A DNA stretch of 63,336 bases, filler included, from Malacoraja senta (lineage: Eukaryota), in the NCBI GenBank assembly GCA_038087875.1. It is 3 parts of 3 records of this genome, joined end to end, with 100 filler letters (N's around TTAATTAATTAA, not from the genome) between each part and the next. Parts side by side here need not be neighbours in the genome. Positions count along the whole stretch, not along the records: positions 29,254 to 60,924 come from JAXLNO010000763.1; 2 more parts are not named here. One strand, 5' to 3'. A program made the position numbers and the translations under genes. Below are positions 1-63,336 of this stretch, piece by piece (position 1 is the first letter of the stretch; every line of letters begins with the position of its first letter). The notes beneath the pieces were generated by a model. That model had not been told where the DNA came from and did no database searches. It saw nothing but the letters and a program-made list of their open reading frames with translations.

Positions 1-1290
1 CAGGGGCCGCATGATGTGGGCCGCGGATGGCACGAAACGATGGTAAAATGCCACCATGCCGACAAATTCCTGCAGGCCACGCACCGTGCGTGGGTGGGGA
101 AACCGACGGATGGCGTCGACCCTGTCAGGCAGGGGAACCGCGCCTTGCGCAGTCACGCGGTGGCCGAGGAAGTCAATTTCGCTCACCCCAAAACGGCACT
201 TGTCCAGGTTGATGGCCAAACCATGCTCGCTGAGCCGCTGACAGAGCTGCCGAAGGTGAGCGCAGTGTTCCTGTTGCGAGCGGCTGGCCACCAGGATGTC
301 GTCCAGGTACACGAACACGAAATCGAGGCCGCGACAAACCCCGTCCATGAGGCGCTGAAAGGCCTGTGCAGCGTTTTTGAGGCCGAACGGCATGCGAGTA
401 AACTCGTAAAGCCCGAATGGCGTGATGATCGCCGTCTTCGGCACGTCATCCGGGTGAACCGGGATCTGATTATAACCCCGTACCAGATCCACTTTGGAAA
501 ATATTGTGGCCCCAGCCAAATGGGCCGTGAAGTCCTGGATGTGGGGTACGGGGTATCGATCCGCTGTTGTTGCAGCGTTCAGCCGTCGGTAATCCCCACA
601 AGGTCGCCAGCCCCCGCTTGACTTGGGGACCATGTGGAGTGGGGACGCCCAAGGGCTGCTTGAAGGGCGGACGATCCCTAAGGCCTCCATCGTGCGGAAT
701 TCCCGCCGTGCCAGACACAGTTTATCTGGCGGCAGTCGCCGTGCTCGTGCATGGAGTGGTGGGCCGGTAGTGGGGATATAATGCAACACCCCGTGGCTGG
801 GGGTTGTTGATTGAAACTGCGCATGGAGAATGTCCGGGAACGCAGCCAAGATCCGTGAGAATCGGGAGTCCACGGACGCCAGTGGCCGTCCCACCGGTTG
901 ATCCACACGCAACGTGATCGGCTCCATCGTAGTGGCGTTGATCAAACGCTGACGCCCGACGTCCACCATGAGGGAATGCGCCCGGAGGAAATCGGCCCCG
1001 AGCAATGGTTGGGAGACATCGGCGATAGTGAACAGCCACGAGAAATGACAGGAGCCGAGCACGATGGGTACCATGCGCAGTCCATATGTGCGGATGGGGC
1101 TGCCGTTTGCCGCGGTGAGGACGGGCCCCTGCTTACCGGAACGAATGTCGGCCAGCGAAGGGGGCAGGACGCTGAGCTCCGCTCCAGTATCCACGAGGAA
1201 GCGGGTCCCGGAGCGCCGATCCCGGGCGAAAAGGCGGTGAATTTGGCCGGCCGCCGTGGGGACTATTGGCAGCCGGCCCAGGAGTTTCCC
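1..1290 (-). CDS. pol: Gypsy Pol (protease-RT), -1 frame relative to gag, truncated by the window edge
   Basis: Reads [10 protein letters not shown]...[14 protein letters not shown]...FPDIL...[10 protein letters not shown]...YLDD with no stop in the segments I translated. It is absent from the ORF track because it has no stop inside the window. Confidence 0.9.
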
Positions 1291-2180
1291 GGGAACATGC
1301 ACGGCTGGCGGCATTGTCGTGCTGCAGCACCCCAGAGCTGATGGTAGTAGCACCAGTTCTTCGTGTTGGTGCTACTTGGAGCTTGCCTGCTCCTGCTGCT
1401 GGTGCCTGCAGCCTGCTGACGCTGGACTGCAGGTGCAGTACGCCTCACTGCCGCTGGGGGTGATCGTACGGGCCGTCGGGCTGGAGCTGTCACTCCTTCC
1501 ACCGCTCCCCCGCCCCACCGGAGGAAATCGGGAGCTGCTGGGGTGACGTCATCGGCGTGCCTGCTGACGGCCAGCGCGTTGACGTCATCAGGGCGCGTCG
1601 ACCTCAGCGCGACCCCGTCTCTGCTGACGCCCAGCGCGCTGATGTCATCAGGGCGCGCCATCCACAGGGCGTCGGCGCGCCTCCCGAGGGCCCGAAGGTC
1701 GGCAAACGAGACGTCGGTGAGCTGCAACCGAATGTAGGCCGGCAGCAGATGCAGGTAAGTATACTCGAACAACAGGCACGGCGTGTGCCCGTCTAGTAAC
1801 GCCACCATCTCCTTTAGGAGCGTAGATGGCCGTCGGTCGCCCAGGCCCCCCATATGCAGGATCCTACTTGCCCGCTCCATCCTACTCAGTCCGTAAATCT
1901 GGAGCAGGAGCTCTTTCAGGCCGAGGTACTTATCATCGTTCGGGGGGTCTGCGAGGAAGTCCGTTACCTCTTCAACCGCATCCTGGTCGAGGGCTCCCAC
2001 CAGGTAATAGAAGCGGGTGGCATCGACCGTGATGCCCCGCAGGTTGAACTGGGCCTCCGCCTGCTGGAACCAGATGAGCGGCCGGGTGGTCCAGAAGTTG
2101 GGCAGTTTTACGGAGACCGCGTCCAGAGACAGGGCCGGGCCAGCCTGTGAGGAGGTAGGGCTTTGTCTTCTCTCCATCAT
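1263..2180 (-). CDS. gag: Gypsy Gag
   Basis: VSVKLPNFW...WFQQAEAQF...[11 protein letters not shown] capsid-like N-terminus and C-terminal [18 protein letters not shown] knuckle. The likely ATG at 2180 follows the PBS. Confidence 0.9.
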
Positions 2181-2193
2181 GACGCCAATGGAG

Positions 2194-2208
2194 CGTCGGG
2201 GGTCACCA
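2194..2208 (-). promoter_or_regulatory. Primer binding site, tRNA-Trp-like
   Basis: Minus strand TGGTGACCCCCGACG matches the complement of the vertebrate tRNA-Trp 3' end (TGGTGACCCCGACG) with one extra C. Confidence 0.7.
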
Positions 2209-2209
2209 A

Positions 2210-2424
2210 TGTAGTGCGTGGGTCTCAAAAGAAAGCACGAAGTCGTGTTTTGAGAAGCACTGTTTATTAATATCCTCCCAGTTCTAGGGAAGACCAAACG
2301 AGAGGAGGATGGCACCCAAAACCCCTGCCTTTAAAGCCTCCGGCTAAGGGCCGCCTCCGGACTGAACCACTCCTGTGCCGAGGGGTTCGACCCTATGATG
2401 GCACGACCCTTGGGAGCCGCCACA
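2210..2424 (-). repeat. 5' LTR (215 bp) of the gypsy element
   Basis: TG...CA termini on the minus strand, AATAAA inside, directly followed by the PBS. The partner LTR is outside the window, so the outer end is not confirmed. Confidence 0.75.
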
Positions 2425-3039
2425 AAGTGTAAATTCACAACTATTTATTGTTCTGGGGTGGGTTATTTTGCACCATATAAACAGGCCAAAATATTTCTCC
2501 TTCCGTATCCCTAAGTTTATTTGATATACAATGATAAATACAAATCAATGGATCATTTAAATGTTTACTGTGCTGATGGAGACCATTCATCCTATCAGGC
2601 CAATGCCACCTCTCTACTGGAGAAAATCACTTGTTCAACCCCAGCCCTTCGACTGTAGTTTTGCATGTTTTTGCTCACAATTAGTTTATCCAATTCTCTC
2701 TTTGTGATGAAACATAAATAGGATTCAGATCAATGAACGGAGAAAGAAAATTTCAGGGGTACAAATGACTATCTTTATTACATCAAATTACAAGATAAAG
2801 CATTAAAAAAGCAATGAATCTCATGGCTTTCAGCTCAATGTGTTAAATGATAGAAGCCGTGGCAAATACCATCAAGTCTCACAGTCTTCTGCCCATTAGA
2901 GACTCCTATTTATGATGGCTGGTATAGAGATCTTGCAGGCCCAGCCACTGTACTTCAAAAGTTCTGCATTAAATCAAGCACCGAGCTATTCTTGCATGTC
3001 TCAGAGAAAAGAAAGGTTTAACTTATCCTTTAGCTACAC

Positions 3040-3710
3040 TGAACTGATACCCAAAGCAGAATGGATTATCTTTGGAATAACGGAAGATAGTCCAGAACTA
3101 AATGTGTTTCAAAAGAAACTAATAGACTATGGGTTAATAACTGGAAAAAAGTTAATCCTAAAATTTTGGAAAAATGCTCCAATACCAACTATAAACATGT
3201 GGATTTCAAATATGTTTGAAACATTACACCTAGAAGAGATAAGACTCCTCCTGGCAGGTAAACCAGACCACTTCCATCTGATGTGGTCGGCATTTATAGA
3301 ATTATTACAAATATAGGGTGCAAAGGTACTTTAAAAAAACTGAGGTCGGGTAGGGATGAAAATTGAAGATTTGGTATGTCCCATTTGCGGGATGCTGATA
3401 AAAAAGGTATTTGTTCTTCTCTTTTTCCTTTCTCTTTTTCTTCTTCTTTTCTAGGGTCTACTTCTTAACTCTTTTTCTTATAGGGTCTTTGTTCTTTCTT
3501 GTTGTCACGTTTTTTGTTGCTTTTTTTTACACTTTCACCTTTTCCTTCACTTTCCTCTTTCTCTTAATCTTATCCTCTCCCTTTATCAATGTAAAAAAAA
3601 AAAACAGAGTACATTAATTGTAATAAAATATATGTGACGAGTACTAATGGGCGTGGTTGTAACGTAATGTGCTTCTAATAAATAAAATTTAAAAAAAATA
3701 ATAATAATGT
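3040..3710 (+). mobile_element. 5'-truncated L1/Tx1-type LINE (ORF2 C-terminus, T-rich 3' UTR, A-rich tail)
   Basis: IIFG...KKLILKFWKNAPIPTINMWISNM..TLHLEEIR matches the L1 ORF2 C-terminus. AATAAA and an A-rich tail lie near 3680-3710. Confidence 0.8.
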
Positions 3711-4449
3711 GCAGTTAGCAGAAAATGTCATCATAGGTGAAAACCCTGTTTACCTTTTCCAATGCACTAAGGGCATAATGAACCCAACTACACAACATCT
3801 ACATGCCGTACACTTGAAATTCCAAACGCACGTTGCATAGAATTCCTTGTCCACTCTCAAACCCTCCAGCAAAGTGAGCAGCCTCCCTATCCATTCTTCC
3901 CATCAAAGATTGATAATTTTCCAGAGCTCCAAGAACTTAATATGTGATTCACCACCTTCTGACTCTAGAGATTCCTCCTTATCCCTTTCTAAAGATACAT
4001 CATGTTATTCTGAGAAATGTACTTGCCAAGACCATGGCATCTGCAGTTTTAGTCTCCTCATCTTAGGAAGAATGTTCTTGTTATGCAGGGAGTGCTGTGA
4101 AGGTTCATCAGATTTCAGGGATGGGAGGACTAATGTATGAAGGGTGATTTGGGCGATTAGTTTTACATTGTGATTAGGACCATTCAAAATCAACTACAAC
4201 ATTCTTATGGGTCTGTACAGATTGAAGAGAGTCAAGAGTGTTTTATTGTCATGTGTCCCAGATAATATAATGAAATTCTTACTCGCTGCAGCACAACGGA
4301 ATATGTAAACATAGTACACTGTAAACAATATGAAAAGCGAGGGAGAGAAAAAAAATCAGTGTGCATATATATACACATACTCACAGGTACACACACACAC
4401 ACATATATATGTGTATATATGTACGTATACATATATTCAAGAGGGAAAT

Positions 4450-4720
4450 CCGGTTAGTTCAGGGCCCAGTGGTCACAATCTGATGATCAGGCTTCAAGTT
4501 GAGATGAAGAGCGATTACTTCTCCCACAGAATGATGAAGGTGTGGAATGTTATACCACTGGAAGCAGTTGAACACAGACGATTGAATTTATACAAGGAGT
4601 TATATGTTATTTGTATGGTCAAAGGATCAGAGAAATAAAAGGATCAAGGTATACATTTTAGGTCACAATTGATCACATGGAATAATAGTTGAGGCTCAAA
4701 TGCCTGAATTCCTATTACTT
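4450..4720 (+). mobile_element. Old CR1 LINE 3' fragment
   Basis: GHNL..R...EMKSDYFSHRMMKVWNVIP is a decayed CR1 ORF2 C-terminal motif. Confidence 0.6.
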
Positions 4721-5608
4721 TTATATTCTGCATTTCAACATTTTTGTATTTATCGTGGCCACATTTCCTCTGCATCGAAGAACATGATAACTGGGATGCT
4801 TAAAAGGAACCGAGACCCTGGTGCCAATGCCTTTTTGCAGATGCATACATTGGTTTGGTGTTCACAAAGCAAGGACAAATCAGAAATAATTTTCTGAACA
4901 CGCCATCCATTGCTATTTCAATGTGCTTACCCAAGATACAAAAAAATAATACTATATTAATCTATATTAAAAAATGTTTGGATAAAATAAACAAAACACG
5001 GTCATCGAATGTCCCTGGGTAAGTCATCCACCCCCAGCCCTCCACCCCTTTGAGAAGTGGCTGAAGGGAGATATTAAAATACATAAAGCTTTTAAATGAA
5101 TCACTATGATGAAAACATTTCCACCATAAAATCCAGCAGGGAATTCGACAGAGAATGCTCCCTCTCCTCCCCTCCCACCCAATACAGGTGAGAATGAGGA
5201 TCCAGATCAATAAATTGCATTTAGGGGAAGGCTGGGCAAGCACAAAAGAGAAAAGAACAGTCGGTTCTACATTGGAGAATCCAGCATAGACTTGCCAACC
5301 ATGTTGCAGATCGCATAAGGTGGGAAGAGGCTCATGTGGACTATATGTGCCAGTATTGGCAGGATCGGCAGAGTGGCCTGTTCCTACACACTTGTCTCCT
5401 CTACAACCTTGTATTACTTTGACTGCCAATTCATTTTTGATCATTTTGTTCCCATTCATTCTTTAAAAAATACAAAATCAACTTTGACGTAAGATAACTG
5501 TGATTGATGCTGTTGCAAATAAATGGAGGCCTTACATTTTCTTAACAACAATTTAATTTTGCGCCTTGCATATTATATCTTTCATATTATATCTTGCATA
5601 TTCCATAT

Positions 5609-5831
5609 TGTTACATATGCTACATATTCATTGTAGCAGTCCCAACCTCCTGCACTACTTTGTATCAGGCACACTCACCACACACACACACACTGTGATT
5701 AGGTATGTAAGCACTTTCAGTATTACTACGCCACACAGACAAAGGAGCTGAATAAAGGAGTACAATAAGGCAACTGAAACAACCTGAATTGTGTCGTTTA
5801 TTATCAGGATATCAAACACGAAGACACAACA
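5609..5831 (+). repeat. 5' LTR
   Basis: Direct repeat of 10361-10583 with TG...CA ends and AATAAA. Confidence 0.97.
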
Positions 5832-5845
5832 TGGTGGCAGCGGTG
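5832..5845 (+). promoter_or_regulatory. Primer binding site, tRNA-Leu-like
   Basis: TGGTGGCAGCGGTG directly after the 5' LTR is complementary to the tRNA-Leu 3' end (CACCGCTGCCACCA). Confidence 0.8.
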
Positions 5846-5950
5846 ACTTTCGAGTAAAAAAAAACCGCGCTATTGTGAATCGCTATTGGGAATTAGGAAC
5901 AGCGGCTGCAGAGAAATTGATTTTTTTGTGCACCCGCCTAACAACACAAG

Positions 5951-8560
5951 ATGGCGGCCTCCACAGCAGCAATGAGCCTCCACCCTACGATGAACTGGGA
6001 CGCCGATGATGTGGTGGAGGCGTTCAAGAAATTCAAACAAAAGAGCCAGCTGGCATTCAAAAGCTTCCTGAAAGGAACTGCAGATGAAGAGAAGGTCAGT
6101 TATATTTTACTATGGCTCGGGGAGAAGGGTCTAGACATTTTTAACAGTTGGAGCTTAACAGAGCCCGACTGCAATAATCCGGGAATAGTCCTTGAAAGGT
6201 TTGCGAACCATATGGAGCCCAAATCAAACCACAGAATCCATCGGTATGAGTTCCAAGGGCTAAGACAAGACCCACAAGAAACAACCGACACTTTCCTGTC
6301 GAGACTAAGGAACGTGGCCAAGAAATGCAGATTTGGTGATGAAGATGACAGAATTGTCGACCAGCTAATATGGGGGTGCGCCCACCAAGAGGTCCAAAAG
6401 TCCCTAATAGGGAAAGACACCCTCAACCTAAAAGACGCCATAGATGCTGCCAGAGCTTTCGAAGCCACAAGGAAACAAATGTCCTCCCTCTGCCTTCAAG
6501 TTGGCTCATCTCAGAGCAGCACCAGAGTGAATATAGACGCTCTCTCAAAACGTGACCCTGGCTCCACCTTAAAGGCTCCAAAGCAGACATTTTCTAGGCA
6601 TGCAAACAAACAAGCAAGCCAAAGAAGCTGCTGGAACTGCGGTACAGAGCATGCATTTGATGATCGCAGGGAGTGCCCAGCATACGGGACTACCTGCAAA
6701 TCCTGTGGGAGGCCTAACCACTGGAAGAAAATGTGTAGGTCAACAAAATCATACAGCACCAAGCCAAAGCAGCAATGGTCAAAGAACGATAGAAATACGA
6801 GAAGGAAACAAATACACGCACACGTCCAACAGGAAGAGGAGATAACCTCAGATACCTCTGAGGAAGAATTCCTTTCCGTTGGGACCATTGACGTCCACGA
6901 AATGGGAAACAACAAACCACATAGCAACAGAGATGAAGCATATACTATAATACAACTACAGAAAAAAGTGGGAAAGAAAAGAACAACGATTAATCTAAGG
7001 CTCAAAATTGATACTGGAGCCCAGAGCAATATCTTACCAGTCAATCTTTACGGAAAGATATTCCCTGAACACATGACAAAAGATGGCAGCGTCAGGAAAG
7101 TAATCCTTGGAAGTAGCGATGTAGTCCTAGCTGCATACGGAGGTTCCATAATCCCACAGCTAGGCAAAACAATCATAGCAGGAACATACAAAGGGAAAGA
7201 AGTGAAATGCCCCTTCTACATCACTAAATCGAAAGGACCTGCTATTCTCGGCCTGAACACGTGCCAAAGACTGAAGATTGTGTCAATCAACCATGAAATC
7301 AAGACAAACTCCTGCAGAATTGACAGAAACATACCCATCAAAAACCGGCCGCCCATCAGGAACAAAGAAGAATTGATTGACATGTACCCAGAGTGTTTTG
7401 ACGATACCGTTGGTTGTTTTGAGGAATACGAATACCATATCACAGTAGACCCCAGTGTGAAACCAGTGATCCACCCACCCCGCCGTGTTCCCCTTGAACT
7501 GAAAGAGAGGCTAAGGGAACAACTAAACGAAATGGAAAAAAAGGGCATCATCACAGCAATAACTAAACCAACTGATTGGGTAAATTCAATTGTTATCAAA
7601 GAAAAGCCAAACGGAAAACTAAGGATATGCCTTGATCCCAGGGATCTGAACAATGCATTGAAGCGCGACCATTATCCAACTCCAACCCTTGAAGAGATCA
7701 CACCAGCACTGGCCGGTTCCAAGGTGTTCAGCAAGCTGGATGCTAGCAATGGATATTGGAACATCAAAATAGACCGAAAGTCATCAATGCTCACCACTTT
7801 CAACACGCCATTTGGCAGATTCAGATTCAACAGGCTCCCATTCGGGCTGAAGGTGAGTCAAGATGTCTTCCAGCGGAAAATAGATGAAACATACAAAGGC
7901 TGTAAAGGGGCAATCGGGATAGCAGATGATATCCAAGTATACGGCAGAGATGAAAACACGCATGATTACAACCTCCATGAGGCTATGGAAAAAACTCGAA
8001 GAGCCGGCATAAAGCTCAATGCAGACAAATGCATAATCAAAGAAAGGGAGTGCAAATTCTTTGGACTGATTTACTCTGCAGAAGGAGTGAAACCGGACCC
8101 AACAAAAGTGGATGCTATCAACCACATGGAGGAACCCAAAGACAAGAAACAGCTAAGAAGTTTCCTAGGGCTCATACAATACATGGGAGCCTTCATACCT
8201 AAGCTTGCTAATCACACAGCAAATCTCCGTGAATTGATGAAAGACGACGCTGAATTTGATTGGTGTGCTTCACATAGCCAAGATTTTGGGAAAATAAAAC
8301 AACTCATCAGCAAAGAAACGATCCTGCAGTACTATGACAGACAGAAACCTGTAACACTCCAAGTTGATGCCTCCATGAGAGGAGTTGGAGCAGTACTGAT
8401 ACAAAATGGCCGACCTATTGCGTATGCATCCAAAGCACTCACTCCTACAGAATCAAGGTACGCAAACATAGAGAGAGAACTCTTAGCAGTAGTCTATGGC
8501 TGCGAGAAATTTCACACTTACCTATATGGAAGGTATTTCGACATTGAAACAGACCTCTAG
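5951..8560 (+). CDS. Gag-Pol polyprotein part 1 (Gag with double Zn knuckle, protease, RT, most of RNase H), ending at a premature TAG
   Basis: CWNCGTEH...CPAYGTTCKSCGRPNHWKKMC, KIDTGAQ, LRICLDPRDLN, IADDI, VDAS, YANIERELLAV. Confidence 0.93.
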   Translation: MAASTAAMSLHPTMNWDADDVVEAFKKFKQKSQLAFKSFLKGTADEEKVSYILLWLGEKGLDIFNSWSLTEPDCNNPGIVLERFANHMEPKSNHRIHRYEFQGLRQDPQETTDTFLSRLRNVAKKCRFGDEDDRIVDQLIWGCAHQEVQKSLIGKDTLNLKDAIDAARAFEATRKQMSSLCLQVGSSQSSTRVNIDALSKRDPGSTLKAPKQTFSRHANKQASQRSCWNCGTEHAFDDRRECPAYGTTCKSCGRPNHWKKMCRSTKSYSTKPKQQWSKNDRNTRRKQIHAHVQQEEEITSDTSEEEFLSVGTIDVHEMGNNKPHSNRDEAYTIIQLQKKVGKKRTTINLRLKIDTGAQSNILPVNLYGKIFPEHMTKDGSVRKVILGSSDVVLAAYGGSIIPQLGKTIIAGTYKGKEVKCPFYITKSKGPAILGLNTCQRLKIVSINHEIKTNSCRIDRNIPIKNRPPIRNKEELIDMYPECFDDTVGCFEEYEYHITVDPSVKPVIHPPRRVPLELKERLREQLNEMEKKGIITAITKPTDWVNSIVIKEKPNGKLRICLDPRDLNNALKRDHYPTPTLEEITPALAGSKVFSKLDASNGYWNIKIDRKSSMLTTFNTPFGRFRFNRLPFGLKVSQDVFQRKIDETYKGCKGAIGIADDIQVYGRDENTHDYNLHEAMEKTRRAGIKLNADKCIIKERECKFFGLIYSAEGVKPDPTKVDAINHMEEPKDKKQLRSFLGLIQYMGAFIPKLANHTANLRELMKDDAEFDWCASHSQDFGKIKQLISKETILQYYDRQKPVTLQVDASMRGVGAVLIQNGRPIAYASKALTPTESRYANIERELLAVVYGCEKFHTYLYGRYFDIETDL

Positions 8561-10135
8561 AACAAATCGAGAAAAAAAAACCTCACCAAAGCACCAGCCA
8601 GACTACAGAGACTATTACTGAGGCTACAGCACTACGACTACAACATCAGATACAAGCCAGGAAAAGACCTGCTGCTAGCTGACGCCCTATCCAGACTATC
8701 AACACATGACAAACAAGAGATGGAAGGGCTGAGCATAAAGATCCACCACATTGTGAGTGTGACAAGCGTGAAGCTGGAACAGATCAAAGAGGAAACAGCC
8801 AGAGATGAAGAACTCCAGCTCCTCACCCAAATGGTAATACAGGGGTGGCCAGAAAAGAGACAACAAGTTCAGCCTCTCCTCCGCGAATACTGGACCATCC
8901 GTGATGATATTTCGGTAGAGAATGGAGTCCTGATGGCCGGATCACGAATCATCATACCCAAGTCCATGAAAAAAGAAATCCTCGAAAAGATCCACCAGGG
9001 ACACTTAGGAATGGAAAAGTGCAGACTCCGTGCTAAATCCGCTGTGTACTGGATAGGCATGTACAAGGACATAGAAAAGCTGGTATCTACATGCCACATA
9101 TGCCAAAAATACAGGAATTCACAACAGAAGGAGGAAATGACACCCAGTGATATCCCAAGCCGGCCATGGCAAACCATCGGAGCAGACCTGTTCACAGAGA
9201 ACCAGCAATGGTATTTGATTATGGCCTGCTACTACTCCAAATTCCCATTTGTGAGAAACGTAAAGGACTTGAAAGCTAAAACAATTGTGTCAATTGTTAG
9301 AGGGTTGTTTGCAGAGCAAGGAATACCTGAGCAGATCGTATGTGACAATGGAACCCAATTCACATCTCGGGAATTCAGAGAGCTAGCCACCGAATACGGG
9401 TTCAAAATCACAACATCTTCACCACATTACCCAAAGGGCCATGGGTTTATTGAAAGGCAAGTACAGACAGCCAAGAAAACACTAATAAAATGCCGAGAGG
9501 CAAAGGAGGATCCAAACCTGGCACTTTTATCCTTACGGGCAACTCCACTAAAGGCTGACATGAAGTCTCCTGCAGAAATGCTAAATGGCAGGAAATACAA
9601 AACCACCCTGCCAAGCAAAATCCAACCCCCTATCGACCAAGAAGAAACAAGGGCAAAATTGGCAGCTGCCCAGGAGGAGGGGCTGAAACAATACAACAAA
9701 AATGCACAGTACTTGCCTGAACTATTTCAAGGCCAAAACGTACATGCTCAGGATCCAACAACAAAGAAATGGACCCCAGCACAAATCACTAGCAGGGCTG
9801 GAACCCCAAAATCATATATCATAGAGACAGAACCGGGCAGGCAGTTGAGACGAAACAGAATTCACATCCGCCCGACACCTGAAATGTCAACACCTGCAAC
9901 TCCAAAGACAACACCAGCAACTCCTAGGACACCACCCACAGCAGCAGCAACACCTGCCATTGATGACAACACATTCTCACAAACTGCTACCAGTGAGTCA
10001 TATAGTCAACCAGCACCAACCAATGGCCAGGAAACAACTCAACAAGTTACCAATACATCGAGTGCAACACTGCAGGCAACAACCAGATCTACTAGATCCA
10101 GGAGCAACATCTTACCCCCAGCGCGTTATCGCTAG
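8561..10135 (+). CDS. Gag-Pol part 2 (end of RNase H and integrase), same frame as part 1 beyond the stop
   Basis: KAPARLQRLLLRLQHYDY, HHCC (HQGH...CHIC), DD35E core (GADLF, CDNGTQF, IERQV), C-terminal RRNRIHIRP. Confidence 0.9.
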   Translation, partial: NKSRKKNLTKAPARLQRLLLRLQHYDYNIRYKPGKDLLLADALSRLSTHDKQEMEGLSIKIHHIVSVTSVKLEQIKEETARDEELQLLTQMVIQGWPEKRQQVQPLLREYWTIRDDISVENGVLMAGSRIIIPKSMKKEILEKIHQGHLGMEKCRLRAKSAVYWIGMYKDIEKLVSTCHICQKYRNSQQKEEMTPSDIPSRPWQTIGADLFTENQQWYLIMACYYSKFPFVRNVKDLKAKTIVSIVRGLFAEQGIPEQIVCDNGTQFTSREFRELATEYGFKITTSSPHYPKGHGFIERQVQTAKKTLIKCREAKEDPNLALLSLRATPLKADMKSPAEMLNGRKYKTTLPSKIQPPIDQEETRAKLAAAQEEGLKQYNKNAQYLPELFQGQNVHAQDPTTKKWTPAQITSRAGTPKSYIIETEPGRQLRRNRIHIRPTPEMSTPATPKTTPATPRTPPTAAATPAIDDNTFSQTATSESYSQPAPTNGQETTQQVTNTSSATLQATTRSTRSRSNILPPARYR

Positions 10136-10360
10136 CACTGGAAGGGACAAGTCACGCCAAGACATGACTCTTGACTGGCTACGCACTACCTGAAAGAAAA
10201 CAAGCTGCCATTATATATTTTGTTGTGTAGTATAGTAGAAAGCAGAATGCCATGAATGTGGGCAGAATAATCCCACGGTATCTGCTACAGGATTGCCACC
10301 CTCGCTCTGGCAATCCTCTAGTGTCACTAATTTTTGTTCCTTTCTTTTGAGAAGGGGGGA

Positions 10361-10583
10361 TGTTACATATGCTACATATTCATTGTAGCAGTCCCAACCT
10401 CCTGCACTACTTTGTATCAGGCACACTCACCACACACACACACACTGTGATTAGGTATGTAAGCACTTTCAGTATTACTACGCCACACAGACAAAGGAGC
10501 TGAATAAAGGAGTACAATAAGGCAACTGAAACAACCTGAATTATGTCGTTTATTATCAGGATATCAAACACGAAGACACAACA
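10361..10583 (+). repeat. 3' LTR
   Basis: Preceded by a polypurine tract and followed by the TSD CATAT. Confidence 0.97.
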
Positions 10584-11970
10584 CATATATCTTGCCTTTA
10601 CTTCGCAACATGAAGCCACTATAAAACAGGGTGCAATCCATTGTGTTTACTTGGATTTCATGCCAATCTATTTCCAAAAATCTTATACTCAATGGTCTAT
10701 TCATCAAGCACATTCTACAGGCAACTATTATTAGGTGAAATCTCAAGAGCAGAACTTGTACCAAATGAGCCACATAAAATGAACTTGATCTCTGTACCAC
10801 TAGTCACCGTGGATAATTTTATATTCTTATGGATGATAAATTCATTGCATTAGATATGAAATGTACAAAGTAAAAACAATCAAGACTTTTGACATCATCA
10901 AATAACCAAGCGTATGTAACAACGTTTATTGGTGCTGTGTCTCAGACTAAATGCAGTGTTAAAATAACATATATTCTATCCAATAATGACTGTAGCTAAT
11001 GGAATCTGCAACTAAAAACAGAAGACTGAAAGCATTCAATGGCTCAAGCAAAATTATTGGGACAAATGGTTGATGTCACAAATAGGGTCAAGAACCTGCA
11101 CCAGACCTGTTAGGGAAGAGGATGGATTGCCAATATATAGCAATCAGGGAGGAATAGGACAGAGGCTGGTAGATCAAATGTAGAACCAGGTGGGGAGAGG
11201 ATAATGGGTAGAAGGAAACAGGTAGGAGAGGAGGAGGAAGAGGTGAACAACAGGAGAATAATCTGTTCAAATGAGACAGAGGTTCACTTGCACCTCTTTC
11301 AACTTTCTATACTGCATTCATTGCTTACACTGTGGAGAAACTAGCTTAGATGTCAACCATTTTGTACAGCACATCCCTTTCAAGTAAAGATCATCCTGAG
11401 ATCTGTTGTATGGTATTTTAATACCCCTTCCCACTCACACACTGACCCATCTGTCGTTAACCTTGGGCACAGAAAGTTTTAAGTAAAATATCTGATAATC
11501 CCCCTGGGTAACTTACAAGCCGATGGTATGAATATAAAGTTTTCACATTTCAGCTTATCCATACCACTGGTGTTCATTTGTTCTCCCACAACCACCCATA
11601 CACCAACTTTGCTCCATCTGCCCATGATCCCCTCCCCAGCTGATTCCACCTGCCACTTACCAGCCTCTGCCCCATTCCTCCTTCAAACTGTTAGAATCTC
11701 CCCATCCTCTCCTTCAATTCTAATGCAGTGCCTTGCCTTGAAATGTTGGTATATGTCATTTGCCTCCACAGATGCTGTTTGACCAAGTACTTCCACTGGC
11801 CTTTCTTTAGTCTAAAATTCTTGTTGGAAATAACCACAAAGTCTTACTCTATCTATAATTGAAACCATTTAATTGGTGCTTGGAGAGCTTTCTAAAATCA
11901 TGAGGGCGATTGATCAGGATTTATTTTACCAAGGGTAGGGTAATCAAGAACCAGCAAAAACAGGTTTAAG

Positions 11971-12600
11971 CAGTGTTCAATGCTAATTTTTTAGGTGTCG
12001 GAGCTGTCAAACAGGGGCATTTCAGATTTTGCTAGGGGGGGGGGGGCAAGCTAGTCTCCCTAGAGGGTCAAACATGATTATAGCCTATTACTACATCCCA
12101 GTGTATAGCTAGTACATTAAAACATATAATACTTAATTTAATTATGACAAAATATTGCACGGTTGCACTCACTGATTATCATGAAATATAATTATGAAGC
12201 AAGTAAAGAAAAATACGGTTATCATGTATTTTTACAGAGGTGCCGGCAAGACACCGACTCGCCCTGGCTATCCTGCAGCTCTGGGCCTTCACACACACAC
12301 TCTCACCCTCACACCCATTCACCTACACACCCACCCACTCACCCACCCACCAGAGTTCCAGGCTCAGCTCCAGGCCCACAACCACAAACGATGCACACAT
12401 CACATGGTCTGTCTCTGCTGCATCATAGTGTTCCCCCCTCCTACAGGGAACCTCAGTAGTGATGGGTCTTCCCCTTACCCCTCTTTTAATCAGGTTACCC
12501 CGACCACACATCCGCTAGTTAAAATTCCACGCTGTTTATTTTTTCTTTACAGAGGTGCCGGATCGGTGCTCAGGTGAGCTCCGGCAGCACTGCACCCCTG
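11971..12600. mobile_element. Non-autonomous hAT-type MITE (630 bp) inserted in a CR1 fragment
   Basis: CAG...CTG imperfect termini with an exact 8-bp TSD GGTTTAAG (11963-11970, 12601-12608). The CR1 sequence resumes after 12600. Confidence 0.8.
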
Positions 12601-13440
12601 GGTTTAAGGTGAGGAGGAAGATTTAGTAGGAACCTGAGAGGCAACCTTTTCTACTAAGAGGTTACTGGGTGTATGGAATGAGCTGCCAGCGAAGGTAGAA
12701 TAACAACATTGAAAAGACACTTGGACAGGTACATGGATAGAACATGTTGAGAGGAATATGGGCCAAACGCTGGCAAATGTGACTAACCTAGATGTAGCAT
12801 CTTGTTCAGCTTGGAGCATTAGGCTGAAGTACCTACTTCCATGCTATATGGCTCCATGACTCTTTGTTAGATGAACATAAACATGGCAAATGGAGTTTCA
12901 TAATGGAAAATATGTGCTCACACACTCTGGTAAGAGCAATTAAAAGAAGCTATTATCTAAATGGAGTGAGATTGCAAATGAGTGGAGTACAAGAGATTCA
13001 AGTGCTTAAAGTGCAAACAAAAAGCCAGCAGGCAGATGCAGCACACAACGCAGAATGTGATTAGCATTCAAAGTAGGTTACTATTGTTATTATGGTACAT
13101 GATGTTGCTAAGGACATATCAGGACCACTGTGCACAGCTTGGTCCTCAAATTTAAGAAAGGATATATTAATATTGGATATCCTAGAAGAGATTTCTGGAA
13201 TAAGCAAGTGTTGCCTAACCATGAATGGCTGAAATCACTGGTTCTGTGTCCCTTGGAGATGACAAGAAACAGAGTTAACCTTATGAATGTATTAAAGAGG
13301 CATGATGTGGTGGTGAATTGATGGATAATGCGTGGATATATTCTAAAAGAACAGGGAATTGTGTCTTATGTGGAATAAGCACAGTAAAGGAGTTGAGGCC
13401 TCAGTCATATCAGTTGTTATCAACATAAATTGCTAGAGAG
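12601..13440 (+). mobile_element. Degenerate CR1 fragments
   Basis: GGTTTAAGGTGAGG...TGGAATGAGCTGCCAG CR1 3' motifs and decayed ORF2 pieces. Confidence 0.6.
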
Positions 13441-13749
13441 CTCTAATTTGTACAAATGTAGGGCAGTCTATTGAGAATTTCTGTCATGTTTGATAAACTT
13501 AATTTAACTCTTTCCATTTATTCCAGTTCCTGCATTTTAATCACATCCATGAAATCTTCTACTCAGCGATTGGTTAGCAATGCACGTTCTGCTTTGGTTG
13601 AATATTTTGATAATCTGAGGAGGGAAATTAAATATTAGACAACAAAGAAATGGCATAGCAGAGAACAGAACTCAGAAAGATGCAACTAGTTTATTCGCTT
13701 TAACTGTTGATTCATCCCACATGACATCTTCCTTCCAGATATAAAGGCA

Positions 13750-13960
13750 CAGTGCCAGACACCTGGGTTTGATCCTGACCACGGAATTTGTACCTTCTCC
13801 CTGTGACTGCATAGGTTTTCTCCAGGTGCTCCAGTTTCCTCCCACATTCCAAAGACAGATGTGCAGGTTTGTAGGTTAATTGACTTGTGTCCCTAGCTTA
13901 TGTGGGTGATCATTGGTTAGTGCGGACTCATGTTCAGCACAAACGTTGTTGGACAAAGGA
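13750..13960 (+). mobile_element. tRNA-derived V-SINE (HE1-like)
   Basis: GGGTTTGATCCTGAC...TTCTCCCTGTGACTGC..GGTTTTCTCCAGGTGCTCCAGTTTCCTCCCACA core, repeated many times in the window. Confidence 0.7.
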
Positions 13961-14529
13961 CCTGTTCCTCTATTATAGGGGCATTCCCATTCACCGTAAA
14001 ATTCAGCGAACTCAGCACCATTGGGTCACTGGAAATATTCCCTGCCTGACCATCAGATCCCTCCAGATCAGTCGGACAGACACCAGTTAGGCAGCATCTG
14101 CCTGCAAATGATTCATGTCCCTCAAACCCCTGCATCTCCATGCACCCACTAAGGTGCACCCCAGACGCCACCATCCCTGGCAGTGCTTTCCAGGCACACA
14201 CCACATAGTATGTAATAAAAACTTGCCCTTTTTAAAAAACTGCAGCTTCTACCCTGCACTGAATATAATGCAATAATTTAAATGCCATAGTAGGCATTTA
14301 GTTAATTGGGATAATTTTAGTCAATTGGGAGGTGTGATTGCAAATCTTGTACAATATCATAAACCAAGTAAAATGTGATAAAGTCAAAATGGCCAGGCAC
14401 AAAGAACAGAATAATCATGAACATCAATAACATGTCAATAACTAGACTCTCCTTGTGGCAGCATGCTGTAAGGTTGCAAAGTCGTTTGCTCCCTTAACTT
14501 TTAACTTCCACTGACCACTCTTTCATTCA

Positions 14530-15090
14530 ATCAATCATTCAATCAACCTTTATTGTCATCTTGGAAGCAACAGTTCTACAGTGCAAAATGAAAAGACGTT
14601 TCCCAGGGAATACCGGAGCATCGCACATGAAATTTAAAACATTTCACACGTAATAACACTAAAAACAATCCAGTCCCTGATGGAACAGTATAAATAGTTA
14701 AAAAGTAGGTAAAACAACAACGTTAAAATACAGTAAAACCAATCATAAACATGTCCGGGGCAGCTGATTTGAGTGGCCAGTGCCAGTTATTGAAGTGGCC
14801 AGTGCCAGTTATTAAAGTGTCCGTGCCAAGCCGCAGAATCAGGTGACTGTGAGTACAGAGTGGCTGTTTAGCAGCCTCACAGCATATGGCAGGAAGCTGT
14901 TTAGCAGTCTTGTGGTCCGGGCTTTGATGCTGCGATATCTCTTGCCTGATGGCAGGAGATCCAGGTGTATGTGGAGGGGGTGCAGTTTGTCCTTAGCAAT
15001 TCTCTGAGCTTTTTTCAGACAGCGGCTCTGGAACAGTTCTTGTACCCAGGGTAGGGAGACGCCAATGATCCTCTCTGCTCCCCTCACTAC
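14530..15090 (-). mobile_element. Rex1/Babar-type LINE 3' fragment
   Basis: RCLKKAQRIAKDKLHPLH...LLPSGKRYRSIKARTTRLLNSFLPYAVRLLN, with a (TTGA)n-like tail near 14525. Confidence 0.75.
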
Positions 15091-15099
15091 CCTTTCAAT

Positions 15100-18000
15100 G
15101 TTACTGGTGACTATTTGACTTCAAGACACCGTCTAACTGTTCATAAAGTGTTGATAACACTTTTACACGCCTTAATCGTGAAAAGGATGGAGACAAGAAG
15201 GAAAGGAGGATCCCCAAAGAAGGAACTGGGGAAAGCCACAACCACAGCTGCAGCTTCTGATTCCAGCATCATAGAAGCAATATCGAGAAATGAATGATGA
15301 ATTGAACAATGAGCTGAAAAATGAAATGAAAACAAGATTTGGCAGTTTGGAAGAAATGGTGAAAGGAGTTTTGACCAAATTGAAGGAAGTCCAAGGAAAA
15401 CTGTCTTTGTTACAAGATGAACTTCGTGAACAAACGGATCAAATTGATATCTTGCGCACCCTGGGACAGGAGAGAGATTTGAAGATTGAAAAATTGGAAC
15501 GGAGAATGAATGAAAACACTTCAGCAATACAAGTCTAAAAATATGGACTTAGAAAACAGAAGCCGTGGTTTGAATTGACGAATTGTTGGTTTGCCGGAAG
15601 GCCAAGAAGGAGATAACGTTATAAAATATGCTTCTAAAATGATAAAGGAAACATTCAACATTGAGCACAATGAGAACCTTCCGTTCCTGGATAAGGCACA
15701 CAGGATTGGGAAGAAATCCGGTAATAAACCGAGACACTTGAGCATTCGGTTTCATTTTTTTCAAATGAAGGAGAATATTCTCCAGGCAGCAAAAAAGTTT
15801 GGTGTGGTTGAATATGAAGGATGAGAGTTTCGGTTTGTCCCTGATTATAGTTACGAGCTTTTGGAAATAAGAAAGACTTTTTATAATGTAATGTCTGATT
15901 TATATAAGAAAAACTGCGCCCAGCTTTATTATCACCAGCTAGATTGCGTATTCGGCTTTTCAATGGTAACTTTCGATTTTTTAACAGTCCTCAAGACGCC
16001 TCCAGCTTTCTGAAGAGCTACGACGAGGAAGGGAAGTAATTGATAGCTGATTAAGTTATAATTGGAGATTTACTGTTCCTATTTTGACAACATTTCATTT
16101 GGTAATGAGTAAGAATTTAACTGGACGAGTTGTTTTTCTTTTATATATATTCTTTTAAGAATTTCTTTGTTAATTCGTGTTCCCCTGTCATTAAACAAAC
16201 TAAGAGAACGCAGTTCTTGTTTTTCATATCTTGACCTTGGATAAAAATAAGCAGCATTCCATGCCAGTCTGTATTATTTTTTTCTCTCTCAAAGAGATAA
16301 TAACGAATGTGTTATGACGTAGTGGCTAAATATTATTCTGTTTATGCTGAGCGCTGTTACTGGGAGAGATGGGATTGGGGAGGGGATTAGGTAGTTTGCT
16401 GACTGTCTTTTGGTCAGTTTGGGGTTCTACAGGGGTGGGAGGGGGGAGGGGTCTTTTGTTCCCTATTTAGTGATCTCCATTTGTGCAAATTCTGAACTAC
16501 AACATTGGCTGAAATGTCGTCACTTCTGGCTCCGCCCTAGATTTTTCTTCTTCCAGTATTATGAACTTTTAGGCTTCAAGAAATTAACCCATTACATCCC
16601 ACATGATTTTTACAAGCAATATGGATAAAGTTACTAATTTCCTTTCATGGAATGTGAATGGCTTGAACCATCCCATTAAGAGGATTTTTTTTTAAAGTTC
16701 TTCACAGACTAAATGCTCAGATTATCTTTGTTCAGGAAACTCATGTAGGGCAAGATGACAAGTCATGATTTTTCAAGTTTTGGAGAGGACAGCAGTTTCA
16801 TTCAAATTCAGAGGCTAAGGTGAAAGGAGTCTCTATTATTATTGACTCCTCAATTCCGTTTGTTCACCATGAAACAATTTCTGATCCATATGGCAGATTC
16901 TTGGTGATTACCGGTGTCCTTTATAGGCAAAAAGTCGCTATGGTGAATGTCTATGCACCAAATATTGATCACCCTGAGTTTTTTAAACAGTTAATTGCAT
17001 CCTTTCCTAATTTAAATGAACACTTTTTAATAATGGGTGGAGACTTCAATTGCTGTTTGAATCCCTCGATTGATAGGTCTACATCTGATCATGTGCTTCC
17101 AAATATATCAGCTAATTTTTTTAATTTTTTTTACTTGACTCGGGAATGTTAGAAATTTGGAGATTCTTACATGCAAATGACAAAGAATTTTCATTTTTCA
17201 CTCATGTATTTCATAGTTATTCTAGGATCGACTATTTTATACTAGATTCTCGGCTAGTTCCATCGGTCATTGCATGTGAGTATGATGCAATTGCTATTTC
17301 TGATCATGCACCAGTGAAACTATTGATCAAACTACCTGATTCCAAGTTTAGTGCTAAACAATGGCGATTTAATGCTACTTTGCTTCAAGACTTAAACTTT
17401 ATTAAGTTTATGAAAGATCAGATTGCTTTTTACTTCTTGACAAACTCTAATGAAGAGATATCCAATGGTATAGTTTGGGATGCTTTTAAGGCATATATTC
17501 GTGGACAAATTATTTCATACTCCGCGGAATTTAAAAAAAAAAACACAAAAAGAAATACGCACATTGGCTGACGAGATTAACGAAATTGATACAAAATATT
17601 CAAAAGCTCCTAGTTTAGAGCTCTATAAGAATAGAGTTGAACTTCAATTGATATATGATTTGTTATTAGTATCACCGATTGAGAACCAGTTACTTAAAAC
17701 CAAAAGTCAATTTTATATAAATGGCGAAAATCTGGTAAATTACTTGCTAATCAATTGAAAGCAGTGTCGGCCAAGCGTCAGATTACTAAAGTGAGTAAAC
17801 GGGATCGTACAGTAACTGTAGACCATGACGAAATTAATAAATCCTTTCAGGAATTTTATACCTCCCTATACCAATCAGATTTTCCTACTGATTCCAATAT
17901 AATGCATGAGTTTTTAAAGAAACTGAACTTACCAAATTTACCATATAATGAGTCTCTGTTGTTAGATGAACCCATCACGGAAGAAGAAATATAGAAAGCA

Positions 18001-20874
18001 ATTTTTTTTCAATGAATTCTGGAAAAGCTCCTGGTTTAGATGGGTTTACAGTAGAATTTTTAAAGTATTTCTCACATTTATTGTCTCCATGGCTATGCAA
18101 GGTATTTTAAAAAGCCATTTTAAGGAATAGATTACCACAGTCTTTTTATGAAGCTTCTATTTCTTTAATTTAAAAAAGACAAAGCCCCTACTGAAGTGGC
18201 ATCATATAGACCTATATCAATGCTCAATGTAGATTTTAAAATTATTTCCAAAATATTACCTATGAGATTGGAAACGATTTTACCGCAAATTATCTCTGAA
18301 GATCAGACAGGTTTTTATTAAAATTGTTACTCATTCTTTAATGTTAGGAGATTAATAAATATTGTATATACAGCGTCTAATAAAACCCCAGAATGTGTCA
18401 TCTCACTTGATGCCGAGAAGGCTATTGATAGAGTAGAATGGAATACTTATTCAATATACTTGAAAAATTTAAGATTGGTCCAAAATTTATCTCTTAGATC
18501 AAACTGATATATCTTATACCTCAGGCTTCTGTATTTACTAATAATCAGAGATCCCCTTGTTTCAGGCTCTTTCAAGGTACGAGACAGGGCTGTCCCTTAA
18601 GTCCTTTACTATTTGATATTGCTTTGGAAACTTTAGCCACTGCTATTAGGGAATCCCCTAATATTTTTGGTATTGTCCGCGGGAATAAGACACATAAGCT
18701 ATCTCTTTATGCAGATGATCTGTTATTATTTATTTCTAACCCTGAGAAATCTATTCCGGCAATAGTAGCATTACTTAATCAATTCAGTAGTTTTTCTGGT
18801 TATAAACTAAATCTTAGTAAGAGTGAGCTTTCCCATTAAATAATTTTGTTTCGAGTTATGGACAGTTTCCATTTAGATTGACTACCGAAAGTTTTACTTA
18901 TTTAGGTATTAAGATCACCAAGAAACACAAGGATTTATTTAAAGCTAATTTTATTCCTTTAATTGACCATATTAAACATCAGTTCACTAAATGGTCACCC
19001 ATGTCCTTATTCTTAATTGGCTGAATCCATGCTATTAAAATGTTCATTTTACCTAAATTTCTGTATTTATTTCAGACGACACCAATTTTTATTGCCAAAT
19101 CTTTCTTTGATATTATAGACACTAAAATGTCTTCATATATATGGCAGAATAAAAATCCCAGACTAGGTAAAAAATACCTACAGATATCAAAAAAAGTTGG
19201 TGGTTTGGCATTGTCGAACCTTAGACTCTACTATTGGGCAGTCAATGTTCGTTATTTAACATTTTGGACAAAAGATTTAGAAGATACCCAATGCCCTGGA
19301 TGGATCAACTTAGAACGTGATTCCTTACAACGGCTATAATTGGCTTCTATTCTAGGGACCTCGTTACCTTTTACAATTACGAGATTTAATAAATATACGA
19401 CAAACCCAATAATAAGACATACGTTCCGAATACGGTTTCAATTTCGTAAGTTTTTTGGACTAAATGATTTTATCTTATAGAGTCCTATTTTATCCAAATT
19501 TCTCTTCCAACCATCTAGTACTGATCAAGTTTTTTTGTTATGGAAGAGGAAGGGATTAGTAGCTTTTCGTGATTTGTATTTGGAGGGTTGTTTTATGTCT
19601 TTCGAACAACTCTCCAATAAATATAACTTACCTAATTCACACTTTTTTTAGATATTTACAAATTAGACAAAAGGAACTACCCCTTTTTCCACTACCACAT
19701 CAACCCGAAATTTTGGATTTATTTTTACAGTTGAACCCTTATCAGAAAAGATTAATAACGACTATTTATGAGTTGATTTTAAAACTACAAATAGATACAT
19801 TTGATAAAATTAAGAATGACTGGGAAAGAGAACTCCAAATTTCTTTATCTATAGAGAAATGGGAGAGGATTCTTCAATTAGTTAATACCTCTTCAATGTG
19901 TGCAAGACACACTTTGATACAATTCAAGGTGGTTCACAGAGCTCATATGTCAAAAGATAAGTTAGCTCGTTTTTATGGTTATATAAATCCTACCTGTGAC
20001 AGATGTAACTCTGAAGTGGCATCACTGACCCATATGTTTTGGCCCTGCCCTCTTTTGGAAAAATATTGGAAATAAATTTTTGATACTATTTCGGTAGTCT
20101 TAGGTATAGATTTACAACCTCATCCTATTACTGCAATTTTGGGGTAACCAATGTTAGATTCTATTCATTTGTCCCACTCCGCCCATCGGTTGATTGCTTT
20201 TACCACATTAATTGCCAGAAGATTTATTTTCATTAAATGGAAAGATTCCAACTCTCCGACCACACTCCAGTGGTATTCTGAAACAATATCATGTTTAAAT
20301 TTAGAAAAAATCAGAAGTGACATTGTTGAACCCTTGGTTAAATTTGATAAGACTTGGGGAAAATTTATTGAACACTTTCATACAACATAAATTGATCCCT
20401 CTTTAACCGTTATAAAAATTATTTTACCTTCATAGGGTGGAACGGACTTGACGACAAACAGACTTAAATTGTTGAATTTGTCAGTTCAGATTCGGGTTTG
20501 CTCTGTTTTGTTTTATTTATTTATTTTATTTTTATTCTTATTTTATTATTATCCAATTTTTAAAAAAAAATTTTAGTTTAGGGGGGTTTTGTTTTTTGTT
20601 TTTCTTTTTGTCTTTTTATCTTTGCTTTTTTTACATTTATATTTCCTTTTAAAGATTTAACTATATTTACATAGAGACCGAGAGGTCTATATTCATTGTG
20701 TATTTTGACACTGGTCTTATATTAGGTTATACCTGTTATTAATGTGTTTAACCCTGATCCCTATGTATCAATACCATTGTTATGTTTATCATTATTCTTT
20801 TTGCTCTTTTTTTTATGTTTTATTTTTGTTTTTGTTTTTTGGAAAAAAAACAATAAAAAGATTTTAAAAGAAAG
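15100..20874 (+). mobile_element. Near full-length degenerate L1 (ORF1 ~15187-16040, ORF2 ~16619-20390), many frameshifts
   Basis: ORF1 coiled-coil/RRM pieces (DLENRSR, PFLDKAHRIG, FRFVPDY). ORF2 starts MDKVTNFLSWNVNGLN, with GGDFN, SRIDY, SDHAP, GTRQGCPLSP, YADD and CDRC...LTHMFWPC motifs. T-rich 3' UTR and A tail. Confidence 0.93.
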
Positions 20875-21420
20875 GTACTGAATAAAAAAGTTGTGATGTT
20901 CTGCTACAGTTGTACAAGATGTTGGTGAGGCCACATTTGGAGTATTGTGTTAAGTTTTGGTCACTCCACTATCGGAAGGATGTCATTAACAGGGCCTGTG
21001 ATTCAGGGAGAGGATGAGAATGCTTGGACTTTAGTCCTTGGCACGCAAGAGGCTGAGGGGTGATCTTATAGAAGTTTATAAAATCAAGGAGCATAGATAG
21101 ATTGAATGCACAGAATCTTTTAACCAGCCTTATGTAATCAAGAACCAGAGGACTTAGGTTTAAGGTGAGAAGGAAACGAGTTACTCGGAACCAGAGGAAG
21201 TGGAAATATGGAAGAACATTCCAGGGGAAGGTGTTGAGGCAGGTATTAAAAATCATTTAGAACACATCTGGACAGGTACATACTGTAGATAGGAAAGGTT
21301 CAGTGAGATATGGGTCAATTGCAGGAAAATTGTAGTTTAAACATGGCATCTTGGTTGGCATGGCCAAGTTGAGGCAAAGGGCCCATTTCCATGCCGTATG
21401 ACTCTATGGCTCCATGGGCT
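20875..21420 (+). mobile_element. CR1 fragment (mirrored at ~48840-49375)
   Basis: LVRPHLEYCVKFWSP..RKD and GDLIEVYKI-like decayed CR1 motifs. Confidence 0.7.
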
Positions 21421-22159
21421 TGAAAAGCCAATTCTTTTCCGTTTCACTGCTAAATGATAGTTAATCACCCTCACTAATAGTGACCACAATGGCAGACCCA
21501 TGACCATGACTGGTTTACAGTGATAATAAGCTAACCATTGCCTCAGTTCAAATATGCATGTCGTTGATGTTCAATGACTAAATTGTTGCTGCATTCTTAG
21601 TTTTGGCAAGGTGAGAAATGGCTTGGTTCTGATCTAGGTGCTGGAGCTGTTAGACATCTTGATACCATGAAAGCAGAACCTCCGTTTCAGGAAATATACT
21701 TGCTGAATGGTGTCTCAGACCAGCAATGCCAGGGAACATTGTATTTTGAAGAGGAAATATTACACAACCAAGGCCAAGTGCTCGAGAAAGCAGCACGTCT
21801 GTTATTTCAATGAAAACTCTGCTCTTCATCCATCTTGACATTTTGATCACCCAGTTTAGTTTATAATATTGTATAACATTTGCAATCAATTCTCAGTTTA
21901 TGACATTTACAGCTGGCGTGAAGATGCATCAGTCAATACCTTCTGTCTTCCAATATAGTTTATTTAATAGAAAGATAGGAACATAAAAAAATAGGTGCAG
22001 GAATAGGCTATTCGGCCCTTTGAGCCAGCACCGCCATTCAATACAATCATGGCTGATCATCTAAAATTAGTACTTTTAGATGATAATCTGGCTTTTCCCC
22101 CATATCCCTTGATTCGTTTAGCCCTAAGAGCTAAATCTAACTCTCTCTTGAAAACAGTG

Positions 22160-24030
22160 ATACAGTGTGTAAACAGGCCATTTGTGCCGCTAAATCCATA
22201 CTAACCAGCAATCACCCATTCATAATAGATTTCCCATCCACCCCCTACACTGTCAGGGTGACTTACCGAGGATGATTACCTGCACACCTGCTCATCTTTG
22301 GGATATGGGAGGAAACCGGAGCTCCCTGAGGAAGCCCACATAGTCACAAGGAGAACGTGCAAACTCCACGTAGGCAGTGCCCGAGGTCCAGATTGAACCT
22401 GGGTCTCAGGCGTTGTGAGGCAGCAGTTCTACCAGCTGCACTACCATGCTGCATTACATACAAACTCTAAATCCTACACTGACTTTCCCTTCCACTTGTT
22501 ATATTCAACACAATAACTCCTTTACACAGGAGGAAGGTGAACTGCAATTCATCATCAGAATATATCTTACAACAGTGTGATCACAGGCAAGAAATCAGTG
22601 ATACAGATGACTGAATTTACACTAAAACCCTGATCATCCAGCTCTCTTGGGATTTAGGAAATTGTAGATTTTAAGGACTGCTGCATGTTACTCCAAACAT
22701 ACTTTAATTCAACTCATTGGTGCACTTGTTGAGCAAGTCAGTGGTCGAGGTGCATCTGTGCACTACTATCAGACTTAAGCGGAGGAATACCCATTGTAAT
22801 TTGCCTGAAGAGTCTCGAACCAGAATGTCACCTATATGTTGCCTGACCTGCTGAGTTACTCTAGCACCATCCCTCACAGTCTTTTCCAATCTTATAATTC
22901 AAAAATAGTCAGCATCTACATCATAAAGAGTCATGGAAATATATAAACATGGCCTTTGTCCCACTGACCTGCACCAACCATTCATGTACACTAATCCTAC
23001 ATTTGTCCTACATTCTCATCAGCTCTCCCCACATTGTATCATGCACAATCCAGGGGACAACTAACCTCCAAACCATGTTTTGGGGATGTGGGAGGAAACC
23101 AGAGCACCTGGGGAAACGCACATGGTCACAGGAACAACATGCAAACTCCACAGATGTCGGTATTTAATTAAGGTCTCTGACTCAGTGCTGCCCTGTTTCA
23201 CATTGTAGTCCACCTGTCATGTTGTTGCTCATTCATTCGACTTTCCACTTTGAACCATTTCTCCCACTACTCACATTCCCACTTAATTTTGAGTCATAGA
23301 AACATAGAGTCTTCCAGCAACAGTGGCCACGGAGGCGGCTACTGTGTGCAGCAGTAGAGTTGCTGCCTTACAGCGCTTGCAGCACCGGAGACCCGGGTTC
23401 GATCCTGACTACTGATGCTGTCTGTACAGAGTTTGTACGTTATCCCCATGACCGCGTGTGTTTTCTCCGAGATCTAAGGTTTCCTCCCACACTCCAAAGA
23501 CGTACAGGTATGTAGGTTAATTGGCTTGATGTGCGTGTATAGGATAGTGTTAATGTGCGGGGATCGCTGGTCAGCGCAGACTCGGTGGGCCTAAGGACCT
23601 GTTTCGTCACTATCTCTAAATTAAACTAAAACAAAACTAGTAAACGTTAAACTGCAACCAATCTGCCTCATAGCTGACTTGGATCATGAACAGTGCGAGC
23701 CCCCAACAGAGCAGCACAGTGTCACAACTTGTAGAGCTGCTGCCTCACAGCGACACAGACCCGGGTTCAATTTTGACCTCGAGTGCCATCTATGTGGAGT
23801 TTGCACGTTCTCCGTGTAACCGCATTGGATCCCTCCAGGGGCTCCGGTTTCCTCACACATCCTAAGATGTGTCAGTTTATAGTTTAATTGGCCACTGTAA
23901 ATTGCCCCTAGTGGGTGGGTGACTGGATGAGAAGGTGCAATGAGATAGAATTCATGAGAATACGTGGTTGGTGGTTGGCATGGACTCGGTGGGCCAAAAG
24001 GACTGCTTCCATGCTGTACCTTTTAATGAC
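22160..24030. mobile_element. Cluster of four V-SINE copies (~22160-22450 -, 22960-23160 -, 23320-23640 +, 23715-24030 +), mirrored at ~46245-48110
   Basis: Repeated GTAGAGTTGCTGCCT..CAGCG....GACCCGGGTTCGATCCTGAC and GGTTTCCTCCCACA cores. Confidence 0.75.
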
Positions 24031-24275
24031 TCAATGATATCTCTAGGATTTGGTGCAGTGAATCCATAATGTTTAACTTTTTTTTTTACACTGAATTCAC
24101 AATTTTCAAATATCTGATCATCAGAAACATTTAACAACAGCACAAAGGCTAGTTGACAGTGGTGACTGTCGAGGCATTTCAGGTGTAGCTGCTGCCTTAT
24201 CCTACTTGAGATCGATCATTTCTTCAAGCCCAATACGTTTACTAGCAACAGTTCATCACAATTTTTCCATCTTAC

Positions 24276-24380
24276 CTCTCCTCTTTTTTCTCCACCAAAC
24301 AATTACTGCCAAGACAATAGCCAGCAATATCAGCACACACAAAATAAGGCCTATGTGCCTGTCTTTCTTCCCATTTCCTT
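24276..24380 (-). CDS. MHC class I-like gene, minus copy: connecting peptide/transmembrane exon (intact)
   Basis: Acceptor TTTTTCAG, donor GTAAG, phase 1-1, 105 nt. Translates (E)GNGKKDRHIGLILCVLILLAIVLAVIVWWRKKRR: a hydrophobic helix followed by a basic stop-transfer segment. Confidence 0.85.
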
Positions 24381-24520
24381 CTGAAAAATAAGAATACATA
24401 ATTTTACATATCATTTGTTAAGCTGTGCAGCTAAATAGATTGGCACTGTCTGAAGACTTCAGGGTGAAGAAGGGTCTCGACCCGAAATGCCTCCTATTTC
24501 TTTTCTCCAGAGATGTTACC

Positions 24521-25323
24521 TTTTCTCCAGAGATGGCAAAAACAGGAAAGCAGACTATTTTCTAAATGGTGGCCGACTAGGAAAAGGGGAGATGCTGCGA
24601 GACCTGGGTGTCATGGTACACCAGTCATTGAAAGTAGGCATGCAGGTGCAGCAGGCAGTGAAGAAAGCGAATGGTATGTTAGCTTTCATAGCAAAAGGAT
24701 TTGAGTATAGGAGCAGGGAGGTTCTACTGCAGTTGTACAGGGTCTTGGTGAGACCACACCTGGAGTATTGCGTACAGTTTTGGTCTCCAAATCTGAGGAA
24801 GGACATTATTGCCATAGAGGGAGTGCAGAGAAGGTTCACCAGACTGATTCCTGGGATGTCAGGACTGTCTTATGAAGAAAGACTGGATAGACTTGGTTTA
24901 TACTCTCTAGAATTTAGGAGATTGAGAGGGGATCTTATAGAAACTTACAAAATTCTTAGGGGGTTGGACAGGCTAGATGCAGGAAGATTGCTCCCGATGT
25001 TGGGGAAGTCCAGGACAAGGGGTCACAGCTTAAGGATAAGGGGGAAATCCTTTAAAACCGAGATGAGAAGAACTTTTTTCACACAGAGAGTGGTGAATCT
25101 CTGGAACTCTCTGCCACAGAGGGTAGTCGAGGCCAGTTCATTGGCTATATTTAAGAGGGAGCTAGATGTGGCCCTTGTGGCTAAAGGGATCAGAGGGTAT
25201 GGAGAGAAGGCAGGTATGGGATACTGAGTTGGATGATCAGCCATGATCATATTGAATGGCGGTGCAGGCTCGAAGGGCCGAATGGCCTACTCCTGCACCT
25301 AATTTCTATGTTTCTATGTTTCT
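24521..25323 (+). mobile_element. Young 5'-truncated CR1 LINE, present only in the left arm
   Basis: Uninterrupted CR1 ORF2 C-terminus (LVRPHLEYCVQFWSP, RGDLIETYKI, TRGHSL, FFTQRVVNLWNSLP) and (TTTCTATG)n tail. Flanked by ATGTTACC. The empty site is at ~45750. Confidence 0.93.
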
Positions 25324-27099
25324 ATGTTACCTGACCGCTGAGTTACTCCAGCATTTTGTGTCTATCTTTGGCGCTTTTCAACATATATAAATATGTTGTT
25401 TTGAATCACGGAGATCTGCAACATGGCAAAGGGACAATATCTGTTCTGTACAACTCTATGATCTATGGCACCATCACAGCCACAACTTAATTCATGAAAG
25501 AAGGTGAATTGAAAGTAGAAAGCTTTAACCCTATATAATCTAACATCTGTTTTGGGGAAAATGCTGGATTCCTTTCAGTAATGGCAGAACATTTAAGTAA
25601 TAACAAAACAATAAAGTGCATTAACAGGAAAATTGTAGAAAGAAAGAGATGCAGATACCGATTTATACAAAAGCTTTAGTTTAGTTTATTGTCACGAGTA
25701 CTGAGGTACAGTGAAAAGCATGTGTTACGTGCTAACCAGTCAGTGGAAAGAATATACATGATAGACACAAAATGCTGGAGTAACTGAGCGGAATAGGCAA
25801 CATCTCTGGCGAACATGGACTCAGTCAGAAGGATCGTGACCCGAAACATCACCTATTCCTTTTCTCCAGAGATGCTACCTGACCAGCTGAGTTATTCCAG
25901 CAATTTGTGTCCATCTTCGGTGTATACCAGCATTTGCAATTTCTCCCTACACATGGACAGGTGACATTTCATTTACGGACCCTTCTTCAAACTTTGTTTG
26001 AGAAATTGATTAGAATTCTTTGAAAATGCAACAGGAACCCGTAGACAATGTATATTTGAGCAGCAGTAGTTTGCAGGTGTGCACAGCCTAAAATTCAAAA
26101 ACAAAATGATGGAAAAGCAGAATAGGTAACAAAATTGGAATGAGAAACAAAAGAAATACAATATATTGTAGAGATCCAAGCGTCGTGAACAAATCAATGT
26201 TTTTTTTAAAGAAATACAGTTTTGGCCCACTCGCGTTTAGTAAGGACTTGAGCAAAGTTCCTGCCGTTGTTATCGGGCACACCAGTTGACTGGCGATTAA
26301 CTCATCACCAACTCCCACCAAAACCCTGTCACATGATAGTCCCAGCTCCCCTGACGAGGGTTCTAGCAATAAGTGGCCTGACCACCAGATGTCGCCACAA
26401 TATCTGGATTTTCATAAGATATCTGATCAAGTGATGCAAAGGCTTATGACATTGGGGGTAATAATTAGCATGAATGGAAAAACAATTAAGAGCAAACAGA
26501 GAGTTGGCTTAAAGGAGTGTTCAGGTTGGGAAACTGCAACTGCAGGATGGGAATCAATGCAAGAAAGTGAACTACTTATCGTTAGTATTAAGAGCAGATG
26601 AAGGGACTGGTGGCGCTGTAGCCTAGATTGCTGATGATACATAGATAGGTTGAAAATTATGTTCTGGAGTATGTCAACAGTCTTCAGAGTGAAATACCAG
26701 ATTCCTTAGTTGTGCATTGTTTGAGGGAATCTTCAAAAGTGAGCATTTGTGTAGGTTAGTGCGGCATACCTCGAATCAAACTACGATCGCTATTTGTCAG
26801 GCAGTTGTTTTTCGTTGCAGAAGCTGTGACTTGCTTCAGGGAACTTACTTCATTAGGTTTAGTTTTATTAATGTCAGATGTTTCAAGATACAGTGCAAAG
26901 GTTTGTTTTGTATGCTATCCAAACAAATTAGATAATACTATAGATAAATAAAAAACTCAAAAACAATAGATAGAGCAAAGAGGAGGATACAGAGTACAGA
27001 ATATAGTTCTCAGCGTTGTAACACATCAGTTCCATAGACAATGTTCAATGTTCAATGAGGTTGAGGTGAATCGGGCATTAAACCTACATTATGGAAGGA

Positions 27100-27600
27100 C
27101 CCTTCCGAAGCCTGTTAACAGGTGGAAAGGGGGTGTTCCTGAGCCTGGCAGTGCTTATTTTCAACTTTCAGTACCTGTTGCCTGATGGGAGCAGGAAGGA
27201 GGAATGTGAGAAAGGTGGGATAAGTCTCGTTTTCCAAGGCAACCTGGTGTAGATTGGGTCAATAGTGGGAAGTCTGGGCTGTGTGATGATCTTTAACTCT
27301 TTGTATATTCTTGCAGTCTTGGGCAGTGCAGTTCCCAAATCAAGATGTGATGCAACCCAACAACATGCTTTCTCTAGCAGCATCTATAGATGTTTGCTGG
27401 AGTAACCAGAGACATGATGAATATTCTCAGTCTCCTGAGGAAGTAGAGGTGTTGGTGTGCCTCCTTGGCTATGTGGCCAGTCCATGACCGAATATTGGAT
27501 AAATTCATGCCAAGGAACACGAAGCTCTCAATCATTTCCACTTCAGACTATTGATTCAGATTGGGGCATGTACTCCCCCAGTGCCTTGCTGTTCATCACA
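27100..27600 (-). mobile_element. Old Rex1-type LINE fragment (mirrored at ~43550-44100)
   Basis: LPTIDPIYT...HSSFLLPSGNRY resembles the Rex1 ORF C-terminus. Confidence 0.6.
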
Positions 27601-27845
27601 TCATGAGGAAAGATTCATTTTTTATTTAAACATACCTTTCATGGATATCAGTTCCACCACTGAGAATCCCAAATACTCCTTCCTTGTATATTAGTTATTT
27701 ATTTACTTACTTTTAATAAATTTTCTGTTGACAAAGTCTTCTGCTCATGTGGAGAGTGGGTGCTGATTACGTGATTACTTAGAGCAACACCACTAAACAA
27801 AGAAAGTTTAAGCATCTTGGAATATGGGATGTACTACATGGGATG

Positions 27846-28889
27846 TAGCAATGTCACAAAATTTTGAGATTTTAAAAATCAAGTCTGCAATTTATCCCAT
27901 CAGATAAAGCATAAAAAGAAGTTTAATTTGACACCTAATTCGCTTTCATATCTTCTGTATTAAAAAAGTTTGGCAATTTTCATACTTGGAAATTAGCATC
28001 TTGTTCCCTATTGCTTTTCCATTGACTTAACACAAAAGCTGTGATCAAGGACAGTCAAAAGCCCATAACTTTCTTAAAAATTAAGAGAACTTAATGAAAT
28101 TTTCAGTTATTATAGATGGAAGCATTCTGAAACAAATATGAAACAATCTTACTTGGATGACCTGAAATTAAAGCATATAATTAGTTAGTTAACCAATTGT
28201 AGCTAATTACAAAATTCAATTACTAGATCTAAATATCTATCCATTTCTTAAGAAAAAGTTAACATTTTTAAAAAGCCTAAGTGTCCAAATAACATTCACA
28301 CAAGAATTCACAATAAAACATTATTTTTAAATCTCAGTGTCATTAATTTATAGGCCAAATGGAAGGAATTTAGTGTTTAATTCCTGTAAATTAATGGCCA
28401 TTTAAATCATCTTGCGAGTGGGATTTTGTGGAACGCGCTGGTTTGTAACGCTGCGGTTGCACTGAATTAAACCCCAATATCGGCAGGAAAAATACTGCCG
28501 GTTGGTATACTTAAATAATCACATTTTCGCAACATGAAATTTTTATTAAAGGCATCCTAAGAAGCAAGTTTATATGAAAAAATAAATGGTGTACCTTGCC
28601 TTGTCCCGTGCGTGAAATCCGTCCCCGTTGTCGGCGTTTACGGCATTTGAAGATGATTTTAATTTTACTCCATCAATTAAATTATAAAGCGCTAATATTA
28701 ATAAACTTAATAAAACGGCAGTCGAAGCGATTTTTCTTCATCAACTATTTAGCCTGTTCAAGATCATTTAGAACAGGCTGCCGAAATATCGCATTTTAAA
28801 CCCGCCCCCCTCTCAAAAGCGCCAAAATCGCGCACACGGGCAGTGACAGAACTGCAGCGCCGCTGAAGGTAAGTTTTGTAACATACCTA
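27846..28889 (-). mobile_element. ~1.04-kb non-autonomous DNA transposon with TAG...CTA termini (left-arm copy)
   Basis: 16-bp imperfect TIRs TAGCAATGTCACAAAA / TAGGTATGTTACAAAA, flanked by GATG on both sides. Confidence 0.8.
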
Positions 28890-28964
28890 GATGTAGTCAC
28901 AATGATTAAAATGGAAACAACAGAAGATAATGATTATCTATGAAAGAATATTTAACGTTCTTAC

Positions 28965-29153
28965 CCCAGATGATGGTCTTCCCACCGGGCAGGCTGCTGT
29001 GATCGACATGACAGGAATACTGTTTCCAATCATATGGATCATACTCAAGGACAGACCTTAGATGATATGTTCCATCATTGTTGGGTACGACCCCAGAAGA
29101 TTTGGTCTCAGAGACATGTTGACCATTCTGCAACCAGCTGACTTTGATGGCCG
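28965..29153 (-). CDS. MHC class I-like gene, minus copy: alpha3 (Ig C1) exon, 5' part lost in the gap
   Basis: AIKVSWLQNGQHVSETKSSGVVPNNDGTYHLRSVLEYDPYDWKQYSCHVDHSSLPGGKTIIW, then a G|GTAAG donor. Confidence 0.9.
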
Positions 29154-29253
29154 NNNNNNNNNNNNNNNNNNNNNNNNNNNNNNNNNNNNNNNNNNNNTTA
29201 ATTAATTAANNNNNNNNNNNNNNNNNNNNNNNNNNNNNNNNNNNNNNNNNNNN
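29154..29253. other. Scaffold gap: 44 N + TTAATTAATTAA + 44 N
   Basis: Directly visible. The same spacer occurs at 60925-61024. Confidence 0.98.
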
Positions 29254-29329
29254 TTTAGCAAACTCAAGCTGATTAAGGGTCGACCAATGTCTCATGAAAC
29301 GTCTTGTGGATTTGCCAGGCTAAGTATTC

Positions 29330-29690
29330 AAAGTTAAGTCAGTTTTATTCATCACATACACCCGAAGGTGCAGTGAAGTGAATTTGCCAGCAGTGATACA
29401 TGTAAAAAGAACACACAATACACAATAAAATTGAACACAACATCCACTACAGCATTCTTCCTGTGGTGGAAGGCAACAAGTTTCAGCAAGTCCTCCATTG
29501 TTCACCCGTGTTCGGGGCCATAACCCCTCCGTAGTCGCCGCTAGGGACGGCCCGATGTACAAGGCCCTCTCGTCGGGATGATCCAAACTCTGACGTTGGG
29601 ACGGACAAACACACTCTGCGGCTTGGAGGTCCCGACTCGGCACTTTCCTACTGGAGACCGCAGCTTCAGGATGTTATAGGCCGCAGGCCA
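29330..29690 (-). mobile_element. Non-autonomous retroelement fragment related to 32120-32800 and 55341-56197
   Basis: Shares CCTTCCACCACAG..AATGCTGT.GTGGATGTT and an ...AATAAA plus microsatellite 3' end. Confidence 0.55.
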
Positions 29691-30144
29691 GCAGTTCTGC
29701 GGTTAAATATAAAAGGATGTTTCAATGTGAATTCTTTCTCCTTATCTGTATTGTAGCATAAACAAAGATGCATAAATCAAAGGTAGATAAAATGCTGGAG
29801 AAACTCAATGGGTGAGGCAGCATCTATAGAGTGAAGGAAAACAAATGTGCTTGCTGATCCTTTTATGTTATTTATATTTATTTATATTTATCATGGAGGG
29901 TGTATAGGGACATAAGGCCTCAAATGCAGAAAATCAACAGAGCGCCCCATCCCACCCCTCTCTCATCTTCCATACCCCTTTTTGCCGTGCAGGCTACAGC
30001 TCATGGCATAAAACTGTAGCATAGTGGATAAAAACAGGATGACTAATGGAGAAGGGAAGGGGGCCCAAAAGAAACTTTGTACCCACTGATAAAATTCCTG
30101 TGAGGCCCTGCGTATACACGCACAAACAGTGTGTGTTGTGAACC

Positions 30145-32022
<1,878 letters not shown>

Positions 32023-32119
32023 CTCTAAAGCTTAAAACTAAAGGGGCTAATAAAGGCCACAAAGTGGCTTTAGTGAGTCGGATTACAGAAAATCCCACAT
32101 CTTTTTCAAGGTTTCATGG

Positions 32120-32800
32120 TTAGTTTATTGTCACATATACCAATTAAGGTACATTGAAATGCAGACTACCATACACCATACTAAAAAAAGCAACAAGACA
32201 CACAATAACATAAAAGTTAACATAAACATCCACAACAGAGGAGCCCGCACGTTCCTCACTGTGATGGAAGGCAATAAAGTCCAATCTCCTTCCTCTTTAT
32301 CTCCTGCGGTCGGGGCAGTCAAACAATCTGCAGTCGGTGGTCGAAACCCCCATTGGGGAATCGAAACTCCCGCATCGGAGCGGTCGAAACTCCTGCGGCT
32401 TGGAGGTCCCGGATGTCGGTCTCGACCGAGGACCGCGGGCTCCGCGATGTTAAAGTCTTGCAGGCTCTCACAATTGGAGCCCTAAAGTCGATCCCCGACA
32501 GGGATTGCGAGCTCCATGATGGTAAGTCCACAGGCTCCTGCAATGGATCTCCTGGTCGATCTCTAGCAAAGGCCGCCATTCCTCAATGTTAGGCCGCATT
32601 GTGGACGGAGATACGATACAGAAAATATCGCATCAACGTCGAGGTAAGAGATTAGGAAAAGTTTCCCACAACTCCCCCACCCCCCCCCCCCCCACCAAAA
32701 CAAGCTAAAGAACACTAAAGAATATACATTTAACACGTACAAAACGGACACAAAGAAGGAAGGGACAGACATACTGTTGGCGAGGCAACCATTGCAGCAA
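32120..32800 (-). mobile_element. Non-autonomous retroelement (GC-rich body, Rex1-like GTGACAATAAA tail)
   Basis: Minus-strand 3' end ...ATATGTGACAATAAACTAACC and motif GCGGCCTAACAT shared with 55341-56197. Confidence 0.55.
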
Positions 32801-32899
32801 AAGGTGGATTGCTTAAGGATATAGAAGGGAATATGTGCTTGGAGTTTGTGGATATAGGCGAGGTTTGGTTTCACTAAGGAAGACATGTAGAATAGTAAG

Positions 32900-33590
32900 G
32901 ACCATTAATAGTAAGTACATCATGAAATCCTCCAACATTTTTGCCACCTCCAACGGGATCCCACGACTGGTCACATCTTCCCATCTCCACCCCTTTCTGC
33001 TTTCCGCAGAGACCGTTCCCTCCGAAACTCCCTGGTCAACTCGTCCCTTCACACCCAAACCACCCGCTCCCCGGATACTTTCCCCTGCAACCGCAGGAGA
33101 TGCAACACCTGTCCCTTTACGTCCCCCCTCGACTCTGTCCAAGGACCTAAAGTCATTCCAGGTGAGGCAGAAGTTCACTTGCACCTCTTCGAACCTCATC
33201 TACGGTATCCGCTGTTTCAGTTGTCAACTTCTCTACATCAGTGAGACCAAGCGCAGGCTCGGCGATCGTTTTGCTGAACACTTCCCCTCAGTCCGTCTTA
33301 CCCTACCCGATCTCCCGGTGGCTCAGCACTTCAACTCCCCCTCCCATTACCAATCTGACCTTTCTGTCCTGGGCCTCCTCCATTGTCAGAGTGAGGCCCA
33401 GCCCAAATTGGAGGAACAGCACCTCATATTTCGCTTGGGTAGTCTATACTCCAGCGGTATGAACATTGACCTCTATTACTTTCGATAGCCCTTGATTTCT
33501 CTCTCCATCCCCTCCCCCTTCCCAATTCTGCCACCAGTCTTACTGTCTCCGCCGACATTCTATCTTTGTCCCTCCCCTGACATTAGTGTG
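32900..33590 (+). mobile_element. Penelope-like element 3' fragment (GIY-YIG endonuclease)
   Basis: CTSSNLIYGIRC..CQLLYISETKRRLGDRFAEH...PVAQHFN...EEQHLIFRLG..GMNI. Confidence 0.88.
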
Positions 33591-33839
33591 AAGGGTCTCG
33601 ACCCAAAACGATGCCCATTCCTTCTCTCCAGGGATGCTGCCTGACCCGCTGAGTTACGCCAGCATTTTGTGTCTCTCTACGATTTTAACATCTGCAGCAT
33701 CTGCAGTTCTTTCTTACACATGGAGAATCAATGTGGAGAATGCTAACATGCAGGGACACTTTGAAGTTAAGCAAGAAGGAGATGTTGGATCACTTCAAGA
33801 GAAATGTGGATAAATCCCCAGGACAGAGGGGTGTAGTGG

Positions 33840-34270
33840 ATGATAATAATAATCGTTGAAAACATTAGTGCCGTGCTGGTTTCCGACGGGCACGGTGACG
33901 GACGCACCACACATCTCTGTCCTCCATGCAACTGGCAGGCGCCTCTTTTATCTCTACACATGCGTCTTCCATCAACGTCTTCAGCATCATCTTGATTGGC
34001 CGTCCTGGGTCAAGTCTTCCATGGGTGGGTTCCCACAGCACAACCTTGTTTGCTGGCATTTCTGGGTGGCGGAGCCAGTGACCTGCGAGCCTCATCCTTC
34101 TCAACGTGATCTTCTCGGTCAGAGGTGGATTCTCCCCATAGAGCTGGGCGTTAGTGATGTGGTTCCTCCATCTGACATTTTGAACTTTTCCGAGCATTCG
34201 GGTGTAGGTACCATCAAGAGACTAGGACAGTGCTGGAGTGAGAGTCCATGCCTCACACCCGTACAATAAT
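33840..34270 (-). mobile_element. RTE-clade LINE 3' fragment
   Basis: RRMRLAGHWLRHPEMPANKVVLWEPTHG...GRP...MEDRDVW, with an (ATT)n tail. Confidence 0.8.
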
Positions 34271-34455
34271 ATGGTCTCTACAGTTGTACGGAAGGCCAAA
34301 TATTCAAGCTGTAGTTCAGTGACAAGTAGAGTTCTGCAGGGATCTGTGCTGTGACCCTTGCTACTTGTGACATATATAAATGACTTGGACCCTGGTGTTC
34401 AGAAATTACCCAGTCATAACAATTAATCAAATAATGATTTTTATTTTTATTTCAG

Positions 34456-34731
34456 ATTATCACTACGTTCAAGGACAGTTTGGTTGTGAGGTGGACGATC
34501 ACAGTCCCACTGTAGGGATATTGAAGTTGGCTTTTGATGGAAGATATGCATTTAGTTTTGATAAGGACAAGCTAAAGTGGACGGTGCATGGTCCAATAGC
34601 TGAGCCCTTCAAAGAGAAATGGGACAAGAATGAAAAAATAAACCGTTATTTCAAGAGCTTGTTAGAACATGACTGTGTGGATCTATGGCTTACATACTAT
34701 GCAATTGGAAAGACATACCTGACCAGAAAAG
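34456..34731 (+). CDS. MHC class I-like gene, plus copy: alpha2 domain exon
   Basis: Polypyrimidine-CAG acceptor, G|GTGAGT donor, phase 1-1, 276 nt (same length as the HLA alpha2 exon). (D)YHYVQGQFGCEV...LAFDGRYAFSFDKDKLKW...FKEKWD...LLEHDCVDLWLTYYAIGKTYLTRK, with cysteines 63 aa apart as in C101-C164. Confidence 0.92.
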
Positions 34732-35049
34732 GTGAGTTCAGAACAAAGGATGTTGTTTTGTGATGGTAGGCAATGAGTAATATTTCACTCTTGAGGCAAT
34801 GAGTAATATTATATCTGAACCAATCATGACAGAGGGAAAGGTCATTCGGCCCATTGCTTCTATGCTAGTTTTCCATGCAATGTCGACAAACTGTTCCACA
34901 GTTCTCTCTCACAACTTGCACTCAGCTCCCTCGGATTCTCCTTGCATTCAGCTCCTCGACGGATAATTTGCAATATCCAACTAACTCACTGGCTCATCTT
35001 TGGTATATTGGACAAAACTGGAGCACATGGAGGAAGCCAACTGAGTCAT

Positions 35050-35400
35050 AAGGTCATAAGTAATGGCTGCAGCATTAGAACATTCGGCCCATCCAGTCGA
35101 CTTCGCCAGTCAATCATGGCTGATCTAATCTCTCCCTCCTAACCCCATTCTCCTGCCTTCTCCCCATAACCCCTGACGTGCATACTAATCAAGAATTAAA
35201 AATATCCATTGACGGACTCCACAGCCTTCTGTGGCAAATAATTCCACAGAATCACCACCCTCTGACAAAATAAATTCCTCCTCATCTCTTTCCTAAAGGA
35301 ATGTCCTTTAATATTGAGACTATGACCTCTCGTCGTAGACTCTCCCACCATTGGAGACATCCTCTCCACATCCACATCTATCCAAGCCTTTCACTATTTG
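35050..35400 (-). mobile_element. CR1 3' fragment
   Basis: Reverse complement of the CR1 3' UTR and the FFxQRVVNLWNSLP motif. Confidence 0.7.
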
Positions 35401-36660
35401 CTTAAAAAAAAAAATATTTTTATTAGAAGCATGTGCATATCATAATACAAACATTTCTTATATATCAATCCTACTTTGCTAATAGGTGGGAGTCCAGCTA
35501 TCAAATAATTGTGGTCCTCCTTTATCAATTGTATATTAAATCTGCTTCTATTTAGTTTTTTTTTTTTTTATAGATAGAAAGTGAGAAATTAAAAAAAAAG
35601 GCATGATAAAGAAGAATGGAATAATTTACCAATAATACAACTTTGGAGATAGGTCCGTAGGTTATAAAGCATAACTATTCATCTAATCCTGAGCTTGGAT
35701 TTCAGTCAGATTCCTGTGCTGAACCAATTTACCCTTTCAAAAAATCAATAAATGGAGACCATATTCTATTAAATAATTCAAGTTTGTCAATTAAGACAAG
35801 TCTAGTTCTTTCCAAATGTAAGGTCTCTGACATTTCCAAAATCCACATTTTAATTGTGGGGGTTATAGGACCTTTCCAAAATGTTTATATTAATTTTTTC
35901 CCAATTATTATACTATAATCAAGAAAGTTTCTTTGGTTTATTGTAAGTCTTAGGCTTTGTTCTGATATTCCTAATATTATTAGTTTTGAGTCGGGATCCA
36001 ATTGGTATTGACTACTTCAGAAATTATTCTGAAAATGTCCTTCCAGAAATTTTTGATTTTTATACAATTTACAAAGGTATGAGTTAAGTTAGCCTCTAAA
36101 TGCTGGCAATCTATGTAATACTTTAAATTGTATTAAGGCATGTCTGGCATTTAACGAGCATTGATGTATATATTGTAGACTTTCGTCCCAAATATCTTTC
36201 GTTATGGGTTGGCCTAATTCATTTTCCCATGTGTGTCTATATAAAATCCGTCGGCAGGACCTCACTATCTAAGAGGGTATTATAAATATGAGATATTAAT
36301 TTTTCTGTATTAGGATGTTTATTCAAACATTCATCAAAGATTTCTGGTTCCCTAGTTCTGTAATCTTATGTATTTGATTTAATGTAATCTTTAAGTTGTA
36401 AATATCTGAAAACGTTATTTGAGTGGAGTCCGTAAATCTGTTGTAACTCCTGAAATGAAAGAAAAGTGCCTTTCCTATAAAGATGTCCCATCTTTTTAAT
36501 TCCATAATTTTTCCATTGTGTAAAGCCTTTATCCAACATGGAAGGTTTGAATAAAGGGTTGTTTATAATGGGGAGACAGAGTGATAAATTATCCAATTTT
36601 AAAGTCTTTTTTAATTGTTTCCAAATTCGTATACCACTATAATAGAATTTTCACTATAGG
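35400..36660 (-). mobile_element. L1-type ORF2 3' fragment with 3' UTR
   Basis: NNPLFKPSMLDKGFTQWKNYGIKK...FRYLQLKDYIK and downstream C-terminal L1 motifs. Confidence 0.75.
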
Positions 36661-37330
36661 TTTTTTAATGCAATTTTGTGGGAGCAAACATAATTGAACC
36701 AATATCAAAAGGCAAACAGTCTTTCACTATTTTGTATGATTCAATGAGGTCCCCCCTTATTCTTCTAAACTCCAGCGAGTACAGGCCCACTGCCATCAAA
36801 TGGTCATCATATGTTAACCCATTCATTCCTGGGATCATTCTTGGACACCTCCTCTGGATCCTCTCCAGAGCCAGCACATCCTTCCTCAGATATGGTGCCC
36901 AAAATTGCTCACAATGCTCCAAATGTGGCTTGACTGGTGCCTTATAGAACCTCAGCATTACATCCCTGTTTGTAATTGATGTCTTTCATATTAGTTAACC
37001 ATGGATTTTCTTGACCACAGTTGACAGCCCCTAATGGGATTGCATGTCTATCACACATCTCAAAAGAGCACAGCGTTAAGCTTCGAAAGGGCAAAATTTA
37101 CACGAGATGTGCAGGTCAAGTGTTTTTTTGCACAGAGAGAGCTTGATACCTAGAATGCGCTACCAGGAGTGGTGGTAGAGGATGACATGATAATGGTGCT
37201 TAAGAAAGTTTTGGACAGGCTTGTGAATGTGCAGGGAATACAAGGATATGGATCACATGCAGGCAGTGGAGATTAGTTTTGGTTTAGTTTAGAGATAGAG
37301 TATGGAAACAACACCTTTGGGCCACTGAGT
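36660..37330. mobile_element. CR1 fragments (minus ~36660-36965, plus ~37070-37280)
   Basis: KPHLEHCEQFWAPYLRKDVLALERIQRR...RGDLIESYKI. Confidence 0.7.
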
Positions 37331-39547
37331 CTGCACTGACCAGCAATTGCCCATTCACTATTTCTGTCCTACAAGCTAGGGACAATTTACAGAAGCCAAT
37401 TAACCTGCATGTCTTTTGTATTTGGGAGGAAACCGGAGCCCCCAGAGAAAACCCACATGGTGACAGAGAGAACGTACAAACTCCGTCCAGACAGCACTCT
37501 AGTCAGGATCGAACCCGTGTCTCTAATGCTGTAAGACAGCCACTCTATCACTGTGCCTCTGTGTTGCCTCAGTTTAACTTGGTATCCTGTTCCACATGGA
37601 CATTGCAGGCTGAAAGTCCTGTTCTTGTACTGTTCTATGTTCTATATATTCTCATTGGACAGGGCAGGGATATGTTTTCCACTCCTCCAGCCTCCATGTT
37701 GAATACTTCCTCCCAGTTTAAATCTGATTCAATTAGTCAATCCATTTCTCCCTCCGCTCCTGCCCTGATCCCCATTCTATATTTTGAAGTAGTCATTCCC
37801 TTTTTCACTCCCTGGTCTGTCTACTATGCCCACAACTTTCCTCTACTTTCCTGTCTTGGTGCATGCAACATCTATCCATTTACCACTGTCCATAGACCCA
37901 GGTAGTTCTTCAAAGTGAAACAACGTGAAACACTTGGACTTCCAGTCAAATCTACTGCATTTGGTTTTCATGACGTAATCTTCCACATTGCATCAATGAA
38001 ACAAATAGAATGGCTGCTTTCTGGAGAACCTGCATTCAATCCATGGGACTTTCTAAGATTCCTAATTCCTGCCACTCTAATTCTCCATTCAACACCCACC
38101 ATCATCCATCCATCTGTACCTCTTACACTAGGATAACAAGGGTGAAAGTAACCTTGAGGACCAACAACTCAGCTTCTGTCTGGACATGTTGCAGCCTTTC
38201 AAACTCAATTCCACATTCAACGAGTTGCATTCCCTGTCGATAAACAAACTGGTCCTTTCAACTGTTAAGTTGAAGACAGAAAGAACAGATGCAAGAAGTA
38301 TGAAGCAGGATCCCAAGCTGAAAGATTACATAACCATGTCTTCCAGATGCTGCCTGAACCACTGAGTTACACCTGCACATTTTTGTGTTTTTTAAATTAC
38401 AGTAAAGTTATCCACCAGCAAAATCAGGACAGCCTGACCTACTTGACTACTGCAGTATGTGCTGCATTTTATATAACTCTGTTTAGTTTCATGCATGCAG
38501 AGATGCAGTGAAATGGTTTGGATGGAACAGCAGATGCTGGACACCCCGTCCCTTCTCTCCAGAGATGCTGCCTGTCCCGCTGAGTTACTCCAGCTTTTTG
38601 TGTCTATCTGCAGTGAAATGGTTGTTCTGCATTCTCTCCAGTCAAGTCATACTGTACATAAGTACAATTCGTCCTCTTCTGGAACAGCACGCAGAGATCC
38701 ACCACATTCCAGTACTATCTTGCAGCTTTCAAGTCTCTGAGAAGTCTGATTTTGCCCTAAGGAAATACGCAATTTGTAATTTTCTCATGTTAAGGCCCAG
38801 TGTCATAACAGCACTGGATTGATGAAGTAGAGGCGCCTGCCTCAGTTTAAGTTTTTCTGTTTCAAGATTGTGATCAAACCCTCATCACTGAACTGTGTCG
38901 CAGTGCCACCCCATTATGTATCAGTCCCAATTATCTTTCAACATGCTGGAATCACTTGTTCTTTATCCTTTTTAGACTTTTTTCATGAATTGTTCAGCAT
39001 AAACAGTTATGCTACAACAAAGTTAAGCGCAGCTACCACTTTGTTCCAGAGACGTAACAACACAAGAGATAGTGTTGGAAGAATGATCAAACTCACACAT
39101 AGTGGTTATTAGTAACATTGCAGAGGAAACACAAGGTGCTTTCTTCTCAGCATGCTTACTACCAGTCTACCAGAGAGAGAGAGAGAGAGAGAGAGGGCTG
39201 TCTAATAAGCCTGTGGGCGGAGCCACAGTATGAGTGACACTAATCTACAGATAGGCACAGGGATAAGTTTCGGATTATTATTGTCACGTTTAGTTTCGAG
39301 GTACAGCATGGAAATAGGCCTTTTGGCCCACTGAACCTGTGCTGACTAACGACCACCCAAATATTAGTTCTATCCTACACACTAGGGACAATTTACAGAA
39401 GCCAAAAAACTTACAAACCTGCACGTCTTTGAATGTGATGGAACTGTAGCACCCGGAGATAACTCACATGGTCACAGAGAGAATATATGAACTCTATATA
39501 GACAGCACCCATTGTCAGGATTGAACTTTGGTCTGTGGTACTGTAAG

Positions 39548-40589
39548 TAGGTATGTTACAAAACTTACCTTCAGTCGCGCTGTAATTCTGCCACTGGCCG
39601 TGTGCGCGATTTTGGCGCCTTTAAGGGGGGGGCGGGGTTAAAACGCGGTTTCTCCTCCCTTGTCCTGGAAATATTTTGTTGGAGTACAAACCTTCGCTGA
39701 CAAAATCGTTCCTACCGGCGTTTTGTGAATTTTTTATTTTTATTAAATCGTCAATGTCAGCGCTACAGTCATTTTAAAAGCAGCTCCTGAACCGTCAACG
39801 CCGATAACGGGGACGGATTTCACACAATGGACAGGTAAACGAAAGTGCTTTCTTTAAATGTATAAAAGTGCTTCTTAAGAAGCCTTTAATTCACATTTTG
39901 TCATGCGACACGGTGATTTTGTTCCCCGAATTAACGGCAGTATTTTTCATGCCAATACGGGGTTAAATTCACCGCAAATCAACGTTCCAAATGATCGCGT
40001 TCCAGCAAATCCTCACTCGCAAGATGAATTAAATCCCCATTAATTTACAGGTATTAAACATTCAATTCCTTCCATTTGGCCTGTAAATTCATGAAAATTA
40101 GATTTAAAAATTATGTTATATTGTGAATTATTGTGTGAATGTTATTTGGACACTTAGGCTATTTAAAAATGTTAATCTATTCTTAAGAAATTGATCGATG
40201 TTTAGATCTAGTAATTGAATTTTGTAATTAGCTACAATTAGGTAACTAACTAATTATATGCTTTACTTTCATGTCTTCGAAGTAAGATTGTTTCATATTT
40301 GTTTCAGAATGCTTCAATCTATAATACCTGAAAATTTCTTTCAGTTACCATAATTTTTAAGAAAGTTATGGGCTTTTAACTGTCCTCGATCACAGCTTTT
40401 GTGTTAAGTCAATGGAAAAGCAATAGGGAACTAGATGCTAATTTCTGAGTATGATAATGGCCATAACTTTTTTAATACTGAAGATATGAAAGTGAATTAA
40501 GTGTCAAATTAAACTTCTTTTTATGCTTTATCTGATGGGATAAATTGCAGACTTTATTTTTAAAATCTCAAAATTTTGTAACATTGCTA
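39548..40589 (+). mobile_element. TAG...CTA non-autonomous DNA transposon inserted in a V-SINE (alpha2-alpha3 intron)
   Basis: TIRs TAGGTATGTTACAAAA / TTTTGTAACATTGCTA. CTGTAAG occurs on both sides and the SINE resumes as CTGTAAGGCAGCAAC. Confidence 0.8.
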
Positions 40590-41884
40590 CTGTAAGGCAG
40601 CAACTTTCCAGGTAGTTGCATGCTATCCAATTGGATGAGATAACAACATACATATATATGATCAAGTCAACTCAAGTACTGAAGGTAGAGCAAAGGGGAA
40701 GGTACAGAGTGTGGCATATAGTTCTCAGCAATGTAGCACACCAGTTCCATTAGATAAGGGTTTCGACACAAAACATGACACATTCCTTCTCTCCAGAGAT
40801 GCTGCCTGACCCGTTGAGTTACTCTAGCATTTTGTGTCTATCTGCGGTTTAAACCAGCATCTACAGTTCCTTCCTGCATAGTTCCATAAACAAAGTCCAC
40901 TGTCTGTAATGGGGTAGTGGTCAATTGGACAGAACCCTAGCTTATGGAACGATCATTCAGAAGCCTGATTTTCTCCTCGGTTATCAAGTTTCCGAGTAAG
41001 CCATTTGGTCCTCTAACCTGCCCACCATTCAATATGACCATGGCTGATGTTCCTCAGGCATCAACTCCTGTTCGGTGCCAGTTCCTCATTGCACTCAATT
41101 CTCCAATCTTTCAAAAGTTTAACTACCGCCATATTAAATACTTCCAATGATTTTGTCTTCACAAATCTCTCGCGCCAGAGAATGACCACACTCTGCAAAA
41201 AGAGATTTTGTAAACAAATGACTGGTCTCTTTTATCTCTTATTGAAGAGGAGTGAAAATACTGCCAATTTTAAGCTTGCCCCTCCCCAATTGGCCCTCAT
41301 TTCGTAACTTGTCAATTATTTATTATTGTCAATAATATGCCCTAGTGAAAAGATTTGCCGTTGGTATTAGTTTATTATTGTCACGTGAACTGTGATATAG
41401 TCAAAAGTTTGTCTGTGTGTTATCCAATCAGATCATACTACACATGTGCAATCAAGCCATCCACAAGTAGATCAGTGCAAAGAGAAAACTATTCAGAGTG
41501 CAGAATATCGGGTTACAATATCATAGCATTACAGTTACAGAGAAAGTGCAGATCAAAAAGAGTTGCAAGGATCACAATGAGATTGGTTGGAAGATCAGGA
41601 CAACATCTTATCTTACATGAGAATCATTCAGTAGTCCAATAACAGTGGGGAAGAAGCTGTTCCTGAATTTAATGGTACATACTTTCAAACTTTCTTGTGT
41701 ACTGTCTTAACAGGGAGCATACAATCCCTTTTAAACCACGTGTTTGGTTGATGGTGACGAAAGAGGCAAAATGGGGCAGATGTGGACAGTAACTTGGTTG
41801 TTGTAGTAGACTGAAGAATATTTTGTGGTGGGTGACTGTGCAAGTTTTACTGAAGATGAAAATAACCATCTTACTGCCTTGTAG

Positions 41885-42151
41885 TTTCCCCTGAGGTCAC
41901 TCTCGCTGCCCGACCTGATGATCATTCAGTCCTGTACTGCACTGTGTTTGGATTTTACCCACCGGCCCTCAAAGTCAGCTGGTTGCAGAATGGTCAACAT
42001 GTCTCTGAGACGAAATCTTCTGGGGTCGTACCCAACAACGATGGAACATATCATCTAAGGTCTGTCCTTGAGTATGATCCGTATGATGGGAAACAGTATT
42101 CCTGTCATGTCGATCACAGCAGCCTGCCTGGTGGGAAGATCATCATCTGGG
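41885..42151 (+). CDS. MHC class I-like gene, plus copy: alpha3 (Ig C1-set) exon
   Basis: Acceptor CCTTGTAG, donor G|GTAAG, 267 nt, in phase with alpha2. (V)SPEVTLAARPDDHSVLYCTVFGFYPPALKVSW...VVPNNDGTY...YSCHVDHSSL has the C1 cysteines, FYP, the core W and the class I-type PNxDGT loop. Confidence 0.93.
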
Positions 42152-42226
42152 GTAAGAACATTAAATATTCATTCATAGATAATCATTATCTTCTGTTGTT
42201 TCCATTTTAATCATTGTGACTACATC

Positions 42227-43271
42227 TAGGTATGTTACAAAACTTACCTTCAGCGGCGCTGCGGTTGTGTCTCTCCCCGTGTGCGCGACTTTGGCGCCTT
42301 TGAGAGGGGGGCGGGTTTAAAATGCGATATTTCGGCAGCCTGTTCTAAACGATCTTGAACAGGCTAAATAGTTGATGAAGAAAAATCGCTTCGACTGCCA
42401 TTTTATTAAGTTTATTAAAATTAGCGCTTTATAATTTAATTGATGGAGTAAAATTAAAATCATCTTCAAATGCCATAAACGCCGACAACGGGGACGGATT
42501 TCACGCACGGGACAAGGCAAGGTACACCATTTATTTTTTCATATAAACTTGCTTCTTAGGATGCCTTTAATAAAAATTTTAAGTTGCGAAAATGTGATTA
42601 TTTAAGTATACCAACTGGCAGTATTTTGCCTGCCGATATTGGGGTTTAATTCAGTGCCACCGCAGCGTTCCAAACCAGCGCGTTCCACAAAATCCCACTC
42701 GCAAGATGATTTAAATGGCCATTAATTTACAGGAATGAAACACTAAATTCCTTCCATTTGGCCTATAAATTAATGACAATGAGATTTAAAAATAATGTTA
42801 TATTGTGAATTCTTGTGTGAATCTTATTTGGACACTTAGGATTTTTAAAAATGTTAACTTTTTCTTAAGAAATGGATAGATATTTAGATCTAGTAATTGA
42901 ATTTTGTAATTAGCTACAATTGGGTAACTAACTAATTATATGCTTTAATTTCAGGTCATCCAAGTAAGATTGTTTCATATTTGTTTCAGAATGCTTCAAT
43001 CTATAATAACTGAAAATGTCATTAAGTTCTCTTAATTTTTAAGAAAGTTATGGGCTTTTGACTGTCCTTGATCACAGCTTTTGTGTTAAGTCAATGGAAA
43101 AGCAATAGGGAACAAGATGCTAATTTCCGAGTATGAAAAATGGCCAAACTTTTTTAATACAGAAGATATGAAAGTGGATTAGGTGTCAAATTAAACTTCT
43201 TTTTATGCTTTATCTGATGGGATAAATTGCAGACTTGATTTTTTAAATCTCAAAATGTTGTGACATTGCTA
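42227..43271 (+). mobile_element. TAG...CTA non-autonomous DNA transposon (right-arm copy, 75 bp after the alpha3 exon)
   Basis: Same TIRs as 39548-40589, flanked by CATC on both sides. Confidence 0.8.
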
Positions 43272-45889
43272 CATCCCATGTAGTACATCCCACATTCCAA
43301 GATGCTTAAACTTTCTTTGTTTAGTGGTGTTGCTCTAAGTAATCACGTAATCAGCACCCACTCTCCACATGAGCAGAAGACTTTGTCAACAGAAAATATA
43401 TTAAAAGTAAGTAAATAAATAACTAATATACAAGGAAGGAGTATTTGGGATGCTCAGTGGTGGAACTGATATCCATGAAAGGTATGTTTAAATAAAAAAT
43501 GAATCTTTCCTCATGATGTGATTAACAGCAAGGCACTGGGGGAGTACATGCCCCAATCTGAATCAATAGTCCGAAGTGGAAATGATTGAGAGCTTCGTGT
43601 TCCTTGGCATGAATATATCCAATATTCGGTCATGGAATGGCCACATAGCCAAGGAGGCACACCAACACCTCTACTTCCTCAGGAGACTGAGGATATTCAT
43701 CATGTCTCTGGTGACTCCAGCAAACATCTATAGATGCCGCTAGAGAAAGCATGTTGTTGGGTTGCATCACATCTTGATTTGGGAACTGCACTGCCCAAGA
43801 CTGCAAGAATATACAAAGAGTTAAAGATCATCACACAGCCCAGACTTCCCAGTATTGACCCAATCTACACCAGGTTGCCTTGGAAAACAAGACTTATCAC
43901 ACCTTTCTCACATTCCTCCTTCCTGCTCCCATCAGGCAATAGGTACTGAAAGTTGAAAATAAGCACTGCCAGACTCAGGAACACCCCCTTTCCACCTGTT
44001 AACAGGCTTCGGAAGGGTCCTTCCATAATGTAGGTTTAATGCCCGATTCACCTCAACCTCATTGAACATTGAACATTGTCCATGGAACTGATGTGTTACA
44101 ATGCTGAGAACTATATTCTGTACTCTGTATCCTCCTCTTTGCTCTATCTATTGTTTTTGAGTTTTTTATTTATCTATAGTATTATCTAATTTGTTTGGAT
44201 AGCATACAAAACAAACCTTTGCACTGTATCTTGAAACAGCTGACATTAATAAAACTAAACCTAATGAAGTAAGTTCTGTGACGCAAGTTACAGATTCAGC
44301 AACGAAAAATATAACTGCCTGACAAACAGCGATCGTAGTAGTTTGATTCCAGGTATGCTGCACTAACCTACACAAATGCTCACTTTTGAAGATTCCCTCG
44401 AACAATGCACAAATAAGGAATCTGATGTTTCACTCTGAAGACTGTTGACATACTCCAGAACTTAATTTTCAACCTATCTATGTATCATCAGCAATCTAGG
44501 CTACAGCACCATCAGTCCCTTCATCTGCTCTTAATACCAACGATAAGTAGTTCACTTTCTTGCAATGATTCCCATCCTGCAGTTGCAGTTTCCCAACCTG
44601 AACACTCCTTTAAGACTCTGCTTGCTCTTAATTGTTTTTCCATTCATGCTAATTATTACCCCCAATGTCATAAGCCTTTGCAACACTTGATCAGATATCT
44701 TATGAAAATCCAGATATTGTGGCGACATCTGGTGGTCAGGCCACTTATTGCTAGAACCCTCGTCAGGGGAGCTGGGACTATCACGTGAGTGACAGGGTTT
44801 TGGTGGGAGTTGGTGATGAGTTAATCGCCAGTCAACTGGTGTGCCCGCTAACAACGGCAGGAACTTTGCTCAAGTCCTTACTAAACGCGAGTGTGCCAAA
44901 ACTGTATTTCTTTAAAAAACATTGATTTGTTCACGACGTTTGGATCTCTACAATATATTGTATTTCTTTTGTTTCTCATTCCAATTTTGTTACCTATTCT
45001 GCTTTTCCATCATTTTGTTTTTGAATTTTAGGCGTTTCACACCTGCTGCTCGAATATACATTGTCTACGGGTTCCTGTTGCATTTTCAAAGAATTCTAAT
45101 CAATTTCTCAAACAAAGTTTGAAGAAGGGTCCCAAAATGAAACGTCACCTGTCCATGTGTAAGAAGAAACTGCAAATGCTGGTTTACACCGAAGATGGAC
45201 ACAAATTGCTGGAATAACTCAGCTGGTCAGGCAGCATTTCTGGAGAAAAGGAATAGGTGATGAATCCATGTTCGCCAGAGATGCTGCCTGTTCCGCTGAG
45301 TTACTCCAGCATTTTGTGTCTATCATGTATATTCTTTCCACTGACTGATTAGCACGTAACAAAAGCTTTTCACTGTACCTCAATACATGTGACAATAAAC
45401 TAAACTAAAGATTTTGTGTAAATCAGTATCTGCATCTCTTTCTTTCTACAATTTTCCTGTTAATGCCCTGATAATACACTTTATTGTTTTGTTATTACTT
45501 AAATGTTCTGCCATTATTGAAAGGAATCCAATGTTAGTTTATATAGGGTTAAAGCTTTCTGCTTCCAATTCACCTTCTTTCTTGAATTAAGTTGTGACTG
45601 TGATGGTGCCATAGATCATAGAGTTGTACAGAACATATATTGTCCCTTTGCCATGCTTCAGAACTCCGTGATTCAAAACACCATATCATCTTATATACCT
45701 TGAAAAGTGCCAAAGATAGACACAAAATGCTGGAGTAACTCAGCGGTCAGGTAACATCTCTAGAGAAAAGGAATAGATGGCATCTCGGGTCGAGACCCTT
45801 CTTCACTCTGAAGTCTTCAGACAGTGCCCATCTATTTAGCTGCACAGCTTAACAATTGATTTGTAAAATTATGCATTCTTATTTTTCAG

Positions 45890-45999
45890 AAGGAAATAGG
45901 AAGAAAGACAGGCACATAGGCCTTATTGCCGTGTGTGTGTGCTGATATTGCTGGCTATTGTCTTGGCAGTAATTGTTTGGTGGAGAAAAAAGAGGAGAG
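45890..45999 (+). CDS. MHC class I-like gene, plus copy: TM exon, frameshifted (stop TGA 45943-45945)
   Basis: Same splice sites as the minus copy but 110 nt instead of 105. Reads (E)GNRKKDRHIGLIAVCVC*, and the hydrophobic helix is out of frame. Confidence 0.85.
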
Positions 46000-48900
46000 G
46001 TAAGATGGAAAAATTGTGATGCACTGTTGCTAGTAAAGGTATTGGGCTTGAAGAAATGATCGATCTCAAGTAGGATAAGGCAGCAGCTACACCTGAAATG
46101 CCTCGACAGTCACCACTGTCAACTAGCCTTTGTGCTGTTGTTAAATGTTTCTGATAATCAGATATTTAAAAATTGTGAATTCAGTGTAAAAAAATGTTAT
46201 ACATTATGGATTCACTGCCCCAAATCCTAGAAATATCAACGAGTCATTATAAAGTACAGCATGGAAGCAGTCCTTTCGGCCCACCGTGTCCATGCCAACC
46301 ACCAACCCACCTGTTCTCATGAATTCTATCTCATTGCACCTTCTCATCCAGTCACCCACCCACTAGGGGAAATTTACAGTGGCCAATTAAACTATAAACT
46401 GACACATCTTAGGATGTGTGAGGAAACCGGAGCCCCTGGAGGGATCCAATGCGGTTTCACGGAGAACGTGCAAACTCCACATAGATGGCACTCAAGGTCA
46501 AAATTGAACCCGGGTCTGTGTCGCTGTGAGGCAGCAGCTCTACGAGTTGTGACACTGTGCTGATCTGTTGGGGGCTCGCACTGTTCATGATCCAAGTCAG
46601 CTATGAGGCAGATTGGTTGCAGTTTAACATTTACTAGTTTTGTTTAGTTTAATTTAGAGATACAGTAACGAAACAGGCCCAGCGCTGACCAGTGATCCCC
46701 GCACATTAACACTATCCTATACACGCACACCAAGCCAATTAACCTACATACCTGTACGTCTTTGGAGTGTGGGAGGAAACCTTAGATCTCGGAGAAAACC
46801 CACGCGGTCACGGGGAGAACGTACAAACTCTGTACAGACAGCATCAGTAGTCGGGATCGAACCCGGGTCTCCGGTGCTGCAAGGACTGTAAGGCAGCAAC
46901 TCTACCGCTGCACACAGTAGCTGCCACCAAGGCCGCTGTTGCTGGAAAACTCCAAATTAAGTGGGAATGTGAGTAGTGGGAGAAATGGTTCAAGGTGGAA
47001 AGCCGAATGAATGAGCAACAACATGACAGGTGGACTACAATGTGAAACAGGACAGCACAGAGACAGAGACCTGAATTAAATACCGACATCGGCTGTTGTA
47101 TCTGTAGAGTTTGCATGTTGTTCCTGTGACCATGTGGGTTTCCCCAGGTGCTCTGGTTTCCTCCCACATCCCCAAAACATTGTTTGGTAGGTTAGTTGTC
47201 CCCTAGATTGTGCATGATACAATGTGGGGAGAGCTGATGAGAATGTGGGACAACTATAGGATTAGTGTACATGAATGGTTGGTGCAGGTCAGTGGGACAA
47301 AGGCCATGTTTGTATGCTGCATATTTCCATGACTCTATATGATGTAGAAAGATGTTGACTATTTTTGATTTATAAGATTGGGAAAGACTGTGAGGGACAG
47401 TGCTATAGTAACTCAGCAGGTCAGGCAACATCCCTGGAGACCATGGGTAGGTGACAATCTGGTTCGAGACTCTCCAGGCAAATTACAATGGGTATTCCTC
47501 CGCTTAAGTCTGACAGTAGTGTACAGATGCACCTCAACCACTGACTTGCTCAACAAGTGCTTAAATTAGTTGACTTAAAGTATGTTTGGAGTAACATGCA
47601 GCGGTCCTTAAAATCTACCATTTCCCAAATCCCAAGAGAGCTGGATGATCAGGGTTTTAGTGTAATCTATATCACTGATTTCTTGCCTGTGATCACACTG
47701 TTGTAAGATATATTCTGGTGATGAATTGCAGTTCACTTTCCTCCTGTGTAAAGGAGTTATTGTGTTGAATATAACAAGTGGAAGGGAAAGTCAGTGTAGG
47801 ATTTAGAGTTTGTACATAATGCAGCATGGTAGTGCAGCTGGTAGAACTGCTGTCTCACAACGCCAGAGACCCAGGTTCAATCTGGACCTCGGGTACTGTC
47901 TACGTGGAGTTTGCACGTTCTCCTTGTGACTATGTTGGCTTCCTCAGGGAGCTCCGGTTTCCTCCCATATCCCAAAGATGAGCAGGTGTGCAGGTAATCA
48001 TCCTCGGTAAGTCACCCTGATAGTGTAGGGGTGGATGGGAAATCTATTATGAATGGGTGATTGCTGGTTAGTATGGATTTGGTGGCACAAATGGCCTGTT
48101 TACACACTGTATCACTGTTTTCAAGAGAGAGTTAGATTTAGCTCTTAGGGCTAAGGGAGTCAAGGGATATGGGGAAAAAGCCAGATCGGAGTATTAATTT
48201 TGGATGATCAGCCATGATTGTATTGAATGGCGGTGCTGGCTCAAAGGGCCGAATAGCCTATTCCTGCACCTATTTTTTTATGTTTCTATCTTTCTATTAA
48301 ATAAACTAAATTGGAAGACAGAAGGTATTGACTGATGCATCTTCACGCCAGCTGTAAATGTCATAAACTGTGAGAATTGATTGCAAATTTTATACAATGT
48401 TATAAACTAAACTGGGTGATCAAAATGACAGGATGGATGAAGAGCAGAGTTTTCATTGAAATAACAGACGTGCAGCTTTCTCGAGCACTTGGCCTTGGTT
48501 GTGTATAATTTCCTCTTCAAAATACAATGTTCCCAGGCATTGCTGGTCTGAGACACCATTCAGCAACTATATTTCCTGAAATTGAGATTCTGCTTTCATG
48601 GTATCAAGATGTCTAACATCTCCAGCACCCAGATCAGAACCTTGCCAAAACTAAGAATGCAGCAACAATTTAGTCATTGAACATCAACGACATGCATATT
48701 TGAACTGAGGCAATGGTTAGCTTATTATCACTGTAAACCAGTCATGGTCATGGGTCTGCCATCGTGGTCACTATTAGTGAGGGTGATTAACTATCATTTA
48801 GCAGTGAAACGGAAAAGAATTGGCTTTTCAAGCCCACGGAGCCATAGAGTCATACGGCATGGAAATGGGCCCTTTGCCTCAACTTGGCCATGCCAACCAA

Positions 48901-49376
48901 GATGCCATGTTTAAACTACAATTTTCCTGCAATTGACCCATATCTCACTGAACCTTTCCTATCTACAGTGTGTACCTGTCCAAGTGTGTTCTAAATGTTT
49001 TTTAATACCTGCCTCAACTCCTTCCCCTGGAATGTTCTTCCATATTTCCACTTCCTCTGGTTCCGAGTAACTCGTTTCCTTCTCACCTTAAACCTAAGTC
49101 CTCTGGTTCTTGATTACATAAGGCTGGTTAAAAGATTCTGTGCAATCAATCTATCTATGCTCCTTGATTTTATAAACTTCTATAAGATCACCCCTCAGCC
49201 TCTTGCGTACCAAGGACTAAAGTCCAAGCATTGTCATCCTCTCCCTGAGTCGCAGGCCCTGTTAATGACATCCTTCCGATAGTGGAGTGACCAAAACTTA
49301 ACACAATACTCCAAATGTGGCCTCACCAACATCTTGTATAACTGTAGCAGAACATCCCAACTTTTTTATTCAGTAC

Positions 49377-52300
49377 CTTTCTTTTACAATTTTTTTATTG
49401 TTTTTTTTCCAAAAAACAAAAACAAAAATAAAACATAAAAAACAGAGCAAAAAGAATAATGATAAACATAACAATGGTATTGATACATAGGGATCAGGAT
49501 TAAACACATTAATAACAGGTATAAACTAATATGAGACCAGTGTCAAAATACACAATGAATTTAGACCTCTCGGTCTCTATGTAAATATAGTTAAATCTTT
49601 AAAAGGAAACATAAATGTAAAAAAAAGGAAAGATAAAAAGACAAAAAGGAAAAGAAAAAACAAAACCCCCCTAAACTAAAAAAAAGGTTTTAAAAATTGA
49701 TAATAATAAAATAAGAATAAAAATAAAATAAATAAATAAAACAAACAAAACAGAGCAAAACCGAATCTGAACTGAGAAATTCAACAATTTAAGTCTGTTT
49801 GTCGTCAAGTCCGTTCCACCCTATGAAGGTAAAATAATTTTTATAACGGTTAAAGAGGGATCAATTTATGTTGTATGAAAGTGTTCACTAAATTTTCCCC
49901 AAGTCTTATCAAATTTAACCAAGGGTTCAACAATGTCACCTGATTTTTTCTAAATTTAAACATGATATCGTTTCAGAATACCACTGGAGTGTGGTCGGAG
50001 GGTTGGAATCTTTCCATTTAAAGAAAATAAATCTTCTGGCAATTTATGTGGTAAAAGCAATCAACCGATGGGCGGAGTGGGACAAATGAATAGAATCTAA
50101 CATTGGTAACCCAAAAATTGCAGTAATAGGATGAGGTTGTAAATCTATACCTAAGACTACCGAAATAGTATCAACAATTTCTTTCCAATATTTTTCCAAA
50201 AGAGGACAGGACCAAAACATATGGGTCAGTGATGCCACTTCAGAGTTACATCTGTCGCAGGTAGGATTTATATGACGAGAAAAACGAGCTAACTTATCTT
50301 TTGACATATGAGCTCTGTGGACCACCTCAAATTGTATCAAAGCGTGTCTTGCACACATTGAAGAGGTATTAACTAATTGAAGGATCCTCTCCCATTTCTC
50401 TATAAAGAAATTTGGAGTTCTCATTCCCAGTCATTCTTAATTTTATCAAATGTATCTATTTGTAATTTTAAAATCAACTCATGAATAGTCGTTATTAATC
50501 CTTTCTGATAAGGGTTCAACTGTAAAAAAAAATCCAAAATTTCGGGTTGATGTGGTAGCGGAAAAAGGAGTAGTTCCTTTTGTCTAATTTGTAAATATCA
50601 AAAAAAATGTGAAGTAGGTAAGTTATATTTATTGGAGAGTTCGAAAGACATAAAACAACCCTCCAAAATCAAATCACGAAAAGCTACTAATCCCTTCCTC
50701 TTCCATAACAAAAAAACTTGATCAGTACTAGATGGTTGGAAGAGAAATTAGGATAAAATCAGATAGTCCAAAAAACTTACGAAATTGAAACCGTATTCGG
50801 AACGTATGTCTTATTATTGGGTTAGTCATATATTTATTCAATCTCATAATTGTAAAAGGTAACGAGGTCCCTAGAATAGAAGCCAATTATAGCCCTTGTA
50901 AGGAATCACGTTCTAGGTTTATCCATCCAGGGCATTAGGTATCTTCTAAATCTTTTGTCCAAAATGTTAAATAACGAACATTGACTGCCCAATAGTAGAG
51001 TCTAAGGTTCGGCAATGCCAAACCACCAACTTTTTTTGATTTCTGTAGGTATTTTTTACCTAGTCTGGGATTTTTATTCTGCCATATATATGAAGAAATT
51101 TTAGAGTCTATAATATCAAAGAAAGATTTGGAAATAAAAATTGGTATCGTCTGAAATATATACAGAAATTTAGGTAAAATGAACATTTTAATAGCATTGA
51201 TTCGGCCAATTAAGGATAAGGACTTTGGTGACCATTTAATAATAATAATAATAGATTTTATTTATACAGCGCTTTTCAGGACTCAAAGTCGCTTTGCATT
51301 GAGAGTCAGGAATAAACAAAACAAAATAGAGCAGTAAGACAGAGATGCAAAGGGGAGGGGAACATGGGACTAAGGGTATGCAGAGATGAAGAGATGGGTC
51401 TTGAGGCGGGACTGGAAGATGATGAGGGACTCAGAATTTCGGACCAGTTGTGGGAGGGAATTCCAGAGCCTGGGAGCTGCCCTGGAGAAGGCTCTGCTTC
51501 CAAAAGTGCAGAGGTTTGATTTCGGAGTGGAGAGATGACCAGCTGATGTGGATCTGAGGGACCGTGAGGGTTGGTAGGGGGAGAGGAGGTCAGTGAGATA
51601 AGGGGGGGCCAAGTTGTTGAGGGCTTTGTAGATGAGGACCAGGATTTTGTAGATGATCCGGTGGGAAATGGGAAGCCAGTGAAGTTCTTTGAGAACTGGG
51701 GTGATGTGGTGCCAGGATTTGGTGTGGGTAATGAGTCGAGCGGCTGCATTCTGGACCAGTTGGAGTCGGTTGATGCTGCTGGAATTGATTCCAAAGAGAA
51801 GTGAGTTACAGTAGTCCAGTCGGGAGGAGATGAAGGCATGGATGAGTCTTTCAGCAGCGGGGGGTGTGAGAGAGGATCTGCTTTTGGCAATGTTGCGGAG
51901 GTGAAAAAATGATGTTTTGACAACATGGCGGATGTGAGGCTCAAGGGAGAGGGTTGAGTCAAAGATCACGCCAAGGTTGCGGGCCTGAGGAGATGGGGAG
52001 ACAATGGTGCCATCAATAATGAGAGTGGGGTTGTTAATTTTAGTATGTGTTGATTTGGAGCCAATGAGGAGAAATTCTGTTTTGTTACAGGATGTTATGG
52101 TTGATGGTATCGAAGGCTGCACTCAGGTCGAGGATGAGGATATTGAGGGAGCCAGTGTCAGCAGAGGTAAGGAGGTCATTGAGGACTTTCAGGAGAGCAG
52201 TTTCTGTGCTATGGAGGGGACAAAAGCCAGATTGGAGGGGTTCGAATAGGTTATACGCGAGGAGGTGGGAATGAAGTTGTGACGCGACGATACGCTCCAG

Positions 52301-55300
52301 GGTTTTTGAAAGATAGGGGAGGTTTGAGATAGGGCGTTAGTTAATGAGAGAGGAGGGATCAAGACCAGGTTTCTTTAAGATTGGTGTGACAGCAGCAGTT
52401 TTGAAAGCAGAGGGGACAATTCCTTGGGACAATGAGGAGTTGAAAAGATTTGTGAGGTAGGGGCAGAGAGCAGGGAGGCAGGACTTCAGCAGGGGAGTGG
52501 GGAGAGGGTTAAGGGAGCAGGCAGTGGGTTTGGAAGAGCTGATGAGTTTGGAGATTTCAGTAGGGGTGACCGGGTCAAACTGGAAGAGGAAGCAGTGAAC
52601 CGATTTAGTGAACTGATGTTTAATATGGTCAATTAAAGGAATAAAATTAGCTTTAAATAAATCCTTGTGTTTCTTGGTGATCTTAATACCTAAATAAGTA
52701 AAACTTTCGGTAGTCCATCTAAATGGAAACTGTCCATAACTCGAAACAAAATTATTTAATGGGGAGGCTCACCCGTACTAAGATTTAGTTTATAACCAGA
52801 AAAACTACTGAATTGATTAAGTAATGCTACTATTGCCGGAATAGATTTCTCAGGGTTAGAAATAAATAATAACAGATCATCTGCATCAAGAGATATCTTA
52901 TGTGTCTTATTCCCGCGGACAATACCAAAAATATTAGGGGATTCCCTAATAGCAGTGGCTAAAGTTTCCAAAGCAATATCAAATAGTAAAGGACTTAAGG
53001 GACCTTGAAAGAGCCTGAAAAAAAGGGGATCTCTGATTATTAGTAAATACAGAAGCCTGAGGTATAAGATATAGCAGTTTGATCCAAGAGATACATTTTG
53101 GACCAATCTTAACTTTTTCAAGTATATTGAATAAGTATTCCATTCTACTCTATCAATAGCCTTCTCGGCATCAAGTGAGATGACACATTCTGGGGTTTTA
53201 TTAGACGCTGTATATACAATATTTATTAATCTCCTAACATTAAAGAATGAGTAACGATTTTTAATAAAACCTGTCTGATCTTCAGAGATAATTTGCGGTA
53301 AAATCTTTTCCAATCTCATAGGTAATATTTTGGAAAGAATTTTAAAATCTACATTTAACATTGATATAGGTCTATATGATGTCACTTCAGTAGGGTGTTT
53401 ATCTTTTTTTTAAATTAAAGAAATAAAAGCTTCATAAAAAGATTGTGGTAATCTATTCCTTAAAAAGGCTTCTTTAAATACCTTGCATAGCCATTGAGAC
53501 AATAAATTTGAGAAATACTTTAAAAATTCTACTGTTAACCCATCTAAACCGGGAGCTTTACCAGAATTCATTGAAAAAATTGCTTTCTGTATTTCTTCTT
53601 CCGTGATGGGTTCATCTAACAACAGAGACTCATTGTATGGTAAATTTGGTAAGTTCAGTTTCTTTAAAAACTCATGCATTATATTGGAATCAGTAGGAAA
53701 ATCTGATTGGTATAGGGAGGTATAAAATTCCTGAAAGGATTTATTAATTTCGTCATGGTCTACAGTTACTGTACCATCCCGTTTACTCACTTTAGTAATC
53801 TGACGCTTGGCCAACACTGCTTCAATTGATTAGCAAGTAATTTACCAGATTTTTAGCCATTTATATAAAATTTACTTTTGGTTTTAAGCAACTGGTTCTC
53901 AATCGGTGATACTAATAACAAATCATATCTCAATTGAAGTTCAACTCTATTCTTATAGAGCTCTAAACTAGGAGCTTTTGAATATTTTTTATCAATTTCT
54001 TTAATCTCGTCAGCCAATGTGCGTATTCCTTTTTGTGTTTGTTTTTTTAATCCCGCGGAGTATGAAATAATTTGTCCACGAATATATGCCTTAAAAGCAT
54101 CCCAAACTATACCATTGGATATCTCTTCATTAGAGTTTGTCAAGAAGTAAAAAGCAATCTGATCTTTCATAAACTTAATAAAGTTTGAGTCTTGAAGCAA
54201 AGTAGCATTAAATCGCCATTGTTTAGCACTAAACTTGGAATCAGGTAGTTTGATCAATAGTTTCACTGGTGCATGATCAGAAATAGCAATTGTATCATAC
54301 TCACATGCAATGACCGATGGAACTAGCCGAGAATCTAGTATAAAATAGTCGATCCTAGAATAACTATGAAATACATGAGAGAAAAATGAAAATTCTTTGT
54401 CATTTGCGTGTAAGAATCTCCAAATTTCTAACATTCCCGAGTCAAGTAAAAAAGAATTAATAAAATTAGCTGATATATTTGGAAGCACATGATCAATCGA
54501 GGGATTCAAACAGCAATTGAAGTCTCCATCCATTATTAAAAAGTGTTCATTTAAATTAGGAAAGGATGCAATTAACTGTTTAAAAAACTCAGGGTGATCA
54601 ATATTTGGTGCATAGACATTCACCAAAGCCACTTTTTGCCTAAAAAGGACAGCGGTAATCACCAAGAATCTGCCATATGGATCAGAAATTGTTTCATGGT
54701 AAACAAACGGAATTGAGGAGTCAATAAAAATAGAGACTACCTTTCACCTTAGCCTGTAAATTTGAATGAAACTGCTGTCCTCTCCAAAACTTGAAAAATC
54801 GTGACTTGTCATCTTGCCTTACATGAGTTTGCTGAACAAAGATAATCTGAGCATTAAGTCTGTGAAGAACTTTAAAAAAAAATCCTCTTAATGGGATGGT
54901 TCAAGCCATTCACATTCCATGAAAGGATATTAGTAACTTTATCCATATTGCTTGTAAAAATCATGTGGGATGTAATGGGTTAATTTCTTGAAGCCTAAAA
55001 GTTCATAATACTGGATGTAGAAAAATCTAGGGCGGAGCCAGAAGTGATGACATTTCAGCCAACTCTGTAGTTCAGAATTTGCACAAATGGAGTTCACTAA
55101 ATAGGGAACAAAAGACCCCTCCCCCCTCCCACCCCTGTCGAACCCCAAACTGACCAATGGACAGTCAGCAAACTACCTAATCCCCTCCCCGATCCCATCT
55201 CTCCCAGTAACAGCGCTCAGCATAAAAAGAATAATATTTAACCACTACGTCATAACACATTCGTTATTATCTCTTTGAGAGAGAAGGAAAAAAAATACAG

Positions 55301-55336
55301 ACTGGCATGGAATGCTGCTTATTATTATTCAAGGTC
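49377..55336 (-). mobile_element. Duplicated L1 (ORF2 and 3' UTR only, cut in the inter-ORF region), interrupted by an L2
   Basis: Reverse complement of 16232-20874. ORFs 53853-54665 (endonuclease) and 52756-53385 (RT). Confidence 0.92.
51239..52602 (-). mobile_element. 5'-truncated L2 LINE, present only in the right arm
   Basis: LGVIFD..L...AFISSRLDYCNSLL...LQLVQNAAAR...ELHWLPI...FSRAAPRLWNSLP. L2 3' end CTTTGAG...AAAAGCGCTGTATAAATAAAA plus (TAT)n. Flanked by ATTTA. The empty site is at ~18985. Confidence 0.92.
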
Positions 55337-55340
55337 AGGG

Positions 55341-56197
55341 TAGGGGGCGCTGCTCTGGGCAGCAGCCATGTCAGTTTTTTCAACTTTTTCTTATTTTTTA
55401 GTATGTTTTAAAGTATGTATGGTGTGTTTCTTTGTGTGTCTTGTGTGGGGGGTGGTGTGGGGGGGTAAGGGGGAAACCGCTTCGGTCGCCTCCTCCATGG
55501 AGAGGTGACTTTTTCCAGGTCGCCTACCCCGTGGCCTAACATCAAGGATTGGCGCGGCCTTTCCCGGAGACGCGCCCGGGGCTTCAGCGGCGGGCACAGC
55601 GTGGACTCTCGGCGTGGAGCGGGTGAGCCCTCGCTGAAGGGAAGTGCTCCGTTTCGCTGGCCCGGGGCAGCCGGCAGCCTGAAGTCGCAGCCTGAAGTCG
55701 CGGTCTGCAGAGCTCCAGCTGGTGTGGCGTCTACAGCCCGGGATCCCTCGTGGGGGACCCGGTGGGGGAAGAAGAAGCCATCACTGCTGGCCCGCGGCCA
55801 ACTTCTACCGCGGGGCCGGCATGGACTTACCAACACCCCTGCAGGGGAGCTTCGACCGCCGGCCCTGCAGTCTACGGTGCTTCTGGCTGCGGCGGAGACT
55901 TTAAATCTCGACAGCCGGCCTGCGGCCCACAACAACTTAAAGCCGCGGTCTCCGGTGAGGAAGAGCCGATCCTGGACTGACTCTGGACTCTGGTCCTGTT
56001 CACGGAGGGGAAATGGAGGAGGATTGGCCAAATTTTTGTGCCTTCCACCACAGTGTTGAATGCTGTGGTGGATGTTTGTGTTACATTTTTTTTTAAATTG
56101 TGGTTGTGTGTTCTTATTATTGTATCGCTGCTGACAACCCAAAATTCCACCAGCTTGGCTGTGTGGTCATTAAAAATACTATACTATACTATACTAT
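55341..56197 (+). mobile_element. ~0.85-kb non-autonomous retroelement with (ATACT)n tail, abutting the duplication breakpoint
   Basis: GC-rich body, motifs shared with 32120-32800 and 29330-29690, microsatellite tail at 56177-56197. Confidence 0.55.
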
Positions 56198-56199
56198 CT

Positions 56200-56715
56200 A
56201 AAAAGTTTCAGAAGTGATCAATCTGGCTGTAAAATTTTAAAATCGCCCATGGTTCTGAAGTGGGTTTGTACATGCAAAAAGGAAATGCTTCTGAAGCTAA
56301 ATTTATCATTAAAGAAATCTCCAGACTTACGAGTGATGTGTAGAAAAGTTTTCTATCATTATGCTATTGAGATGTATATTTTGGCAATAATAAAATGTCC
56401 TGACAGCTTAAACACCCACTGTCCTTCAATAGGATATTGTCAATTTGCTGAGGTTGATTATGTCCAATTAACAGCTAACAATTATGCCATTCCTTGGCTT
56501 GCATCTGAGTAAAATGTAATTTGGGTGATCACAGAGGAAGAGGACTTAACCTTTTGATGCCGTGGACAGTGGAACATTTTGATTCTGTTGTGGGGGAAGT
56601 TCATGTTGAATTCTATAATGTGTTGTGTCATTAATTCTTTTATGTAAAGCACTTTGGTTTCAACGCGAGTTGATTTAAACATGCTATATAAATAAAATGT
56701 ACTTACTTACTTACG
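56200..56715. mobile_element. L1-like ORF2 fragment (minus, ~56200-56510) and L2-like 3' end (plus, ~56520-56715)
   Basis: The L2 3' end reads AAAGCACTTTG...GCTATATAAATAAAA followed by (TACT)n. The L1 assignment is weaker. Confidence 0.5.
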
Positions 56716-56856
56716 TATGGTTTGTGATTTTTTTACCCACACCCACCCAAAACCACCCTCACCCACTCGAAACCACCCTCACCAACCACACCCACCGGAA
56801 ACCACCCACACCCACCCGAAACCACCCTCACCCACCCGAAAGCACCCTCACCCACG

Positions 56857-57975
56857 CTTACAGGGTCTTGGTGAGACCACACCTGGAGTATTGCGTACAG
56901 TTTTTGTCTCCTAATCTGAGGAAAGACATTCTTGCCATAGAGGGAGTACAGAGAAGGTTCACCAGACTGATTCCTGGGATGTCAGAACTTTCATATGAAG
57001 AAAGACTGGATAGACTCGGCTTGTACTCGCTGGAATTTAGAAGATTGAGGGGGGATCTTATAAAAACTTACAAAATTCTTCAGGGGTTGGACAGGCTAGA
57101 TGCAGGAAGATTGAACCCGATGTTGGGGAAGTCCAGAACAAGGGGTCACAGTTTAAGGATAAGCGGGAAGTCTTTTAGGACCGAGATGAGAAAAACATTT
57201 TTTTTTCACACAGAGAGTGGTGAATCTGTGGAATTCTCTGCCACAGAAGGTAGTTGAGGCCAGTTCATTGGCTATATTTAAGAGGGAGTTAGATGTGGCC
57301 CTTGTGGCTAAAGGGATCAGGGGATATGGAGAGAAGGCAGGTACAGGATACTGAGTTGGATGATCAGCCATCTTCTTCTGTCGTGTGTCTTTTAGACCTG
57401 CAGCTCTGTTGAGGCGAGCCAGGCCAATGTATCATCGTCCAGGTCAATCAGACCTCGTTCACCGTTCGGTGGCCGATGTGTGCTCCACTGTCTGTGTTGG
57501 GTCCCCACACTCGCAGGAGGCACTCGCTGTCCACGAGGCCCCCACCTCTTCATCACTACTCCATAGCGTCCTCAAGCGGTTGAGGGTTGACCACTGCTTT
57601 CGGGGCAGGTCCTGGCCAGGGACGTCCATGGGGTCATCGATGTAATGGTGTAGCCTAGATGTTTCCGCTGACTTCAACTGGTCTCTCCATCTCGTCTTGA
57701 CCATCTGGTCAAAGACAGCCTCTACGCGGCCTCCTCTACGAGTAGCTTACAGGATCATAAGCCCAACCGCTAAAAGCCATGCCTCCCCAGGCCAGGCGGC
57801 ACCGTTAAATGCCGCCAACTGTCGAGGTTTAGCGCTACTGCAGCTCAATGTTGAAGGCCTTACCACCGCCAAGCTCAACGTCATCGAACAGATGATCAGC
57901 CATGATCACATTGAATGACGGTGCTGGCTCGAAGGGCCGAATGGCCTACTCCTGCACCAATTGTCTATGTTTCTA
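56857..57975 (+). mobile_element. Young 5'-truncated CR1 carrying a nested insertion
   Basis: Near-identical to 24521-25323, with a CTATGTTTCTATG tail. Confidence 0.9.
57372..57890 (-). mobile_element. Vingi/Ingi-like LINE fragment with 5' inversion
   Basis: 13-bp TSD GATGATCAGCCAT (57359-57371, 57891-57903). Minus strand: WSTLNRLRT...CECGDPTQTVEH plus an AAG tail. Plus strand: LLQLNVEGLTTAKLNVIEQ, an APE endonuclease N-terminus. The clade assignment is from motif recall. Confidence 0.65.
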
Positions 57976-58294
57976 TGAAACCGCCCTCACCAGAAACCAC
58001 TAACAAAACCACCCTCACCCACCCACACCCACCCACCCTCAACCACCCACACACCCTCAACCACCCTCAACCACCCACACACCCAAAACCACCCTCAACC
58101 CCCCACACACCCTCAACCACCCTCACCCACCCTCAACCACCCACACACCCGAAACCACCCTCACCCACCCGAAACCACCCTCACCCACCCGAAACCACCA
58201 TCACCCACCCGAAACCACCCTCACCCACCCGAAACCACCCTCACCCACCCGAAACTACCCTCACCCACCCGAAACCACCCTCACCCACCCGCAC

Positions 58295-58930
58295 AAAGCT
58301 CCAACCGCCAACCGCCGACCTACCTGCCTTCACCAAGATGGCCGCCGGCTGCCGACCTCACCTGCCCTCACCAAGATGGCCGCCGAATGCAGACCTCACC
58401 AAGATGTTCTCTATCACTCTATGACTAAGTGACTGCAACATTTTACCTTCAGTGTGAAGCAGCATCATCACATTCGCCGCCATTTTGTGTCGGCCTTCAC
58501 ATTTGAAAACAAACCGCCATCGAGCCACTGCCAGCTGAAGCCACGCCCTCGGATCGCCGGTGACGTCACGGCGCAGGGAGGGCGGACGTCACGGCGCAGG
58601 GCGGGCGGGGAGGGCGAACGTCACGGCGCAGTGCGGGAGGGGAGGGCGGGTCATCTTCATCTTGTTCACGCTCCACGTCTCCAACCGCCAACCCCGCCCC
58701 CGCCCGCGACCTCACCTGCCCTCACCAAGATGGCCGCCCGCCCGCCGGTCCCGCCCCCCCCCCCGCCCCCGAGGCCGAGTCTCTACGTCAACCGCATGAA
58801 AATGGCGGCGCGCGGAGAAGCGGCAGTTGGTGACGTCGCTGCCGACGGACTTGAGGTAAATAAATAAATAACTGATGATCAGCGGCTGCAGCGGATTGTG
58901 CGGGATCGGGTCACGTGGGGGAGAAGTGAG
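58295..58930 (+). promoter_or_regulatory. CpG-island-like promoter candidate
   Basis: Very CpG-rich. YY1-like CAAGATGGCCGCC x3, AAAATGGCGGCG (58799-58810) and CGCCATTTTG. CRE TGACGTCA at 58561 with GACGTCAC repeats, plus GC boxes. Confidence 0.6.
58802..58855 (+). CDS. Candidate first coding exon of an unidentified gene (MAARGEAAVGDVAADGLE)
   Basis: AAAATGGCGGCG start context within the CpG island, ending at a GAG|GTAAAT donor (phase 0). No downstream exon was recognised. Confidence 0.4.
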
Positions 58931-59214
58931 TGGGTGAGTGAGGTCAATGACCACATACAGTACAGTACAGTACAGTACAGTACAGGCCGGTACAGTACAG
59001 GCCCGTGTGTGGACATGTGTGTGGGGGGGAGAGAGAGAGAGAGAGAGCTGAGGGCAATCTCCACATAAACCACTTCTGGGGGAATCAAACTGGTCAAACT
59101 GGGGTCAATTATATAAACTCACCGTCTGGAGCAGCGTCCTGAGATAAAACACCTTATAAATAAACATCTCCCTCTCTCTGGCTCCCAACCCCCCCTCTCT
59201 GTAAATGATCAATA

Positions 59215-59960
59215 AATCACCACATAAACTGCACGTCTGGGGGAATAAACCCGGTAAATCTGGGGTAAATAATGTTATAAACACACAGGGGAACAAAGTA
59301 AACCCAGTAAAACTGGGGTAAATAATGTTATAAACACACAGGGGAACAAAATAAACCCAGTCTGGGGTAAAACTGAGGTAAAGTAAGGAAGTTTATTGGC
59401 CAAGTACTCACATACAAGGAATTTGCCTTGGTGCTCCGCCCACAAGTAACAACATGACATACAGTGACAGTAAATAATGTTATAATACAGTAAATAATAT
59501 TAGAAACACACAGGGGAGCGGAATAAACCCGGTCTGGGGTAAAACTCGGGTAAATAATGTTATAAACACACAGGGGAACAAAATACACAAACAGCCTCAC
59601 AGCCATCAGGATATTGAACTCAACTCAAACAAAACTCTAAATATTAATAGCCCATTATCAGTTTATTTGCACTTTATCTGTTTTATTTATACATGTGTGT
59701 ATATATTTATACAATGGTATATGGACACACTGATCTGTTCTGTATTCATGCCGTCTATATTCTTTTGTGCTGAAGCAAAGCAAGAATTTCATTGTCCTAT
59801 CTGGGACACACGACAATAAACTCTCTTGAATCTTGAATAAACCCGGTCTGGGGTAAAACTGCGGTAAATAATGTTATAAACACACGGGAGCAAATTAAAC
59901 CCGGTCTGGGGTTAAACTGGGGTAAATAATGTTATAACCACACACGGGAGCGGAATAAAC
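59215..59960. repeat. ~55-60-bp minisatellite (AATAAACCCGGTCTGGGGTAAAACTGGGGTAAATAATGTTATAAACACACAGGGG), interrupted by two small inserts
   Basis: About seven degenerate units are visible. Confidence 0.8.
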
Positions 59961-60339
59961 TGGGCTGTGGAGTCGTTCCCAAAACATCCGACCCCGACCC
60001 CTCGGTAAAATAATTCTAAATCTGCTGTGATGACATTACACAAGTTGGCATTTCATAAGAACCACATGAATTCTCAGGCTGCCTTTTAAACCCGTGTCCA
60101 TAAAGTTTTGAATCTAACGGTTGTATCTGTGCTATTGTGGCTTTTTTTTAATGTTTATTCTTCAAATAAAAACCATAATTCATTATGCTAAAAGAAAACA
60201 AAATGGTAGAAAGGACCATGACAAAATTAAAGTTCCATTGAATTAAGTAAAAATTATAAAAGCATTACTCGAAAATGTGTTAAACTAAGGCCACAGGTAT
60301 GAGCTAAATGGCTAAATTATGACAAAAAAAACATCATGT

Positions 60340-60924
60340 GCATAGAAACCATAGAAAATAGGTGCAGGATGAGGCCATTCGGCCCTTCGAGCCAGCACCG
60401 CCATTCATTGTGATCATGGCTGATCATCCCCAATCAATAACCCGTGCCTGCCTTCTCCACATGTCCCTTGATACGACTAGCCCCCTAGAGCTCTATCTAA
60501 CTCTCTCTTAAATCCATCCAGTGATTTGGCCTCCACTGCCCTCTGTGTCAGGGAATTCCATAAATTCACAACTCTCTGGGTGAAAACTTTTTTTCTCACC
60601 TCAGTCTTAAATGACCTCCCCTTTATTCTAAGACTGTGGCCCCTGGTTCTGGACTCGCCCAACATTGGGAACATTTTTCCTGCATCTAGCTTGTCGAGTC
60701 ATTTTATAATTTTATATGTTTCCATAAGATGCCCCCTCATCCTTCTAAACTCCAGTGAATACAAGCCTAGTCTTTTCAATCTTTCCTCATATGACAGTCC
60801 CGCCATCCCAGGGATCAATCTCGTGAACCTACGCTGCACTGCCTGAATCACAAGGATGTCCTTCCTCAAATTAGGAGACCAAAACTGTATACAATACTCC
60901 AGATGTGGTTTCACCAGAGCCCTA
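60340..60924 (-). mobile_element. CR1 3' part, running into the gap
   Basis: KPHLEYCIQFWSPNLRKD...RGHLMETYKI, TRGHSL and the CR1 3' UTR with a CTATG tail. Confidence 0.9.
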
Positions 60925-61024
60925 NNNNNNNNNNNNNNNNNNNNNNNNNNNNNNNNNNNNNNNNNNNNTTAATTAATTAANNNNNNNNNNNNNNNNNNNN
61001 NNNNNNNNNNNNNNNNNNNNNNNN
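60925..61024. other. Scaffold gap with TTAATTAATTAA spacer
   Basis: Directly visible. Confidence 0.98.
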
Positions 61025-62170
61025 GGAAGACGGGATGGGGAGAGAAGAGGGCAGATGGAGACGGGGGTGGGGAGAGAAGACGAGAGGGGGAGGGAGGGGA
61101 GAGGGGGAAGAGGAAAGGGGAGAAATTGGTGAGGGAGAAGAGAGCAGGGTGGGGGAGAGGGAGGGGGAGGAGAGTGGTAGGAGAGCGGGGAGGGCAGGAA
61201 GGGGGGAGAGGGGGGGAGGGGATGTTAGAGGTGGAGAGAGGGGATGTGGGGAAGGGGAGATGAGTAGGGGGAAGAGAGGGAGAGAAGGAGGGGGAGGGAT
61301 AGAGGTGGGGGAGGGAGAGTGGGAGAGTGGGGAGTGAGAGAGAAGGGAGGGGGAGAGGGGTGGGGGAGGGGGTTGTGGAGGGAGATGGGGATGGGTTTGG
61401 GAGTTAAGTGGAAGAATGGGGAGGGAGATGGAGAGGTGTAGGGGGAGTGGTGGAAGTGGGAGAGAGGGAGGGGGAGAGGTGTAGGGGGGGTGGTTGAAGA
61501 GGGATAGCGGGTTATGGGGAAGGGGACGGGGTGAGAGAGGGAAGGGGGCTGTGGGAGAGAGTAATGGGGGTGGGAGGAGGAGGGGGGTGAGAGGGAGAGG
61601 GGTGAGGAGAAGGGGATGGAGAGGGGGAGGAGAGAGGGGTGGGTAAGGTGAGGAGAAGGGTAGAGAGGTGTGGGGGAGGGTGGAGGGTGGCGACGGGGTT
61701 GGGAGAGAAGAGGGGGGAGGGGGGAGAGGGAGACGGGGGGTGGGGAGAGAAGAGGGGAGGGAGGGGAGGGAGGAAAGAGGGGGAGGAGGAAAGGGGAGAG
61801 ATTGGTGAGGGAGAATAGAGCAGGGTGGGGGGAGAGGGACGGGAGGAGAGTGGGGAGTGGGAGGAGAGCGGGGAGGGCAGGAAGGGGGGAGGGGATGTTA
61901 GAGGTGGAGAGAGGGGATGAGGGGAAGGGGAGAGCAGTAGGGGAAGAGAGGGAGAGAGGGAGGGGGGAGGGATAGAGGTGGGGGAGGGAGAGGGGAAGAG
62001 TGGTGAGTGAGGGGCAGAGGGGTAGCGGGGAGTGGTGCAAGAGAGAGGGGAAGGGGGTAGGGGTGAAGAGGGGTGGTGGAGGGGAAGAGAGGGTGTGGGA
62101 GGGGAGGGAGGGGTAGAGCAGAGAGGGGAAAGAGTGGGGAGGGAGAGTTGAAGTAGGAGGGGTAGGGACA
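61025..62170 (+). repeat. G/A-rich low-complexity tract with an internal ~680-bp degenerate duplication
   Basis: Almost all purines. The ATTGGTGAGGGAGAA.AGAGCAGGGTGGGG block recurs at ~61120 and ~61800. Confidence 0.85.
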
Positions 62171-62229
62171 GTCCATCTGTTACCCATTCCCTATCACCCC
62201 CAATCCTCTTTCTCTATTGCCACACACGT

Positions 62230-63200
62230 GACACAGGCTGCGGGGGTGGGGGGAGGGGCTGGGGCTGGGGCTGCTGCCAAGGCATATGTAAACGGATTCA
62301 TTTTGATTGGATATCTTTGAGCATTGGGCATTGTGACATCACAAAACGGAACCTTCATTAACATTCTATTGCTGAGAGCTGTTTTTTTAAACATTTTGAA
62401 ATGTCCCCATTCCCTATCCCCCCCACACACGCGGCGACGCCCTTCGACACAGGCTGTGGGGTTGGGGGGGAGGGGCTGGGGCTGGGGCTGCTGCCAAGGC
62501 ATATCTAAATGAATCCATTCCCATTGGACATCTGTTAGCATCGGGCATTGTGACATCACACAACGGAATCTTTGCTAACATTCTATGGCTGAGCTGTTTT
62601 TTTAATCATTTTGAAATGTTTGGGGGTGGGGGGGGAGAAGTATTTTATTTTTTAAAAGTGTACATAAAAACGACCAAATTTAATCAGGGTTGTCTATTCG
62701 TAAAGATAAACGTAATCACAGGCTGTGGGGTTGGGGGGGGGAGGGGCTGGGGCTGGGGCTGCTGCCAAGGCATATGTAATCGGATTCATTTCGATTTGTC
62801 ACACGTGTCGCAGGGCGTCGCCACGTGTGTGGGGGCGATAGGGGATGGGGACATTTCAAAATGTTAAACAAACAGCTCTCTGCAATAGAATGTTAATGAA
62901 GGTTCCGTTTTGTGATGTCACAATGCCCAATGCTGCGGGGGTTGGGGGGGAGGGGCCGGGGCTTGGGTCGCTGCAAAGGCATATGTAAATGGATCCATTC
63001 CGATTGGACATCTGTGACCATTGTGCATTGTGACATCACACAACGGAATCTTTACTAACATTCTACGGCTGAGCTGTTTTTTTAAACATTTTGAAATGTT
63101 TGGTTTTGGGGGGGGGGAGAGGTATTTTATTTTAAAAAGCGTACGTAAACACGACCAAATTTAATCAGGATCGTCTATTCGTAAAGATAAACGTAACCTC
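62230..63200. repeat. Complex ~220-270-bp tandem repeat with an internal inverted segment
   Basis: The unit head GGGGCTGGGGCTGGGGCTGCTGCCAAGGCATAT recurs four times. 62800-62935 is the reverse complement of ~62320-62450. Confidence 0.8.
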
Positions 63201-63289
63201 TTTAGAAACGGTAAAAAATATCGGCGTTTCCGCGCGCCGCGCGGGCGCGGGGCGGTATCAAAGGCGGGACGTCAAGCAGAACGTTGGAC

Positions 63290-63336
63290 TGACAGACGGA
63301 CAGACGGACAGACGGACAGACGGACAGACGGACAGA
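63290..63336 (+). repeat. (GACAGACG)n microsatellite
   Basis: Directly visible up to the window end. Confidence 0.9.

Follow-up and report, generated by a model that had tools for sequence, protein, structure and literature searches.

Three exons in a 63,336-nucleotide stretch of Malacoraja senta DNA (assembly GCA_038087875.1; the whole stretch is hereafter called the window) are best explained overall, with a probability of about 90%, as exons 3–5 of the skate ortholog of UGA, a non-classical MHC class I lineage that occurs throughout sharks and rays in single or low copy number. This assignment was made from the sequence of the exons and is carried by a match to the only close solved structure, by a phylogenetic tree and by a set of groove residues typical of the lineage. 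The window thereby adds one skate UGA ortholog; neither the lineage nor the mechanism is new. The exon that should encode the membrane anchor is frameshifted in this copy as assembled.

Exon structure and genomic context

We examined positions 29254–60924 (JAXLNO010000763.1) for exons and genes, and the features found are listed in Table 1. Pfam assigned alpha2 to MHC_I (3e-12, profile positions 93–178 of 179) and alpha3 to C1-set (2.1e-19), and translation of the joined exons showed that the two splice into one shared frame. The junctions 34731/41885 and 42151/45890 coincided with the splice junctions annotated for the skate orthologs and with those of spliced mRNA contigs from Leucoraja, whose ortholog is transcribed. 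These results bear out the preliminary description of this DNA with respect to alpha2 and alpha3 exons of 276 and 267 nt with canonical splice sites. Alpha2 was 91% identical to Amblyraja XP_032898133, and alpha3 was 85–86% identical to skate orthologs by tblastn; the alpha2+alpha3 protein was 89–91% identical to annotated genes of Amblyraja, Rhinoraja, and Leucoraja. The read-through ORF beyond the alpha3 donor was covered by the tblastn alignment of protein P0157 to 41884–42189 (89% identity).

Table 1. Features of the UGA locus in the window
Feature	Position	Strand	Evidence
Stretch colinear with the Amblyraja radiata and Rhinoraja longicauda UGA loci	33840..49379	+	blastn block tables
Alpha2 exon (exon 3 in the 6-exon orthologous gene), 276 nt, phase 1-1, open	34456..34731	+	AG/GT, Pfam, 9ch4_A
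Alpha3 exon, C1-set Ig domain, 267 nt, phase 1-1, open	41885..42151	+	AG/GT, Pfam, 9ch4_A
Read-through ORF beyond the alpha3 donor, GKNIKYSFIDNHYLLLFPF then stop	42152..42207	+	Same form as the Leucoraja XP_055486429 C-terminus
Connecting-peptide/TM exon (exon 5), 110 nt (108 nt in orthologs), frame broken	45890..45999	+	tblastn, DNA alignments
Internal AG, 14 nt past the normal acceptor; putative alternative acceptor	45902..45903	+	Direct sequence reading
GT run, two bases longer than in both skate orthologs; frameshift site	45931..45941	+	Three-way alignment
Premature TGA upstream of the TM segment, in frame with alpha3 and 54 nt short of the exon's donor	45943..45945	+	Translation, sequence

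Across the colinear stretch, blastn blocks showed nucleotide identities of approximately 83–94% to Amblyraja radiata and 82–91% to Rhinoraja longicauda, with the colinearity broken up by lineage-specific repeats. Exon structure and intron order are common to the three loci and indicate that the locus is orthologous to Amblyraja and Rhinoraja UGA. An ORF scan, Pfam, and tblastn revealed only repeats and no genes flanking the UGA exons within 29254–60924, and ten long repeat-derived ORFs yielded one Pfam match, RVT_1. An Rfam search returned no match.

The leader and alpha1 exons were absent from 29254–60924, as judged from stop-free segments of at least 70 aa on both strands and from tblastn with eight full-length relatives. 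Positions 29384–29695 still match the Amblyraja alpha1–alpha2 intron, 6.6 kb downstream of alpha1, and alpha1 is therefore expected past the left edge of the piece rather than deleted. To the right of 49379, local alignment, a motif search, and sensitive blastn detected no last (cytoplasmic) exon.

Assignment to the UGA lineage

Searches against solved structures returned 9ch4_A as the best match for alpha2 (4.2e-34; next best 7e-12) and also matched it to alpha3 (1e-32). The corresponding entry, 9CH4 ('Crystal structure of shark nonclassical MHC CLASS I, UGA', released 2026-03-18), is the only close solved relative. A skate ortholog (P0154) aligned with 9ch4 without gaps across 266 residues (8.6e-118), and its AF2 model (pLDDT 92) superposes on 9CH4 with TM scores of 0.90/0.92 and a Z of 31.1. 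Among 1.84 billion proteins, those with E values below 1e-30 fell into only three clusters at 50% identity, and the 17 clusters of relatives at 90% identity were elasmobranch without exception; relaxing the E-value cutoff added none to these 17.

Maximum likelihood analysis placed the window sequence within a 16-member elasmobranch clade (UGA; support 100/99) on a long stem; the batoid and skate clades were each supported at 100/100, and the branching of the UGA clade matched the species tree. The tree was built without the 9CH4 sequence, which is tied to the UGA clade via its gapless match with P0154. Every elasmobranch sampled retains the UGA lineage. The literature places UGA in the MHC, in a class Ib cluster near UDA and UEA. 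The 9CH4 match and the position in the UGA clade agree with the earlier claim that this is a non-classical gene and not one of UAA type. The lineage had been left open between a known one, non-classical or CD1-like, and an undescribed one; it proved to be known, UGA having been described already.

Groove residues and predicted ligand

Alignment to class I revealed that alpha2 keeps Q96, C101, K146, W147, C164, and Y171 and carries the replacements D122Y, Y123A, T143F, Y159L, and W167L, just as the six kept and five changed residues had been called previously. The peptide-terminus anchors of the classical class I consensus in alpha2 are T143, K146, W147, Y159, Y171, and Y123; here T143, Y159, and Y123 give way to F143, L159, and A123, with K146, W147, and Y171 kept. 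In a residue table of 16 UGA members and 5 outgroups, the hydrophobic groove set was present in 15–16 of the 16 UGA members, unlike in sturgeon and lungfish class I. The UGA states are Y122, A/I/V123, F/L/M143, L159, L167, G97, F99, and L114, all of which the window shows, and 9ch4 has matching lineage groove states in the printed alignments. On this comparison, D122Y, Y123A, T143F, Y159L, and W167L are lineage-wide in UGA and not specific to the Malacoraja copy.

The encoded alpha2 domain has a class I fold with the C101–C164 disulphide, K146, W147, and Y171 present, and the polar or hydroxyl groove residues of peptide presenters are exchanged for G97, F99, L114, L116, A123, F143, L159, and L167. 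Because the replacements in alpha2 are aliphatic or aromatic, the floor and ends of the groove are predicted to be hydrophobic, a prediction that covers the alpha2 half of the groove. By homology to shark UGA, the chain would pair with beta2m via its C1-set alpha3 domain and present a lipid-type ligand on the cell surface. As assembled, the copy has a 2-bp GT expansion in exon 5 and would instead encode a chain cut short before the anchor, or yield no stable protein.

A 2025 review reports, from crystal-structure and mass-spectrometry evidence, that UFA and UGA are CD1-like and bind lipids, with lipid binding by UGA resting on a personal communication in that review (PMC12562908) and on the PDB title. 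Lipid binding by UFA/UGA is also described in PMC10751288, and the supplement of an MBE paper that mentions UFA/UGA labels the genes just 'MHC-Ib'. The lipid binding reported for UGA agrees with the hydrophobic groove residues of the window. The earlier proposal that the groove ends are hydrophobic and that the ligand may be lipid-like is thus supported by the residue table and by this report (PMC12562908). UGA and its partner UFA are cartilaginous-fish class I lineages for which CD1-like presentation of lipids has now been proposed; if this holds, lipid presentation would go back nearly to the beginnings of adaptive immunity in jawed vertebrates.

Selection and the frameshift in exon 5

The dN/dS of alpha2+alpha3 was 0.28–0.39, and not near 1 as had been suggested for a dead pseudogene. 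The tip leading to the window carried 6 non-synonymous and 4 synonymous changes (dN/dS ~0.4), like those of the orthologs, and the replacements specific to the window were conservative. Alpha2 and alpha3 are under purifying selection, and neither dN/dS nor the window-specific replacements revealed pseudogene-style decay in these two exons. The hydrophobic groove residues are confirmed as fixed over approximately 16 species, under purifying selection.

Exon 5 behaved differently from alpha2 and alpha3. The tblastn match to it falls in two frames, at 45853–45939 and 45933–45998, and a three-way DNA alignment showed the GT run to be GTGTGTGTGTG in the window and GTGTGTGTG in Amblyraja and Rhinoraja. 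The frame set by alpha3 continues through exon 5 as EGNRKKDRHIGLIAVCVC and stops at the TGA because of the two extra bases, while the hydrophobic segment LILLAIVLAVIVWWRKKRR sits in a different frame from alpha3. The exons as assembled therefore provide no complete ORF for a membrane-anchored heavy chain, which bears on function and not on lineage, and the copy may yield no membrane protein at all. The preliminary description, which counted three phase-compatible exons, is upheld for alpha2 and alpha3 and not for the TM exon, with its 110 nt and a TGA in the alpha3 frame. This frameshift had been overlooked. The two extra bases may reflect an error of assembly, or they may mark a null allele or a soluble form.

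We give even odds to UGA being intact and functional in the species, with the extra bases arising from an assembly or consensus error or with the frame rescued by a weak acceptor. The purifying selection on alpha2 and alpha3 fits such a gene, as does the rest of exon 5, which is nearly invariant. Splicing at the internal AG would start the exon at 45904; the resulting exon, 96 nt long and of phase 1-1, would encode the whole TM segment in frame. Against this, the AG is set in purine-rich sequence 14 nt beyond a strong acceptor, and splicing there would put other sequence in place of the conserved connecting peptide. Modern long-read consensus sequences seldom contain dinucleotide errors, which counts against an intact gene.

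Somewhat less probably, the 2-bp GT slippage is genuine, and this UGA copy is a null allele or a pseudogene of recent origin from which the animal makes no anchored chain. Two orthologs lack the insertion, with exons that are otherwise 97–99% identical, and the TGA precedes the TM segment. The 11.5 kb of repeat-rich DNA beyond 49379, where colinearity ends, yielded no last exon, and no annotated protein from the Malacoraja senta genome was among the protein-search matches; these observations also point toward inactivation. Against it, neither alpha2 nor alpha3 is disrupted and their splice sites are conserved, the dN/dS of the tip does not differ from that of the orthologs, the window-specific replacements are conservative, UGA is kept in all elasmobranchs sampled, and a lone dinucleotide indel is plausible as an assembly error too. 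More tentatively still, the insertion may be real and would then mark either a natural secreted form, lacking the anchor, of a CD1-like lipid-binding protein or the very recent loss of a gene that is otherwise present in all sharks and rays sampled. If the frameshift is real, it would represent a null or soluble allele of an otherwise universally retained gene, and it is the window's one point of local interest.

Alternative assignments

Descent from CD1, making the gene a true CD1 ortholog, is improbable. Although the literature terms UFA and UGA CD1-like in groove and lipid binding (PMC12562908, PMC10751288), no CD1 chain was among the best 60 alpha2 PDB matches or the best 50 fold matches, and the nearest non-UGA folds were chicken BF2, YF1, shark UAA, MR1, and ZAG. 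In the alpha3 search, CD1 was matched solely via the generic Ig domain, with no particular affinity to CD1. UGA, unlike CD1, keeps K146, W147, Y171, and Y7/Y59-type residues. The authors of PMC10751288 call the orthology hard to assess.

That the gene presents peptides as a classical class I molecule of UAA type, or derives recently from such a gene, is refuted to near certainty. Despite the retained Q96, C101/C164, K146, W147, and Y171 and a fold matching classical chains at a Z of ~27, identity was ~32% to shark 6LUP versus 58% to UGA, alpha2 matched 6lup_A at 1.9e-08 versus 4.2e-34 for 9ch4, the residue table showed T143, Y159, Y123, and D122 replaced throughout the UGA lineage, and the ML tree set the UGA clade (100/99) apart on its long stem. 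The identity to 6LUP and the alpha2 scores speak against nesting at high identity within classical UAA, the outcome named earlier as speaking against a non-classical gene.

Comparison with known systems

Shark UGA (9CH4) aligned without gaps, with ~57% identity over the window alpha2+alpha3 and 58% over the ectodomain of the skate ortholog, and Y122, F143, L159, L167, G97, F99, and the disulphides are all the same in the window. It differs in having I at position 123, where the window has A; the window is from a skate and holds exons 3–5 only, with exon 5 frameshifted. The skate orthologs share identical exon boundaries, colinear introns, and 89–91% protein identity over alpha2+alpha3 with the window, but their exon 5 has 108 nt and an open frame, whereas that of the window has 110 nt and a stop. 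Their 13-residue last exon (DYQNIPPNQNVPC or similar) has no counterpart found in the window.

Leucoraja XP_055486430.1 ('MR1-like, partial') adjoins UGA on the same contig and was sister to the UGA clade (99/97). It resembles UGA in G97, L116, A123, L143, and L159 but has ~39% identity and keeps D122 and W167; it may represent the UFA lineage. Shark UAA (6LUP), also from a cartilaginous fish, has the same fold and domain order, whereas its identity is ~32% and UGA lacks T143, Y159, and Y123. Chicken YF1*7.1 (3P73, 9EB2–9EB6), a presenter of lipids and lipopeptides, likewise combines classical architecture with a hydrophobic groove (Z ~27), but it shows ~30% identity and belongs to an independent lineage. 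The CD1 family of tetrapod lipid presenters shows no special sequence or fold affinity to UGA, which is MHC-linked according to the literature and keeps several classical anchors, yet the two have in common a hydrophobic groove, reported lipid ligands, and the same proposed working principle.

Gene structure and a frameshift in the transmembrane exon

The window carries a UGA ortholog whose alpha2 and alpha3 exons are intact and constrained, with a frameshift before the transmembrane (TM) segment. Both ectodomain exons agreed with the preliminary description: flanked by AG and GT, they share one open frame with a phase 1 junction, and their translations matched the Pfam families MHC_I (3e-12; profile positions 93-178 of 179, corresponding to the alpha2 half) and C1-set (2.1e-19). 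In HLA numbering, the stretch from C101 to D119 lacks one residue relative to classical class I, and this loss is offset by a one-residue gain between W147 and C164, giving the alpha2 exon its canonical length.

Feature coordinates in the window
Feature	Position	Strand	Remarks
Overlapping long ORFs	30142-31895	+	three frames, 75-203 aa each
alpha2 exon	34456-34731	+	276 nt, AG before, GT after, open
~300-bp repeat	37270-37570, 39288-39547, 46255-46560, 46631-46911, 47818-48111		five copies in introns
alpha3 exon	41885-42151	+	267 nt, AG before, GT after, open
Read-through past alpha3 donor	42152-42207	+	GKNIKYSFIDNHYLLLFPF, then stop
TM exon	45890-45999	+	110 nt
Internal AG	45902-45903	+	as acceptor: 96-nt phase 1-1 exon, TM segment in frame
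GT run	45931-45941	+	two extra bases relative to Amblyraja radiata and Rhinoraja longicauda (DNA alignments)
LINE-type retrotransposon	50047-54743	-	directly after end of skate colinearity
RVT_1 reverse transcriptase of LINE-type element	52759-53409	-	4.7e-22
Long ORFs flanking RVT_1	53856-54743, 51373-52122	-	
C-rich minisatellites	56735-56855, 58007-58400		20-nt unit AACCACCCTCACCCACCCGC, ~15 copies

The third exon, encoding the TM segment, departs from that description. Continuing in the alpha3 frame, its translation is E-GNRKKDRHIGLIAVCVC up to a TGA at 45943-45945, 54 nt ahead of its donor, while the hydrophobic segment LILLAIVLAVIVWWRKKRR falls in another frame; tblastn with the skate orthologs likewise broke the exon into two frames. 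The orthologous exon is 108 nt long (phase 1-1), and the break arises because of the two extra bases in the GT run, outside which the exon is near-identical to those of A. radiata and R. longicauda in DNA alignments. A real 2-bp insertion would make this copy a null allele, a very young pseudogene, or the source of a soluble chain without its anchor, whereas a consensus error would leave an ordinary gene. The internal AG is a weak candidate for a frame-rescuing acceptor.

Comparing the window, Amblyraja, and Rhinoraja pair by pair over the 537 nt of alpha2 and alpha3 gave Nei-Gojobori dN/dS values of 0.28-0.39. Changes specific to the window numbered six non-synonymous and four synonymous, the same pattern as in the two orthologs (8/4 and 8/8), and its replacements at otherwise conserved sites (N104D, M152I, I211L, and T268I) were all conservative. 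The Leucoraja erinacea ortholog is expressed, with three Logan contigs (1.4-3.5 kb) carrying complete 334-aa spliced ORFs that show slight, allelic differences. The tail read past the alpha3 donor is nearly identical to that of the Leucoraja RefSeq model XP_055486429.1. It may be a soluble isoform produced by conserved intron retention, or simply conserved intron sequence taken up by the gene predictor.

Comparison with orthologous skate loci

The gene has six exons in both Amblyraja (77.7 kb) and Rhinoraja (31 kb). Non-coding window DNA is colinear with both loci from ~33840 to 49379, with identities of ~83-94% to Amblyraja and ~82-91% to Rhinoraja, and of 94-95% in exons. No trace of the leader or alpha1 was found within the piece at 29254-60924. 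Amblyraja alpha1 precedes alpha2 by 11.3 kb, and DNA at the left end of the piece (29384-29695) still matches the intervening intron, 6.6 kb downstream of alpha1, so that both exons would be expected beyond the piece's left edge. In Amblyraja and Rhinoraja a 13-residue last exon follows ~1.2 kb after colinearity ends; none turned up in the 11.5 kb of repeats that the window has after 49379. This exon has either been lost or lies displaced past the right edge of the piece, and the LINE-type element is probably part of an insertion cluster displacing or replacing it.

The alpha2-alpha3 intron measures 20.4 kb in Amblyraja, 2.8 kb in Rhinoraja, and 7.1 kb in the window; repeat insertions are rapidly altering UGA intron size. 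The ~300-bp intron repeat (68-84% identity), present in more than 10 copies in the Amblyraja locus, behaves like a SINE, and Rfam identified no tRNA or other RNA family in it. The ORF run at the left looks like a decayed transposase; it had no Pfam match at E <= 0.01, and neither the Amblyraja nor the Rhinoraja locus has it at the matching position. The minisatellites give rise, in three frames, to long proline/threonine/histidine-rich ORFs that are repeat artefacts. Several isoforms among the Leucoraja RefSeq models XP_055521880-55521884 fuse UGA to a downstream GPR139-like receptor, most likely as read-through prediction artefacts; the window's piece (29254-60924) contains no such receptor gene.

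Identity and phylogeny

Among all PDB chains, 9ch4_A was the one outstanding relative of both exons (alpha2, 4.2e-34; alpha3, 1e-32). Chicken BF2, MR1, ZAG, and fish class I came next for alpha2, at ~1e-11, ahead of shark classical class I (6lup_A) at 1.9e-08. When 1.84 billion representatives were searched exhaustively with alpha2 (HMMER), only three clusters fell below 1e-30 (identities 91%, 68%, and 69%), comprising RefSeq/UniRef models of L. erinacea, A. radiata, and Pristiophorus japonicus, beyond which identity fell to 28-37%. The full Amblyraja protein retrieved 17 clusters (clustered at 90% identity), every one elasmobranch: three skates, Pristis (three copies), Mobula, Hemitrygon, Heptranchias, Heterodontus, Pristiophorus, Stegostoma, Scyliorhinus, Cetorhinus, and Mustelus. 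Over alpha2 and alpha3 (180 aa), the window shared 91.1% identity with Amblyraja, 90.6% with Rhinoraja, and 89-90% with Leucoraja, versus 57-72% with the remaining elasmobranch relatives.

A maximum-likelihood tree (LG+C20, 47 rows) placed the window inside a 16-member clade of shark and ray UGA-type genes (100/99), within batoids (100/100) and skates (100/100). Among skates it was sister to Amblyraja plus Leucoraja, with Rhinoraja outside, a branching that resembles the species tree. The sister of the whole clade was Leucoraja XP_055486430.1 (99/97).

XP_055486430.1, a class I gene of 359 aa annotated as "MR1-like, partial", lies outside the window, on the same 127-kb contig as one Leucoraja UGA model and with a consecutive accession. 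It has some hydrophobic groove residues in common with UGA and keeps D122 and W167; its best match, with no closer structure in the PDB search, was 9CH4 (2.9e-60). It may represent the UFA lineage.

Groove residues and comparison with known class I molecules

The residue alignment to class I held at both kept (Q96, C101, K146, W147, C164, and Y171) and substituted positions (Y122, A123, F143, L159, and L167). In the aligned sequences these states are lineage-wide rather than peculiar to the window: Y122 and L159 occur in 16/16 clade members, L167 in 15/16, F, L, or M at position 143 in 15/16, and A, I, or V at position 123 in all 16, with G97, F99, L114, and L/F116 nearly fixed. On its alpha2 side, the groove is thus lined with side chains that are nearly all aliphatic or aromatic. 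The N86 glycosylation site and residues of the Y7 and Y59 type persist in the orthologs' alpha1. An intact copy would, by homology, encode a beta2m-associated, membrane-anchored class I-like chain that would display a hydrophobic (lipid) ligand.

The fold search of PDB with an AlphaFold2 model of the Amblyraja ectodomain (pLDDT 92) ranked 9CH4 first (TM 0.90/0.92, Z 31.1, 58% identity). This entry, "Crystal structure of shark nonclassical MHC CLASS I, UGA" (released 2026-03-18), aligned with the Amblyraja protein without gaps over 266 residues (8.6e-118). Chicken BF2 and YF1*7.1, shark classical UAA (6LUP, 32% identity), MR1, and ZAG followed at Z 26-28, and no CD1 chain was among the best 50 matches. 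The preliminary description was right in its chemistry-based inference of a non-classical gene with more hydrophobic groove ends; the lineage, however, is a known one with a solved structure, and the window gene is one more ortholog, incomplete within its piece.

Class I of sturgeon and lungfish differs from the UGA clade in carrying D122, F123, T143, Y159, and W167, whereas shark UGA (9ch4) has the same states as the 16-member lineage. UFA has been called CD1-like in its binding region (Verissimo et al., PMC10751288), and a review reports, from a personal communication, CD1-like lipid binding by UFA and UGA based on a crystal structure and mass spectrometry (PMC12562908). A hydrophobic alpha2 groove side fits this literature on CD1-like UFA/UGA.

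What the first reader, a model, noticed from the sequence alone, without database searches (positions are those of the whole stretch)
45890..45999. Membrane-bound versus possibly secreted pair: the TM exon is intact in one copy and frameshifted in the other
Seen: the minus copy reads ATT TTG TGT GTG CTG (full helix, then RKKRR). The plus copy reads ATT GCC GTG TGT GTG TGC TGA, a net +5 nt in a GT microsatellite, ending the protein at ...RHIGLIAVCVC* before the helix. The alpha2 and alpha3 exons and all splice sites of this copy remain intact. Inference: the pair could encode one membrane-bound and one soluble class I-like molecule (compare Qa-10 and soluble HLA-G), with two free C-terminal cysteines that could form disulfide dimers. 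The stop lies 54 nt upstream of the donor, at the edge of the 50-55-nt NMD rule, and escapes NMD if this exon is terminal. The GT run could also act as a slippage switch that varies between individuals.
Basis: partly seen in the sequence, partly recalled or inferred. Interest (0 to 1): 0.75.

Follow-up and report, generated by a model that had tools for sequence, protein, structure and literature searches.

The report
Frameshifted anchor exon, skate MHC-I-like gene
One copy of a skate immune (MHC class I-like) gene has one extra GT in a short GT run, which cuts the protein off just before its membrane anchor; this looks more like a recently broken copy or a sequencing slip than an evolved secreted form, and no reads could be checked.

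Summary
The sequence reading is correct. Window 45890-45999 is the connecting-peptide/transmembrane (TM) exon of a skate nonclassical MHC class I gene. Its alpha2 exon (34456-34731) and alpha3 exon (41885-42151) are open, with canonical splice sites. In frame, the TM exon reads EGNRKKDRHIGLIAVCVC, then TGA at 45943-45945, 54 nt before the donor.

The lesion is one extra GT unit. The window has (GT)5 at 45931-45940. Amblyraja radiata and two Rhinoraja longicauda paralogs have (GT)4, and all 15 homologous proteins that include this exon read ...IGLI[AV]VCVLI... The shift is therefore +2.

The rest of the exon matches the other sequences exactly: 0 window-only substitutions, against 28 in 1100 flanking intron positions. 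The change is therefore recent, or an assembly slip.

The family is multicopy (at least 10 genes in R. longicauda), so dying copies are expected. No read or RNA evidence could be obtained. The leader and alpha1 exons and the last exon lie outside the piece.

- Young pseudogene or null allele: about 0.55.
- Assembly error: about 0.22.
- Q10-like secreted form: about 0.1.
- Rescue by splicing: about 0.06.

A "slippage switch" is implausible for a 5-unit repeat. Interest is low.

The parts
34456..34731 (+). alpha2 exon (276 nt, phase 1 in and out) of a skate nonclassical MHC class I gene; open frame, both domain cysteines present
   Evidence: PF00129, E 3e-12; PDB 9ch4_A, E 4e-34
41885..42151 (+). 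alpha3 exon (267 nt, C1-set Ig domain); open frame, both cysteines present
   Evidence: PF07654, E 2e-19; 9ch4_A, E 1e-32
42152..42210 (+). Frame that stays open if the alpha3 donor is not used (GKNIKYSFIDNHYLLLFPF, then stop). NCBI models in two other skates end in the same way
   Evidence: P0157; P0180
45890..45999 (+). Connecting-peptide/TM exon, 110 nt instead of the family's 108 nt
45931..45940 (+). (GT)5 tract; homologues have (GT)4. The extra unit causes the +2 frameshift
45943..45945 (+). Premature TGA, 54 nt upstream of the exon's last base
45933..45998 (+). Residual TM helix plus stop-transfer coding (VCVLILLAIVLAVIVWWRKKRR), now out of frame; no window-specific substitutions
49380..54700 (-). 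Non-LTR retrotransposon (RVT_1, zf-RVT), with a nested element, in the intron after the TM exon. Colinearity with the other skates' genes ends at its edge. Its upper (5') end at 54700 is approximate, judged from the last ORF.

Best explanation
The window holds three exons (alpha2, alpha3, TM) of one copy of a multicopy nonclassical MHC class I family of skates. This is the elasmobranch lineage whose solved representative is PDB 9CH4.

Replication slippage added one GT unit to a (GT)4 tract that is conserved in every other member seen. The tract encodes the start of the TM helix (..A-V-C-V-L..). The +2 shift gives ...RHIGLIAVCVC-stop and removes the helix, the RKKRR stop-transfer signal and the cytoplasmic tail.

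The most likely status is a recent loss-of-function lesion: a young pseudogene or a null allele in a birth-and-death gene family.

If the gene is transcribed and spliced normally, the mRNA carries a stop 54 nt before the last exon junction. That makes it a borderline NMD target. Any product would be an anchorless heavy chain with a 9-residue hydrophobic tail.

Shown: the lesion, its uniqueness to this copy, its youth, and the multicopy family. Inferred: loss of function.
For: - Exon reading and stop.
- Class I identity.
- Colinearity with the A. radiata gene, including introns at 87-94% identity.
- (GT)5 against (GT)4 in three homologous exons.
- Intact ..IGLI[AV]VCVLI.. in the 15 homologous proteins that include this exon, from A. 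radiata, L. erinacea (including transcript-derived Logan proteins) and R. longicauda.
- At least 10 paralogs on one R. longicauda chromosome.
- 0 window-unique substitutions in 108 exon columns against 28 in 1100 intron columns (expected about 2.7, Poisson P about 0.06).
- Window-unique short indels occur at about 2.4 per kb in the adjacent intron, no more than in A. radiata. An indel at the most slippage-prone site of an unconstrained exon is therefore unremarkable.
- Window-branch changes in alpha2 plus alpha3 are 8 nonsynonymous to 4 synonymous. That is 2.2% of sites, close to the intron rate of 2.5%, and is compatible with weak constraint.
Against: - No other disabling lesion is visible. 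Alpha2 and alpha3 are open, the cysteines are kept and the splice sites are canonical.
- The dN/dS signal does not differ from that of intact R. longicauda paralogs.
- No reads were examined, so the extra GT could be an assembly artefact or heterozygous.
- Expression is unknown.
- Precedent exists for exactly this kind of lesion giving a functional secreted molecule (mouse Q10; PMC2483932).
Confidence: 0.55

Rival explanations
1. Assembly or consensus error. The true sequence is (GT)4 and the gene is an ordinary membrane-bound copy. The extra GT would have arisen from read or polishing error in a dinucleotide run, on a short repeat-bounded contig.
For: - The piece is only 31.7 kb, is one of several 'short pieces', and begins and ends in transposon sequence.
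- The exon is otherwise identical to the family's inferred ancestral state, as expected if nothing really happened to it.
- The best-holding runs carry only about half of the sampled words of the region, which suggests low depth per run.
Against: - Window-unique short indels in 3.3 kb of adjacent intron (8) are no more frequent than in the A. radiata assembly (7). There is no sign of a generally indel-prone contig.
- Alpha2 and alpha3 (543 nt) show no frame errors.
- A 5-unit dinucleotide run is not a typical hard case for modern assemblers.
Confidence: 0.22
2. Functional secreted class Ib molecule of the mouse Q10 type. The frameshift is fixed. The mRNA escapes NMD because the stop lies at or within the 50-55-nt limit, or because the transcript ends early. 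The anchorless heavy chain is secreted with beta2-microglobulin, possibly as a disulfide-linked dimer through the terminal Cys-Val-Cys.
For: - The lesion type and position match Q10, where a frameshift in the TM exon gives a stop in the same exon (PMC2483932).
- The ectodomain exons and splice sites are intact.
- The stop is 54 nt from the junction.
Against: - The lesion is unique to this copy among all homologues.
- There is no sign of age: nothing has changed downstream of the stop, so there is no evidence of time spent under selection as a soluble form.
- No transcript or protein fragment from this species was found.
- The hydrophobic tail GLIAVCVC, with unpaired cysteines, is as likely to cause ER retention as secretion (inference).
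Confidence: 0.1
3. Rescue at the RNA level, by one of two routes.
- Use of the AG at 45902-45903 as acceptor. This removes 14 nt, restores the frame and gives E-RQAHRPYCRVCVLILLAIVLAVIVWWRKKRR, a membrane-bound product.
- Skipping of the whole TM exon. Alpha3 would then join the last exon in phase, giving a soluble product.
For: - Direct reading of the sequence shows that removing the first 14 nt gives an exon of 96 nt, a multiple of 3, and reopens the helix frame.
- Both alpha3 and the last exon of homologues are phase 1, so skipping keeps the frame.
Against: - The alternative AG is preceded by purines (cagAAGGAAATAGGAAG) and lies downstream of a strong acceptor with a long pyrimidine tract.
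- The resulting connecting peptide is not conserved in any homologue.
- There is no RNA evidence.
Confidence: 0.06

Closest known systems
Intact paralogs and orthologs of the same skate MHC-Ib family (A. radiata XP_032898133.1; L. erinacea XP_055521885.1; R. longicauda XP_078272153.1 and nine more)
   Same: - Same exon structure and phases.
- 89-93% protein identity in alpha2 and alpha3.
- TM exon 96-98% identical in DNA.
- Introns colinear.
   Different: All of them have (GT)4 and an open TM exon of 108 nt. The window copy has (GT)5, 110 nt and a stop.
Mouse H2-Q10, a secreted liver class Ib molecule
   Same: A frameshifting indel inside the TM exon, with the premature stop in that same exon, leaves an anchorless heavy chain (PMC2483932).
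   Different: - Q10 has a 13-bp deletion, and it is expressed in liver and secreted.
- Here the lesion is a 2-bp insertion seen in one copy of one assembly, with no evidence of expression or fixation.
Soluble HLA-G made by alternative transcripts that lack the TM and cytoplasmic parts
   Same: A nonclassical class I molecule made soluble by loss of the TM and cytoplasmic parts (PMC2483932). From my own knowledge, isoforms G5 and G6 retain intron 4. The window's alpha3 donor read-through frame, and two NCBI skate models, would be the analogous route.
   Different: HLA-G uses regulated alternative RNA processing of an intact gene. The finding here is a genomic frameshift.
Qa-2 (GPI-anchored class Ib) and the marine iguana Amcr-UA (class I without TM or cytoplasmic regions)
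   Same: Class I molecules that lack a conventional TM anchor (PMC2483932).
   Different: - Qa-2 carries a GPI signal. The window's tail has only 8-9 hydrophobic residues, too few for a typical GPI signal (inference).
- Amcr-UA lacks TM coding sequence altogether. Here it is fully present, one frame off.
PDB 9CH4 chain A ('Ig-like domain-containing protein'), the closest solved structure
   Same: About two-thirds identical residues in the aligned alpha2 and alpha3 (counted from the printed alignments), with E 4e-34 and 1e-32. The full A. radiata homologue matches at E 9e-118.
   Different: It is an ectodomain construct from another elasmobranch. I could not establish its lineage name (UDA, UEA, UFA or UGA) from the papers held.

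Membership tests
MHC class I heavy chain (class I-like fold) | alpha2 half of the groove domain matches the MHC_I profile | tested here: met
   PF00129, 46.9 bits against a cut-off of 28.3; hundreds of class I chains.
MHC class I heavy chain (class I-like fold) | Membrane-proximal C1-set Ig domain (alpha3) | tested here: met
   PF07654, 70.1 bits against a cut-off of 21..
MHC class I heavy chain (class I-like fold) | Intradomain disulfide cysteines in alpha2 and alpha3; phase-1 exons of about 270-276 nt | tested here: met
   FGCEV...HDCVD and LYCTV...YSCHV; exons of 276 and 267 nt, phase 1.
MHC class I heavy chain (class I-like fold) | Leader and alpha1 domain present | not testable with these tools
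   upstream homology reaches only the last ~500 nt of the alpha1-alpha2 intron before the piece ends. Homologues have 4-26 kb introns here.
MHC class I heavy chain (class I-like fold) | In-frame TM anchor and cytoplasmic tail | tested here: not met
   stop before the helix; the last exon is not in the piece.
Skate multicopy MHC-Ib lineage (9CH4-like) | Closest relatives, and locus colinearity with annotated members | tested here: met
Secreted class Ib molecules of the Q10 type | Frameshift in the TM exon with a stop in the same exon | tested here: met
Secreted class Ib molecules of the Q10 type | Truncated form conserved or fixed (found in relatives or other copies) | tested here: not met
   every other member is in frame. 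Population data are not available.
Secreted class Ib molecules of the Q10 type | Stable transcript and secreted protein | not testable with these tools
No protein fragments of this species were found.
Young pseudogene or null allele in a birth-and-death family | Disabling lesion in an otherwise conserved coding exon | tested here: met
Young pseudogene or null allele in a birth-and-death family | Relaxed constraint or further lesions | tested here: inconclusive
   8 nonsynonymous to 4 synonymous changes on the window branch, similar to intact paralogs; no decay downstream of the stop, but little power (1.4 changes expected in 54 nt).

The most novel reading that the evidence does not exclude
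A skate nonclassical MHC class I paralog was converted into a secreted, possibly disulfide-dimerising molecule by a one-unit microsatellite expansion in its TM exon. This would be an independent, cartilaginous-fish parallel of mouse H2-Q10, paired with a membrane-bound sister copy.
Probability: 0.1. Interest if true: 0.45.

Novelty: new member of a known kind. Interest (0 to 1): 0.2.

Why it matters
If the lesion is real and merely inactivating, it is a routine example of gene death in an expanded MHC-Ib family. It is useful mainly for annotation: flag this copy as frameshifted and do not count it as an intact membrane class I gene.

If the truncated form proved to be expressed and fixed, it would show that soluble class Ib molecules arise by the same simple route in the oldest jawed vertebrates as in mice. 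That would be of moderate interest to comparative immunologists.

The work also shows that this 9CH4-like lineage is strongly expanded in skates: at least 10 genes on one Rhinoraja longicauda chromosome, against one to three hits per shark or sawfish species in the same search.

Tried and rejected
- **Raw reads.** There is therefore no read or RNA-seq evidence.
- **Protein fragments from this species.** A search with the alpha3 exon found no candidate. A search with the full A. radiata protein found only named proteins of other species.
- **Literature.** A search for '9CH4' gave only false hits. The two Almeida et al. J Immunol papers were not held. The supplement of PMC10751288 does not list the skate accessions. 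The lineage name is therefore unresolved.
- **Alpha1 deleted, making the copy a gene fragment?** Rejected. The 691-nt match to a region upstream of alpha1 in R. longicauda is an inserted repeat. True colinearity covers only the end of the alpha1-alpha2 intron, and the exon is simply beyond the piece.
- **NCBI 'anchorless' models as precedent for soluble forms?** Rejected as evidence.
  - The L. erinacea model P0157 ends because its contig ends about 3 kb before where the TM exon should be.
  - The R. longicauda gene behind P0180 has a perfectly intact TM exon.
- **Indel-prone contig?** No excess of window-specific short indels compared with A. radiata.
- **Other acceptors.** An upstream alternative acceptor does not restore the frame. 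The only AG inside the exon that does is discussed under the rival explanations.
- **Short ORFs across the GT tract** are too short to have been gene-called, so no exact-match look-up was attempted.

Full report
**What is in the window**

The usable piece (29254-60924) has no gaps. On the + strand it carries three exons of an MHC class I-like gene.
- An alpha2 exon at 34456-34731 (276 nt).
- An alpha3 exon at 41885-42151 (267 nt).
- The exon of the finding at 45890-45999 (110 nt).

All three have AG acceptors and GT donors and join in phase 1. Alpha2 matches Pfam MHC_I (46.9 bits) and alpha3 matches C1-set (70.1 bits). The best solved relative of both is PDB 9CH4 chain A (E 4e-34 and 1e-32, about two-thirds identical residues in the printed alignments). 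It is far ahead of classical class I chains, including nurse shark 6LUP.

**Which gene family**

An exhaustive HMMER search with alpha2 found three close representatives. Their clusters hold annotated 'class I histocompatibility antigen, F10 alpha chain-like' proteins of the skates Leucoraja erinacea, Amblyraja radiata and Rhinoraja longicauda. They also hold transcript-derived Logan proteins.

R. longicauda has at least 10 such genes on one chromosome. In the same search, sharks and a sawfish gave one to three hits per species.

The window is colinear, introns included, with the A. radiata gene at 87-94% identity, and similarly with L. erinacea. Those two species are 95-97% identical to each other in the colinear blocks. 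The window therefore comes from another skate or from a diverged paralog.

Published work describes several elasmobranch nonclassical lineages: UBA and UEA multicopy; UDA, UFA and UGA single or low copy (PMC10751288, PMC12562908). I could not establish which name applies here.

**The observation**

Entering from alpha3 in phase 1, the exon reads E-GNRKKDRHIGLIAVCVC and then TGA at 45943-45945. The stop ends 54 nt before the last exon base. One frame over, 45933-45998 still encodes VCVLILLAIVLAVIVWWRKKRR.

The comparison copy ('minus copy') is not in my piece, so the '+5' cannot be checked.

Independent comparison gives a cleaner answer. In DNA alignments with the same exon of A. radiata (L001) and of two R. 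longicauda paralogs (L003, L004), the only indel is a 2-nt gap in all three, opposite one GT of the window. The window has (GT)5 at 45931-45940 against (GT)4 elsewhere. The 15 homologous proteins that include this exon all read ...RHIGLI[AV]VCVLI[SL]LAI.... The family exon is 108 nt. The window's is 110 nt, a +2 shift.

**How old is the lesion**

I made a four-way alignment of the exon plus 600 nt on each side. The window has 28 unique substitutions in 1100 ungapped intron columns and none in the 108 exon columns. The expected number at the intron rate is about 2.7, so the Poisson P is about 0.06.

The exon is 95-98% identical to the others, while its flanking introns are 83-92% identical. So the exon was conserved along essentially the whole branch leading to this copy. 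The extra GT is then either very recent or not real. For the 54 nt after the stop alone there is no power (1.4 changes expected).

**Other signs of decay**

On the window branch, alpha2 plus alpha3 carry 8 nonsynonymous and 4 synonymous unique changes. That is 2.2% of sites, about the intron rate. Intact R. longicauda paralogs show similar ratios, so this is inconclusive. No cysteine or splice site is lost.

Upstream, true colinearity covers only the last ~500 nt of the alpha1-alpha2 intron, broken up by inserted repeats. The piece ends before alpha1 would be reached. An apparent alpha1 deletion was therefore rejected.

Downstream, colinearity with all three other genes stops at 49379. A minus-strand LINE begins there (RVT_1 and zf-RVT domains). 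The rest of the piece is repeat sequence. The short last exon (DYQNIPPNQNVPC in A. radiata) is not found. It may lie beyond the piece, or it may be lost.

**Artefact or real**

I could not look at reads.

Indirectly, window-specific short indels in 3.3 kb of adjacent intron (8) are no more frequent than in the A. radiata assembly (7). So the contig is not obviously indel-prone.

Against that, the piece is short, repeat-bounded and apparently unplaced. An otherwise untouched exon is also exactly what an assembly slip would look like. I put the artefact at about 0.22.

**Mechanism and alternatives**

The most economical reading is slippage at the only repeat in the exon, producing a null copy or allele in a family that evolves by duplication and loss (about 0.55).

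If the copy is transcribed, the stop sits at the 50-55-nt NMD boundary relative to the TM/cytoplasmic junction. Homologues have a single coding exon after this one. The product would lack any anchor, because a 9-residue hydrophobic end cannot span a membrane.

A functional secreted form has a precise precedent in mouse Q10, where a 13-bp deletion in the TM exon causes a frameshift and a stop in the same exon (PMC2483932). Here nothing indicates fixation, age or expression (about 0.1).

Two RNA-level rescues are formally possible.
- The AG at 45902-45903 would restore the frame, but it lacks a pyrimidine tract and follows a strong acceptor.
- Skipping the exon would keep the phase.

Together I put these at about 0.06.

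The 'slippage switch' idea is unlikely on general grounds. Dinucleotide runs of 4-5 units mutate at near-background rates, and the tract length is invariant across three species and many paralogs.

**Annotated anchorless models in relatives**

Two NCBI models end by reading through the alpha3 donor (P0157 and P0180). Neither supports a soluble isoform.
- P0157's contig ends before the TM exon.
- P0180's gene has an intact TM exon.

The window has the equivalent open read-through frame at 42152-42210. I record it only as a lead.

**Verdict**

The functional interpretation is unsupported. The finding is most likely an ordinary young pseudogene or null allele, or else an assembly slip. Interest is low, and reads across 45925-45950 would settle the question.

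Noticed in passing
window 42152-42210 (+); compare P0157 and P0180: If the alpha3 donor is not used, the frame stays open for 19 codons (GKNIKYSFIDNHYLLLFPF, then stop). NCBI models in L. erinacea (GKNVKYSFIDNHYLLLFPF) and R. longicauda (GKDVKNYFIDRRS) end the same way. This would be an HLA-G5-like intron-retention route to a soluble form, independent of the frameshift. The two models are otherwise explained by a contig end and by a gene with an intact TM exon, and no RNA was examined.
   Followed up: partly
window 49380-54700 (-), nested piece about 51300-52250: A non-LTR retrotransposon (RVT_1, E 2e-21; zf-RVT) with several long ORFs sits exactly where colinearity with the A. radiata and R. 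longicauda genes stops. That point is about 1.2 kb before their last exon. Homology does not resume before the piece ends, so the last exon of this copy is displaced by more than 11 kb or lost.
   Followed up: partly
window 32105-32795 (+): A 691-nt element is inserted in the alpha1-alpha2 intron. In both R. longicauda paralogs it occurs as two tandem copies upstream of alpha1 (L004 23234-23943 and 23968-24648). It first looked like evidence for an alpha1 deletion, but it is a repeat.
   Followed up: yes
window 30145-31898 (+): A run of ORFs (up to 187 aa) in one orientation looks like a decayed DNA-transposon gene. It has no Pfam match at E 1e-3, so it is unclassified.
   Followed up: partly
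window 56697-58424 (+): Long ORFs are made of tandem Pro/Thr/His-rich units (…THPKPPSPTRNHPHPPETTL…), adjacent to a repeat found many times in the skate loci (56859-57371, with an inverted copy at 60341-60924). This is probably a repeat-internal minisatellite.
   Followed up: no
L. erinacea proteins P0152, P0153, P0155, P0169; not in the window: NCBI isoforms fuse the L. erinacea member of this MHC-Ib family to a downstream GPR139-like receptor. The result is a 574-663 aa 'uncharacterized protein LOC129716032'. It looks like a read-through annotation artefact, and it also polluted the 90% protein cluster with GPCR sequences.
   Followed up: no
R. longicauda chromosome CM130181.1: At least 10 near-identical members of this lineage lie on one chromosome, two of them about 12 Mb apart (26.4 and 38.3 Mb). 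Sharks gave one or a few hits in the same search. This suggests a skate-specific expansion.
   Followed up: partly
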